From the NCBI RefSeq assembly GCF_964204645.1, contig NC_134027.1, positions 13,486,485-13,550,484 of the forward strand: a stretch of DNA of 64,000 bases. The letters run 5' to 3'. Position numbers and translations under genes: made by a program. The number at the start of each line of letters is the position of its first letter. Within the stretch, counting starts at the first letter, position 1. Positions 1-64,000 of the stretch are shown piece after piece. Below the pieces are notes generated by a model. The model saw only the letters and a list, made by a program, of their open reading frames with translations. It searched no databases and had not been told where the DNA came from. This DNA comes from Tubulanus polymorphus. Lineage: Eukaryota; Animalia; Nemertea.

Positions 1-1008
1 TAATATTTATAATATAGAACCCGAAACATTAGAAGAAAAAGAATATTTTATCAAAGGATTTTTCATGGGTGATGGTTCAGCAGATGTGTATAATTATGTT
101 TGGGGTAATAAATATTGTTGGTATTTATGCAATCAAGACTTAAAATTATTAGAAGGAATTAAGAAATTCTGTGAAGAAGTTTATTCACATAAAACATTTA
201 GCATCATGGATGTTATGAAATCATCAGCAGTTTATAGAATACTTGTAAATAATCCTAAAGATTTTGCTATAAAATATAATGATGAATTCTATATTCATGC
301 AATAGTGAAAAGTAATACTTCAACAAAAGAAAAGATAGTTCCAGATTATGTATTAAATGCAAAAGATAATTTAAGAAAATGGTTCTTCATTGGATTCTAC
401 GCAGCAGATGGTGCTAAAAAATTTTAACTGAAAAAGATTTAACTGAAAAAGTTCAAGATTTATTTGAAATATATAACCCAACAGATTATGTTTATGATTT
501 ATCAACTGAAGATGGCACATTCAACTGTGGATTTCCATTAATTTGCTTCAATACGGATGCGTACATACTAAAAATCAAGACAAATGACATAACAAAAGAC
601 TTAAAAACATTAAAACATCATTTTGATTTTAGCAATTATCCCAAAGATCATGAACTATTTAGCAATGATAATAAAAAGATTCTGAAATGTTTAAAGATGA
701 ATTAGGGGGTGATGAAATTATTGAATTTGTTGGGATAAGAAGTAAAATGTACAGTTACAGAACAAAAGATCATGAAACTAAAAAGTTAAAAGGAATAACA
801 AAACATGTGGTTGATAAACATATAGAATTTCAAGATTATATAAAGTGTTTATATAACTCAATTGTAATGAAACATAAAATGAATTGTTTAAGATCAGAAA
901 ATCACGAGATGTACATTAATGAAGTTGAAAAAACTAGTTTGAATCCATTTGATGATAAAAAGGCATATTTTAGATGATGGTATAAAAACATTACCTTATG
1001 GTTATTAA
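1..1008 (+). pseudogene. Protein-primed family B DNA polymerase (pPolB), 3' part, with intein remnant (<1-552)
   Basis: FKDELGG..IEFVGIRSKMYSY..KKLKGI..SLNPFDDK C-terminus, nearly identical to 53091-53546. Intein LAGLIDADG-like blocks KGFFMGDGS and IGFYAADG, and C-terminal junction GFPLICFN/TDAY. Frameshifts near 425, 685 and 960. Confidence 0.92.
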
Positions 1009-2323
1009 AATGGATCAATATCATCAAACTCGAAATCACTATTGGTTTCTTCTTTTTCATTTAATTGTTCTTGTATAATTTGTTTAGGTTCTTCCATTTC
1101 ATTTTTCTCATTTAAATAAAGTTCTATCTTGTACCATATTTCATCTCGCTCTCTTTGTTTCTTTTTGTTCGTTAATTCATCAAATGGAATTATGATATCG
1201 ATGTTTAAATAATTTTACAATCTTATTTAAAAAGAATTCATAATTAATTGAATCTGTTATTCTATTATCCACATAATATCTTAATATTTGTTTGAATGTT
1301 TCTTTTATATTTTCCATATCTTTTTCTGTTAATTTAGGTTTTTTATAATAATCGTTAAATAATAAATATAAATACATTTTCTTTTCTTGTGTGTTAAATG
1401 ATATGTTAAATGATGTGTTGATGGAATAATTGTTTTTATCATATCTTTTTTAGTTATTTCACCATTTTTATTTTCTATTATTTTCATTTTTTCAAGCCAT
1501 TGCTTATATACTGGCGTATGATCTTCCATAGAAAATGTCTTAAATATTTCATTTTATATATTAATTATGATATTTTAATTTTGGTTCTATAAGAATATCT
1601 CTAGTTTTTTCATCACCCCATAAATTTTTTTGCTATCCACATTCATTACAAAATATCACAGGACCTTCTTGTCTTAAGTACTCATAAATACATTGTGAGC
1701 ATTTTTTTCTATCATAGCTTTGTAATTGATCTTCATTAAGCTCTTGGTATTTTCTTACGTTTTCTTTATGTTTTTATTGTTCTATTATGTAGATTTGAAT
1801 TACTTGTTGTAATAATCAATTTACAATATTTACAATAATATGTTTTTCTTGTTAATTCATTATATTGTTTTTCTAACTTTTCAACTGTTTCTTTATTATC
1901 TGGTAACGTTTTCTCATATTCTGTTTCAAATTCATTAGAAATTTTATCTATATGTTCTTTACGAAATTGATGATTCTCCCAAGCTTCTATATTTTCAGGA
2001 CTAAATTTCATTCGACAAGGCCCACAGAAATGATCTTTTATATTATCCTTATCATAGAATAAGAAAGGTCTTTTCCAAATCATTTCAGGTTCAACTTCAA
2101 CAGAATTACTATTACTTTCGTTACTATCAACATTAGCCGTTGCGCCATTAATTTTACACTTCTCTGAATGTTTTTTAACATAATTTCTTGAGAATAATTT
2201 ATTACATTTTTGGGCAGTTTATTTTAGGGTGTTTATAATTTTCATCACGATTTTCATATGTCGAGCCATATTACTTTTTCTTAGAACTTCACCACAAATT
2301 TCACATCCTATCTTCTCATTCAT
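1005..2323 (-). pseudogene. Multi-zinc-finger protein with C-terminal poxvirus A2/VLTF3-like late transcription factor domain (copy A)
   Basis: Frameshifted ORF pieces 1766-2083, 1329-1529 and 1180-1377, including KLTEKDMENIKETFKQI..DSINYEFFLNKI. Starts at TAAATG (2323). Collinear with 53543-54870. Confidence 0.72.
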
Positions 2324-2391
2324 TTATTAAGGAAAAATTTTATTAAAATTAATTTTTAGTGATGAGCGGTGATTTCTTTATGTTATAAATA

Positions 2392-3147
2392 ATGGTAGAA
2401 TTAAAAGAATATAGAATATCTTTTGATTCAAGAAAACTTACAAATTATAAATCTCATAATTTACTAGTACAATTAGATAGAGAATTTAAGAATTGTGTTG
2501 ATTTAAAATTAGTTAATATAAGTTTATGTAATTCTTTTCATAATATATCGAATAAAAGTCTAGAACATTTAATGTTTTCAATCTTTTACAAAAAAAGGAA
2601 TAAATGGTTTTTTATATATTTAAAACCAGGATTATATAATTTAGATACATTAGCGCAAGAAATTAATAACTCGAGCTAAATTAGGAAGTGATTCCGGATT
2701 TAACATTAATTAGATTTTCAAAAAGTTATAGTTCTAATAAAATAAAGATTAGGTTAGCTCATGATGAACAATTTGAATTTATAGTAAGAAAACCTTTAGC
2801 TAAACTGTTAGGAATTAACCCAAATATTGTTACAGTAAACGCAGAAGGTAGATCAAACTTTCACCTTACACACATTTCTATATTTATTGTAATTTAATTA
2901 ATCCTACAAAAACATTTGAAGCAACTAAAGATACAATTTGTAATTCTAGTATATTAAATATTTTACCATTAAAAATGTTAGACACTTTGGAACGCAAATA
3001 AATTATAATTTAGCTGAATGTGATTTTAAACCTTGTATTCCACATTTCAATAATTTCAAATTAGAAATAAGAAATCACAATGGATACTTAATTGATTTGA
3101 ATAACTTTCCTGTAATTTATGAATTAGTTGTAAGATGTAAAGAGTAA
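2392..3147 (+). pseudogene. Minor capsid protein (penton, Polinton PX-like)
   Basis: N-terminal LKLVNISLCNSFHNIS..LKPGLYNLDTL and C-terminal YIYCNLI..ILPL..GTQINY..KLEIRNHNGYLIDLNNFPVIYEL pattern, typical of single jelly-roll pentons. Frameshifted. Confidence 0.8.
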
Positions 3148-3163
3148 TTTTTTTGATATATAA

Positions 3164-3517
3164 ATGTATATAACCGTTGGACCGAGTATATGTTTTGGGT
3201 TTGATTTTAAACGTGAGAAAGAAATGAAATTTAACATTACTGATGTAATTATACATATCAAAAATATTGCAATTTCTAATGAAACAACATTTGAGTATGA
3301 AACAACAATAGATAAAGAAACTTTAAATGTAGAAAAGATTACTAATTTAATAAGAGAATCTTTAAGATTTTATGAATTAGATGAAGATTTTATCATCGAT
3401 GATATTAAAAAAATAATAATTGAAATATATACAAATGAAACTAGTAATGAAATAAATGTTGAATTAATCATAAATAAGTTAACTAAATATTTTGAAGATA
3501 GTAATTTTTTTGATTAA
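3164..3517 (+). CDS. Hypothetical acidic protein of the element
   Basis: Intact 117 aa ORF with a TAAATG start. Homolog at 61598-61940. Confidence 0.7.
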   Translation: MYITVGPSICFGFDFKREKEMKFNITDVIIHIKNIAISNETTFEYETTIDKETLNVEKITNLIRESLRFYELDEDFIIDDIKKIIIEIYTNETSNEINVELIINKLTKYFEDSNFFD

Positions 3518-3520
3518 TAA

Positions 3521-3772
3521 ATGAGTGATAATAAGTGGATAATAACTGGATTATATAATGGAGCATTACTATCAGTTGGATTTTATAATGGAGCATTACT
3601 ATCAGTTGGAACTGTTGGTTATTCAATGGTATTAAAAAAAGTTTATAAAATGGGAAGTGTTAATGTTGATAGATTTGATATCAATGATATTTTAAAATTA
3701 ACATTATCAGTTACTTTATCTAATTTAACTATTGATTATTTGGAAAAACAAAAATATATTCCTCCTATATAA
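3521..3772 (+). CDS. Small hydrophobic (membrane) protein
   Basis: 83 aa ORF with a TAAATG start. Has an in-frame 30 nt tandem duplication relative to the 73 aa homolog at 61946-62167. Confidence 0.72.
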   Translation: MSDNKWIITGLYNGALLSVGFYNGALLSVGTVGYSMVLKKVYKMGSVNVDRFDINDILKLTLSVTLSNLTIDYLEKQKYIPPI

Positions 3773-3796
3773 ATGCGTAATTATTTTACTAAATAA

Positions 3797-4218
3797 ATGG
3801 CTTCTGCAGTTATAACTATTATAGGATCGCTAATTGTTAACGCTTTAGCATTTACAGGTGGTGGATATTTATTTAAACATATTGATAAAAATGGATCATT
3901 AACAGAACAAAAAAGACATAACTTAGCATTAGAGAAATACAATAAAGCAGCAGAAGAATATAGAGAAAAGAGGCAAAACTATATGGATTATATAAACAAG
4001 GAATTATATGATCAGAAGATTTCACATAGAGATTTTCAATCAGTTGATGATGCAATGAGTTTATATAACGCGGTAACCAATAAAGAAAATTACATCTATA
4101 CAAACCTAAATTATCAGATTATTATACCCCAAGTAAAGAACAACAGAAATATGAAATAATATGGATTTTAGGTGAAACTGTTATTGTTATATTTGTGGCG
4201 TATAGTATTACTAATTAG
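3797..4218 (+). pseudogene. Membrane-associated protein (hydrophobic N-terminus, coiled coil, C-terminal TM after a frameshift)
   Basis: MASAVITIIGSLIVNALAFTGGGYLF..EQKRHNLALEK. An alternative frame ends YEIIWILGETVIVIFVAYSITN*. A homolog starts at 62192. Confidence 0.68.
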
Positions 4219-4237
4219 TAATTTTTTTGCTAAATAA

Positions 4238-4672
4238 ATGGATGATAAAGTTGATTATATTGATATTATTCCTCATGATATAAATAAAACTAAATTAAAA
4301 ATATATTTAGAAAAACAAATATTAGAATTTGAAAGTGATTTAAAAGTTAAAAAGAAAAAATATTTAAAAAGTAAAATTATATATTATTTTATTATTAGTG
4401 GTTCGGTTACAATTAGTTCTGTAATAACATTTCTAGCAATATTCAGTCCATTAACACCTTTAGCTATATCAATTGGTGTGTTAGGATTAAGTTCAAGTGT
4501 ATTAACCGGTATAAGTTCAAAATTAAATATAAAAAGTAATAAAGAAAAAATTAAAATTAATGTAAAAGAAATTAATAAATTGAAGAATACACTAGATTAT
4601 ATAATAAGTTTAAATGGTCATATAACAGTTGAAGAACAAGATAAATTATTAAAAGAATTAATAAATTATTAA
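4238..4672 (+). CDS. Two-transmembrane-helix protein
   Basis: Intact 144 aa ORF with a TAAATG start and two adjacent hydrophobic helices flanked by Lys-rich segments. Confidence 0.72.
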   Translation: MDDKVDYIDIIPHDINKTKLKIYLEKQILEFESDLKVKKKKYLKSKIIYYFIISGSVTISSVITFLAIFSPLTPLAISIGVLGLSSSVLTGISSKLNIKSNKEKIKINVKEINKLKNTLDYIISLNGHITVEEQDKLLKELINY

Positions 4673-4688
4673 TTTCTTAATTATATAA

Positions 4689-6038
4689 ATGGTAGATAGT
4701 TATCCAAAAGCTTTCCAATATAATAAATCAATTAAATATAATATTCCTGCAATAGATTTTAATAAAGATATTACATATAGAAATGAAGTTTTAAATTCAT
4801 TAATTGATTTATATATTTATGTTACTGAAACTAATTATTTTAATGTTAAGATGGAAAATATATTTCATGTGTATACAATTAATTTTAAAAATTTAAATGA
4901 GGCAAAACATTGGTTATTAAAATCTAATATGAAGTATTGGCAGAACCAATTAAATTTTGCTGTTTATTGTGCAACAACAGGATGTGGAATTAGTTGGAAT
5001 GATCATTTAAATAAACCAACTTTACCATTGATGTTATCACATTTTAGATTTCATACTTATTTTCAAATAAAATTGATATTAGATGAATTAGAATGTCCTT
5101 TACCAGGTTCAAAATATTTTAAAGAATTGAATAATAATATTAATTTTTCTAAGTTTTATAAAATATGTAATTAATTTAATATTAATTCAAATAAAGATTT
5201 TAGAGCAAAAATCGGAACAATGGGTGGATTAGGAATATTATATACTAAAGAATTTGGAAAAATAATGAAAAATTCAGATATAAGAACACTAAATTAGAAT
5301 GAATTACCAAAATATTATAATAATATACAACAACAAAATAATAATGGTTGGGTTTATTTCATTTTAGAAAATAGTGAAGGTTTTACTAAAGCTGGTATAC
5401 AAAGAATAAATCAATCAATTAGAACTTATTTAATTTGTATTTTAGGTGCGCAAGTTGAAACAAGATCACCAATAGTTGGAAATGATAACACTTCATTTGA
5501 TGCGCAGAAACAATTCAAAGTATTATTTGAAGATTCCATTCATAATGATAAAAATAGATCGATTCCAGAAAACATTGTAAGATATCAAAATTATTTAGAT
5601 AAATCACATATTAGATTAAATTATTGTATAGGCCCTAATCTATTTATTATTTCTAATGATTTAGTATTAAAGATGGGAAATATAATTGGTTATTATAATC
5701 TAATTAAAACTGCAACAATAAATAATTCATTTGGATTGAATGATATAAATAAAAAGATTATTACTGCTCCAAAATTAATGGAAGGTGAAAAAAATAAAAA
5801 ACATATTCAATCAACAGAAACTAAAACTAATAATATTAAATTAAATAATGATTCTAAACCGGATTATAATACATCAGAAAATGGTGCCGTACGGCACCCA
5901 CACGGTGATATAAAAACTGATAATATTCAACATGAAATAATTAAACTAAATGATGATAATAAATCCCATGAAAATGCTAAATTAGCTATAACTTGTATAG
6001 GAATTGTAATAGGAGGGATATTATATTTTAAATTTTAA
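4689..6038 (+). pseudogene. Hypothetical element protein with C-terminal TM anchor
   Basis: ORFs 4689-5174 and 5673-6038 are joined by coding-like sequence with in-frame stops. WQNQLNFAVYCATTGCG motif. Ends LAITCIGIVIGGILYFKF. Confidence 0.65.
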
Positions 6039-6054
6039 TTTTTCTATTATATAA

Positions 6055-7378
6055 ATGGCAAAAGTAGATATTCCATTGGATCCTTTAGATGACGCTCCTG
6101 GTATAAGAGATGAACAACCACCTGATTTTGATGACACAAGTTTTAATGACGATAATGAAACAGCATATAATTCTAATTTATCAAGACCTGATACTAATGG
6201 ATTTGTTAGTAAAGCACGTTCAAGATTGGACATAGAAAATGAAAATCCAGGTTTATCAAAAAAAGAATTAGAATATGAAGGATTAACTGATAAATTTAAA
6301 CCAATATTTAAAAAAATCTGGTTTCAATATAACTAGTAAAGGTATGAATTATTTAGTAAAAGATTTGAAATATTTGAATGGTGATTATTATTGGCATTTG
6401 AAAGGTGACTATTATTTTAAGATTTCTTCTAATAAAAGTCTCGATAAAATAATAACAAGACCAACTTTAATTAAATTAGAACAATCTAGAATTGAGAAAA
6501 ATCATTAATGATGTTATAACTGATGTTACAGAACAAGATATAACTTTAAATAGAATAGAATTTAAACGAAGAAATGATGATTTTTTGAAGATAATTAATG
6601 AAAATTTAGAACCAGAAACAATTACTAAAGAAGTTAATAATTCCAAAACTAGTAAACTTAAATCAACCGAAGTTCAAACTGAAAAACTTTTACAAAATGG
6701 GTTACTTGATGCAACAGATCAAGAATTAGAAGATTTAAATATATTTTCTGATGAAGCAATTAGAGAAATTTTTAGTATACGAAAGGAAGCTGATAAAATT
6801 TCTGAGATAAAATTAGAACGAGATAAAAAAATTCTGTTTTTAGAAGATAAATTAACTGATAAAAATAAAGAAATAGAACAATTAAAGTCTGATATAGATC
6901 AAGTAATTGATGAAATAGAATATAGGCAAAAAGAATTACGTTTAGAAAAAGAAAAAGATGATTTAGAATATAACATAGAATTACAAAAGAAGAAATTAAA
7001 TTGTTATTAAAATCATATGATTATAATATTAATAGATTAAAAGTTATTTTCAAAGATTTGTTGATAAAACCAAATTCTAAAATATCATTAAAAGATAGAA
7101 TAAAATTATTATTTAAATTAGAAGGAATAACAATTCTTTCAATTCTAACAGCTGTAACTATGTTATTTACAACAATTGGTTTAGCAATATCAAATGCTTT
7201 AAAATCTGCACCAAATCCTAATAAACCGGATAAACCCCCGAATGATAATAATTCTATACAAGATAAAGTTAAAGATGGTTTAAAGAAATTAGCAAAATAT
7301 TTATGGGAACTATCTAAAAAATCTGCTGCAGCATTACCCCGAGTTATTACATTTATATTATATCTGACGCACAATTAA
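6055..7378 (+). pseudogene. Long coiled-coil protein with TM segment; 3' end appears truncated
   Basis: Three consecutive frameshifted ORFs (6055-6336, 6492-7010, 7001-7378) with a heptad-rich middle and hydrophobic GITILSILTAVTMLFTTIGLAI. Confidence 0.62.
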
Positions 7379-7446
7379 ATATTGTAAATTCACAATTAGA
7401 TAGTATTCAATATTAGAAATATAAAGTTAAAATTAACGATATATAA

Positions 7447-8557
7447 ATGGGCGGTAAAAAAACTTCTAATACTAAAGAACAATATTTAAGAAATTTATAT
7501 TACAACCCTGAGAGTTCGGTTGCTTATTCTTCTACCAAAAATATATGGCGTCAAGTAAAACAAGATAAATTAGATAAGATAATCCCACAACATTTAGTTA
7601 AATATAAAGATATAAATGAATTTATGTTAGAACAACCAACATATACAACACATAAAAAAATTATTAGAAAATATAAAACTCGTAAAACTATGGTAAGTTA
7701 TGTAGATCAACAATGGCAAGGAGATTTAATTGATATGAAAAATGTTAAGAAAGATAATGATGATTATTGGTGGTTATTGAATATAATTGATATTTTTAGT
7801 CGTTATGTATGGAGCTTCCCACTTTATAGAAAAGATGCTGTACAAACATCAAATGTTTTAAGAAAATTTCTTTCGGATGATAAACTAAAACCAGAAAAAA
7901 TACAATTTGATGATGGAAAAGAATTTGATAATTCACTTGTTCATGAACTCTAATAATCATAATATTAAATACTTTTCAACAAAATCGGATAAAAAAGCAG
8001 CAGTTGTTGAACGATTTAATAGAACATTAAGAACAAGAATGTGGAAATATTTTACCGCAAATAATACTTTTAAATGGATTGATGTTTTACCAAAATTGAC
8101 AGAAGGATATAATAATTCTTATCATTCTTCTATTGATGCTAGAAAACCTGAAAATGCTGAAATTGTTTGGAATAATTTATATGGAGCATTTCTTGTAGAT
8201 GATTTTGGTGAACCTAGATTTAAAGTTGGTCAAAATGTTAGAATTTCTAAGTATAAAAAGATATTTGACAAGGGATACGATCGAAATTTTACTAGGGAAA
8301 TATATAAAATAAAAAAGATAATAACAACAAAACCATATGTCTATAAATTAGAAGATTTAAATGGTGAAGAAGTTGATGGCTACTTTTACGAAGAAGAATT
8401 AAGTTTAACTACTGAAAATCTAGAACAAGAATATAAAATTGAAAAAGTATTAAAAACAAAAACTGTTAAAAGAAAAAAATATTCTTTAGTAAAATGGGTT
8501 GGATGGCCAGATAAATTCAATGAATGGATATTATCAAGTAAAATTAGAAATATATAA
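7447..8557 (+). pseudogene. Retroviral-type (rve) c-integrase with C-terminal chromodomain
   Basis: WQGDLIDM (D), KIQFDDGKEF (D), AVVERFNRTL (E), YNNSYHSSI, and chromodomain YKIEKVL..LVKWVGWPDKFNEWI. One frameshift near 7950. Confidence 0.95.
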
Positions 8558-9154
8558 ATGAATAAGGAATTATTTATATTTGAGCCTCATAATATGTTAA
8601 TTTCTGGTGTAACAAATTGTGGAAAAACTTATTTTATATTAAATTTATTAGAAACTGTTTATAAAAAACTATTTTGATAATATAGTATTATTTTGTCCAA
8701 CATATGAATTTAATCAAACTTATGATAGAAATATTACTAGAAATGACAAATTTATTATATTAGATCCTAAAACAGCAAAAGAAAATTTAGATAATTGTAT
8801 TAAAATAGCAATAGATATTTATAAAGGATCAAATACATTATTCATTATAGATGATTGTGCAAATTTACATGATTCAAAAATTAGAGGGAGTGAGTTATGT
8901 TAGATAGACATTTTGGGATAACAACTTGGGTTTTAAATCAAAAATATAATTCAATTGTTAAAGATTCTAGAGAAAACATTAGATTTTTAGTTTTATTCTA
9001 CAATAAAGATAGAAAATCGATGAAAAATGCACTTGAGGAAAATGATATTATTCCACATGATTTACATAATGAATATATGGATAAATTGAAAAATAATAAA
9101 AGATCAAAATTACTATTTAGATAACAACACCCATTTAAATATGAATGTATTTAA
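8558..9154 (+). pseudogene. A32/FtsK-like DNA packaging ATPase
   Basis: Hand translation from ATG 8558 gives MLISGVTNCGKT (Walker A), LFIIDDC (Walker B) and RHFGITTWVLNQKY..REN. Frameshifts present. Confidence 0.9.
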
Positions 9155-9440
9155 ATTCAACAGGTTTGTTAATCTATTACATATTTAGTTACATTCTAGT
9201 TGAATTCTAGTTATTGGTATTTGAAACAAAAAATCAACTAAAATTCAACAATATTTTAACTAGCTTGTTAATCTAGTATATTTTTAGTTAAATTCTAGTT
9301 GAATTCTAGTTATTGGTAGTCGGAACAAAAATCAACTAGATTTAACAAGAAATAAATAAGAACAACAATATTTCAACTAGCTTGTTAATCTAGTTGAATT
9401 CTAGTTACATTCTAGTTGAATTCTAGTTGCAACAACACAA
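9155..9440. repeat. Degenerate short-period intergenic repeat (CTAGTTGAATT/AACTAG units)
   Basis: Multiple TTCTAGTTGAATTCTAGTT copies. Related AACTAG-rich spacers occur near 28850, 41650, 42890 and 47770. Confidence 0.75.
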
Positions 9441-9460
9441 CTAATTTGTTTGTTATATAA

Positions 9461-10056
9461 ATGGGAGGTGAAAAGAAAATAAAATCTAAAAATGGTGATG
9501 TTCCAATTGAAAAAACTTTAGATGATTTAGGAATAACAGAAACAAAATTAACTCCAGATGATGGTGCTTTAAATAATGTTACAACAAATAATAATTATGA
9601 ATATTATCTTTATTGTAAACATCAATTAGAAATATTAATAGCATCTGGAAAATGTAAAAATTTTATCGGTAAAAATTTAACTTATAATGAATTAGATACG
9701 ATGAAATCAGATGAAATTATTAGATTATTTAAGATTTATGAAACCGCGAGAATTAATGACGCGATATCAGAAAATGTAGTAAAGGTTATAGTAAATTATG
9801 TAATTATATACTACCAATTGAAGATGAAAATAGATTATATTCCGATTTAAAAAATTATTATTTAGTTATGACTGAATTAAATAAATGGATTGGATATTTA
9901 TCATTTCAATTAGGCGGATTTATGACATTATTATCAACTGGGGTTATAACATTTTCAAATATTGAAAGTAAAAATATTTCTATAATAAATGAACAAGGTG
10001 TAAGAAGTGAAGGAATTAACTGTGAAGAAAAAACCGAGAACTCAGAAACAAATTGA
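9461..10056 (+). pseudogene. Hypothetical element gene X (homolog of 41882-42372 and 43140-43678)
   Basis: Shared YYLxCKHxLE, ARIND, MTELxKWxG and STGVITFSNI blocks. Frameshift near 9785. Confidence 0.75.
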
Positions 10057-10345
10057 ATGGTCTCGGCAATTAGGAATTAAATCACAAGAATATAAAAAAG
10101 CTGTAAAAGAAAAAATAAGTAATAAAAATGGTGAAAATATTGTTATTTCTACTCCTTCTAATAATAGAATATTTGATAAATGTCTATATTTTACAGTTGG
10201 ATTTGTAATTGTATTCATTTTGATTGGGTGTAATTGGTATAAGAAATAAAATAAAATTCATGATATTTATAATTCTGAAACAACTGCTATCAAAAATGAA
10301 AATACTTCTGAAATTCCAAAATTGACAATAAAGAAAATGGATTAA
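9989..10345 (+). pseudogene. Hypothetical element gene Y: basic KKPRxxKQIxW motif plus one TM helix
   Basis: Homologous to 42382-42705 and 43688-44050. TAAATG start at 9989. Confidence 0.7.
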
Positions 10346-10888
10346 TATTTTAGAAAAAAAGCAAAAAAAATAATTTATTTTAATTAATTGAATATCACAC
10401 TACTTTTGTCTATCTATGCGGAGCAATTAAAAAAAGATAAGTCAGATAAGTCATTTCGGATTCTAGATATTCATTATTTTTATTAATTTATTTTTTTTTA
10501 AATTAAATCAACAATTTCTAAATCATGATAGTTTTTATCTTTTCTAATTTCAATATTTTATGTTCAATTTCTTTTGTAACATCAACTAACTTTTTTATTT
10601 CAAATTGTTTTTTGCTGGTTTTATTCTGTTATTTATTGTTGCTAAGAATGCTTTTCTATCTCCCATTCATAAGGAAAAAAAATTATTTGGTGATGAGTGG
10701 GGATTACTTCCCCTTGTATATAACAAGCACGCTATTAACCGTTCTCACCCAAGCCTCACAGCATCTATTTATCCGAGCACAGCTGACGCGCAATCACTGT
10801 ACTACAGTAATAGCACACACGTTAATAACCGTTCTCAGTACCACCTCGCTGTATCGATCTATCCGCGCGCAGTTGTTGTTACGCGCAC

Positions 10889-11513
10889 TCACTGTATATG
10901 TGTATCACAGAGCAATCGTCCGTTCTCACTAGCGCCTAGCTGTGATGAGAGGTGTCTCATACTCGGTTGAATTGAGTTATGATATTTTGAATTAAGATGG
11001 TGGGATTTATTGCTTCGAGTATAATATTTTCCACAATCACATAACACTTTTTCATTAGGTTCATATTTAGGCGTAACAATTTCATTATCTAAGTTACATT
11101 GAACTGCAACATCTTTGAATGATTTTTCATTATCTAATTCACATTGAATACCAATATTTGATGAATTTTCATTATAGATAATTTGTTTATCATCAAAATA
11201 ATCTATTCCTAAAACATAATTACTCAAATTTTGATGGTGTTTTTGTGATTCGAGATGTCTTTTATAATTCCTTTTTGTTATAAATTCATTACAAACTTCA
11301 CATTTTATTTCATCCACATTCATATTTTCTAATCGTTCTTTTCTTTCATTGGAATTTTCTGAAGTTATAAAATCTATAACATTTTTTATATGATTTGAAG
11401 ATTTTTTAATGATGAGATTTATTAGATTTATCGATGTATTTTTTACAATATGGGCGATAATATTGATTTTTATTAACATTATTGTTTTCTGGCTGGTGTT
11501 CATTCTCCCCCAT
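10889..11513 (-). pseudogene. Short zinc-finger protein sharing its N-terminus with pPolB
   Basis: Starts MGENEHQPENNN at TAAATG (11513). The first ~110 codons match 49086-49414, then it diverges to CDCGKYYTRSNKSHH. Confidence 0.7.
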
Positions 11514-11594
11514 TTATAAGGAAACAAAATTACTTGTGGTGATGAGAGCTAGTACTCTCGTACTCTGGTATGAAAGCCTACTTTCCCTATTACT
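11185..11594 (-). repeat. Right terminal inverted repeat (~410 bp) of copy A
   Basis: The reverse complement aligns by eye with 49009-49414, the left end of copy B. Confidence 0.8.
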
Positions 11595-11829
11595 AACATT
11601 CCTTCGAAAAAATTGTTTTCGCTCAACCAAATTTTTTTGCCGGGACAAAAAGTTTTTCATTTCAACAATAACATAGCTTTCAGAATGATGAAAAGTTTTG
11701 GTTCAAACAAAAAGCGTAAAAGATTTTCTTGTCGGATCATTAAGTTTTTTGGTCGAACAGCGTGATAAGGTCATTTTGGATATTTACTCGGTCTGGTATA
11801 TTTTGGATTACTGTGTATGTCATTTGTCA

Positions 11830-12200
11830 GGACATTAAACAGAAGACGACTTAGGATACTACCTTGCGTGACTCCACTAGTTAGACCGACTTATTCCAAG
11901 ATGAGGCGCTCCGTTGATTTCGGCTACAAGTTTTCGTTCAGAGATAATGCTGAGCCATTTAGGCAACCTATCATTGATACTGTTTCCTAATAGCCTTGTT
12001 TAGTAATGGCTGATGTTGTACCTTATCAAATGCTTTGTCGAAATCATAAAGAGTAATTATCGCCTAACAGTCGATTTTCCAGAGTCAAATAGGACATCTG
12101 GGCCAGTTGTCCATGGTTTCAAGTAGGTCTATATGAATGTTTGTCGAGCTTCCTCTTATAAAACTGTGTTAAACATTGAACAGGATTCTAAGACTGTGCA
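11830..12200 (-). pseudogene. Degraded CR1-like LINE reverse transcriptase fragment
   Basis: Minus-strand YDFDKAFD (~12025-12048) and SGVTQGSI (~11853-11880). Confidence 0.6.
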
Positions 12201-12529
12201 GAAAACCCGTTATCGTTGCTTTGCAGCTATATTTTTAATATTTTTTTCATATTGTGAAACATATTTTTTTGAAAATATAAAATAGTTTCCCTGCCGCGCT
12301 TCCCTGTACCCTACAAAATTTTGGACGTGGAACGTAAACAAATGTATATCTTTGGTCTTATTTGACTACAAAATAATTCAAAATTAAAAAATACAAAATA
12401 ATAAGAAAGATAAAATAAATATTAACTTGTGGAACTTTGAGGTCACGAATAAAAAAGGTTTTTCAAGCAATGCCCTTATTCCAAACATCATCTAGCTTTC
12501 AAGGTAAACCACACTTTGCCCATGGGCAA

Positions 12530-12786
12530 TTTATTTTACATTTGCAACATGTTTTCTGATATATATTTATAGTTTGTGTCTGTTTACTCTCCATTTTAAT
12601 ATCAAATTTTTTATTAAAATTGATTTTAGAAGTTATTCATATTCATATATATGAATATTATAAGAGTAATAGGGAATAAGTTGTTTCAAGTTAAAGGTTG
12701 AAGGGTCGAAAAATATATTCGAGTGTGCGAGAATTTATTTTTCGACCCTTCGACCTTTGGCTTGAAACAACTTATTCCCTATTACT
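12530..12786 (-). mobile_element. Hairpin-ended Polinton-related terminal fragment with the start of the HNH gene
   Basis: 122 bp palindrome at 12665-12786 (AGTAATAGGGAATAAG..CTTATTCCCTATTACT). Minus-strand MESKQTQTINIYQKTCCKCKIN matches the N-terminus of the 40842 gene. Confidence 0.75.
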
Positions 12787-13497
12787 GCGGTCAATATAAA
12801 TCTGTAGACATATAATTTCAATATTCAAATGTTTTAGAAAATATGTTCGATATTAGGGGTATTTTGGTTTCATGAAATTAGCGATTTTCTAATAGTATAG
12901 CTGCAATATACGGCTCCGGGTCCTCTGATGGCCGCATGCGTATTAGGTGAGAATTCATTTAAGTTACACATTTTAAAATAAGAAAATACAAAATACGAAA
13001 TACATACGCAAGTCATACAGAATTACATTAACGAGTTATTTTAAATGACATTGTCTACTTCAACCCAGACTCAAGAGGATATCGAGTGACAGCCAAACCG
13101 CTGACCGGGCCGGCTGGCTAGGCCACACGATATGCTCCGAAGTCATGATGAAGCAGACATCAGAAGAGCTCTTTCCTCAACCATGGAGGCAATGAAGTTG
13201 CAGACCAGCTTAGAGGCAAAAGTGAATGAAGTCGGTCGCAAGTTATCATTATTGACAATTTTCAATTAGAAAATGAAACCACTATTTACAGTCGAAGACC
13301 TATATCACCAACCCATTTGCCGAATCTCATAATTAATTCCCCAAAATTTCATAAGACTTCGAAATTAGATTTGCAATTCCACATTACCTTGTCCCAAAAC
13401 TTCAATATTTTTTTTCGCAGGCGTCTAATAATTTTTTAAAATTAATTTTCTTGTTGAAACTTTTATTGTATAATGACTAACAATTTTCGATTTGTAG

Positions 13498-13662
13498 AAA
13501 AATGTTCACCAGAAATTAAATGTAAATCTCCTGGATTCGTAAATTTTCGGTGTGCTTGTATCTGTCCACGTGAGGAACCAAACGACTGCCAGCTTGGAGG
13601 ACCAACACCGGCACCCATGCCCAGTATGAAACCGTTACCAGCAACCATACCAACTATTGACG
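13498..13662 (+). CDS. Host gene exon: Cys-rich EGF-like module and Pro/Thr linker
   Basis: AG at 13496-97 and GT at 13663, phase 1/1. Encodes KCSPEIKCKSPGFVNFRCACICP..PTPAPMPS. Confidence 0.72.
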
Positions 13663-13774
13663 GTATGAATGATAATACCGAATCCACAAATGGTAACGAT
13701 AGCATTCAATATTTGATTTTCTTTCAAAATCATTTCTTATTTCTACATACAAAGATATTTTACCTGTGTTCTAG

Positions 13775-14029
13775 AACCTTTGTACAACACCTGCGCCTGG
13801 AGATATTTTCGTGGAAAAGCTAAAAGTTTTCAGAGTCAGAGAATGTTTGTAGCCGGTTCGATAGACGCTTGTAAATTAAGATGTTTGGAAGAGAGGGAAT
13901 TCAATTGTAAATCCTTTCATTTTTCACCATATATTGGCTTGTGTTACTTGAACAAATATTGGGAACAAGCTCGAGAATTCGAACCTTCTGGATATTTCTA
14001 CTTCGAAAAACCACAATGTCTTATGAACG
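13775..14029 (+). CDS. Host gene exon: PAN/apple domain
   Basis: AG at 13773-74 and GT at 14030, phase 1/1. SIDACKLRCLEEREFNCKSFHF..CYL..YFE motif. Confidence 0.85.
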
Positions 14030-14031
14030 GT

Positions 14032-16078
14032 AAGATTCTTAAAACTCACTCAATCAAAAAACACGATTTGTCCCGTGTCTGGTCTTAGTGTTTAAGCTAC
14101 AGTTTATCCCAGGTTCCGAAGACTAATATAGGCATTAACAACGACAAGAAAACTTACGTTACATGGTGCAATAAGGGCAATTATTCTTGAGCTAAATGAG
14201 TCTCGGGTAAACGTCATGTAGATGGTACAATGCGCAATGACGATAATGAACGCAGATTTCCGTTCACATTTTTTGTTCACATCTCAACCAAGAGGGATTG
14301 ACTGAAATGTAACAACATGTAGCAACACCCTCTGGATATTTGGATAGGCTTTACAATACCGGTATGGGTTTTCTGGAACAGAAACGGCCTGTAGGTTGGG
14401 GGGGGGGGTCCTTGCGGCTGCCCCTACTCGCTTTGTTATAGTTCCACTAAAATCAAATCAGCTAGGGGAAGCTGCAACCCCCTAACTCCACCAATATATA
14501 ATGGCGTAAACCAAAAAAGCATATGGTAATTGGTCTTAAACAGCTAAAACGGTATCGGTGGTAGGCTTATAGCCAAAGGCCTTCACGAAATCTGGTATTA
14601 GTTTTTAGCATCGAAATTTACCGATCATTTATTATCAGGGCTCGGGACTAAAATTGTATATCATATGATTCAAAATATGAATTATCCGATGATCTGCGAA
14701 GATAATATCAGTAATAGGGAATAAGTTGTTTCAGATCAAAGGTCGAAAGGTCGAGCGCATATAATTGAACTTTACCCTCGCAAGCTCGGATTTATTGTAT
14801 GCGCTCAACCTTCAACCTTTAACCTGAAACAACTTAATCCCACTCAGTTGTGTTAGTAAAATAATACAGATTTATAACATTAAATGTTTATAGTTATATA
14901 AGTTAGATTTTTAAATATAAAATATCTAAAAAATTCATTTTAATAAACATTTGTTATAAAAATGAAGAAAGAAGAAGAAACCGAATATAGAATTGAAATA
15001 AAAGGAACAAATAACTTATTTTCACTGTTAAACATTAAAAATTATATCAAAGCAACAAATCTAGTGTATGGAAGATTCTTATAACTCACTCTATCAAAAA
15101 GCCCGATTTGTCCCGTGTCTGGTCTTAGTGTTTAAGCGACAGTTTATCCCAGGTTACGAAGAATAATATAGGCATTAACAACGACAAGGAAACGTACGTA
15201 ACATGGTACAATAAGGGCAATTATTCTTGAGCTAAATCAGTCTCGGGTAAACGTCATGTAGATGGTACAATGTGCAATGATGATAATGAACGCAGATTTC
15301 CGTTCACAGAATTTTGTTTACATCTCAACCAAGAGGGATTGACTGAAATGTAACAACATGTAGCAGCACCCTCCATGGAGTGTAAAACAATTTGTATAGG
15401 CTTTACAATACCGGTATGGGATTTTTGGACAAGAAACGGCCTGTAGGTTGGGGGGGGGGGTGCTGGGGCTGCCCCTACTCGCTTTGTTATAGTTCCACTA
15501 AAATCAAATCAGCTAGGGGAAGCTGCTCCCCATAATTCTACCAATATATAATGGCGTGCACCAAAAAAGCCGATGGTAATTGGTCATAAACAGCTGAAAT
15601 GGTATCGGGGTAGGCCTATAGCCAAAGGCATTCACGAAATATAGTATTAGTTTTTAGCATCGAAATTTACCGATTATTTATTATCAGGGCTGATTCAAAA
15701 TATCAATCAGTAATAGGGAATAAGTTGTTTCAGATCAAAGGTCAAAAGGTCGAGCGCATATAATTGAACTTTACCCTCTCAAGCTCGGATTTATTTTATG
15801 CGCTCAACCTTCAACCTTTAACCTGAAACAACTAATTCCCTCTCAGTTGTGTTAGTTAAATGATATAGATTTATAGCATTAAATGTTTATAGTTATATAA
15901 GTTAGATATTTAGATATAAAATATCTAAGAAATTCATTTTAATGAAAATTTGTTATAAAAATGAAGAAAGAAGAAGAAGAAACCGAATATAGAATTGAAA
16001 TTAAAGGATCAAATAACTTATTTTCACTGTTAAACATTAAAAATTATATCACAGCAACAAATCTAGTGTATGGAAGAC
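14032..16078 (+). repeat. Diverged ~1.04 kb tandem duplication (14032-15075 / 15072-16078)
   Basis: Collinear sequence starts AAGATTCTTA..TTTGTCCCGTGTCTGGTCTTAG in both copies. Each copy includes a terminal hairpin and the MKKEEE gene start. Confidence 0.9.
14710..15075 (+). mobile_element. Hairpin-ended element fragment (hairpin 14710-14841, gene start at 14962)
   Basis: AGTAATAGGGAATAAGTTGTTTCAG..CTGAAACAACTTAATCCC fold-back, followed by AT-rich coding-like DNA. Confidence 0.75.
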
Positions 16079-16437
16079 ATTATGAAATTAATAATATTAC
16101 TGTAATTGATCAAATTTTAATAAATGAATCATATTTAATTACTGAACAAATGGATACTTTAGATATTGGCGTCAAATAATCCTAAAATATTTAACACAGT
16201 TTTAAAATTTAAAGGTGATTTAGATGAAAAAATAATAAATAGTCTTGAAACTCCTTTCAATGAAAGAAATGACGATTTAATACTTTCAAAAGGTTATGAT
16301 GATATTATTAACTTGAGAATTAATGAACGACAATTACATTATTTCAATCAATTCACATTGAATTCCAATATTTGATGAACTTTCATCAAAAATAATTAAT
16401 TTGTTTATTATTAAGATTGAAATAATGTAATTGTCGT
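15709..16437 (+). mobile_element. Hairpin-ended element fragment (hairpin 15709-15841, hypothetical gene 15961-16375)
   Basis: Duplicate of the 14710 hairpin. Frameshifted ORFs 15961-16179 and 16166-16375. Confidence 0.75.
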
Positions 16438-16747
16438 TTTTAGATTCAGCGCAGCTGAATCAATTAGTATAAAACGGAGTGCTGAATTCGTGTTGACCAC
16501 TATCTCCTCCGAGTGTGAAATGATTCACGGGCCAGGGTCTGCATTCAGTTGGCTGTTATAATGGCAGCAAAGTGACGACTGATTTTAATGCTACTGATGA
16601 AGCCTAAATTGGGTAAATTGGCAATTTTATGCCGTTTTGTGGATTTTTAGTGATGTAGTGTGACGGCATCTTGATCTGCTAACGTAAACATATGAGCGGA
16701 ATTGTACATTTGCTGTCGATGCGCGGTGTAGTTTGCAGTATTTACTG

Positions 16748-17285
16748 CGATTAGGATTAGGATTAGGATTAGGATTTTATTTACACTCCAACCATTTCTA
16801 TGGTACATGGAGGGAGACTTATACAAAGTATGCAATATTTACAATTAACAGAGAGTATAAACATGTTTTGATAAAATATAACAAAGTTATTAACACTATA
16901 TACATAGACTATTTACAGCATACTAATTATTGGAGGGATCTATATACATCTAAGCATTTTTAATGAATTTTGCAAAGTGGATTGTAGGATTTTTTAGAAT
17001 ATCAAGATTGCCAAAAGAGTTCATATTCAAAATATTTTCACGGATTTCATTCAATAGGTTGCAGTTAAAAATAAAATGCAATTCATCACCTAAAACATTA
17101 CAAGCCGAACATAATCTATCATTTCTATCTAACGGAAGATTTGATAATTTATTTACAGGCAAGAGATAAGAACCAATTCTAAATTCGAATAAACTTATTA
17201 TTAAATCTTCATCAAGTTCACTAATATAACTTTCTAATTTAATATCATTTTTGTATTGTCTATAATTAATGTATGTCGGGCATCT
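16748..17285 (-). mobile_element. 5'-truncated LINE 3' end with (ATCCTA)n tail
   Basis: C-terminal RLCSACNVLGDELHFIFNC zinc motif, 3' UTR GAAATGGTTGGAGTGTAAATAAA and hexamer tail. Same family as 22520-24750. Confidence 0.8.
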
Positions 17286-17383
17286 ATTGTGGAAACGGTA
17301 TTGAAGATAAGAAGATAAGTTTATTCATCCTGACAATGTCTATTGTATAAGGATATAGAAAAACATTATTAAATGTTTACTAT

Positions 17384-20300
17384 TTAAAAAAACAAAATAT
17401 TTACAGAACATTTCAACATATCAATAATATTCATTAATAGTTTCTGATCCTTCGTATTCAATAACTCGTAATATTTTAGCTCGGAGGGAATATCGTAATG
17501 ATAACTAGTTATGTGTCTTCTTCTCAGATTGGTGTGAGAATGACAGATCATTAAGTAGTGGTATTCATCACCAATCTCGCCTGAATTACACATTGTACAT
17601 AGTCTTTCGTCTTTCTTTTTCGTATATCTATCCTTTTCAATCGGTAAATAATGATTATTGGCACGGTATCGTAGCAATTAGTTACAGTATTTCGACGGTA
17701 ACTCAATAAAGTATTTTTCAAATTCAAAATTCTTTTTAATCATTCTATAATTACAAATGGTATCTTTGGTAGCCATTTCGTTCCGCCAATGTTGAATAAA
17801 TTGATCTTTAAGGAATAATTTCATATAATTGTTTAAATCATTGACATCTACTGGATCTTGGATCGTCCATATGCAACCTAAGTTACAATCATTCAATATG
17901 TTATGAATGGATTCAATCCATTTTGAGCTAAGTTGGTTATTTCTATACAGATTGAACAGATTACCATACATCATTTTATTGATTTTCGAATTTTTTTTAC
18001 ACGTTACCACTTTGCACCAGTAATTAATCATACGTAGTTTTATCTGAATGTTTAATGGTAATCTACCTGTTTGACCATACACAATAACAGAAGGAGTTGT
18101 CGTTTTCAGATTCATTGCATACTTAAGAAATTTCAGATGTAAAAGTTCGATTGATTTTGTGTCTTCAAACCCCCATATTTCGGATCCGTATAGAATTATT
18201 GGAGTAACTAGTGCATCAAACAACTTAAATTGAATATCTAAGGGCAATTTGAGATTCCTAGTTTTATTTATCAGTGCGAACATGGCGCGCTATGCTTTGT
18301 CATATAAGTTCTTTCTAGTCTTAGCGAAATTACCTTTTTTTTAAATACGATACCTAGGTACGGATTCTGATCGGTGACTTCAACAGTTTCATTATTAAGC
18401 GTGAATTGTAGTAATTCATTTGTTTTGTGGGTTCCTTTATTGAATATAACAATCTTTGTTTTTTTCACATTGACCGCGATCTTATTTTCTGCACAATATT
18501 GGCCTAAACAATTGAGTCCTTGTTGTAGATTTTTAGCACTGTCTGACATTATTATTGTGTCATCAGCGTACAAAAGGATTGCCAATTTGAGCATGTTAAC
18601 CAACTCATCTATTTCGTCACCCATTTTAAAACAATACGGGAAATGTTCTAAATTTTTGAAGCCATTCTCCAAGAAATAGTTCTGTATACCATTGATATAA
18701 AGTGAAAATAAGAAGGGTGACAAATTCTCGCCCTGCCTGACACCAATGTTGCAACTAAAGAAATCCGAATATTCATTACCATTAAAAACGCAAGATTTCG
18801 CGATACTATACATATTCCTGATAACTGTAAATACTTTTCCGTCCAAATTATTTCTCAAGAGCGTAGACCATAGTTCAGAATGGGGAACTGTATCGAACGC
18901 CTTTTTATAATCCACAAAGCAACAATAGAACGATTTTTTGTAGGCTGTTACGATATCAACAAGTGCTTTCAGTGTGAAAATATGGTCTGCGGTAGAATAT
19001 TTACTCCGAAAACCAGCCTGATTTTCGTTTAACAACCGCACGCTTTCGGAATACTCATTTAAACGTGCATTTATATTGATGTAAATAATTTACCAACACA
19101 ACTCAGCAAAGTGATGCCACGGTAGTTGTCCGGATCACGACGATTACCCTTATTTTTATACAATGGCTTAATTCTTCCTGTTACCCATGATTGTGGAACT
19201 AACCCCGTTTCAAGAACTAAATTGAAAAATTCTGTATATAGGGATAACATTTTTCGCTACTAAATTTTAATTGTTCGTTTTGGATTGAGTCTATACCGAC
19301 GGCCTTAATGTTTTTGAGTTTTTTGATTGCATTGAGTGTTTCACTCTCACTTATCGGACAGTTAATTTGGGTATTTGTTTCGTCAGCGTTTCGATGTCGA
19401 TGTTACTTTCGTCGCCATTCATCTGATCTCTGTTCAACATCGACCAGAATGTTCTCGGGTTATTCGACTCGGACGTACGTAGATCGTTATGGAACTTCGT
19501 ATCGCACTGTTTCTTATATTTCCGCGCGGTTCTTTTGTACGCGTTACACGCAACAATCATATTTTGACGATTCTCGCCCGTTTTGTTCTTACAATAAATA
19601 TTCCTGATTTTTTGGTATTCGCGCCTTCTACTCTTACATTCGGGGCCAAACCAAATCTTGTTATCCTGTCGGGTGGACTCTTAGGTTTCTTTCGAGACAC
19701 CGGCTTAGTTTTACGGGAACAACCGTTAAGCAAATTAGTTAAATTACGCGACAAATCCTCGATTGCTTATCTATCTGCTCCAATGCCCATGTTGCGTAAT
19801 TCCTTGATTCGTGTTTCAAGACGATCGATTTCGGTATCGGGCAGATTTTCTACAAAAGCGTGTTCGTCACGTAAATCGAGTTTTGGTGTGCGGTTTCGTG
19901 TCGCGGCAGGGTTTGGCTTTATTATCTCTTCGATCGCAAATTTCGTGGCTGACATAAATAATGCGCAGTGAGAATCAGAAAACAAAGGGTCAAAATCGTC
20001 CACTTGAAAGTTATTGAATAATTTATATGAGTCCCTAGTAACAATGGCGTAATCGACGACTGACTTGTCTTTCCAAGTTAGTTTTCCAGAAAGTGTCGCT
20101 TCCACGCCCGGCGATTACCGTAATTATTTACGACAGTATCTTTGGAATTTCTGGGTTGAATTAAATCTCGATTTTGTGATGGCGCTTCTATTACATAATC
20201 ACTATGCTCAAGTATGTATTGTAAATTTGATGTTCTAGCGTTGAAATCGCCCAGTAAGCAGACCCTATTCGAGCAACGAAAATCGATAATATCTGCATCA

Positions 20301-20680
20301 ATACTTCAATTCTGGAATATCGATTGTTCACGAGGAATGTACACCGAACCAAATACTATGTCCTTCTCGTTATTGATTGCTGATTTCGGTACATTTATCC
20401 AGACACAGGTTGAGGTGCTAGTATCAATAATTTCACATGTATCGCATAGATCCTGTCGTAAAATTATTGCAGTCCCGCCAGATCTTCTATTCGTGAGTTC
20501 TTGTCTATTTTTGAAAAATATTTCATAACCGGGAACAAAACATTAAAGTTGTCAGCGTTGTCACACTTCGTTTCTTGGACGGCAACGATATCAAATTTCC
20601 TGATAAACTCGAGAAACTCTTGACGGCGATTCTGTAGTTTGCCTCGTAACCCACAGACATTGATACTAGCGATTTTAATT
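17384..20680 (-). pseudogene. LINE ORF2: apurinic endonuclease, reverse transcriptase and C-terminal CCHC
   Basis: SINVCGL, VAVQETK, VVDYAIV, SDSH, QAGFR, FVDYKKAFD, GVRQGENLSP, LYADD, RLCTMC..GDEYHYLMIC. Confidence 0.93.
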
Positions 20681-20764
20681 TCACTGCAATATGTTGAATT
20701 TGTCGGGGAATTTTGAGTTTCCAAATTGGTGGTGGGACTACGAATATTTTCCGAGTTAGTTGTA

Positions 20765-22226
20765 GAGGTGACAATACCGTGCCATATGGCCAGGGCGGTG
20801 ACATCTGTTACAATGGACGGGGTTGCGATGTCTACACTCGACTGTTCTGTGATTTCTGTTGCCACATTTTTTTTCACGGTTTCACGAAAAAGGTTAATAT
20901 CCTGCTCTTGGGTCGCATGTTTTACTGTACTTGGTTTGTGGGTATGAGCGCGCTTGTAGTGTTTGTGCACCGTATCTTTGATCTTTGGGAGTACACTTTT
21001 TCTCTCCACAGATCTACTAGAGCCTGTGACCCTTTAGGAGACAATTTGTCATTGTGGCTTGTTTTCATGGAATGATCGGTTTTTTCATTTTTATATGACA
21101 TAACTGACGATGGATCTATGAATGTAAGGTTTCTGCCTCTGCAACAGTTTTCAATTTTCGTATTTGTTTCAAGAACCTTTGTGTTGTTGTTTCCGTTGAT
21201 ACTAGGGCATATTCCGCTTACAATCGCGTTAGGTATTTTATCCGTCAATATTTCTAGCGGAAGAACAGCGTCGAATTCGTTTTCATCCACTTGCCAGTCG
21301 TAAGCTCCAATATGTATTAGCACAGTGTCATAATCCGTGATCTTGTTATTGCGATTTTCCTCCCGGACATCTACAACGAACTTATTTTCAAATCCTGGGC
21401 GGATAGATGATATCTGGGCATCATCAGTCACAATTTGGGTCACGTGCTCTAGTTTCGCCGCACCTATCGATAGGATATCAAGATCCGCGTCCATATGCTG
21501 CTTTATGGCGTATCGTGTGTCTTCACATGTTATGAGTAGAACACTTTTGTCTTTGTTAGCTATAGAAGTGGTTTCTTCGTCAGTACGTATGTCCACAGGG
21601 TTCTACATTACCTTTATCTTATCTTCCATAACGCTAATTACTTTTTCGGCCGAGACAAGTCTTTCTTTTAAGATCGCATTTTCATTCCTTAGCTCTGTTG
21701 AACCTTTCAATAACTCCTCGACAGTTTTGTTGAGCCCTTCATATTTGTGGGAGAATACACCCAACTCTTCGCTCATCTTTACTACCTCCAACTGAAATCT
21801 AGCATTTTCATTTTCAAGAGCTTTACTCATACTCGCTGTATTTTTCATTACTGCTATACAATCTGAACAACACCAAAATTCTTTAGGAACACTTGCTTTA
21901 CCGACGCAACCTAGATGGAAGCGAGTGCTACAAACAGAGCACGTTGCAACTTTAGTGATCAGTTTGTGCTTTTTAGGACTCTGACAATTACTTCCTAAGC
22001 ATTTCGGAGGATTCACTCTGAACGTAAAGCTCCTCGGTGCCGCGCCTTGGTGGTAGTTAGATATGATGGGAGTACTTGCATGATTTGGTGCGGGTGCGGT
22101 GAATTCGATGGACTCGAAACTGTCATCATATTCATTGATACCATATGATTCATTTCTGTTAAGCCCACTATCAACTGTTTGCGTAGAAATTCCAGTTTTC
22201 GAGTTCGCGAGGCTTTGATCACTCAT
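20765..22226 (-). pseudogene. LINE ORF1: PHD finger, coiled coil, SGNH esterase-like domain and zinc knuckles
   Basis: CSVCSTRFHLGC..WCCSDC; VLIHIGAYD and LSPKGSQAL; alternate-frame CNRCHRPGHMARYC near 20770-20815. Confidence 0.8.
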
Positions 22227-22519
22227 TTCCCCCGTCTAATTCTTGTGGGAATCTTATTTTGACTTTAACTTCGTTCACCATATTGCCGGCGTTATTTCTT
22301 GGTTCTTCTGATGAGACTGACGTTATTTTCTTTACTTGATTTCCAGCTCCACTGCAGGTGTTTTTTAACGTCGTAGATTTCGTTGTCGTAGGATTTCGCG
22401 TTCCAGTGAAGGTAATTTTCTTAGTTGTTTTCGAAGACATTTTGGTAATTAATTAATTATTCAATCATGCAGAGCGACTCTAAAACACGTCCGTGCTGTA
22501 TGAAAACCCTCGTATGGTA

Positions 22520-24750
22520 TTGCGATTACGATTACGATTACGATTACGATTACGATTTTATTTACACTCCAACCATTTCCATGGTATATGGAGGAAAACT
22601 ATTACACATGTATATACAAATATTTACAAAACAACACTGAAGTGGTTAAAATTTAGAGAATGAGAACGTATATATATATATATATATATATTTACAATAC
22701 TATATATACTATTGGAGGGACCTATATACATCTAAGCCTGTTTTAATGAATTTAGCTAATTTGACCGTTGGGTTTTTCAGAATATCAAGGGTATTAAAGG
22801 TTTTCAAATTCAAATAGTTTTTGCGCGGTTCGTTAAGTAAGGTACTGTCAAACAGAAAATGGGATTCGTCACCTAAAGTATTACAAGTGGGGCATATTCT
22901 ATCAGCTCTGTCTAAATGAAGGTTGAATCAATGGTGGAATATTTCGATCTAAAGCCAGCCTGGGCTTCACTTATAATGCCATTCGTATCTAGGAATGTTG
23001 ACAATCTTTGATTTAGGATACTTGTAAATAACTTACCAAGACAGCTAACTAAGGTAATACCTCTATAATTATCAGGATTAGAGTGATCGCCATTCTTTTT
23101 GAAAATGGGTTTGATGACGCCTATAGACCACATCTCTGGAACATATCCTGTTTTAAGAACTAAATTGAATATTTTTTGTAATATATCAACCAAAAACGGA
23201 TACTGACTAACTCCCAACAGCTCATTCGTGATTCCATCAATGCCTGGGGCCTTATTGTTTTTGAGTAAAGAGATAGCCTTAATTACTTCATCACTGGTTA
23301 TATCACTGTTCAAAATATAATTGTCATAGACAGGAGGGTCACCCACGTCTGGGGGCTCATCACCGTCATCGGTTTCATTGTTGAACATTTTATGAGATTA
23401 AATGATTTGAACAATGTTAACAATGAAACCGATCAAATCATTTAATCTCATAAAATGTTCAAGAAAATATCAATATCTATATTAGCCTCATTATTTTTTG
23501 TTCCGCTCGCAGAGTTTAGCATCGACCAATACTTTTTTGGGTTATTAATTTCGCATTCTCTCAATTCCTTAATAAATTCATCTTTTTGTTATTTCTTATT
23601 TCCTCGGATGACCTTTTTATAGTTTTTAGATGAGTTCTTAAGAGATTAAAAATTGGAAGGGGTAGGGCAACCCCTATATCTTTTTTTCATATAATTATAT
23701 CTCTTCTGTGCATCTCTACAGTCCCTGCCAAACCATCTCTTGCGAACCGTTTTTTTGCAGTTATTACTTTTCCTACTTTTTCTATGGTACATCAAATTAC
23801 GCTCATCAGCACTGATAATAAAGAAGATACAAATCTATCGGTAAGTCCATTAATGTCATCTGGCGATTGATTTCCTAGATCTTGTAACCCATCCAAAAGT
23901 AACTTATCTAAATCATTACCTCGTAATTTTGATTCTACATTCAGGAAAAATTGATTTGATCTAGGACTGTCCCACCTAATTGAAGTGTTAAAGTTCGCGT
24001 GTTCATTAGCCCTTTCATTATCGCTAGCAATGGGGTGCCTAGAATTCGTATACACGCACAAATTAATTGGATTATGTCCATCAGATAATAATGGGTCAAA
24101 AGGAATTATTTCAAAGTCCAACATAACCAAACAGTTCTAAATCACACACAAAATAATCGATGACACTGGTGTTCCTAAAAGTATAATTACCTGTCCGATC
24201 ATTGCCACATCTGCCATTGAGGATAATAAGTGAATGGTTCTTACACAAATCTATTAGTTGATAGCCTGTATTATTCGTTCTTTTGTCCTGATTATTTCTA
24301 GTAGTGGGAACGCCTTAATTAATCAACGAGTCAACAATAGGGTCTAAGTTATCATCTTGAATTATCTGCTTATCAGGTTCCAAAAAGTCTAGCAAACAAG
24401 CGGTGTGAGCATTAAAGTCACCAGTAATTAATACATTGAAATCATACTCAACTTTCAATCGTAATAACTCTATTTCAATTTCTCTGATAGGTATTTCTGA
24501 ATAATATTAATACTAATTAATTATATTGAATACTATTTTCTGGAGGAATATGAATTACACCTAAAAGTACATGTTTGTCGCGATTAAATAAATCTTTATC
24601 TAATACATACCAAGATACAAACTGAGAGTCAGTCGAAATTGGTTTTATTTTATTTTTCAAGAACTTCCTATATATGATACCGACGCCACCTGATCCTTTT
24701 TTTGAAAACTTTTTCCTATTTTTAAAGTGCGCCATATGGGAGGCGGGCAA
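22520..24750 (-). mobile_element. Internally deleted LINE with (ATCGTA)n tail
   Basis: APE pieces (24517-24750, 23792-24130) and the pre-RT region KAPGIDG..NYRGITL..QAGFR join directly at ~22912 to the C-terminal RICPTCNTLGDESH. The RT core is missing. Confidence 0.85.
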
Positions 24751-26124
24751 GAGCGCCCTCGTTTTAGTTACACGTGAAGCTCACCAACATCAACGAAGCC
24801 GGTAATCTTGGATAAAGGATATTCTCTTAATTTAAAAAGATTTGTTTGAAAATACCTGAACTAAAATTAGTTATGCATACACCAGGGATTATCTTGACGA
24901 AAAAACGTTTGTATCGGTATGCAGATGAATTTTAAACAATTCTAATTCACATTAAAAAAACACCATACAGGTCGACCGATATTGTGTAGTATATAGTTGA
25001 TTTCGAACGTTGCGGTAATGTCACTACGATCCTGCCTTAGCGTGGAATTTTTCTAGTCGACCAATGTGTATGGCGCTACTGCTTGACGCTAAGGTTTACG
25101 ATGAGACGGGTACATCGCTGGGTGGCCTCGACCCGCTCGCTTTCTCATACGGATTGTTTAAATGCGATGCCGTAAGAATGATTACGGAGGAACGTTGACT
25201 GCCGTTTCTGCCCAGCGTATCATTATCGCTCATGTCGACCTGAGCTTTGATTTAAGAAGAAATAGCGATTGGAAAGTCGAATTTGTTACCGGCCCGAGCA
25301 CACAGGTTGAAGCCTTTTAGTTGTTAAATGTTTGTCGGTTCATTTCTGTTACAGCAAAATATCATTGATCATGGTTTAGAAAAGTAATGCATAGTAAAAT
25401 AGTATAATATTCTCACCATCCGTTGTGCGGGCATGCTGCAGATATATAGATATGGGGTACAAGCCGGGGCTGCCATTCTTATCCCACCTAATAGCATTAA
25501 CTAGCATTAATCCAACCTACCTCCAAATGTCGAGAAAGGCAAATAAGGGTGGTAGGAACCCTACGAATCCAGCTGTTGGCCGAAAAGTTTTTTATTCTAA
25601 GTTTAGGTTATTTTAGTTTATTGCTCCATATAAAATGAATATAATGAGCACAGATAGTACATATGAATAATGAAAATACAATTACAGTGACAAGATGGTA
25701 GCATACAAAATACACACATTTACCTACGTACACGAACCCGTCCAGCTATACATGTTACACATTAATATTGATAAGTGGTTTCACAAAATACGGGTTTGTC
25801 TAATATAGACTGATAACCCGTGTACACATTTCGTCACACTGAAAATTGTTTGCAAAGCTTATAAGCTTTTAAGAAGTAGCCAGGATGATAACGTTGTGTA
25901 ATTTGGTTATAAAAGTCGCGCTGGAAAATAAAATGATACTCGTCACCCAGTTTGTTTCTATTACATGAGGTGAAAATTCGATATTCCCGGTTAATTTGTC
26001 ATAGCGACCAATTTCGATTGGGAGCTTAAGGTTTGAGTATCTAAATTTACAGATGGGAATGAAATTCGTGCAGATAAAAAAGAAAAATACTCTGCCCCAA
26101 TCTAGTTTAATATTCCTATATATC

Positions 26125-26975
26125 TGTTACATTTTTCCACGATCAATCAAACGCAACGAACAGTCTTATGTAAGTTAATACAAATCATTTAATGAACAGG
26201 TAAACTTAACTTATGTACAATTAATATATGGGTTTAACATGATTTGAGGTGCCGTTCATTACAGGAGGTTTCAGTCGTCAAGCAGCGGGCTGTCCGTCGC
26301 ACGAGGTTTCTCGGTCTATCAGCGTGCTGTTCGTCGCACAAGGTTTCTCGGTCTACCAGCGTGCTGTCCGTCGCACTAGGTTTTCTGATCTATCAGCGTG
26401 CTGTCCGTCGCGGAAGGTCAACTGATTTCTCGGCGTGCAGTTCGTCGCACGAAGTTTTCCTTCAGCGTCCGGTGTGTTTCGACCAGTCTTCTCCCTCTCT
26501 ACCAGCTCAGGAAGCTACTTATACACATTTGGTGTTCACACCATGAAAATGACAACAGGACCGTGAAGAGCATTCCACAACTAAATAAACCTCGTTTTTA
26601 AACTTTGTTTCTTGAAATTATAATATAATAAATACACTCTGGATCTAATTGTATCCGCCACATCGGCTTAAGTAATCGGCTGTAACGTTTTCGGTTCCTT
26701 TTACTACTTTCACCCTGAATTTGTACTGTTGTAATTCAAGTGTCCATCGTAGTACTCGATCATTATCAATTCTCGCTCTATTTAAGAATTGGAGAGGTTG
26801 GTGGTCCACTTCTAGAATGAATTCACTCCCAATCAAGTATCTCCGTAATCTTCTGATTGCCCAAATAATAGCTAGACACTCTTTCTCAATCGTAGAGTAT
26901 CGTGTCTCAGGAGGTTTTAATTTTCTACTCACGTAAACTATTGGCAACTTTTCCCCTTCAAAGATTTGCATTAGC
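26125..26975 (-). mobile_element. Gypsy (probably Gmr1-like) LTR retrotransposon 3' remnant: RNase H followed by putative LTR (~26125-26579)
   Basis: YSTIEKECLAIIWAI..DHQPL..RW..ADYLSR then a stop, with no integrase downstream. TG..CA-bounded segment containing ~31 bp tandem repeats (26283-26460). Confidence 0.75.
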
Positions 26976-27738
26976 GAAATATCATGCCCTGATTATTTTA
27001 CTTAGATGTTTAATTCATTCATTCCAGTTAATCACTGAACAACATGTTGTGCCTTGCAAATTTAAACGTCACCAGTTGTTATATGAACAGTATTTTGCAA
27101 TGCTTTAACAATTTGCCCGAAATCAGAAGCAAACTGGAAGAATAATCTGCTGTTTGTAAAGTGATGTCGAATTGGTACATTACTGGATAATTATCTGCTT
27201 TGTAAAAAATGTTATTTCAAGTATGTTTTAGGTACTAATGTGACACAATTAATACGACGACACAATCTGAAAATATGATTATAATTTGTGTAATATAAAT
27301 CAGTATCTTTTTTTATTCTTTAAAATTTACGTTTGCTATCGGTGGTTGGTTTTAAATTCTATCTATCATGATGTTCTGTAATATCGGATCGGAAAAGTAA
27401 TAAAAAAAGAAAATTTTAGACTATGTTCGTCCCCGGGACCGATAAGCCGGTGACTGGTGATCGAGTGTACTGTATTTTCTAGTTTAAACTCTGAAAATAT
27501 AGGGAAAGATTGGCATTGCATTCTCAGCATAGCCAATAATAACGTCGTCAATGATTAATTTTGTAGAATTATGCTGATAGAATGTCCAATAAAATTAAAT
27601 TGAATTTTAGAATTCAATCTAATCAATCTAATCTAATCACAGAAATAAAACGAATAAAAAAGTTAATGATTTAAATGATATTGAGGATTGAAACAGCATC
27701 ATTTAATTTAATTCATTCTATATATTTTAACTATAAAA

Positions 27739-28050
27739 ATGAGTGAAAATAAGGTATCAGAAATATTACATCTAATATATAAAAATCAACATAATATTAA
27801 ATCAATTATTATGATTTCAGGTTTATTTTCATTCTCAGTTTATACTATAAAACAGTTGTTAGAATTCTATGATAGCTGTAAAATTAGATACGCTGAATTG
27901 AAAGATAACATAAATTATATTTCAGATCGAATAAATAGTATTAAATGCTGTGAAATATGAAATATGTAATAAAAGATATAAAAATAAAAAATCATTAAGG
28001 AATCACATGTATATTCATGAATTGGATGAGAAATTATACGAATCAAATTA
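27739..28050 (+). pseudogene. Small protein with hydrophobic segment, coiled coil and C-terminal C2H2 finger
   Basis: MISGLFSFSVYTIKQL..NYISDR..IKCCEI matches 47948-48223. Confidence 0.7.
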
Positions 28051-29391
28051 AGCAATAGACTGTTAAATTGGCTGAGATATATAAAAATAGACTATATTAT
28101 AACCATTTCTATATTTAGATTAATAATTCATATTTATAATTTTTATAAAAACTAATTTATACATCTATGTACTAGACGTACGAGTGAGAAACCAAGATTC
28201 TTGCCAAGAAAGTAAGAATTCTTGGATTCTTGGATTCTTACTCGTACCTGCCTTAATTAGTTTTATAAAAATGAATAAATTATATGTTTTCACTTAATAA
28301 AAATAAAAAATAGATTATATTTTAACTATTTCTATACTTAGATTGATAATTTATTCATTTTTATATAATCTAAACTAATTTATATATGTATGTACTAGAG
28401 GTACGAGTAAGAAAGTAAGAATTCTTGGATTCTTGGATTCTTACTCGTACGTCTAGTACATAGATATCATGAATATTTTTATCATATATTTCTGTTTCAA
28501 TATTTATTTATCTCACAGATTTATTATAAATATTTGGAAAAGTATAAATCATATTCAATTATATATTTACATTTATCATTATTAAAAGAGTATTACAATG
28601 AATCCGCTACATTGTTAAACTGTATTAAATTGTGTAGATTGTATATTCATAAACTAAATGATAAATCATGAAATGGACTGTTAAATTAGCTGAAATGTAT
28701 GAAATATTGTATGAAATATTAGTTAATCAAAAAGGGGGTTTTAGGTATCAATGTATTTGATACGTATTAAATACGTATTATGCTTTATTTCTGAAATTTC
28801 AGTCTCAGAAGTAATTTATTCATACATGAAATTAAATTTCTTTACATTTGACTAGGTTTCTTTAACTAAGTTAGTTGGTTTATTGTTTTTCTAGTTGAAT
28901 TCTAGTCAAATGTAAAGTAATTTAATATCAATAAGAAATATTAGAAAAATATTAGAAAAACAATACATAAGCTCCATTTTTCTTGAATAATCAGATTCTT
29001 TACGTATGTCACATACATTAATGAAATCATTAGAATTTATCTTCAAACATTCAGTATATTTTTTCATCTATTCAAAATCCATTTTATCAATTATTTCAAA
29101 ATGATTGTGTGTTATCTTCTTTACTTGGAAAATAGGTTTTCTAATTTTGATAAAATAAAGTGTCGATCGGGGCTATGAACTCCTATTTTTAACTTTTCGA
29201 TGATTTTTTCTATCGAAGACAATTCAAAGTAAATATTATTTAATATTTAATTGTAATGTTTTTATCAATAATTCTCTTAAATCAGTTGTAGTTTCATAAA
29301 AGCCTTGATCTGTTAAAAAATAGCGCGAAATAAAGATCTGTCATACATTTACACTGAGTTGAAAAACCTCTAATTTCAAAATTGTATTATT

Positions 29392-30894
29392 TTAAATTCC
29401 AGATATTTTAGGAGTATAATCATTTAATTTTACTTCAGGAATTATTTCAAGTTTTTTAAATTCTGTCTCAAATAATTCATTATCAATTTCTAATTGTTGT
29501 TTTAATTCATTACAAATTTTATTTCTATTTTTATCTATATCTTCTTGAAATTGTTTAAGTTCTTTCATTTCTTCTAATCTTTCAAATTCACTTTTAGATA
29601 ATAATTTTATATCAAAATCTTCTTCAATATCAAGTGCATCTAATTTATAAAAAGGTTTAGATTTTATATCGTATCTCTTTTTTAAAGTTGTAAAACTAAT
29701 TCCTGTTTCACGTAATTTAAATCTAAATATAAATTTATTCAATACTGTAAACATTGAATTAGTTGAAGATATAACAGTTGCTCCTTCAGTTTTAATATAT
29801 TTTTTTGCTTCAATAATGAACTCTGATTTATCCTCATTTTGATTAATTGTGAGGTATAAACATGAAATATTCTTAATTGTAAACATTGATAAAATGAGTA
29901 AAAAGGAGGACTCTTCAATATTTTTACTTACCCTAGATTTATATCCTATAAATTTCCTAGCTAATAAATCACCAATAAATAATCAAGTTGTAAATAAGCA
30001 GGTGAATAGTTAATATTTTCTTTCTTGAAGTATTGTTTTATTTTTTCCATCATTTTCAATTCTCGTTTAAATGAAATACTTGTTATTTCAATTCTAATCA
30101 ATCCTGTTTCAATTGATTTTTCAAATGATTCTTTTAACCTCTCTTGATAGCAATTTATGTAACTCATTAAATTTGAACCGAAAATTATATTTACACTAGG
30201 AGATTTGAATTGACATGCTGTTTTATTATAAATCTTTATTTTATCATCCATATGTAATGCTGAAACACAACTATAGAGAATTCTTTTAGAACTTTATATT
30301 TTCTATTTTCGAACATTGATTTTATTTCATCTGAATTAAATGATCCTTTAAAATCTTGTGTAACATCTACATCTGATATATTGTAATTTTTTTCATTTAA
30401 TAATTGTTCAATATTATCCATATTCTGTATCAATTCATTTAAATTTTGATTGTATAATGAAATTTTAAATACTGCAAATAATCGGTTAATTTTAATTCTT
30501 GATTAATTTTACTCAAGATATATGATTTTGAATTATCATCATGAATTGTTAAAACACGTGTAATTTTTATAGCTAAGTTATCTAATATAATATTTCCTTG
30601 ATTAAAACAATCTTTAATTTCATAATGGGTTATCTTTCTCTGATAGACGTTAAGAAAAATTGTCCTATTTTCTTTAATAATTTCTTTTTCTAACATGATT
30701 TTATATAGCATTATATTATCGCAAAATATATCTGACGTTTCAATTAATTCATTATTTTCAGATTTATAATACTTATTCATATTTACTCCTGAAATATCAG
30801 CTAAATCATTATTCACAGTTAAATTATATAATATTGAATTTACGTATTTATTACTCATGCCTTTCGCGGGAACTTTAATTAACTTTGAGCACAT
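29392..30894 (-). pseudogene. Hypothetical protein, possibly a Rep_trans-like replication initiator
   Basis: Four consecutive ORF pieces with motifs ISDVDVTQDF, KIKIYNK and GLIRIEIT in that order. Confidence 0.4.
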
Positions 30895-31152
30895 TTATAT
30901 ATCAAATTTTTATTAAAATAGGTTAAAATTCAAAAAGAGTTAGAGTTCGCTGAAACCTTACGCTTTGAAATATTTTTTGACCCTTATTGGATCTTATTTT
31001 TCTAGATTATGCTAACACTTTACTCACACTTTTTAGATATGAATATTTTAAGAATAATAGGGGTTTAGTTGTTTCATATCAAAGGTTGAAGGGTCGGGTG
31101 AGTAAAAAATAAAAATAAATTCGAGCGTGCGAGAATTTATTTTTCATTTTTT

Positions 31153-34100
31153 ATGTAGGTTGCGGCTGGAAGGTACCCGGTGTTTGGCGTGAAAATCACC
31201 CAAAATATGATAGATCTTCGAGCGAATCAAGGGACCCGTGATTAAAAAAGAAAAAATCATTTTCTGCGAAAAAAAAACGTGGGAGTTTGGGAATGTTGAT
31301 TACATATTGAGAGCCTATTGTTTTATCGATTGTGCGATAATAAATTTTTCTGTCGTTAAAATCGTCAGATTTCTACATTAAATAGTTCAATAGTTTCAAT
31401 AGCTTCAATAGTTTTTTATGTTTTACACTAAAAATTTGTTCCCAAGTACTACAACGGGTTGCATGGGTTCGGAATTAATGGAAGAACGGTATTTTAGATA
31501 CGGATTATAGCGTTATGTAGGCCTATACGAATTTTACTCGACACAGAAAAGGGGATTAACGGGAGTGAAAGACACATAAAAAGATAAGGTATGTTAAAAA
31601 ACGCACGGCATTTTACTCCAGGGATTGGCAAAATTTTGAGTTAATTAATATGTACTTGTATGTAGCGGGACGGTCATTTTGTAACACGCGGATCGCGCGC
31701 GCGCGTTATTCTCCAGGACTTGACCCTTAGTGATGCTGTGAAACCGGCGCGCTTGTTATTCTAAAAAATTCAACCCGTTGCCAAGGGACTGTGCTTTTGT
31801 GGGATTCGAATCCAGTCTTCCAATCGGTTTCTACGGAGAAATACGAACTAAAAATAACATTTTTTGACAATATTTTGTGAATATTCTTTGTAAATATTCT
31901 GAAAATTACACAAAATAATTTTGTTATGCTTGATTCACGTATTTAAACTACCCGCGCGACGCGGCCCGCAAGTTTCGACGAAAGTTCGTCCGTGACCGTC
32001 ATTTTCGTTGCCGCGATTTAGCCAATGCCCATGTGTCCGGATGTTAACTACACTTTTTGAGAAGGACGGTATGGAGAAATATGGGAAATTTGAATTTGCC
32101 TCATACGCGCGATTAACTTAAGGAGCTTCCAGCTCGCGCCTTCGGCGCGCGCGGTCCACGTGTTACAAAGCTGACCGTCCCGCTCCACACAAATACTGAA
32201 TAATTAACTCAAAATTTTGCCAATCCCTGGGAGTAAAATGCCGTGCATTTTTTAACATGTCTTATCTTTATGTGTTTTTTACTCCCGTTTTTCAAACGTT
32301 ATTCCCCTTTTCCGTTTCGAGTAAAATTCGTATACGCTATAATCAGAATACCGTTGTTCCATTAATTCCGTACCCATGCAACCCGTTGTGATACTTAGGA
32401 ACAAATCTTAAGTGAAATACATATTGTTGTGACATAGGAATTTTAATCAATTTAACTACGTATCACTTTCTGCTATTACGCTATCTCCAGTTCGTGGGAC
32501 AATTCCTGCTGTCTAGTATTATGGAATAATTAAAAGCTTTCTAATAAAACCCGGAATTAGATAACGATAAATTTATAGAATGTTATGCGGCCCGAAGAAG
32601 GAACCGAAATATCGTGGGAGAGCGTATCCTTCCTCAGCTCCGCACAACGACACAAATTGAATTTTGACCCGAGACCAAAAATAAATAACTCAGGTGTATA
32701 TACTGTTATCTAAATACTCACAACTATTTATTATCTTAGTGGTTCCTAAGCATCGACACCTTTTACAATTTTCGTTCCTAGTTTCTTCCGTTTGTTCTTC
32801 CCCGTTGTCCCTGTGCTCTCCCGGAGCTACCCCCGTTGCTCTCCCGGGTACTCTTCGACTAGTTCAGCTATTTCTCTTATTTTTATACTATCAAAATTTG
32901 GTTTCCAAAGAACTATTCTCGTGACCAACGCCACCACATTTGGGGAGGACCGACGACCAACCTCGGGACCTGATTCGCACACCAGGCCCCCAAGAATTAA
33001 TGTTCTTAGCAACCTGGACCCAGTTGCACAGTTGTGACTTAAGTCCAAAAGTGGTCTTAAATCTTAAAGCCGGTCTTAAGTTGTTAGATCGAGTATAGAA
33101 CTTAGTTGGTCTTAGACCAGTCTTAAATCTAAGCCGTGACCATGCAACTGGCCCCAGCAGATAAATGTCACTCCGTATTGATATGTAAAATGCATCCGTG
33201 GTCTTCGATGAAATGGACTATTGGATCAACTTAGAAAATAGCAAAATTATTCATCCTCGTAGGCCTACTATCAAACATAGAAACCGCCTTTATTTCAATT
33301 TGTAAAGACACTGGGGCCAGTTGCATAGTCATGGCTTAGACTTAAGACCAGTCTAAGACCAACTAAGTTCTATAGCCAATCTAACAACTTGAGACCAGTC
33401 TTAAGATTTAAGACCACTTTTGGACTTAAGTCACGACTGTGCAACCGGCCCCTGGTTAAGAAACAAGCCCGGAGTTGTCTCGGGTCCCAAACATGTAGAC
33501 ATTAACACTTGACTAATCCCTTAGGATTTTTACAATTGTCTTGAAAACTAAATCCAAAATATTTCTTAATAATCCAAGACATAAACTGAACCAGTAACAA
33601 AGGCAAATAAACATTAAATGATCGTTAAGCCAAACTTGCCCGTTTACGAATTCTCCGTGAATAGAGTTGTATGTATTATGAACATACAACTGCTATCGAT
33701 TTACGCATGTTTTATAAAAATAAAAAATTGCCTATCATAACAGAATAAATGCAGGGTACAAACCGTACTCTGGGGGAAAACAGGGAGAGCAACATTGGTG
33801 GCAACATCGGCCGGAGCAGAGGCAGTGCAACACGCGGGGTAAGGGTGATATGATATTGTCAGTTGTCATTTGTTAAAGTTCATGCAATAGCATCCTTGCA
33901 TTTTTTATCAACCTGAGTTAAGTCGTTGGTTATGTTTGGTCTCTGGTTTCTACATCGCCGTGCAAGACAGGAGGGGAAGTGCATGCGTCCCGGACAAGAA
34001 CAGCGGCGCTCTCCCACAGCAATTTCGGGCTTCCCCCTCCCGGTCGCACGACAATATAAAACTATTGAAGCCATGAGATTCAATGTAGAAATCTGACGTT

Positions 34101-34640
34101 TTTTAACTACAGAAATATTTATTTTCGTGTAATCGATAAAACAATAGGCTCTCAATATGTTATCAACATTCCCATACTCCGACGTTGTTTTTCGCAGAAA
34201 ATGATTCTTTTCTTATTCAATCTCGGGTCCCTTAATTCGCTCGAAGATCCATCATATTTTGGGAGATTTTCTTTGGTCACGCCACTGGGTCCCGTCCATC
34301 AGCAAAACCTACATTGTTTTACAATGTAGAACTTGGGAACACATTTCTTGTGCAAAACATATAAAACTATTAAAGCCGTTCGTAAAACATATCAGATAAG
34401 TGCATGTATAATATCATATAAGATTTAGTCGTATGAAAGATAAAACAAACAAGGCTTTCAATTTGTAATCAACACTCCCAAAGCATGCTTTTTCGCAAAA
34501 ATGAATTCCTTTTCTATACATGTATCTGATCGCGGCGAATCTTCGCTTGAATAGATCTTCGATATTTTGGGTGATTTTCTTTGGCCACGGACCACGCTGA
34601 ACACAGGTGCCCCCGCAATTTTTTTTTTTACAATGTAGAA
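31153..34640. repeat. Nested diverged inverted repeats / non-autonomous fold-back elements
   Basis: 31153-31380 is inverted at 34082-34315, and ~31420-31705 is inverted at ~32145-32420. GC hairpin CGCGCCTTCGGCGCG at ~32135. Confidence 0.75.
33017..33450. mobile_element. Two ~137 bp PIF/Harbinger-type MITEs in inverted orientation (33017-33153, 33314-33450)
   Basis: GGGCCAGTTGCA..TGCAACYGGCCC termini. CTG target duplication around the second copy. The copies are reverse complements of each other. Confidence 0.8.
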
Positions 34641-35305
34641 TTCTATATGAGTTGGAAAGGGCACTCGCCACTATTTATTCATTAAAACTTAAGACTGGCT
34701 GTGCGCTTCACCAAGTTTCGACTCTGACACATTAACACTGGAATAATGATTACTTATATAAATGTCGAATAAAATTTAATTGAATATTCCTCGTCCGGTT
34801 TTTAGCATTTACTCTTATTATGTCTTAGGTAATACGCAATTTTGGAAGAGAATTGGGGAATCCCTACAATAATCCTGGACTTCCTTACAATCCGGAGAAT
34901 CCGGACATTCTACCGAGCTAATCGCTTGGCAATAACTTTAAATCAAGTCAGTATAAAGTAACTGGCCTTTTCTATCTTTTACCGATACTAATGATTAACG
35001 AAGATGCGCCGTCAATGCATTAGGGACGCATTCGGTTCAAACAGATCTTGAAATGTTTTATCCAAATTTAATATACGAAATTGTACTACAATTTCTCAAT
35101 TGGACTGAGCTATTTCAAGTCATACTCATGAAATCCGACTTATTCGGATATTTTGTACTATCATATTCCCAAATTGACCGGGACTTTAGAAATATGCGTG
35201 TATCCGAATTGAGCGTATCCGACTTATCCGCACTCTACTGTTTAGGGAGTGAAATTCAATTGTTTTTTTGATTAACTGTTAATAAGTGTATTATGTAATT
35301 TTCAG

Positions 35306-35574
35306 TTGATATGTGTGGATGGCAAAAAGTACCCATGTCTTACGTAGCCATGGACGATGAAACTTCTAATGTTAGCTACGATACAACACTAAATCAATGT
35401 AAATTAGTCTGTTTGGAGGAACAACAATTCAGATGTAATTCTATAATGTTCCGCAAATTCCGCACGGATGGTGGTACTATATGTGTCCATACTCAAGCCA
35501 ATAGAGCTACGCATGAAGAAAAACATGATTCAAGAATTGACTATTACGAAATCATGCAATGTAATACAAATTAA
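35306..35574 (+). CDS. Host gene terminal exon: second PAN/apple domain
   Basis: AG at 35304-05, phase 1, compatible with the donor at 14030. TLNQCKLVCLEEQQFRCNSI..C..DYYE followed by a stop. Confidence 0.8.
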
Positions 35575-35599
35575 ATGAAAGCAGACGATGTACATGAAT

Positions 35600-37200
35600 C
35601 AGGGTTCGATTTAAGCACTGGCCCGCTAGCCCGAGACCAGTGGATTGCCTGTCGGGCCAGTAGATTCTTTATTCCTAGAAGTCCGTATGGCCAGTGGATA
35701 TTTTAGCTACAACAATATATAAATCAATTGATTTGTGCGCAAACATCTGTTTGTCCATGTCTCGGTACATTTTTACATCGTGCGTTTCACAGTCGGCTCT
35801 CAGTATGAATTTTAATCTTGGCTTCATTTCTTGGAACTGCGTGTGGAGTCCGGGGAATCCTCAGCTGATCAGAATAGAAGGCAGAGTATGACGAGCAACT
35901 GGCAGCGTTTAATGAGGTCAAACTACTGCAGACGCTAGACATCGTCAGTAGGCCTGGCTTACGACGTAGAGTAGTGCTATAATTTATCATTCTGGCAGGC
36001 CACTAATGGACATGAATTAAGCTTTAAGTTTGACAAAATTCGAAATTTATTTCAATTCGAATTGTTGATCACAATAAGTAGAGAAATGCACTATGAATAT
36101 CGGGAGTTCCCCTGGAACGATGCTTGCTTGTTATCAAAACAATTTCTGCAATTATATAGGACTAAAAACTCAATCGATTTATGAATTTGTAGTTTTCCTT
36201 TAATTGGTTGTCTTTGTATATACAGCAACTTGAATTCGTAAAAAAGGAAATGATCGGAGGGCCAGTAACACGGTGTCGTCATATCGCTGAACAACTGAAT
36301 TGCGGAATTTTTCAAAAACACGGAATTTCTTCACTTTCACTTTAAATAGTAACCGGGTTTTCCCGTGGGTATACGCACTGTTGGACAAGGCATCGGACCC
36401 ATGTTTTCAATACCGGATACCAGTATGTGATGATCTATTATATCGCCTGTCAACAACTAAATCTGTGATGCAGAGTATCGGTTACTGTACTGAGTGAAGG
36501 AATCCAAATCGATGGAAAATAAACAAATAGACATGTTTATTTCATTTCATTCGGGCTTTAGGGTTGTTCATGCGTGTTGTTTTTCAGCATTGTTATAAGC
36601 GAAAGTAGCGTATCAGGAAAAGTATATGAAAATAAAATGGTATTAGAGGTTGAAAAATGCTTTCGTTCTTTTAAATGTTTTCTTTGTGACAGCTATTAAA
36701 TTTGTTCCTACATGCTGATTTTTTGGATCAAATAAGAATGAATGGTACTGAATCGGTCGTTTCGTCGTAGTATCTAATGTTTGGAACTATCCACGTAGAA
36801 AGAATTACGTACGACCCGACCTACCGCGAACAAGCTCAATAATTCAACTGATAATATTCGTTTCTGAAGTTCGCAAACCTCTATAAGAAGTTTGCCTAGG
36901 GTGGTCTCTTTTTTTCTACTTGATTCCAACTGCTACCGCAGGTGGCAGCCAGTCAATTGTATCATAAAAAAATTTCTGATGAAATAGCCTACAAATAAAG
37001 GGATTCGAACCTAACTCATTGCATCGATCGGTACGGTGCCTTGTCCGACAGTGAGTATCCCCGATGGAAAACCCGGTTACTATTTATAGTGAAATTGAAG
37101 AATTTCCGTGTTTTTAGAAAATTCTGAGATTCCGTTGTTCCGCGTTATGACAACACTGCAGTAACAAAAGAAATCCACTGGTCGTCCGGGCCAGTGGAAT
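35600..37200. mobile_element. Possible non-autonomous DNA transposon with CACTGGCCCG/GGCCAGTGG subterminal repeats
   Basis: CAGGG start with a cluster of the motif at 35600-35700 and the same motif at 37170-37200. No TSD established. Confidence 0.35.
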
Positions 37201-38449
37201 TTTTTCCTTATGCGAATACAGAAAGGGGAAGCACCATGTTATGGCATTGTATCGATTAGTCCTAATCATCCACTTACCTATTTTAAGCTACACAAAGAAA
37301 TACCCTAGTTTCTCACCAGATTCTTTTTTCTGGATAGTGCCGAGTGCGGGCGAATTTTATTTTTTTTTTTTAAAGATTGACATAAAATGCTCGAGCAGAG
37401 GATTAGGGGGAAGTTTTTTTACCATTGCCACGAACAAATACTAGTTATGCGAGTAGAATATATGCGAAAAACTTTATTCAGAATTAATAAGCTCCCTTGA
37501 CCTAAAAAAATCAAACCGTATTGTCACATTTCAATGATCAAAAATGAGATTTTCATTTTCGCTATTTTCACGCTTCCTCGAATTAAGGTGAATCTGCCGC
37601 TGTTGTTGTCACCGTAAAATGCTGATTACCGTGAAGTACGTGAAGGATGAGCATATAAAAGCCCTCAGAAAGTCACACATTTAACAGTTATCTGCGGGTT
37701 GTAATTATCATTAAAAAAAAGCTAAAGCATGTCTTACCGATGCGATGAGCGCATTTAATACTTGAAATCTCATCGGGGACTTTTTTATGACGAGTTTAGC
37801 ATTTGACTTTCTTGAGAAACTTTATTTTTCAATTCAATATATTTTATTTTACATTCATCAAAAAAATGAAACAATTGTTTCAAACTATAAGTTGAAAATG
37901 AAACTAATCCTGAAATCGTTATGATAACTCAGTGATAGTACGGCCTGGGTCAAACTCGAGCGAGTTGCAGATGGTGAACAGCGCACCATACGGCTTGAAA
38001 TGTAATTGTGAACTGATACAGATAAAAATAGACTGTCGAGGAAAGTCTCTGTCTTATCATCTGGGTTATGGCACCTCACTTCCCACAGGTCGTTATTTCC
38101 ACAGTTAATTGAGGGTATCAGCTTACATAGTAAGTGCTAATACATGAAACTATTTCACTGCTTTTTGACTGAGAAGTTGAATCCGAGAACGAGAACAGAC
38201 TTTGAAACAGATCGACGCAATATATCGGCTAAATCAAGATACCTTTTTATTTTCATCATCGCAATAAATGTAATCACAGACATTCAAAATCACAGATATA
38301 ATTGATAACAATTCAATAGTTAAAATTATAATCAGTTATAAATTTGATACATTCATATTCTCAAATTTTCATACATCATTCATATTCTATAAACAATTTC
38401 AAGTTATACCACTTTCGAGAAACAGTTTTAAGTTTTAAGACTAGTCTTA

Positions 38450-40355
38450 ATGAATTTTGGTTTTATCAATAAAAACCCGATTCAAATCATTTCAAATGAT
38501 ATTCAAGTCTTTTGATCACGTCTTGATAAACAAGTGACAATTGAAATTTGCAGAATCTACGAATCTACTTCAAATTTTGAAGAATTTCTACCAATCTTAT
38601 CAACTGCGGCCACGACAATAATCTATCCGCATTTAAAGTCATGAAAGTTTTACTAAGTGTAGCCTGATGACGAAGCTCATCATATCTGGTGACGCATTCG
38701 GCAGGCCCGAGTACCTCAAACAACAACTTCCCCCATGATGTTTGTATTACTGGGTAATCTGATAGTTCTTCCTGAAAAAAAAAAATTCAAAACTTTAGTT
38801 TCATTCTTATAACATATGAAAATATGTTAGGCCTAGAAGCTTATTACCTGATGTACTTCTGATGGGGAAGGTATCAGTTTTATCTGGCAAACTGGGTCTT
38901 CTGGTTCCAACTGAAAATAATAGAAACACAATAAGAAAAGCTTAATGATATTGAATGGAAGTAGTGTTGAAACATGTTTAATGTCTACTAAATTTCTTGA
39001 ATTTCCCACAAAAGAAAATAATGATTCGGATTTTCATCAGATGAGGGTGGAATGACCCAACCAGTCAGCTATTAGCTATTTTTATCATCGGGGGAGGTAC
39101 TTTCTATTAATCAAACTCAATTTAAGATGACATACCTGATTTGATATATTTATTTCCTACTCTTGTTCTTTTTCGGTGTCGGCACTTTCTTCGATTGTAC
39201 TTGCCGGTAATGTTTCATGATCCTGAAAACCCAAAGTTTCAATAGACCTTCTATTGCTACAGTTTGAAAGGTTTTTGAACAATCTTTCAAGATAGATAAC
39301 TTACATTCGGGGTTTGTGCTTCTAATTGAACATTTTGAGTTTGTTCGTTTTCGTCATAACCGATCTCCGCCTGAAACAAATAGCATTTCACGTGAATATA
39401 GCTTCAATTCAAAAAAGCTTGAACAACTTTATTTCTTGAAATACAGCAAACCTACGTCATTTTCTAAGCCCGAATCATCCAAAGAATCTCTCCGAAATGA
39501 TATCTTCTCACCATTATAACGGATCCACAAAGCTAGGATATCAAATACGCCCTCTGCAAGTATAAAAGAAAGAAAGGATTATTCAACAAATTAATTTTTA
39601 GTTTTGATAAGATAAATCTAAGTATATCTATATGTATATGATATTTGGGCTCTTCACACACCTAGACTCTTCTCAACACAATTATGCCAGTATTCGTTAA
39701 TTATATCAGATTCTTGATGAAGGGTCGTACTACGGAATGACATCAATGACGGTCCTTCCGGTTTAAAATCATCTTGATCGTCACCATCAAAGAAAATAAT
39801 ATCGTCGCTATCCCAACTCCACCAGACACCTTCACCACAGTTAAGAAAATCAGAAAGTCGTTTAATATGGTGTTGCCACGAAGCTGCATCGATTTCGTGA
39901 CAAGAAAATCTAGAGTTCGACGATTTAATATCTCCGGCTATTTTCGATATATTTCCAATAGTATGCTATAGGCTTTGCAAGCCTCTTTTGCGGAGAATAT
40001 CTTTCGCTCCAAGTCTAATAAAAACATTCATGGCTAAATGATCACTTTGATAATTTGTACTGTTTGTTGTATTTCCAATTTCATGAAACATAGCTTCCTG
40101 TTGTTCCGTGTTGCACGAAATGAGTGATATGATTCGCAGTTGACGCGGTGCTTCGACGGTCACATTATGGAAATATATACCATATAATTTGCGGAATGTG
40201 TGTTTCTGAGGTATTCCCATAACTTTCGACATTAATAAAGCATGTTTATAAGTTAGATTATAGAACTGTAGAATAAGTCTTGGCGAACGATTGTTTTCGG
40301 ATATATACATACAACGGTTAATTAAAACAAGCGTTTTAAGTAATTGTTCGACATC
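38450..40355 (-). pseudogene. Intron-containing 3' part of a DDE transposase-like gene (Transib/Chapaev/RAG1-like motif), cut by element C
   Basis: YFHNVTVEAP..SLISCNTEQQEAMF resembles the YxHxxxxHxP..SxxxxxEQxxE region. Minus-strand splice signals occur downstream. Confidence 0.42.
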
Positions 40356-40841
40356 AGTAATAGGGAAATGGCGCTTTCAGATCAAAGGTCGAGAGGTCGA
40401 ACTCATAAAAAAATGAAAAAATAAATTCTCGCACACTCGAATTTATTTTTTCATTTTTTTATGAGCTCAACCTCTCAACCTTTGATCTGAAACCACCATT
40501 GCCCTATTACTCTTAAAATTTTCATATATATATATATATGAATAACATATAAATGAATAACTTTTAAAATCAATTTTAATAAAAAATTTAGTATTGAAAT
40601 GGAAGCAAATAAGTATTACTGTTTCAACATGTAAAATCAATATAGATAAATCTCAAAAAGCAAGACACAATAAAACTAAAACACATTTAGAGAATAAATT
40701 AAAGTTAAAATAAAAAGATGATATATTAGAAACTAAATTAGATGAATTAAAGAATGAAAAAGAAATATATAAATGTGATACGTGTAATCAATCATTCAGT
40801 GATAAAATGTTAATCAATTTTGATAAAAATATGTATTATAA

Positions 40842-41615
40842 ATGGAGTCAGAACAATCACAAGCTGTAAATATAAACAATAATGGTGTTATAAATATTTA
40901 TCAGAAGTCATGTTGTAAATGTAAAATAAATAAATCATTAGCAGAATTTAATAAAGATAAAAATTCTAAAGATGGTTTACGAAATATTTGTAAAAGTTTC
41001 AAAAAAGCATATGATAAACAATATTATATAAATAATACTGAAAAATGCAAAGAAAAAAGTAAACAATATTATCTAAATAATCTAGAAAAATGTAAAGAAA
41101 CGAAAAAACAATGGAGAGAAAATAATCAAGAATATATTAGAGATTGGAAAAGAGATAATCGTGATTATATAACAGAATATATGAGAGAACGATACAAAAC
41201 AGATCTTAATTTTAAATTGAAACAATGTTTACGAACTAGATAATCAAAATTATTCAGTAAAGAAACGCATTCAGAAACACTAACAAATTTATTGGATTGT
41301 TCAGATGAATTTCTCAAATCATGGATAATATATCAATTCGATGATAAAATGAATATAGATAATTATGGTGAATACTTTCATATTGATCATGTGTTACCGA
41401 TATATAAATTTAACATGATGGATGAATACAATAAAAAACTTATTTGGAATTTGAAGAATTTAAGACCTTTTGAAAAGAAAGAAAATAAAATTAAACATGA
41501 TAAACTAGATTTACAGTTATATTTAGAACAGTTAACAAAGGCAAAGAAATTCATTGAATTATGGAACAATGATCCGAATAATGAAAAATATGTTGAATCT
41601 TTATTGAGTGGTTAA
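40842..41615 (+). pseudogene. HNH-family endonuclease with N-terminal zinc ribbon (NCLDV/phage type)
   Basis: CCKC..FNKDKNSKDGLRNICK, a charged helical repeat, then QFDDKMNIDNYGEYFHIDHVLP..NLRPF..EN. One in-frame stop at 41241. Confidence 0.78.
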
Positions 41616-41649
41616 AGAATAATAGAATTGAAATAAAAAATATTAAAAA

Positions 41650-44050
41650 AACAATAACTTCAACTAGCCATTATTTCTATTTTAATTTTTTTCAAAATCT
41701 ATTATTTCTTTTCAAAAAGGGAATACTTTATGTCACAAATAAAAAATACTAAAAAAACAATAACTAATACTAAAATTCTTTAACTTTAACTATCTAGTAT
41801 CATTTAGTATCAATAACTTAACTAACTAGCATCATTTTATAATACTTATAATATTTTTTGTCGCTTTTTTCTCCTATATAAATGTCAAAGAAATCTAATA
41901 AGAATAGTATTAATATTGAAAAAACATTAGATGATTTAGGCATTAGTGATAATAAGGATATTCCAACCAAAATTGAAAATAATTAGTTGTCAAGAATTAG
42001 ATGCTATGAAACCAGATAAAGTAATAAAATATTTTAAGATTTATGAAAAGGCAAGATTAGCTAGAATAAATGATTCTATTTCTGATGGTATTGTCAAATG
42101 TTATTCAAAATTATGTAACCGGTTAATGTCAATTGATGATGAAAATAAATTATATAGTGATTTGAAAAATGACTACTTAGTTATGACTGAATTACAAAAA
42201 TGGGTCGGATACGCTTCATTCCAAATAGGATCGGTTATGACATTAATCTCTACTGGTGTCATAACATTTTCGAATATCAAGCCTATAGAATAAAAATCAG
42301 GTAAGAACGGAACAGATGGCGCCGTACGACACCCAAACGGTGAAACAGAAAATGAATCAGAACAAAAATTAACTAGAATAAATGAGTGATGGCGTTAAGA
42401 AAAAACCTAGATCCGAGAAACAAATTAAATGGGCAAGAGAATTAGGTAAAAGATCTGCAGAATTAAAAAAAGCTAAGAAAAAGAAATTAACTGATATAAA
42501 TGAGTCACAGACTTTATCTGATATTGATTCAAATAATAATCCATCTAATGCTTCTAATGCTGGAAGTAATAATAAATTATATATTACAATTGGATTAGTA
42601 ACAGTTATTATATTCTCTGGTGTAATATATAAATATAAGTATAAATCTGATGATAACAATAATGATTCCAATGATAATAAATCTATTATACCAGAAAATA
42701 CATAGAATAAAATACATGTTTTTATGAAATAGTAATTCCACCCGGCGTTTTCGTTGAATTGATTTTCAGTTTGAGGATTTATTATCGAGGATCCGAAATG
42801 ACTTATCTGGACTGTTATAATTACTGCTCCTAATAGATAGACAAAAGTAGTGAGATATCGAATCCTAATTTAAATAAAAAGTATTTAAAAAACAATAACT
42901 TCAACTAGCTAGTGAATTATATTTTAATTCTTTTCAAAATGTAATATTTCTTTTCAAAAGGAGAATACTTTATATTTTGAATAGAATTGAATAAAAAAAC
43001 AATAACTTCAACTAGCTATTCAAATCTAGTTAATACTAGAATTCTTTAACTTAACTAAGCTATTATTAATTACAGAGTTACTTGTATCATTCTATAATAC
43101 TTATAGTATTTTTTTCGCTTTTTTCTCTAATATAAAAGTCAAAGAAATCTGATATTGAAAAGAAAATTGAGGATTTGGGCATTACTGGCAATAATGATAC
43201 AGTTGTTTCTAATTGTGCTCAAGTTGATAATAATATTGATTATGAATACTATTTAACATGTAAGCATCATCTTGAGTTACTAATTGCCGGCGGCAAATCT
43301 AAGGACTTCTTGGGAAAAATTATAACTTATCAAGAACTAGATGCCATGAAACCAGATAAAGTAATAAAACATTTCAAAATATATGAAGAAGCTAGATTAG
43401 CTCGAATAAACGACTGTATAAGAGATGGTATTATAAAATGTTACTCTAAATTATGTAACCGGATTATACCAATTGATGATGAAAACAAATTATTTAGTGA
43501 TTTAAAAAATGACTACTTAGTTATGACAGAACTACAGAAATGGGTCGGAAACGCTTCATTCCAATTAGGAGGAATAATGACACTGATTTCTTCTGGAGTT
43601 ATAACATTTTCTAACATCAAAACTATAGAATACAAAGATAAAAGTAAATCAGAAGATATTGAATCAGAACGAAAGTAACTAAAATAAATGAGTGATGATA
43701 TTAAGAAGAAACCTAGATCCGAAAAACAAATTAAATGGGCAAGGGAATTGGCTAAAAGATCTTCTGAGTTAAAAAGAGCTAAGAAAAAGAAATTAACTGA
43801 TATAAATGAACCACAGAAATTATCTGTTATTGATTCGAATGATAATCCATCTGATTCGTCTAATGCAGGAAGTAATAATAAATTATATATTACAATTGGA
43901 TTAGTAACAGTTATTATATTTTCTGGCGTAATATATAAACATAAATCCAAATCTAATAATAATGATTCCGATGATAAACCTATTATACCAGAAAATAAGT
44001 CAAATCATAAAGTCATTGAAACTAAATCTAAATTATTATTAATGGATTAA
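41650..44050 (+). repeat. Tandem duplication of the AACTAG spacer + gene X + gene Y cassette (41650-42705 / 42890-44050)
   Basis: ORFs 41946-42293 and 42382-42705 match 43175-43678 and 43688-44050. The upstream spacers are also homologous. Confidence 0.88.
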
Positions 44051-44056
44051 AATAAG

Positions 44057-44605
44057 ATGAAAAAAGAACAATATTTAAGAGAGTTATATTACAACCCAGA
44101 AAGTGAAGTATCATATTCTAGCGTTTCAGAATTATGGGATAAAATTAAATCTGATAAAGAAAATGGTGATATAAAATATAGTGAATTAAAATCATCGTTA
44201 CAAAATCAACCAACATATCAAATCCACAAGAAAATGGATAAAACTTATTTAACAAGGAAAGTTATGGTTTCATATATCGATCAACAATGGCAAGCAGATT
44301 TAATTGATATGAAGAACTTAGAAGAATACAACAAAGGATATTTCTGGATATTAAATGTTATATTCAGTAGATACGCATGGTCAATTACCATCAAAAATAA
44401 AACTGGTATAGAAGTAATAAATGCTTTTAAATCAATATTTAAAGAAGCTATTCCAGATAAGATACAATTTGATGAAGGTAAGGAATTTTATAACAAACAT
44501 TTTAAAAAACTATTGTCTGATCACGATGTAGATTATTTTTCAACACATTCAGATAAAAAAGCATCTATTATAGAAAGATTTAATAAAACAATTTATCATG
44601 AGTAA
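44057..44605 (+). pseudogene. rve c-integrase, 3'-truncated; divergent paralog of 7447-8557
   Basis: YYNPES, WQADLIDM, KIQFDEGKEF, SIIERFNKT. Confidence 0.9.
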
Positions 44606-44629
44606 TACATTAAGTTAAGTTTGTTATAG

Positions 44630-46243
44630 GTTATATCAAGTACTTCAGACAAGGCATCCCCAAATCAACGCTTGTACCGTATACATGCGGATGGAAGTAA
44701 CCTTGTTAGTGAGACTGTTAACTGGATATCAGTAGAAAAACGCCCGTTGTATTTCATTTCTGATCCTCCTCATTTGATGAAAACCATCAAAAACAACTTA
44801 GAGAAATCCAAGCCAGGTGGTACCAGATGTCTTTGGGTAAATATATTACCAATTGAATTTTTTAACGACCTTGTACTGGCACAGAACCAGAGGGGGGTTT
44901 GAGGGGTCCGGACCCCCCTCCCCTCTTCTGACCAAGTGCCCTTTTGAAAATCACATGTGAAAAATTCCACCAAACATTTATCTAGTACTTCTTAAAGCTG
45001 TAATATGCACTAAAATTTTCTGGGGGAGGACCTCCAGACCTCCCTACCAGGGCATTTCTAAGAAAGAAAGTATAGATTATGATTCATTTTTTTACAGAAC
45101 AATGGTCAACATCTTTGGTGGAGTAGTATTTACAACGTGTATCGAGAAGACGGTACTAATCAGCGCAGAATGACAAAATTGAGAGATGAGCACGTACGGC
45201 TTACACCAGCAGCCAGAATGTCAGTTAGACTTGGAGTGCAGGTGGGTAATTGTTGCCACGCTAGATTTAGTAAACGTAGATGTAGAATAATATTTAGGAT
45301 CTACGTAGTTCCACGAAAGATTTTAATTCAAACTTTTTCATGAAATTGACACCAGGTCCCTTAAAGTCACCATTAAATGGTATCTCTCCAATTTTAGGTC
45401 CTTAGTCGTTCAGTTGGACTAGTTCTCCAACAGTATGGCGGTCCTGATGTTATTGAACTCTCGGAGTTTATTGTGATGTCCGACCGGTTCTTTGACTGCT
45501 TAGATGTGAGATCTTTCAATGAACATATCAACAAAAGAAAACCAGACTTGGCCCCATATCGAAGACTTGATGATGAGCGTTTCCAAGTAAGACAAATTTG
45601 AACAAAAATTCCTGAATTGTGGTACCTGCTTTAAAAATTGTGATGATAATCTATATTTTCCAGTTCCTTGAATCCTACCTGGAATACCTTGATCTATGGA
45701 AGACTTTAGTTAGTAACAGGGAGGGATTTACCAAGGCAGAGAAAGAGAAGATGTTTTTGTCAAATCAGACATATGATGGAATTTACACTACGGGTCATAA
45801 GACTTCATACTGCAAACATAACTTATAACATGTCTCCAATGAATTTATTCATTGATTTGTAGTGAAGGGGTATATTGCAGCAGCAAGATTTCTCTTGTCA
45901 CACAGTGTTCCCTGTGTTCAGCGACATATTCTGCCAAGATCCAATAGAAGAGCATTTTGGAAGACACAGGGGACTTGGCAATAGATCTTGGAATCCATCA
46001 GTATATGAATTTGGGTATGTCACACTCCATTCCATTTGTATTCAAAACTGTTCTGAATTCACGAAGTACTGGTAAATGTAAACAATTTCTAAATGTTCTA
46101 GGCATCAAGAAAACAAGTTACGTATTCAAAGATCCCTGGCTTTTAAGTTCCAGCCTAAGGGTAATACTACTGGAAGAGCTGCAGGTGACAATCGGATAGA
46201 CGAAATTGATGAAGAGCCTTTTCCAAAAATCAAAAGACACTGA
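44630..46243 (+). pseudogene. P-superfamily transposase, spliced 3' exons (5' part lost)
   Basis: SDKASPNQR, FISDPPHLMKT, HVRLT..RMSVRLGVQ and FCQDPIEEHFG on exons bounded by GT/AG. Ends PKIKRH*. Confidence 0.82.
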
Positions 46244-46506
46244 TGTATGTATCTCAAACCAAAAATTTTCATAGCAAAACAAGTATAAAAAAGCATCGGT
46301 ACAAATTCTATAAAGGGATCATTCATTTATTACATACGGATACAATTTGACTTTTTCAACCTCCCCCTGTACAGAAAATCTGCCATTTTTTCATATAAAT
46401 TAAGCATTACAGTACGCAATTGCACTTACCCCTCCCCTCCCCTAATGCGTACGTAATAAATGAATGACCCCAGAGATATCAGATTCAGAAACATGAGAAA
46501 GATATG

Positions 46507-47515
46507 TTACAAACTGTCCCTTAAGGCTTTCGATTTTCGCGACAACTTAGTAGCTCTAACCAATTTTTCAACAATGTATCGACATTTTTGATGAGCCCTT
46601 ACAGCAAAAAACGTGTTGACAAAGCATTTATACAAATTTTCAATTGATTCTACAGAGGTATCAGATTCAGAAACAAGCTCCAAAAATTTCGTTGCGAGAT
46701 CAGCATTTTTTACCAAGTTGCAAAATTCATATTTATTTACAGATTCTCTGGTACTCCAGGCACCAGGCACTCGACTTCGGATCTTGTTTTGTATTTCTTC
46801 AATAGATACCCTGCTATGTAAAATACCACTTCTTCTTTTTCAGTTAAAGGACTGGTTGTTTTTTTCATGGTAGCCTCAGGAAAGGTCTGGTGAAGGAGTT
46901 GCTCCATACAACGGAGGGCCAGTATTGACGATGCTTGAGTCACGGTGGTCACATTTGCAGTTAGGACAGAATGAGATCTACTCCAACACTTTTCCCGCGC
47001 ATTGGCTGTAGACAGAGAGTTTGAATTTTGGAGTACATCGCGATTTATCCATTCCAAGCGGTTTGCTAGTTCACCAGCTGTAAAATAAAGCACTTTATAA
47101 ATTTTTCATGATTATTATAAACTACAGTGTAGGCAATATAAATGTAAATACCTGTGTTCTTTTTTAGATGATCTTTAACCTGATCTGAAATTATTTGGTC
47201 CTCCAAAATCTTGGAAACTTCTCGGCTAACCAATAGCTCTGTCAAGATGTTTTTCTGGAATTGTGATATTATTTTCTTTTATGTATATATGTACATATTG
47301 TAAATAATAGTGATAAATCTAGTGATACAAAACTTTGATTTAGCTGTTTTACCAGAGACCTGTCAATGTCACTCGGTTGACTAAGTATAATCGTCTATAA
47401 TCATTGCATGACTTCTTAAGAATTAATTTTTGTCCATGAAATACTTACATCAGATTGTTGGTCAGGCACTGCAATATCTTCATTAGGGTCAAAGTAAATA
47501 TCATCCCATTCCTAC
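46507..47515 (-). pseudogene. Second, convergent gene of the P-like element
   Basis: EEVVFYIAGYLLKK and FFAVRAHQ..KSKALRDSL parallel the 55885-57350 protein. Frameshifted. Confidence 0.65.
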
Positions 47516-47947
47516 AGAAAGATTAATAGCTGTTGATGCTACTTCTTCAGTCTTGCTAATTTTTATTCTAGAGGCCTACCCTTGCCTATCTATTATACTA
47601 ATTTTATAAACCATTCAAACTGTTTAAAGTGTTTTATGTCAATGGAATTTGTCTTTGTTTTGTATAATATTATTAATGGAAGGTCGGTTTTCTTATATTA
47701 CAAATGTTTTCTTATTTGTATAATATTAACATATTATATAATCAACACACGAGCATCAAGATATCAAATTCTAGTTGAAGATAGTTGCAACTAACTTTAA
47801 TTACAATTCAACTAAAATATAACTAAAAATTCATTAGATTAACAAAGTTGTCTATTTTAGTATAATTTTAGTTGTAGTTGAAATTATTTCAATTTTACAC
47901 AATAAATGAGATTTTCTTTAAATTCTTTACTTTAATTTTTCATTTAA

Positions 47948-48223
47948 TCATTCTAATTTATGCCTGAATTTATGATTTCTAAATCCTTTTTCTGTCATGT
48001 ATTTTTTGCTACAAATTTCACATCTTTTAATATTATTCATTCTATCTGAAATGTAATTGAAATTATTTTTCAATTCAATATATTTTATTTTACAATCATC
48101 ATAAAAATGAAACAATTGTTTCAAACTATATACTGAAAATGAAAGTAACCCTGAAATCATCATAATTAATTTCATTTTCTCTTGATTTCTGCAACTTTTC
48201 CCAGTTGGAATGAAACCATCCAT
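47948..48223 (-). CDS. Small protein with hydrophobic segment and C2H2 zinc finger (element C, distal part)
   Basis: Intact 91 aa ORF with CEICSKKY..RNHKFRH and a TAATT(-19)/TAAATG start. Confidence 0.75.
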   Translation of the reverse strand: MDGFIPTGKSCRNQEKMKLIMMISGLLSFSVYSLKQLFHFYDDCKIKYIELKNNFNYISDRMNNIKRCEICSKKYMTEKGFRNHKFRHKLE

Positions 48224-48344
48224 TTATTTAAGAAAGAAATTAGAAAAATTAATAAATATTTGCTAGTTTTTAATTAAATATTTTATAATCACTTTTTAAA
48301 TATTAAACTTTTAAATGATTAAATCAAATAACAATTAAATTTAC

Positions 48345-49008
48345 AGCCAAACAATTTAATATTTCAACAGTCTCACAATTTAACATTTCAACAGTCAAAC
48401 AATTTATCATTTTAACAGTCGAACAATTTAACATTTTAACAGTCTAACAATTTAACAGTTTAACAATTTAACATTTCAACAGTCAAACAATTTATCATTT
48501 TAACAGACGAACAATTAAACATTTTAACAGTCTAACAATTTATCATTTTAACAGTCGAACATTTTAACAGTCTATTAATTTAACATTTTAACAGTCTAAC
48601 AATTTAACATTTCGACAGTCTAACAATTCAACATTTCAACAGTCAAACAATTTATCATTTCAACTGTCAAACAATTTATCATTTCAACTGTCAAACAATT
48701 TAACATTTCAAATGTCAAACAATTTATCATTTTAACAGTCTAACAATTTAACATTTCAACTGTCAAACAATTTATCATTTAAACAGACTAACAATTTAAT
48801 ATTTCAACTGTCAAACAATTTATCATTTCAACAGTCTAACAATTTAACATTTTAACAGTTTAACAATTTAACATTTTAACGGTCTAACAATTAAACATTT
48901 CAACTGTCAAACAATTTATCATTTTAACAGTCTAACAATTTATCATTTAACAGTCTAACAATTTATCATTTTAACAGTCTAACAATTTATCATTTAACAG
49001 TCTAACAA
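48345..49008. repeat. Minisatellite, ~24 bp unit AACAATTTA(A/T)CATTT(T/C)AAC(A/T)GTC(T/A), ~27 copies
   Basis: Directly visible tandem array abutting the left terminus of copy B. Confidence 0.95.
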
Positions 49009-49085
49009 AGTAATTGGAAGATGTGGGTTTCAGATCAGAGGACGAGACACCACTCATCACCACAAGTAATTTTTTTTCCTAATAA

Positions 49086-52000
49086 ATGGGGGAGAATGAA
49101 CACCAGCCAGAAAACAATAATGTTAATAAAAATCAATATTATTGCAAATATTGTAAAAAAATACGTCGATATATCTAATAAAACACGACATGAAAAAACT
49201 GCAAATCATATAAAACATGTAATAGATTTTGAAACTCCAGAAAATTCCAATGAAAGAAAAGAAAGATTAGAAAATATGAATGTGGATGAAATAAAATGTG
49301 AAGTTTGTAATGAATTTATAGTAAAAAGGAATTATAATAGACATCTCGAATCACAAAAACACCATCAAAATTTGAGTAATAATGTTTTAGGAAAAGATTA
49401 TTTTGACGATAAACCTCAAAAAGTAAAAAAACCAACTTCAAAAACTAAATCCATTTCAAATAAACCTTACATGGAAAATGTTAGAAATTATATTGATTCA
49501 CTAGAAATAAAAGATACAATTGAAATTTTAGAAACATTACATAGTAAAATTGGTCCTGCAGCTATTATATTTAGATTTTTTAAAGGTACAACAATAGAAG
49601 ATTATAGTACATTTAATGAAATAATAGAAAAAATACTAGATTTGATAACAGATGTTGAATATCCAAAAATTAGTATCTCTGGGAAAGTAAGTTTTATAAA
49701 TTCAGAAGAAAAAATGAATTATAATATTCAAACACACTCTGAAGAAATAATTTCAAAAACACAAATAAAAGAGAAGTTAGAAAAAATATTTAATAAATTT
49801 AAACGTCATATTGAAGAAAGATATTTTGAGGGTTCTGGCTTAACATTGAATGAAATTATATATTTAGATTTAAATGTTTATAATACAAAAAGAAATAAAA
49901 CATCAAAAAGTAATAAAATGTTTAAAAATTATTCAAACTTTACAACAGAAAAGGATATTAAAGCATCATCTTATATTAAATTACCATTTACAACAAAAGC
50001 AGTAATAAATATTCAAAATGAAGATAATAAATGTTTTCTATGGTCAATTATTAGTTGCTTACATCCAACACAGGAAAATGTTTGTAGAATAACAGATTAT
50101 CGGAAATATGAAACATTATATAAAATTGATCAATATCCAGTAACTATAAAAATGATTTCTAAAATAGAAAAAGTTAATAATTTAAAAATAGATGTATTCG
50201 AATTAATGCAATTACCAAAGACAAAAGGTGAAAATATTAAAGATTATACATTGGAAGTTTTATATTTAACAGAATATTATGATGATGAAAATGCTATAGA
50301 TTTGTTATATTACAAAAAAGATGAAAATGAACATTATATGTGGTTAAAACAAATTGATTTATTCTTTAGAACAGAAAGTGATCATCATCGTAAAATTTAT
50401 CTATGTAGAAAATGTTTATCTAAATTTATGACTGAGAATACATTATTAAAACATAAAGAATTATGTGATTTTAAAGATTTTTGTAAATTAATAATGCCAA
50501 CAGAAAAAGATTATAAATTGAAATTAACTAATCATAAATTTAAGAATATTGTTCCATTTGAAATTTATGGAGATTTTGAATCGTTGAATAAAGAATTAAC
50601 TGATCAAGATAGAAAAGAAATATATAACAAAAAGCAATTATTAAAATCAATGGATAAAGGAAATGAATTAAATTAAGACACAATACAAGACCCACCAATT
50701 ATAAATACAATTAAAAAAGTTCATCAAAGAGCTGCTGCTTATGGAATTTATATAAAATCAAATTATCCTGAATTATATGAAAGTCAATATATTTCTTTTA
50801 GAGGTGAAGATGTATTTAATAATTTTTGTAACAAAATGATTGAATTAGAAAGTGATTTTGCAAAATTATTAAACAAAAATAAAAGAATAGTTATGACAAA
50901 AGAAGATAAAATTGATTTTAATTATGCAACTCACTGTTGTTATTGTGAAAAACGTTTTTATTCATTTGATAAAAAAGTTAGAGATCATGATCATTTAAAT
51001 TCAAAATATCGTGGAGCTGCTCATGAAGATTGTAATTTACAAGCTAAAAAAGTAAATTTCGTTCCAATATTATTTCATAAATTATCAGGCTAGGATACCC
51101 ATCTATTTATAAAACAATTATCAAGGAAATTGGGCACAATTAATCAAGAAATAGAAGAATATAATGCTATGAATGGTGTAAATGTAAGAAAATATGATTT
51201 TAAACTATTAGCTAAAACATCTGAAAATTATATTTCATTTCAATTTGGTTGCATTAGATTTTTAGATTCTTATAGATTTCTAGCAAGTTCATTAGATATA
51301 GATGCAATGATGCAACCTCAACCATATAAACATTTTATATTAACAGAAGTTGAAAATGATGATAAAACTGATTGGGAAAGCGCAATTGCGAGTTTAAAAG
51401 ATGAAGCACCAATTGGTTATTTCTTTGTAGTTGATTTAGAATATCCTGAAAATATAAAGTTTAAAACAAGAAATTTACCTTATTGCCCAGAACATTTAAC
51501 CGTAGATGATAGTTATTTAAGTGAATACCAGAAGAAAATAAAACCGAAAGATCATGTTTTTACAGAAAAATTAATACTTACTCAAAATAATAAATACAAT
51601 TATATTGTTCATTATAGAATGTTAAAATTTTATCTAAAACAAGGAATGAAATTAAAGATAGTACATAGATATATTGAATTTAATCAATCGAAGTGGTTAG
51701 AAAAATATATAGATTTCAATACTCAACAGAGAACCATATCAAAAACAGATTTTGAAAAAGATTTCTTCAAATTAATGAACAATAGTTCTTATGGTAAAAC
51801 ATGTGAAAATATTAGAAATAGAAATGATATTGAATTAGTAAATAATTCTGAAAGATTAAGACATTTACAATCAAGTCCTAGACATTTAGGAAATAAAAGA
51901 TTTGAAGATTATTTAACAGCAGTTAAATTAAAAAGAACGTCAATGAAATTTAATAAACCTATATTCATCAAAATTATTAATATAAGTATCAAAATTATTA

Positions 52001-53546
52001 ATGTATGATTTTTATTATAATGTTTTACAACCACTTTTTGGGGAAAAGCATATTGAAATATTATATTTTGATTCTGTAACAGCTGACACCCCAATATTAT
52101 TAAAATGTAATGATAGAATATTGATAAGAAGAATTTCAGAAATAATTCCAAAACAAAATGAATGTTATATTTCATATGGTGAAAAAGAATTAATACAAAT
52201 AAATGGATTAATGGATGTTTGGACAAGAAATGGATGGAAAAAATTAAAGAATATTATTAGGCATAAAACAAATAAGAAAATCTATAGAGTTAGAACTAAA
52301 TTAGGGTTTGTTGATGTTACAGAAGACCATAGTTTAATTAAACGAAATGGTGATGAAATAAAACCAACTGATATAAAAATTGGAGATGAATTATTACATA
52401 AAAGATTTTTCCAAAGAATGAATCATATATCATTTGATGAAATTATTGATAATATTTATAATATAGAACCCGAAACATTAGAAGAAAAAGAATATTTTAT
52501 CAAAGAATTTTTCATGGGAGATGGTTCAGCAGGTGTGTATAATTATGTTAATCGCACTCAATATTGCTGGTATTTATGCAATCAAGATTTGAAATTATTA
52601 GAAAGAATAAAGAAATTCTGTGAAGAAGTTTATTCACATAAAACATAGGAATAATCCTAAAGATTTTGCTATAAAATATAATGACGAATTCTATATTCAT
52701 GCAATAGTGAAAAGTAATACTTCAACTAAAGAAAAGATAGTTCCAGATTATGTATTAAATGCAAGAAATAATTTAAGAAAATGGTTCTTCATTGGATTCT
52801 ACGCAGCAGATGGTACTAAAAGTTTCAAAAACCGCAAAACAATATCTTTAGCTCAAAAAGGAAAAGTTGCTATATCAGGATTAAATATATTATGCAATTC
52901 ATTAGGTTTTAATATGAATATTGGATTGATTAAATCTAAACCAAATTGCTTTAATTTAAGCCATGTAGAAAATGAGTTAACAGAAGGAGTTAAAGATTTA
53001 TTTGAAATATATAACCCAACAGATTATGTTTATGATTTATCAACTGAAGATGGTACATTTAACTGTGGATTTCCATTAATAGCAGTCAATACTGACGCGT
53101 ACATACTAAAAATCAAAACAAATGACATAACAAAAGACTTAAAAACATTAAAACATCATTTTGATTTTAGCAATTATCCCAAAGATCATGAACTATTTAG
53201 CAATGATAATAAAAAGATTCCTGGTAAATTTAAAGATGAATTAGGGGGTGATGAAATGATTGAATTTGTTGGGATAAGAAGTAAAATGTATAGTTATAGA
53301 ACAAAAGACCATGAAGCTAAAAAATTAAAAGGAATAACAAAACATGTGGTTGATAAACATATAGAATTTCAAGATTATATAAAGTGTTTATATAACTCAA
53401 TTGTAATGAAACATAAAATGAATTCTTTAAGATCAGAAGATCACGAGATGTACATTAATGAAGTTGAAAAAACTAGTTTGAATCCATTTGATGATAAAAG
53501 GCATATTTTAGATGATGGTATAAAAACATTACCTTATGGCCATTAA
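49086..53546 (+). pseudogene. Protein-primed family B DNA polymerase with zinc fingers, endonuclease VII-like insert and intein
   Basis: SYIKLP..NIQNEDNKCFLW, Exo I YGDFES, RDHDH..YRGAAH..CN, Exo II FHKLSG*D, motif B KLMNNSSYGK, motif C split as YFD/TDA. Has stops, frameshifts and a deletion removing motif A near 51297. Confidence 0.95.
52073..53090 (+). mobile_element. Intein (HINT domain plus LAGLIDADG homing endonuclease) in PolB motif C
   Basis: Block A SVTADTPIL, block B VTEDHSL, block C FFMGDGS, block E GFYAADG, block F YVYDLST, C-terminal Asn followed by +1 Thr. Confidence 0.93.
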
Positions 53547-54870
53547 AACATAAAATCAATATCATCATACTCGAAATCACTATTGGCTTCTTCATTTTCA
53601 TTTAATTGTTCTTGTATAATTTGTTTAGGTTCTTCCATTTCATTTTTCTCATTTAAATAAAGTTCTATCTTGTACCACATTTCATCTCGCTCTCTTTGTT
53701 TCTTTTTGTTCGTTAATTCGTCAAATGGAATTATAATATCGATGTTCAAATAATTTACAATCTTATTTAAAAAGAATTCATAATTAATTGAATCTGTTAT
53801 TCTATTTTCCAAATGATACATTAATATTTGTTTAAATATTTTTTTTATATTTTCCATATCTTCTTCTGTTAATTTTGGTTTTTCATAATAATCGTTAAAT
53901 AATAAATATAAATACATTTTCTTTGGTTTTGTGTTAAATGTTAATGGAATAATTGTTTTTATAATATCCTTTTTAGTTATTTCACCATTTTTATTTTCTA
54001 TTATTTTCATTTTTTAAGCCATTGCTTATATTCTGGTGTATGATCTTCTATAGAAAATATTTTAAAAATTTCATCAAGATAATTTAATTTTGGTTCTATG
54101 AGAAAATCTCTAGTTTTGTCTTCACCCCATAAATTCTTTTGCCATCCACATTCATTACAAAATAACACAGTACCTTCTTGTCTTAAGGTCGCATAACTAC
54201 ATTGTGGGCATTTTTGTTTATAATTTATTGGTAATAGATCTTCATTAAGCTCTTGGTATTTTCTTACGTTTTCTTTATGTTTTATTGTTCTATTATGTAG
54301 ATTTGAATTACTTGTTGTAATAATCAATTTACAATATTTACAATAATATGTTTTTCTTGTTAATTCATTACATTGTTTTTCTAACTTTTCAACTGTTTCT
54401 TTATTATCTGGTAACGTTTTCTCATATTTTATTTTTTCTAATAAACTATTTTTTCTTTCATTGAATTCTGCTTCAAATTTATTAGAAATTTTATCTATAT
54501 GTGCTTTACGAAATTGATGATACTCCCAATCTTCTATATTTTCAGGGCTATATTTTATTCGACAAGGCTCACAGAAATGATATTTTATATTATCCTTATC
54601 ATAGAATAAGAAAGGTCTTTTCCAAATAATTTCAGGTTCAACTTCAACAGAATTACTATTACTTTCATTACTATCAACATTAGCCGTTGCGCCATTAATT
54701 TTACACTTCTCTGAATGTTTTTTAACGTAATTTCTTGAGAATTATTTATTTCATTTTGGGCAGTTTATTTTAGGGGGTTTATAATTTTCATCATGTTTTT
54801 TCATATGTCGAGCCATATTACTTTTTCTTAGAAGTTCATCACAAATTTCACATCCTATCTTCTCATCCAT
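53543..54870 (-). pseudogene. Multi-zinc-finger protein with poxvirus A2/VLTF3-like domain (copy B)
   Basis: Zinc ribbon CPQC..EG..FCNECG, then FLIEPKLNYL and IKKIFKQI..INYEFFLNKI..DEMW. Frameshift at ~54010. Confidence 0.75.
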
Positions 54871-55884
54871 TTATTTAGGAAAAATTGTATTAAAATTAAT
54901 TTTTAGTGATGAGCGGTAATTTTTTTATGTTATAAATAATGGTAGAATTAAACGAATACAGAATATTTGTTGATTCTAGAAAACTTACAAATTATAAATC
55001 ACATAATTTAATAGTTCAATTAGATAGAGAATTTAAGAATTGTGTTGATTTAAAATTAGTATATATAAGTTTATGTGACTCATTTTACAATATATCGGAT
55101 AGCATTTAATTTTTTCAATCTTTTACAAAAAAAGGAATAAATGGTTTTTTATATATTTAAAACCAGGATTATATAATTTAGATACATTAGCACAAGAAAT
55201 TAATAGAAAAGCTCGAGCTAAATTAGGAAGTGATTCCGGATTTAGTATAAGAATTTTAAAAAGTGATAGTTCCAATAAAATAAAGATTAGGTTAGCTAAT
55301 GACGAACAATTTAAATTTACAGTAAGAAAACCTTTAGGTAAACCATGGACTCTAAAACGAAGGGACGTGAAACGAAAAACGCCGCCTTTGATCTCCCCTG
55401 TAGCATCCGAGCTACGGCTCTCTGCAGTTCGTCATTCGCGTGGCAACACCTGTCAGTGTGGTTAATTGCAGTTTTGTTGCGCGCGCAGCTAAAACAGCGA
55501 CCCATATGGACGAAAACACTTCCATAGTAATCTACACGCTGTGAATTATCAGCAGCTAGGGCGCCATTGAAATGGTTGTTAAGGGGATAGAATCTCAGTG
55601 CAATCATGGACTCTAAAACACCTGCATTAATTGAATATTGTTAATAAAATCAATCTACTTTACTTAATTACAACACATGTCTCAATATATGACACGGCCT
55701 CATCATCTGATTTTATTTCAACAGCAATAATTAGTAGGTCAATAATTAGTGTACTACACGCATAACTTATTTTAACTAGGGGTCAGTCACCTATATTTAT
55801 GAACAATGTCTAAGTAAGCATATAAGCAAACATATATAGCGTATACTAGTCAGAAGTAATTTTACACCTGGTTACAACGGACTT

Positions 55885-57350
55885 ATGATGGAAAACAACC
55901 CGACCAAACGACGACTGAATAATGACATTTTTGATTTGGATAAGGAAATACGCTGGGATAATTTGATAAGCGATGATGAATTGCTAGCTGAATGCCCTGT
56001 GTTGATGGAATCTTTTTTTAAATGTCCTTTTTGTGGCAAGACGTTTAAAAGTTCATCAGGATTTACCGGGCACATTAAAAAACAGCACGACGCAAACCCC
56101 AAGGAATATGCTGGTAATTATATATTCTAAACTCTATTGTATTTACTGATAACATATATGAAAAGTTCCTTATTCTTAAACTTCACATTTCATATTTCAG
56201 CATCTAAGCATAAAATGAATCAGGTTTTAAAGGAGAATGATCATGACCATTCATCAATTTCTTCGAGTACGTAGCATTTTCTGCCTGGTGAAATGAAATT
56301 ATCGATACGTATATGCATCTATACCGCTCTTTCAATTATTATCTTTCAGAGCCATACCTGGATGAGAATGAATTCTTGAAATCGTTCGAAAAAACTGTGT
56401 GCGACGCATTAAGAGAAGTGAAGAGCGATCCGATAATAATGACGTCTCCTTTTGGCGGTATCTTTGAAAAATTGATCGAAGAATCGCACAATGCGCAAAA
56501 AACAACCGAATTGTGCAATGTTTTAGCACCTCGAGTCGAAAAGTGCATACGTGCAGGAGAAACCAGCAAATTTCCCAGTATCAGTCGGGAATTGATTTGG
56601 AATCAATTCCATAATCTGAGGACGGATGAACTTCTAATCGATGAACTGTGTTCCACATTTTCGCGTGACAAAATGAGAAAAGCACAAGTTCGCATGCTTG
56701 TAAGCTGCTGGTTGTCACAAGTGTTTAAACTGTCAGTGATTTGGCATTTCAGCAGCGATACTGAAAATTCAGTCGAGGGGGACGAGTGCGATTTAACGAA
56801 ATCTGAGGAGGGTGTCTTGCGTTTCATCGCTGGTTATATATGTCGAAAATTGACAGATCGTTTTCAAAGGAGTAATTCACCAGTTTCGGCGATCTACCTG
56901 GAAGTATTGGGAGAAATATCCCAGAAAAGCGAATCGTTTGAAAAAGAGGACCTTTTCCTTGAACACACCGAGACGTGGCTAACATTAGTCAACCGTGGGG
57001 GATTGACGTTCGTGACCGATGCGTTTTATTTAATGATATTGAGTATCGAGAAATTAGTAAGGAAAGACTACAATCGCCATGAAGCAGACTCTAATCTAAA
57101 TGCTCGTGTGAGAAAACGTATTATAGAAGACCGGCCGGTACATGTGTACCTAGATGAAATAACGAAAAAACTATCTGACGAGGAGAAGCAGGGTTTCCTC
57201 TCCGTAGTTGTGAACCTGTATCTCAACATCCGCAGTCATGCATATGCCAAAGGAATTGTTGATTTCCACGAACAAAGAACTTCAACGACAAGCAAAGGCC
57301 AGAAAGGACTGAGAAAATCTTTAAAGGATTGCACCAACAGGTATATATAA
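55885..57350 (+). CDS. Accessory gene of the P element: C2H2 finger plus P-transposase C-terminal-like domain; exons 55885-56113, 56201-56266, 56350-57350
   Basis: Phase-compatible GT/AG junctions give an open ~431 aa frame containing CPFCGKTF..HIKKQH, LRFIAGYICRKL and VNRGGL. Confidence 0.8.
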
Positions 57351-57474
57351 TCTTATAGGACATTTCTTTATTATAAACATCAATTCTATATTTACAAACT
57401 AATACATACAAAAACAAGAAAATACATTTTCATGAATGGATAATATGACAGTAACATTTTCAATATTCTAATTC

Positions 57475-60242
57475 TCAATGATGGCGTTTCTTTTTTGGAA
57501 GTGGAGTATTGTCGTTTACATATTGCACCTGATAATCAGCAGTTACATTTCCTCTAATAGGCGCCAATGCGTGTGATTTTAATGTACATATTGCACTGGA
57601 ATTATAACAAAATTGATATACATTCGGATTATCATTTCCACCCCCCCCCCCCCCCCCCACTGTCTCTGTTTCCCAAAGAACTGCTCAAGTGGGTCCTGAT
57701 TAAATTTTTCTGATAACACGAAAGTTGCCCCATGTTGTAATAAGTATGTACAGCACTCAATGAATGATTTAATTGTGATCTCAATACCATCAAGAGTTTG
57801 ATAAGAAAGAATCATTCGTGCTTTATCGGATTTCTGAATATTTACATGTGTTTCATCAATTTCAGCCTTCCAACGCTTTAAATCATCCAAGAACCATTGG
57901 AGCCAGGTAAGCCGATCATCGTCAACATCAGTATATGCATTAAGATCTTTATTCAGTGACCTTTCACCTTGTCTGAGGTGACGCACATTAAGACAATCAA
58001 AGAACTTGTTTATATTTCTAATAAATACGACCGTTTCTGAAGTCTCATCTCCCTGAGTTAATTGCAGGGCATTTGCAACTGACGAGCTAAGAATTTGAGC
58101 AGCTAATTTTACCCGCATTTTTGAAAATGATGTTAGGTAGACATGCGCACGAGTCAACTTGGGTACAAGTTTTAAATGGTTTCTGGCTTCATAATTCTGA
58201 AGCTCAACAATCTGTTTCCATGAAATGTGTTTCCCCCTTCGCCACATATAACGTGTATTGCTGTTTGCACCAGAGCTATAAAAACAGTTTCTGACAGTTT
58301 TAATGAGATGAGGGGCATCCGATATAAAGTACAAATCTCTGTCAGTAGCGAAAGGGTTTTTTGTTTTATACACAACGCCTTCAAAACCTTCAATTCGATG
58401 CATATTAAAAAATCGTCTATTCGATGATGCCCCATCACATGTGAGGGAAAGGACTTTCATACCATACAGTTCTAAATACATAATTGTATCCCATACCAAA
58501 GGATAAAGAAAATCCGCTGTAATGCCATTGCAAGGAAAGCTTGCAATTGGATATGAAATATTATTCGTAAGTCCCCTGACCATGAAAGTTAACATATAAG
58601 TTGCTAAGGGAGGCTTTGATGTGCCTTCTGCCATATTGCGTTCATAGTTAATAATACAATTGGAAACATCATCCAAATTCGTATACCCAATAAGCTCACC
58701 AGATGCTTTATCATACACTAAATCAGCTTTTATTTTAACTTCATCGTGCAGCAAACCTACATAACGAACATGTTCTAAATATGAATTTTCATTTTCAGAT
58801 TCCTTCAGCAATTCAACAAATGACTCTACTTGAAAACCAGACTGTGGTTTAAATGAATGCGTATAGTCTATCAACGTTCGCGAAGATGGTAAACTTATGA
58901 AACCGGAACGACGCATTGCTTCATATGATCCGGATGATTTTCCTCGAAGATACAGGCACCACTTTATTATCAGAGGGTGCCATCGGATTGATTTCTTGCT
59001 GGACGTCTGTGCGCACTTCAATTGCTGGTCCCAGAATACTCTCGAAAATGTACCTTCAGCAAATGCCGAGTTATTTGGATGAGTCATTTCTTCGTTGTGA
59101 TGTTCCATAATCGATTGAAAATCATCAGAACTTAATTGATCGAGTTTAGTTCCCTCTCGGTCAATTCTCTTTTGAATTTGAATTTCCAATCTTTTAATTT
59201 TTAGTTGGAGTCTATCAATTTCGCGCTTCATTATTCTTAGTTTACTATCTTTTTCATTTGCCGATAAATTTGAATATGTACAGTGTGACGACAAGCCAAT
59301 TTTTTGGGTAGAGTCACTATTCTGCAATTTTGACATTCTGGCACGCAACCTAACACGAAATTTGCTGCAGTTACTGCACCGGGCGCTGAATCGGTCAATA
59401 AGTAGATCGCAATTAGAAGAACGAATTGTTGATGTGTACCGGTTTCCAAAACATGTTTGTCCATAGTCTCCTTCTCTGATTGCAGAAATAGTCTCTGAAC
59501 CTTTCTCGGTTATTCCGGATCCTACCGCTATCAGACTATTGAATTTTTCATCACTGTTGCCGCTGCATATAAGATATGATTCTACAATTTTTGGTAAATG
59601 TAGAATTTTCGCTTTAATCAATGTCTTTGAAAGAAATTTCAAGTTCGAATAATTTTTGTATAAATAATGTTCAGAATCTAGAACTTGATTGTGCACCTTA
59701 ATTGTTATTTCATATTCGTTCGTAATTTGAATCCAAATCGATACAACTGGACCACTATCCGTGTCAGTTAATTTGACCAGCGTTAACCCAACATCATTTA
59801 ACGTATGAACTTTCCATGAATCCAACGCTAGCTTCGATTCCGAAATTTCCTTCAGTATTTCATTTCTACTGGCATTTTGTATCTGTAAAAACAAATTAGA
59901 TCAAAATCATTATGTAAAATATCGTGAAATCCGAAGATATATTCCTCCAAAAATTTGTTCTGATGTTAATAAACTTAATAAAAATCATATCTTACCGTCG
60001 ATGAATCGTCTGTTTCATGGTTTAATGAAATTTCTGGTTCGATTACATCTTCACATACCTGTTGAAATGGCAAAAAAGATTTGATTTACTGACAAGAAAT
60101 AAACTACATGTATATATAGACTGATGTGAGTGCATTTTATATGCTGAGGATATCTTACCTCACTCTGTTCTTGCTGGGGTTGGCCAGGATCTGCAGGACG
60201 TTTTCGAATCCTGCCTATTCTCTTACGTCTCGGCTTTTTCAT
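57475..60242 (-). CDS. P-element transposase; exons 60242-60159, 60058-59996, 59882-57475, with one frameshift in a G18 run
   Basis: LPSSRTL, LLHDEVKIK (D), TCDGASSN (D), DAPHLIKTVRN, KMRVKLAAQ, NQDPLEQFFG (E). Phase-0 introns. Confidence 0.92.
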
Positions 60243-61945
60243 ACCTAAAAAAAATTGTTACATTGAAAAAATTTATCTTCCCAACAAATAAACACTTGGC
60301 CTGGATGTGGGATATGGCCTAGATACACACTGCTGCATTATCATTCGGTGTGATCATAACACTGGCAATGCGGAAGTAAACAGACCCGTATCTATGGAAC
60401 AAGATCTCAATCTCTGTAGGCCTATACACAATAGTGACGTCACATCGAGTTCCGGAGTAATAATTACGTTAGTATTTCAATAAAAAGAATACTTTTCAAA
60501 TCAGAATTATAGACCAGATAAATGATCATCTTCAATACAAATGTAATCAAGCCAGAAATTAAACTTTCGTTGTTTCGATATTGTTTTCATAATGAATTAA
60601 TATTCTACGGATGTTGAATAACTTGGTTTACAAATTTTATTATTTTCATATCATTTATTTAATTTGGTCGAGAAAATGAAAGGAAGACTGGGCAAAATAT
60701 TGATATACCAACAAATCTATCGAACCGATTAAAATATAAAGTATATCAAGCCATACGGTTGGGATTCATAAATAACAATTTGGCAATTCGATTAATATCT
60801 GAAATTTACCCTCTAACAGAATTGGTTTACTAAATGAACATATCGCGAAGTCTTGGTTCGAACTCGCGGAAATCATTGAGGATAATTTGATTGCAATCAA
60901 CAGCTTGCGTGTTTCGAATATGTGTTAAATTCAGACGACCCCGATAAAAATAGAATTTACCTTATCGATCTTAAGTATCTCTAGAGTGTAATCCTTTTTA
61001 TAAAATGGGAGTTAAACACACACGAATCGACAAATCTGAAGATTTATGTCACGTACAAAATCACGCCGCTAAACACTGCAGTCAAATATGGCGGTTCTCC
61101 TTGCTCAGAGCTGTTCGGCTATAATCGGAAACACTCGGTTTCCGATTACAGCGTAGCTACGATCCAACGCGCGTCGACAGCTGGCCCTTTGATCTTTAGC
61201 TGCGTTTCACGTCCCTTCGTTTTAGAGTCCATGGGTAAACTGTTAGGAATTAACCCAGATATTGTTACAGCATACGCAGAAGGTAGATCAAACTTAATAC
61301 CTTTTACACACTTTTATATTTATTGCAATTTAATTGATCCTACAAAAACATTCGAAGCAACTAAAGATACAATTTGTAATTCTAGTATATTATTTTTGCC
61401 ATTAAAGAATGTCAAACAATTTGGAACGCAAATAAATTATAATTTAACTGAATGTGATTTTAAACCTTGTATTCCTCAATTTAATAATTTTAAATTAGAA
61501 ATAAGAAATCATAATGGTTATTTAATTGATTTGAATAACTTTCATGTGATATATGAATTAGTTATAAGATGTAGAGAGTAATTTTTTCACTATATAAATG
61601 AATATAACTGTTGGACCGAGTATATGTTTTGGGTTTGATTTTAAACGTGAGAAAGAAATGAAATTTAATATTAATGATGTAATTACACATATTAAAAATA
61701 TTGCATTTTCTAATGAAACAACATTTGAGTATGAAACAACGATAGATAAAGAAACATAAAAATGTAGTAAAGATTACTAATTTAATTAGAGAATCTTTAA
61801 GATTTTATGAATTAGATGAAGATTTTATCATAGATGATATTAAAAACATATTAACCAAAATAAAAGTAGTAATGAAATAAATGTTGAATTAATCATAAAT
61901 AAGTTAACTAAATATTTTGAAGATAGTAATTTTTTTGATAAATAA

Positions 61946-62167
61946 ATGAGTGATAATAAGTGGATAATAACTGGATTATATAATGGAGCATTACTATCAG
62001 TTGGAACTGTTAGTTATTCAATGGTATTTAAAAAAGTATTTAAAATGGGAGGTGTTAATGTTGATAGATTTGATATAAATGATATTTTAAAATTAACATT
62101 AGCAGTTACTTTATCTAATTTAAGTATTGATTATTTAGAAAAACAAAAATATATTCCTCCCATATAA
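61946..62167 (+). CDS. Small hydrophobic protein (copy B homolog of 3521-3772)
   Basis: Intact 73 aa ORF with a TAATT(-19)/TAAATG start. Confidence 0.72.
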   Translation: MSDNKWIITGLYNGALLSVGTVSYSMVFKKVFKMGGVNVDRFDINDILKLTLAVTLSNLSIDYLEKQKYIPPI

Positions 62168-62250
62168 ATGCGTAATTATTTTACTAAATAAATGGCTTCT
62201 GCAATTATAACTATTATAGGATCAGCAATTGTTAACGCTTTAGCATTTAC

Positions 62251-62790
62251 TGGACAGCGTCGTACAACGGTGCCCGTGGCGGCGTTTCTTGCTGGTGTAG
62301 TTTTTTTACTATTCTGCCCGTGCGGCAGATAGCGAACCGGAAACCGACGAAAACGCAAACAAACAGGCAATTCCGGAGAAGTCTGTATTTATTGATACGC
62401 CGTCGATTCGAGACGGTAAAAAACTGAAATAACAGAGATAATTTTAATTATTAACTGAAACGACTAAATAAACTAAATCTCAGGACAATGAATAAAGGAT
62501 AAATGCTTACACTGTACGTGGGCAAGTTCCAAGGTAGATACGCGAAGAGATACAGATACGCGGATGTATGGAAGATTTTCCTAGTTACAGCAAGTATTAG
62601 CAGACAATAAAAATAGACACGTATACGGAAGTAAACAAACTCCGGGGAACTAAAAAATACGTATATAGACTCTGGAGCTAAACCGCGGTTACAGACTCAC
62701 TAAACTGACTGTATAAAAAAGTGTAGATCTCACTACAGACAAGCACTAAATCTAAATGCATGCATAACGATGTAACCATGTTACAGCACA
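62251..62790. mobile_element. Possible solo LTR
   Basis: 540 bp GC-richer insert bounded by TG..CA with a minus-strand AATAAA. It sits between two non-adjacent Polinton segments and has no TSD. Confidence 0.45.
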
Positions 62791-62959
62791 ATTACCTTAT
62801 GGTTATTAAAACATAAAATCAATATCATCGAACTCGAAATCACTATTGGCTTCTTCATTTTCATTTAATTGTTTAGGTTCTTCTTCCATTTCATTTTTCT
62901 CATTTAAATAAAGTTCTATCTTGTTCCACATTTCATCTCGCTCTCTTTGTTTCTTTTTT
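62791..62959 (+). repeat. Third fragment of the PolB/VLTF3-like gene junction
   Basis: Matches 990-1166 and 53528-53707 with a small deletion. Confidence 0.85.
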
Positions 62960-63004
62960 GATGGGTTTCGTCGTCAGACGAACCCATCTATGGCATCGTC
63001 GTCA

Positions 63005-63044
<40 letters not shown>

Positions 63045-63200
63045 GATGTTTCTTTATGACACGATTTAAGCTGTTTGTGTGGACCGACAATTCTGTAATT
63101 TCACACAGGTATTCTCTACTTGATGTAGATGGTGCAGCTTGGTTTATATTTGATTCCGATGGTTATAAGTGCTCTAATTTGGTTAAAAGATAATTAACGT
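62960..63200 (+). mobile_element. Helentron-associated (DINE-1/HINE-like) non-autonomous element, 5' end
   Basis: Inserted in a T-run. Hairpin GATGGGTTTCGTC..GACGAACCCATC is followed by a (GTCT)n microsatellite. The 3' end was not determined. Confidence 0.55.
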
Positions 63201-64000
63201 TACTCGCTAGTTCAAGCCGCTGTATAGCGCGTTGCTACGACGACGCTCGATCAACATACTGGTACTCGCTGTGTAATACTGAACACGTGATCGTACTAGC
63301 ACCGGTTTTAGATAGCGCGCGCGCTGATCGGTCTTAACACTTCTCGGAACTGCTGTGCTAAATGCTGAGAGGCCGAATCTATGCGCAATCATTTATTGGG
63401 CTCGTCACATTTGATAGTGAATGGATAAATAACCGGTGTCAATGACGGTCGCTACTCCCCATCAGTATAACTCATCAGTATAAGAAATAATTCTTTCGAG
63501 TTTTTTTTTTCAATCCCGAAGTTGTTGTTACTATGTTGACCTCGCCGTTTTATAAGCTTACCGATGATTCTTCTAGTATTTTCAGGGTCACAAGACATGA
63601 CGAAGTCGCAAAGTTTTGTACAAATTTCACGAAACAAACAATTATTTAGGCGGCACCTGATCTATTGATTAATTATGATAAATAATGTTTATTTCATTAA
63701 AAATTTGTTTTATTCAAACACTACTTTCATCGCACATAGCGTGATCGGTAGGCCCTACTATTCTACGGTAGGCCATGGACTCTTTCATGTGGTAGGCCTA
63801 TTACAAATGATACAATCCGCGTGTCCGTGAATAAGTGACACGTGGTGGGGCGGGTTGTGAGGAGCATCGAAACTAATCCGTCACAAATAATAGATAGAAA
63901 ACAATACCTTAAGTGGTTAACTTTTATTAACATCATTACCAAATCAAAACCTGCACATCCTATCATAAATAGAAATTCTAAGAATTCATTTCAAAGAATA

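Follow-up and report, generated by a model that had tools for sequence, protein, structure and literature searches.

Animal Polintons are usually assumed to be nuclear, autonomous elements. That they can carry a late transcription factor of the VLTF3 type is already known, the gene having been found in stony-coral polintoviruses by a study that credits a VLTF3 subgroup to Krupovic and Koonin 2016 (PMC11131425); VLTF3 is also listed in related elements (PMC8502044; 10.64898/2026.06.19.733378), and no mention of VLTF occurs in PMC3671162 or 10.64898/2026.10.13.758929. Gene transfer from egoviruses to polintons has been reported (10.1101/2024.03.23.586382), the polinton-like viruses AHEV_PLV1, AHEV_PLV2, as well as CBEV_PLV1, have been found in entomopoxvirus occlusion bodies (PMC11296320), and for PgVV, Sputnik and mavirus promoter sharing is described as a mark of dependence on a helper (10.1101/2022.07.28.501842). 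We found no report of a poxvirus-type promoter in Polintons, though subscription journals and supplements could contain one. What is new in the element described here is the combination of a VLTF3 that leans towards poxviruses with a genome-wide start signal of the poxvirus late type.

The window, by which we mean the whole 64,000-nucleotide stretch of Tubulanus polymorphus DNA analysed, contains two copies, A and B, of the element, both of them decayed representatives of an animal Polinton/Maverick with multiple copies (Table 1). The first-pass annotation had placed its genes in a Polinton, and this setting is borne out by terminal inverted repeats starting with AG, a protein-primed PolB, an rve integrase (36.1 bits, over the cut-off) and an A32-like packaging ATPase. 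The repeats, which begin at 49009 and 11594 and come from two different copies, are 89% identical over 411 bases; neither copy has its two ends inside the window. The polymerase has 452 relatives by tblastn, the Pfam PolB profile gave no match to it, and 48 reads jump over its intein. The ATPase piece matches the ATPase of a relative, L226, at E 4e-29 by tblastn, and the latter is itself over the profile cut-off; likewise, the 22-codon remnant of the probable major capsid gene matches, at 64% identity and E 0.006, the C-terminal end of L226:9118-10386, which we take to be a capsid gene. The block divergent from VLTF3 presumably encodes a minor-capsid-like protein, judging by resemblance. Among the smaller genes of copy A, that at 4238 is SLATT-like, that at 3164 had no Atlas match, and that at 4689 retrieved zero loci from the viral-contig search. 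Two queries found no maturation protease in these deleted and broken copies. The earlier remark that the element has no RNA polymerase holds for the five element stretches checked, which contain neither the catalytic motif nor a stop-free frame of more than 555 aa, and the element ORFs scanned gave no match to poxvirus RNA-polymerase subunit families. The flanking DNA contains retrotransposon and P-type transposase genes.

Table 1. Features of the two element copies, in window positions.
Feature	Positions	Strand	Remarks
VLTF3-like gene, copy A	1005..2323	-	about 90% DNA identity to copy B; lesions at different sites
Small/medium gene block, copy A	2392..7340	+	nearly all genes with TAAATG signal: 3164, 3521, 3797, 4238, 4689, 6055
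Probable major capsid gene, last 22 codons	7348..7413	+	remainder deleted in copy A
rve integrase with chromodomain	7447..8557	+	broken
A32-like packaging ATPase	8558..9151	+	broken; PF04665 E 0.002
Right terminal inverted repeat, copy A	11185..11594	-	carries start of zinc-finger gene
Left terminal inverted repeat, copy B	49009..49414	+	begins AGTAAT, as does the right repeat; contains PolB start signal; read depth doubles
Protein-primed family B DNA polymerase (PolB)	49086..53546	+	broken; identified by motifs and relatives
Intein (Hint + LAGLIDADG) in PolB YxD-TDS motif	52073..53099	+	missing in some copies
VLTF3-like gene, copy B	53543..54870	-	four zinc fingers, zinc ribbon and helical VLTF3 domain; broken
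PF04947 (Pox_VLTF3) match	53657..53881	-	profile positions 84-163; contains INYEFFLNKI
CxxC..CxxC zinc ribbon	54145..54210	-	aligns with N-terminal ribbon of A2/VLTF3; four Cys nearly invariant
N-terminal extension, four C2H2/C2HC-like fingers	54256..54870	-	poxvirus A2 without such an extension
VLTF3 start signal: T-run, then TAAATG	54868..54895	-	poxvirus-late-like
CTCATCAC box	54906..54913	-	also ahead of PolB and right-end gene
Start of gene block divergent from VLTF3, copy B	54939..55343	+	interrupted by insertion; continues at 61236
Insertion in copy B	55344..61235	.	P-element/THAP9-type transposase at 57582-59900, minus strand

Poxvirus A2 is needed in late transcription with the viral RNA polymerase and has A1 and G8 as partners. 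The gene in copy B that the first-pass annotation read as its homologue runs from an ATG at 54870 to a stop at 53543-53545, where it meets the end of PolB in the convergent arrangement originally described, and it is disrupted by two in-frame stop codons (54751-54753, 54742-54744) together with a frameshift near 54009-54016. Each of the motifs on which that reading was based is present in the sequence: the fingers, one of which matches zf-U1 (29.9 bits, E 4.6e-7, cut-off 22), the ribbon, and a C-terminal part with FLIEPKLNYL followed by LTEEDMENIKKIFKQI..INYEFFLNKI..W. A 155-aa C-terminal piece exceeds the Pfam cut-off for PF04947 (26.5 versus 25 bits, E 5.9e-6); the PF08792 profile gave no match, and the intact relatives P0001-P0003, searched as whole proteins, fell short of E 0.01 for PF04947. 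All 30 matches of an Atlas search came from the VLTF3 family set, recognition being weak, and HMMER drew from 1.84 billion representatives 3 relatives only (E up to 0.001), with no named pox or giant-virus protein among them. In a word-based protein search the C-terminal piece gave no match, and viral-contig searches with the VLTF3 piece returned zero loci.

Because all three copy B pieces line up in the same order along the intact natural relatives P0001/P0004 and P0002, the fingers, the ribbon and the VLTF3 domain form a single protein. The P0001 gene lies in an independent element, L208, whose PolB is 86% identical to that of the window; there the gene is intact, encodes 697 aa and is again convergent with PolB. 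Predicted models of intact relatives, one made in the ordinary way (pLDDT 88) and a control built without any pox sequence (pLDDT 84), both have VLTF3-type viral proteins as their top rows in BFVD, and no solved VLTF3 structure was retrieved either by sequence search or by Foldseek at E 0.001. When the helical domain of the model was compared with solved structures, it gave weak cyclin-box matches including TFIIB, Brf, ORC6 and cyclins (VIA Z 5-6.3, rmsd 3-4, against the tool's own threshold of Z = 8), and at such scores membership of the TFIIB family would be tentative. The profile match and the fold searches confirm the copy B gene as a homologue of VLTF3 to which four zinc fingers are fused.

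Reads from a genomic run with the same species label cover the VLTF3 gene at a depth of 208-281 versus about 5 in one host-exon bin, an excess of roughly 40-55 fold that is a rough figure from a single baseline bin. Contigs from small unlabelled runs overlapped the element hardly at all. Two of the three breaks are not shared by the majority of reads (204/298 and 215/236 disagree with the window), and those two lesions are thus private decay. At the start of the next gene, where position 54938 has 335 loose read ends in a depth of about 600, roughly half of the reads have another upstream neighbour, so that VLTF3 marks a subfamily. With L208 as the reference, VLTF3 has a dN/dS of 0.62 and PolB one of 0.13-0.16. 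We regard VLTF3 as an accessory that one subfamily carries and do not attribute the start signal to it.

That signal, which the first-pass annotation had noticed as TAAATG at the starts of genes, is present at 16 of 18 element gene starts, compared with 61 of 935 further ATGs from these stretches (p ~1e-16), and the enrichment persists without four start picks that were guided by the motif (12/14 versus 65/939, p 3e-12). At element gene starts the T-run sits 7-13 bases ahead of TAAAT, and a T stands ten bases before TAAAT at 12 of 16 of them versus 20 of 61 other TAAATG sites (p 0.004). Vaccinia late promoters are described as having TAAATG over the start codon and a T at -10 among further Ts (PMC11980589), and slippage at these promoters as yielding 5' poly(A) leaders (PMC6211774). 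The element signal agrees with this consensus, which is vaccinia's, in TAAATG and in the T at -10. A TATA-like box that abuts the ATG, together with a T at -3, is a poor match to host Pol II and to scanning. The CTCATCAC box has 7 matches versus 1.05 expected, several of which are mutual duplicates, and no copy of it turned up in the upstream regions of L208 or L209.

Control starts, counted by the first ATG of ORFs, carried TAAATG in 49/133 cases at poxvirus loci, in 14/270 and 2/114 at giant-virus loci, with 6/81 in the AT-rich ones among them, and in 28/313 at other Polinton-like loci, from which it follows that AT richness does not explain the signal. The closest relatives of the element, L208, L209 and L269, have it at 7/7 starts, and two of these, the short contigs L209 and L269, have the start signal while VLTF3 is absent from them. 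L226, which has several genes in common with the element and a VLTF3 of the giant-virus type, shows TAAATG at 1/11 starts, which instead have TATA repeats, although this contrast of VLTF3 type against start motif comprises two elements only. Since the start signal is family-wide and VLTF3 occurs in part of the family only, the signal is the better argument: a start signal of the poxvirus late type in a Polinton is stronger evidence than VLTF3 and is apparently unpublished.

The first-pass annotation had also assigned the VLTF3 to poxviruses, and here the profile, tree and fold evidence agrees with it while the topology tests reject no alternative. The pox profile scores 26-34 bits on the window piece and two relatives, and giant-virus profiles score 11-20 and about 0. 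Searching IMG/VR with the window's INYxFFLxKI motif gave 117 loci in which the long in-frame ORFs are poxvirus A2 genes only, in a scan that picks loci by the motif itself and thereby favours its carriers. Among BFVD folds, the first model ranked Diachasmimorpha entomopoxvirus 1st, cowpox 3rd and Melanoplus entomopoxvirus 5th, and the control model, with no pox row in its input, placed the same three viruses at 1, 2 and 5; in the control search pox rows had TM-scores of 0.52-0.64 versus at most 0.54 for others, with E-value margins of about one order of magnitude in the fold searches. A first VLTF3 tree fell into three groups from which affinity was not readable. Two further trees joined the element to the pox branch, with support of 99 (26/41 rows) and, once near-duplicates had been removed along with the long rows L122, L125 and P0003, of 97/93 (19/41 rows); both comprise sequences other than those of entomopox, asfarvirus, iridovirus and egovirus and both carry the warning that long branches meet. 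The long-branched, Polinton-borne VLTF3s of L226 and L231 fall outside this branch. AU tests rejected neither a non-pox placement of the element VLTF3 (p 0.25) nor its common origin with the L226 VLTF3 (p 0.34), and its mean identity is about 19% both to pox and to giant-virus VLTF3. Diagnostic columns were 1 pox-like and 6 giant-like in the window piece (n=16) and 6-7 pox-like versus 3-6 giant-like in the relatives (n=29). Profile score, fold rank and the trees favour pox affinity, though they do not prove it, and the element VLTF3 probably branches off deep on the side of the poxviruses.

We propose that a pox-like helper virus supplies the RNA polymerase that transcribes the element, a dependence to which we assign a probability of roughly one half. 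The integrated element would be silent in the germline; once a pox-like virus infects the host, the polymerase of this helper would initiate inside TAAAT at the late stage and add a non-templated 5' poly(A) leader to the element mRNAs. The element VLTF3, with its predicted zinc ribbon and cyclin-like helical domain, might then tether that polymerase to element DNA through its four extra zinc fingers. The first-pass annotation had arrived at a helper from a VLTF3 in an element without RNA polymerase, together with intronless, AT-rich genes and their TAAATG starts. The pairing of VLTF3 with a missing polymerase implies no helper on its own, since mriyaviruses and ariadnaviruses are described as having it too and are interpreted as nuclear (PMC11253617; 10.64898/2026.08.29.747986).

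The persistence of VLTF3 in these polymerase-less viruses also favours a rather unlikely alternative, in which the element would be an autonomous virus of the nucleus that host Pol II transcribes, with the finger-fused VLTF3 as its own late activator, a TFIIB-like adaptor at TAAAT. The element integrates and therefore reaches the nucleus, a helper poxvirus would already own a VLTF3, and core genes of coral polintoviruses are expressed in host transcriptomes with no helper reported in that section (PMC11131425, section 9). The cyclin-box matches that would make the protein an adaptor are coherent but weak, their Z-scores lying under the tool's threshold; the signal is family-wide and stands at PolB and integrase as well, whereas VLTF3 occurs in part of the family only, and the signal fits the vaccinia late consensus. 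A second alternative is a cytoplasmic polymerase of non-pox source, from another invertebrate nucleocytovirus or from a linear element that encodes its own RNA polymerase, such as the yeast virus-like elements, which have a TAAAN initiator with slippage (PMC6211774). The equal identity of the element VLTF3 to giant-virus and pox proteins and the undecided AU tests are compatible with such a source, as is a Moumouvirus protein that came third or fourth in the BFVD searches; the sampled giant viruses, however, seldom use TAAATG starts and pox rows are ahead in profile score, tree and TM-score, and we regard this explanation as improbable.

Finally, the signal might be a by-product of AT-rich, tightly packed genes in which a stop or poly(A) signal abuts the next ATG, VLTF3 being passive cargo. 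Intergenic gaps are indeed 0-24 bases in 6/7 cases, the T-run often follows the upstream stop, and VLTF3 is less constrained than PolB; the TAA of the signal is the upstream gene's stop in 1/7 junctions. A poly(A) signal as the source of the motif was considered and rejected, AATAAA being present at 4/12 gene ends in the checked stretch. The start signal also stands ahead of divergent and terminal genes that have no upstream gene (PolB, VLTF3 and the right-end gene), it is rare at AT-rich giant-virus loci, and the L208 VLTF3 is intact over its full length with dN/dS under 1, all of which makes a by-product highly unlikely.

Transcription by a pox-like helper can be extended to a broader hypothesis, which we advance tentatively and hold to be possible, if somewhat short of an even chance: a clade of animal germline Polintons may be endogenous poxvirus virophages, their whole genome placed on poxvirus post-replicative promoters, and the finger-fused VLTF3 of one subfamily, derived from an undescribed, deep-branching lineage of invertebrate poxviruses, may steer the helper polymerase to the element's own DNA. 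Different Polintons would then bear the VLTF3 type and the start signal that belong to their respective helper groups, so that the two features would record the helper. If the clade does depend on a pox-like helper, animals harbour inherited poxvirus satellites comparable to mavirus in protists; such satellites would possibly be defensive, and the element would be a record of a poxvirus lineage without sequence so far. The start signal makes the question of transcription directly testable.

Compared with known systems, the element shares with Polintons/Mavericks (Polintoviricetes; Beta adintoviruses, PMC8502044) the terminal repeats starting with AG, the protein-primed PolB, the rve integrase and the A32 ATPase, and with these elements, including those of stony corals (PMC11131425), its multi-copy state in an animal genome and VLTF3 as an accessory. 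The coral study treats VLTF3 as a giant-virus-like gene, its available text containing no analysis of lineage, zinc-finger fusion or promoter (PMC11131425). Unlike them, the window element has a factor that leans pox and genes with a common start of the poxvirus late type, and its copies have the capsid gene deleted and the protease not seen. Mriyaviruses and ariadnaviruses resemble it in their small genomes, VLTF3 and want of an RNA polymerase, but are described as having Nucleocytoviricota capsids and VLTF2, as having no pPolB or integrase, and are read as nuclear and autonomous (PMC11253617; 10.64898/2026.08.29.747986). With poxvirus A2/VLTF-3 (PF04947 + PF08792), the element protein has in common the zinc ribbon, a short linker, a KLxHL/KLxYL helix, INYxFFLxKI, a final Trp and the same predicted fold; it differs in its identity of about 19%, its 220-residue zinc-finger extension and its acidic tail, and has no A1, A2.5, A3 or D13 as neighbours.

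AHEV_PLV1/2 and CBEV_PLV1 are, like the element, small Polinton relatives and proposed poxvirus parasites, described as found physically with a poxvirus and without an rve integrase (PMC11296320), whereas the window element offers a regulatory signature alone; the terms VLTF, promoter, transcription and TAAAT do not occur in the text of that paper. Virophages and PgVV Gezel-14T (mavirus with CroV, Sputnik with mimivirus, PgVV with PgV) have protist hosts, Imitervirales helpers and a dependence established by experiment, whereas we infer the element's helper from sequence; in the accounts of them, none is reported to use a VLTF3 of the pox type. What the element has in common with them is that they are small, integrating dsDNA elements with no RNA polymerase and with promoters that resemble those of a larger virus.

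The presence of the PolB intein varies inside a single Polinton family of an animal genome, since it is precisely absent from 48 reads of other copies, and PolB lacks it in four other PolB-bearing loci, L208 and L209 (both close relatives of the element), L226 and L271.

A box with the sequence CTCATCAC lies 35-45 bases ahead of PolB, the VLTF3 gene and the right-end zinc-finger gene, and is a candidate binding site; it is not conserved in either relative checked, L208 or L209. The start signal, TAAATG behind a T-run, is also that of the piece of a second Polinton family; this piece includes a gene for an endonuclease, and two of its genes are tandemly duplicated over 1.3 kb. The broken gene of the AT-rich fragment carries motifs that we take to be reminiscent of a rolling-circle initiator, and a family search with it returned no match.

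The transposase within the insertion that splits copy B is almost intact, and the 8-base tandem array immediately adjoins the left terminus of this copy. The short repeats open with the element's own terminal sequence and are probably its non-autonomous derivatives; read depth is very high around 12.0-13.6 kb of the window.

Features of the window and of two comparison loci (window positions unless a locus is named)
Feature	Position	Strand	Detail
5.9-kb insertion splitting copy B	55344-61235		P-element/THAP9-type transposase
Short repeats	12665-12786, 14710, 15709, 40356-40511		partly palindromic
Degenerate tandem array	48207-49008		8-base unit, 800 bases
PolB intein	52073-53099, also 1-560		Hint + LAGLIDADG, in YxD-TDS motif
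CTCATCAC box	2359, 10690, 10942, 11539, 49053, 54906
Second, diverged Polinton family, piece	40600-44630		integrase 65% DNA identity
AT-rich fragment	29395-30894	minus	broken gene, ~500 codons, TAAATG start
Giant-virus-type VLTF3 in PolB-bearing element	L226:5447-6085
Giant-virus-type VLTF3 in PolB-bearing element	L231:1990-3042

A third, isolated scrap of the VLTF3 3' end, 170 bases long, lies at 62791-62958. Because two other PolB-bearing elements, L226 (with TATA-repeat gene starts) and L231, carry a VLTF3 of giant-virus type, Polintons are likely to have acquired this gene several times. The L231 protein is ~57% identical to that of one giant-virus group, and P0003, a VLTF3 relative from the HMMER search, has 281 aa without the zinc-finger extension, a size nearer that of poxvirus A2.

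Follow-up and report, generated by a model that had tools for sequence, protein, structure and literature searches.

The window analyzed here is a 64,000-nucleotide stretch of DNA, and within it lie two A+T-rich, decayed Polinton-type elements, each with a protein-primed DNA polymerase B (pPolB) gene, a VLTF3-like gene, and zinc-finger genes. The polymerase gene that is our main subject, copy B, runs along the forward strand and is interrupted in motif C by a LAGLIDADG intein (positions 52073 to 53090), such that the motif reads LYFD / SVTADTP ... GFPLIAVN / TDAY. The N-extein upstream (49021 to 52072, located by tblastn with the proteins P0001 and P0295) is broken: it contains stops and a frame shift near 51960, it is missing ~190 residues, including motif A, and it carries an endonuclease-VII-like insert whose match to PF02945 (E 0.009) is below the cut-off. 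The C-extein (53091 to 53546), which starts T-D-A-Y, is 75% identical to the intein-free P0295. That the gene encodes the protein-primed polymerase of a Polinton is indicated by P0001, which is recognized by PF03175 and can be aligned along the gene in the window.

The motifs retained by the copy B insert are those of an intein, namely, Ser1, a block B TEDH, a block F YDLST, a terminal Asn, and a +1 Thr. Its N-terminal splicing (HINT) region (52076 to 52336), with blocks A and B, matches TIGR01445 over residues 26 to 112 of the 52001 frame with 33.5 bits, above the cut-off of 24.5. Two LAGLIDADG helices with acidic residues (..MGDG and ..YAADG) lie at 52496 to 52525 (block C) and 52785 to 52814 (block E), and the C-terminal splicing region (53028 to 53090), with blocks F and G, has Asn as its last residue; all of these are on the forward strand. 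Pfam searches with the two pieces of the insert gave Intein_splicing at 20.1 bits and LAGLIDADG_3 at 17.7 bits, both below cut-off (at the second helix, LAGLIDADG_3 has E 0.004). An initial annotation, made from the letters alone, had called an intein here and had described the split motif, Ser1, Asn, the +1 Thr, and the lack of a penultimate His. All of these are seen in the sequence, and the profile search that it proposed bears out the identification, given the TIGR01445 match and the intact relatives that pass the Pfam profiles, as does the LAGLIDADG-intein fold predicted for one such relative, P0004. The penultimate residue is Val; His at this position is dispensable in some inteins, and in this family it varies, with His present in 3 of the 7 pPolB rows and in 56 of the other 141.

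The initial annotation also took the intein to be full size, and here it was mistaken. The N-terminal intein frame ends at a stop (52646 to 52648) and the remainder lies in a different frame; compared with copy A, ~50 bases have been deleted near 52645, between the two LAGLIDADG helices, so the endonuclease frame is not intact. The first helix carries in addition a private, nonconservative change, a place where the window disagrees with 254 of 257 reads. Against the intact intein of P0001, the copy B intein is 59% identical over 354 columns, and the class 1 residues S, N, and T are found in the window insert and in all six of the intact pPolB inteins compared, the insert sitting at a conserved site, in frame in the intact relatives and frame-shifted in copy B. 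The copy B intein is a genuine but dead relic, neither full size nor functional. A chance motif match was rejected as an account of the insert, and a Hedgehog/Hint or BIL domain is ruled out by the presence of an endonuclease and by precise empty alleles. The T-D-A that the initial annotation singled out, in place of the usual D-T-D-S context, does read so, but it is not unusual: it occurs in both window copies and in 13 of 133 intein-free relatives, and decay was rejected as its explanation.

Beyond what the initial annotation described, the window holds a second intein-bearing copy, copy A, at 1 to 552 (forward strand), which is clipped by the window start, has a deletion of its own, and is followed by a frame-shifted C-extein (553 to 1008, forward strand). 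The aligned blocks of the two inteins are 92 to 96% identical and the breaks are at different places. Because the two differ by 13 synonymous changes in 90 sites and 22 nonsynonymous changes in 405 (dN/dS 0.38, p 0.005), we conclude that selection was acting on the protein during part of their divergence. A VLTF3-like gene lies 3' of pPolB in both copies (in copy B at 53543 to 54010, reverse strand; PF04947, 26.5 bits, cut-off 25), and the copies align downstream (430 to 2805 with 52968 to 55343) at 90%. Inside copy B is a P-element-like transposon (55343 to 61234) with 32-bp terminal inverted repeats and a 7-bp target duplication, the transposase of which is an open 585-residue frame (57579 to 59336, reverse strand); this transposon splits a gene whose frame at 61231 to 61581 is possibly penton-like, with no profile match to that frame.

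A frame-shifted, retroviral-like integrase with a chromodomain (7447 to 8557, forward strand) belongs to copy A's element (rve at 7447 to 7950, 36.1 bits, cut-off 32.6; Chromo E 5e-5), and none was seen in the retained part of copy B's element. A related Polinton fragment 5' of copy B has a truncated integrase (44057 to 44605, forward strand; rve E 3e-6, below cut-off) that matches copy A's integrase at 65%. Capsid, packaging ATPase, and protease had no Pfam match among the 55 window frames, copy A being clipped by the window start. Positions 11185 to 11594 match 49009 to 49414 in inverted orientation (89%), which suggests that the elements share ends; neither has both ends within the window. 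Between copies A and B are LINE and LTR remnants and spliced host exons (approximately 13500 to 14027, forward strand, with AG/GT borders), the second of which encodes a PAN domain (PAN_1, 28.7 bits, cut-off 21.4).

Several further pieces are worth recording. A tandem repeat array immediately 5' of the copy B polymerase (48315 to 49014) is perhaps part of a terminal repeat. More pieces resembling the 5' end of the polymerase gene lie at 10889 to 11594 (reverse strand), where they may mark an inverted terminal repeat duplicating the start of that gene, and at 40624 to 40806 (forward strand). The fragment at 40842 to 44605 represents a second Polinton family, with an integrase interrupted by another transposon remnant and a tandemly duplicated two-gene block (41976 to 42700 and 43316 to 43997, 81%). 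Finally, an A+T-rich block at 27000 to 31000 contains broken frames (29392 to 30894, reverse strand) and inverted repeats, with no Pfam match.

Intact relatives exist. A search with the N-terminal intein piece matched 214 proteins, and among the 120 listed, 11 are, in our reading, Polinton-type pPolB or fragments; in the remaining listed matches the domains are PF00136 PolB or those of topoisomerase II, and the insert mostly lies at YGD/S...N/TDS, which agrees with the initial annotation's statement that this pol-c site is shared with giant-virus PolB inteins. Six pPolB inteins of 339 to 354 residues are intact (P0001, P0003, P0007, P0008, P0138, and P0314), and all six retain Ser1, TEDH, both LAGLIDADG helices, the block F Asp, the terminal Asn, and the +1 Thr. 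P0314 and P0003 pass PF14890, and intact relatives pass PF14528 and PF05204. An AlphaFold model of the intact relative P0004 (pLDDT 91.7) is predicted to fold like LAGLIDADG inteins: its best PDB match is the TliVMA intein (7qsu, E 2e-18, TM 0.63), it also matches PI-PfuI, PI-SceI, and I-DmoI, and the named viruses whose polymerases match it best are a phycodnavirus, a Pandoravirus, a Megavirus, and a Marseillevirus. When viral and metagenome contigs were scanned, 37 and 80 loci were recovered, with a pPolB extein in 0 of 117, and P0001 as the query gave no locus.

Two side observations concern this wider family. The P0004 cluster (55 members, 15 listed) consists of 362- to 365-residue frames that are almost the intein alone; its members share ~11 residues ending Y-M-D before the intein and stop 4 to 7 residues after it. 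The cluster is possibly a free-standing intein gene family derived from ectopic homing, or it may reflect gene calling on decayed copies. Type II topoisomerases carry the same intein family too, inserted at D-x-D / T-D-G, a mimic of the polymerase site, and these inteins (P0006, P0066, P0067, P0076, P0080, P0083, and P0094) form one clade (support 99).

Are there alleles without the intein? The initial annotation proposed looking for them among genome copies, and they were found, with a different spelling from the empty site that it had proposed. We used short reads from a run with the same species label from a different study (X5, of which 12% was read); the independent evidence comes from X5 alone, since another run, X1, is identical to the host exon across ~790 bases, which makes it a possible source of the window. 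In X5, the exact empty site is seen in 49 reads (28 starts): in these, nine letters separate 52072 from 53100, and they encode T-D-S in three codon spellings. Read depth across the intein is 156 to 261 (likeness 82), versus 5.3 for the host exon (likeness 88), which serves as the single-copy reference. Thus, we estimate ~40 filled copies (29 to 49) per haploid set, a rough figure from one 458-base bin, together with a similarly rough ~13 close empty copies, and conserved flanks that reach, roughly and by read depth, ~130 copies. In the window's species, filled copies have T-D-A and empty reads have T-D-S, which fits co-conversion during homing.

The same patchiness is seen across the family. 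Among 126 database polymerases, 116 are empty at the site, 7 are filled, and 3 are ambiguous, and the nearest exteins to the window's polymerase (77%) are empty. On a 148-row extein tree with 15 filled and 133 empty rows, the intein state changes 8 times, all changes being forced by starred branches, compared with a mean of 14.4 changes for shuffled states. The closest view comes from the P0314 cluster (136 members), in which 7 of the 15 listed members are filled, 6 are empty, and 2 are fragments, with filled and empty exteins 93.8 to 98.7% identical. Here, all 10 strictly diagnostic columns (of 1121) fall at −6 to +44 of the site (Fisher p 2e-11, for protein-level columns that together represent one event), and residues −1 to +9 of the filled members match other families rather than their own. 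A second pair, P0138 (filled) and P0141 (empty), is identical at 740 of 742 residues, with no differences near the site. The patchy distribution and the P0314 tract would fit homing with co-conversion, and ordinary recombination could give a pattern like that tract.

In total, these observations are consistent with a reading that we consider probable, in which the copy B insert is a broken LAGLIDADG intein in motif C of a Polinton pPolB, in what is probably an animal genome, and belongs to a Polinton-specific lineage that likely stems from a single old takeover from a giant-virus polymerase and has since likely spread by homing. Inteins splice via attack by Ser1, cyclization of Asn, and the +1 Thr. 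We infer that, in an intact copy, the intein would be translated within the polymerase and would then splice out, restoring the catalytic D-T-D; as the site is essential, any loss of the intein would have to be exact. In this model, the endonuclease would cut the empty motif-C site in another Polinton copy, and the cut copy would be repaired from an intein-bearing copy, acquiring flanking codons too.

Where would homing take place, on chromosomes or during free replication? One alternative holds that it occurs only while Polintons replicate extrachromosomally, in a virus or plasmid phase with mixed infections, and that the chromosomal copies are passengers of ordinary integration. The mechanism is the same as in our preferred reading and only the location of homing differs, and we regard this version as a serious contender that falls just short of an even call. 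Polintons are virus-like and swap pPolB genes, according to the accessible part of 10.1101/2023.08.22.554363; the 7 filled P0314 members are 98.6 to 99.7% alike and form one branch, as if one converted element had been amplified; and the two window copies differ across the intein and flanks alike. Against a purely extrachromosomal venue, a single species has both filled and empty alleles, which offers chromosomal targets. Taken to its furthest, the chromosomal version would turn the giant-virus intein into a naturally occurring homing drive that acts on the Polinton copies dispersed through animal germ lines. Such a drive would convert chromosomal copies that are still empty, and it would already have moved between two classes of polymerase, elicited resistant target sites, and given rise to a family of free-standing intein genes; we put this forward tentatively, as a rather doubtful extension.

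Could the intein instead have been inherited vertically with its polymerase, with empty sites produced by precise loss or ordinary recombination and with an endonuclease that drives nothing? Intein and extein identities do track each other across five pPolB families, and the lack of differences near the site between P0138 and P0141 is what such a history would leave. We nonetheless find it improbable: there are 133 empty rows to 15 filled ones with 8 forced changes, the P0314 tract at −1 to +9 matches other families and not its own, both LAGLIDADG helices are kept in all six intact pPolB inteins compared, and the presence of the intein in the class of P0008 requires a jump.

Returning to the preferred reading, the case for a giant-virus source rests on trees. 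These were a quick IQ-TREE of 64 rows (64 of 110 extracted inteins, 300 to 460 residues in length), a 148-row FastTree, and separate trees of the splicing domain and the endonuclease; all intein trees are midpoint rooted, with ~20 giant-virus rows to each pPolB row. In both the 64-row and the 148-row tree, the pPolB inteins group as a single clade (support 99), and giant-virus-type PolB inteins surround that clade in all four trees, as the initial annotation's proposed phylogeny would have it. The sister of the clade varies, being 8 rows with a G-F-P-L-I tail in the 64-row tree (94) and 4 other rows in the 148-row tree (98). In the splicing-domain tree, the pPolB inteins nest among 13 tail-sharing rows (91), and in the endonuclease tree they fall within a 41-row group that includes the tail-sharing rows (95). 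One tail-sharing locus, L004, comes from an Imitervirales IM_01 genome (PMC8575486 supplement). Because pPolB and giant-virus inteins are 35 to 45% identical while their exteins do not align, we conclude that the intein jumped between polymerase types, and on these midpoint-rooted trees the direction would be from giant virus to Polinton.

The initial annotation proposed that the intein had moved in from a large DNA virus. The nesting among giant-virus PolB inteins supports that origin, and the fresh arrival that it pictured gives way to an old one, with the sister group differing between trees: across the five pPolB families, intein identity (43 to 65%) tracks extein identity (40 to 70%), so the acquisition was old and not a fresh jump into copy B's element. 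P0008 has a 43 to 46% identical intein in an extein that BLAST can barely align to the others, and we read this, from the sequence identities, as a second jump, between pPolB classes. Might Polintons have been the donors and giant viruses the recipients, or might both have acquired the intein elsewhere, for instance from phage or archaeal PolB? The roots are midpoint roots only, and a structure atlas returned generic LAGLIDADG intein clusters only, with look-alikes (0.91 to 0.93) that include phage and bacterial LAGLIDADG inteins. Set against this, diversity is far greater among the giant-virus-type PolB inteins, which enclose the pPolB clade in all four trees, and the splicing domain groups with the one subclade that shares the G-F-P-L-I tail (support 91). 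We judge such a reversal or third source slightly less probable still than vertical inheritance.

The host of the intein-bearing element is probably an animal, to judge from the company that the element keeps. All 28 species-named relatives of the P-element-like transposase among the 120 listed are animals, and the 6 organism-named polymerase relatives among 120 listed are 5 molluscs and 1 Sulfurimonas; together with the LINE and LTR remnants and the spliced PAN-domain exons, these make an animal host likely, and the check for a nonanimal or chimeric contig that the initial annotation called for thus came out in favor of an animal-type context. A nonanimal host, or a chimeric or symbiont contig, is very unlikely: Polintons and inteins occur in protists as well and one extein relative (P0294) has a bacterial label, but the transposon with exclusively animal named relatives sits inside copy B, 5 of 6 organism-named extein matches are molluscs, the stretch also has LINE/LTR remnants and a spliced gene with a PAN domain, and one independent whole-genome shotgun run covers both the host exon and the element. 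P0294 itself, a close Polinton pPolB relative labeled Sulfurimonas sp. in UniRef, likely derives from a misbinned contig.

How does this system compare with known ones? Fungal VMA1 (PI-SceI) and archaeal VMA inteins resemble it in fold, as in the 7qsu, PI-SceI, and I-DmoI matches. VMA inteins home into empty alleles, and they do so between alleles of one host gene, whereas the targets here are dispersed copies of a mobile element. Giant-virus (Nucleocytoviricota) PolB inteins share the motif-C YGD/TDS site, the Ser1...Asn/Thr arrangement, a length of ~350 residues, two LAGLIDADG helices, and a penultimate residue that is often not His. They differ in that the host protein here is the protein-primed PolB of an integrating element, with unalignable exteins, and in that the intein here is multicopy in the chromosomes of a eukaryote, with empty alleles alongside. 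The accessible text of PMC5784728 counts 67 viral DNA polymerase inteins and cites a title on invertebrate iridovirus inteins; there and in the corresponding part of PMC10710043, eukaryotic inteins are placed in fungi, algae, protists, and giant viruses, and PMC11409957 writes of their “complete absence” in metazoans. The inteins of Klebsormidium, Tetrabaena, and Hondaea (PMC10710043, accessible part) likewise lie in a viral polymerase gene on nuclear scaffolds, but these are giant-virus insertions in algae and a labyrinthulid, and that part of the paper mentions neither Polintons nor animals.

Polintons themselves offer closer parallels. As Polintons, Mavericks, and adintoviruses are portrayed in the accessible part of PMC8502044, the window elements resemble them in pPolB, the rve integrase with a chromodomain, the A+T-rich multicopy state, and the animal-type genome, and differ in being decayed, with capsid, ATPase, and protease not detected in the window. 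Nuclease domains inside pPolB are known as HNH and VSR inserts (10.1101/2023.08.22.554363; PMC11161782), for which an origin in intein invasions has been suggested (PMC11161782); in the accessible parts of these sources, they are fixed domains with no splicing domain reported. The endonuclease-VII-like insert of the window's pPolB is a further likeness. In contrast, the Polinton intein has a complete HINT plus LAGLIDADG architecture and breaks up the active site, and near-identical copies differ in whether they have it. Our literature search, which covered titles and abstract openings and had subscription journals, Repbase, InBase, and survey supplements outside its scope, turned up no intein described from an animal genome or from the pPolB of a Polinton, in line with the initial annotation, which knew of none in a metazoan Polinton pPolB; the Polinton-specific lineage is apparently undescribed so far. 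It resides in an endogenous virus-like element and not in a host gene. Such a lineage is a route for inteins into animal chromosomes, and it is a record of genes passing between giant viruses and Polintons, which must share a cell. Moreover, the system is multicopy, and one genome has filled and empty alleles and possibly resistant ones as well, so that the invasion, decay, and loss of a homing element become directly measurable.

The candidate resistant alleles are a lead only. In a 75-row pPolB clade that includes P0314, 13 of 64 empty sites are T-D-S, compared with 67 of 69 outside it; the other 51 comprise 31 C-D-S, 11 T-D-A, 7 T-D-G, and 2 others, any of which may be endonuclease resistant. 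This clade is probably the radiation of one host, such that its sites are not independent. When the tree is built with the site excluded, the +1 state (Cys or Thr) switches 15 times, and 5 of these switches are forced.
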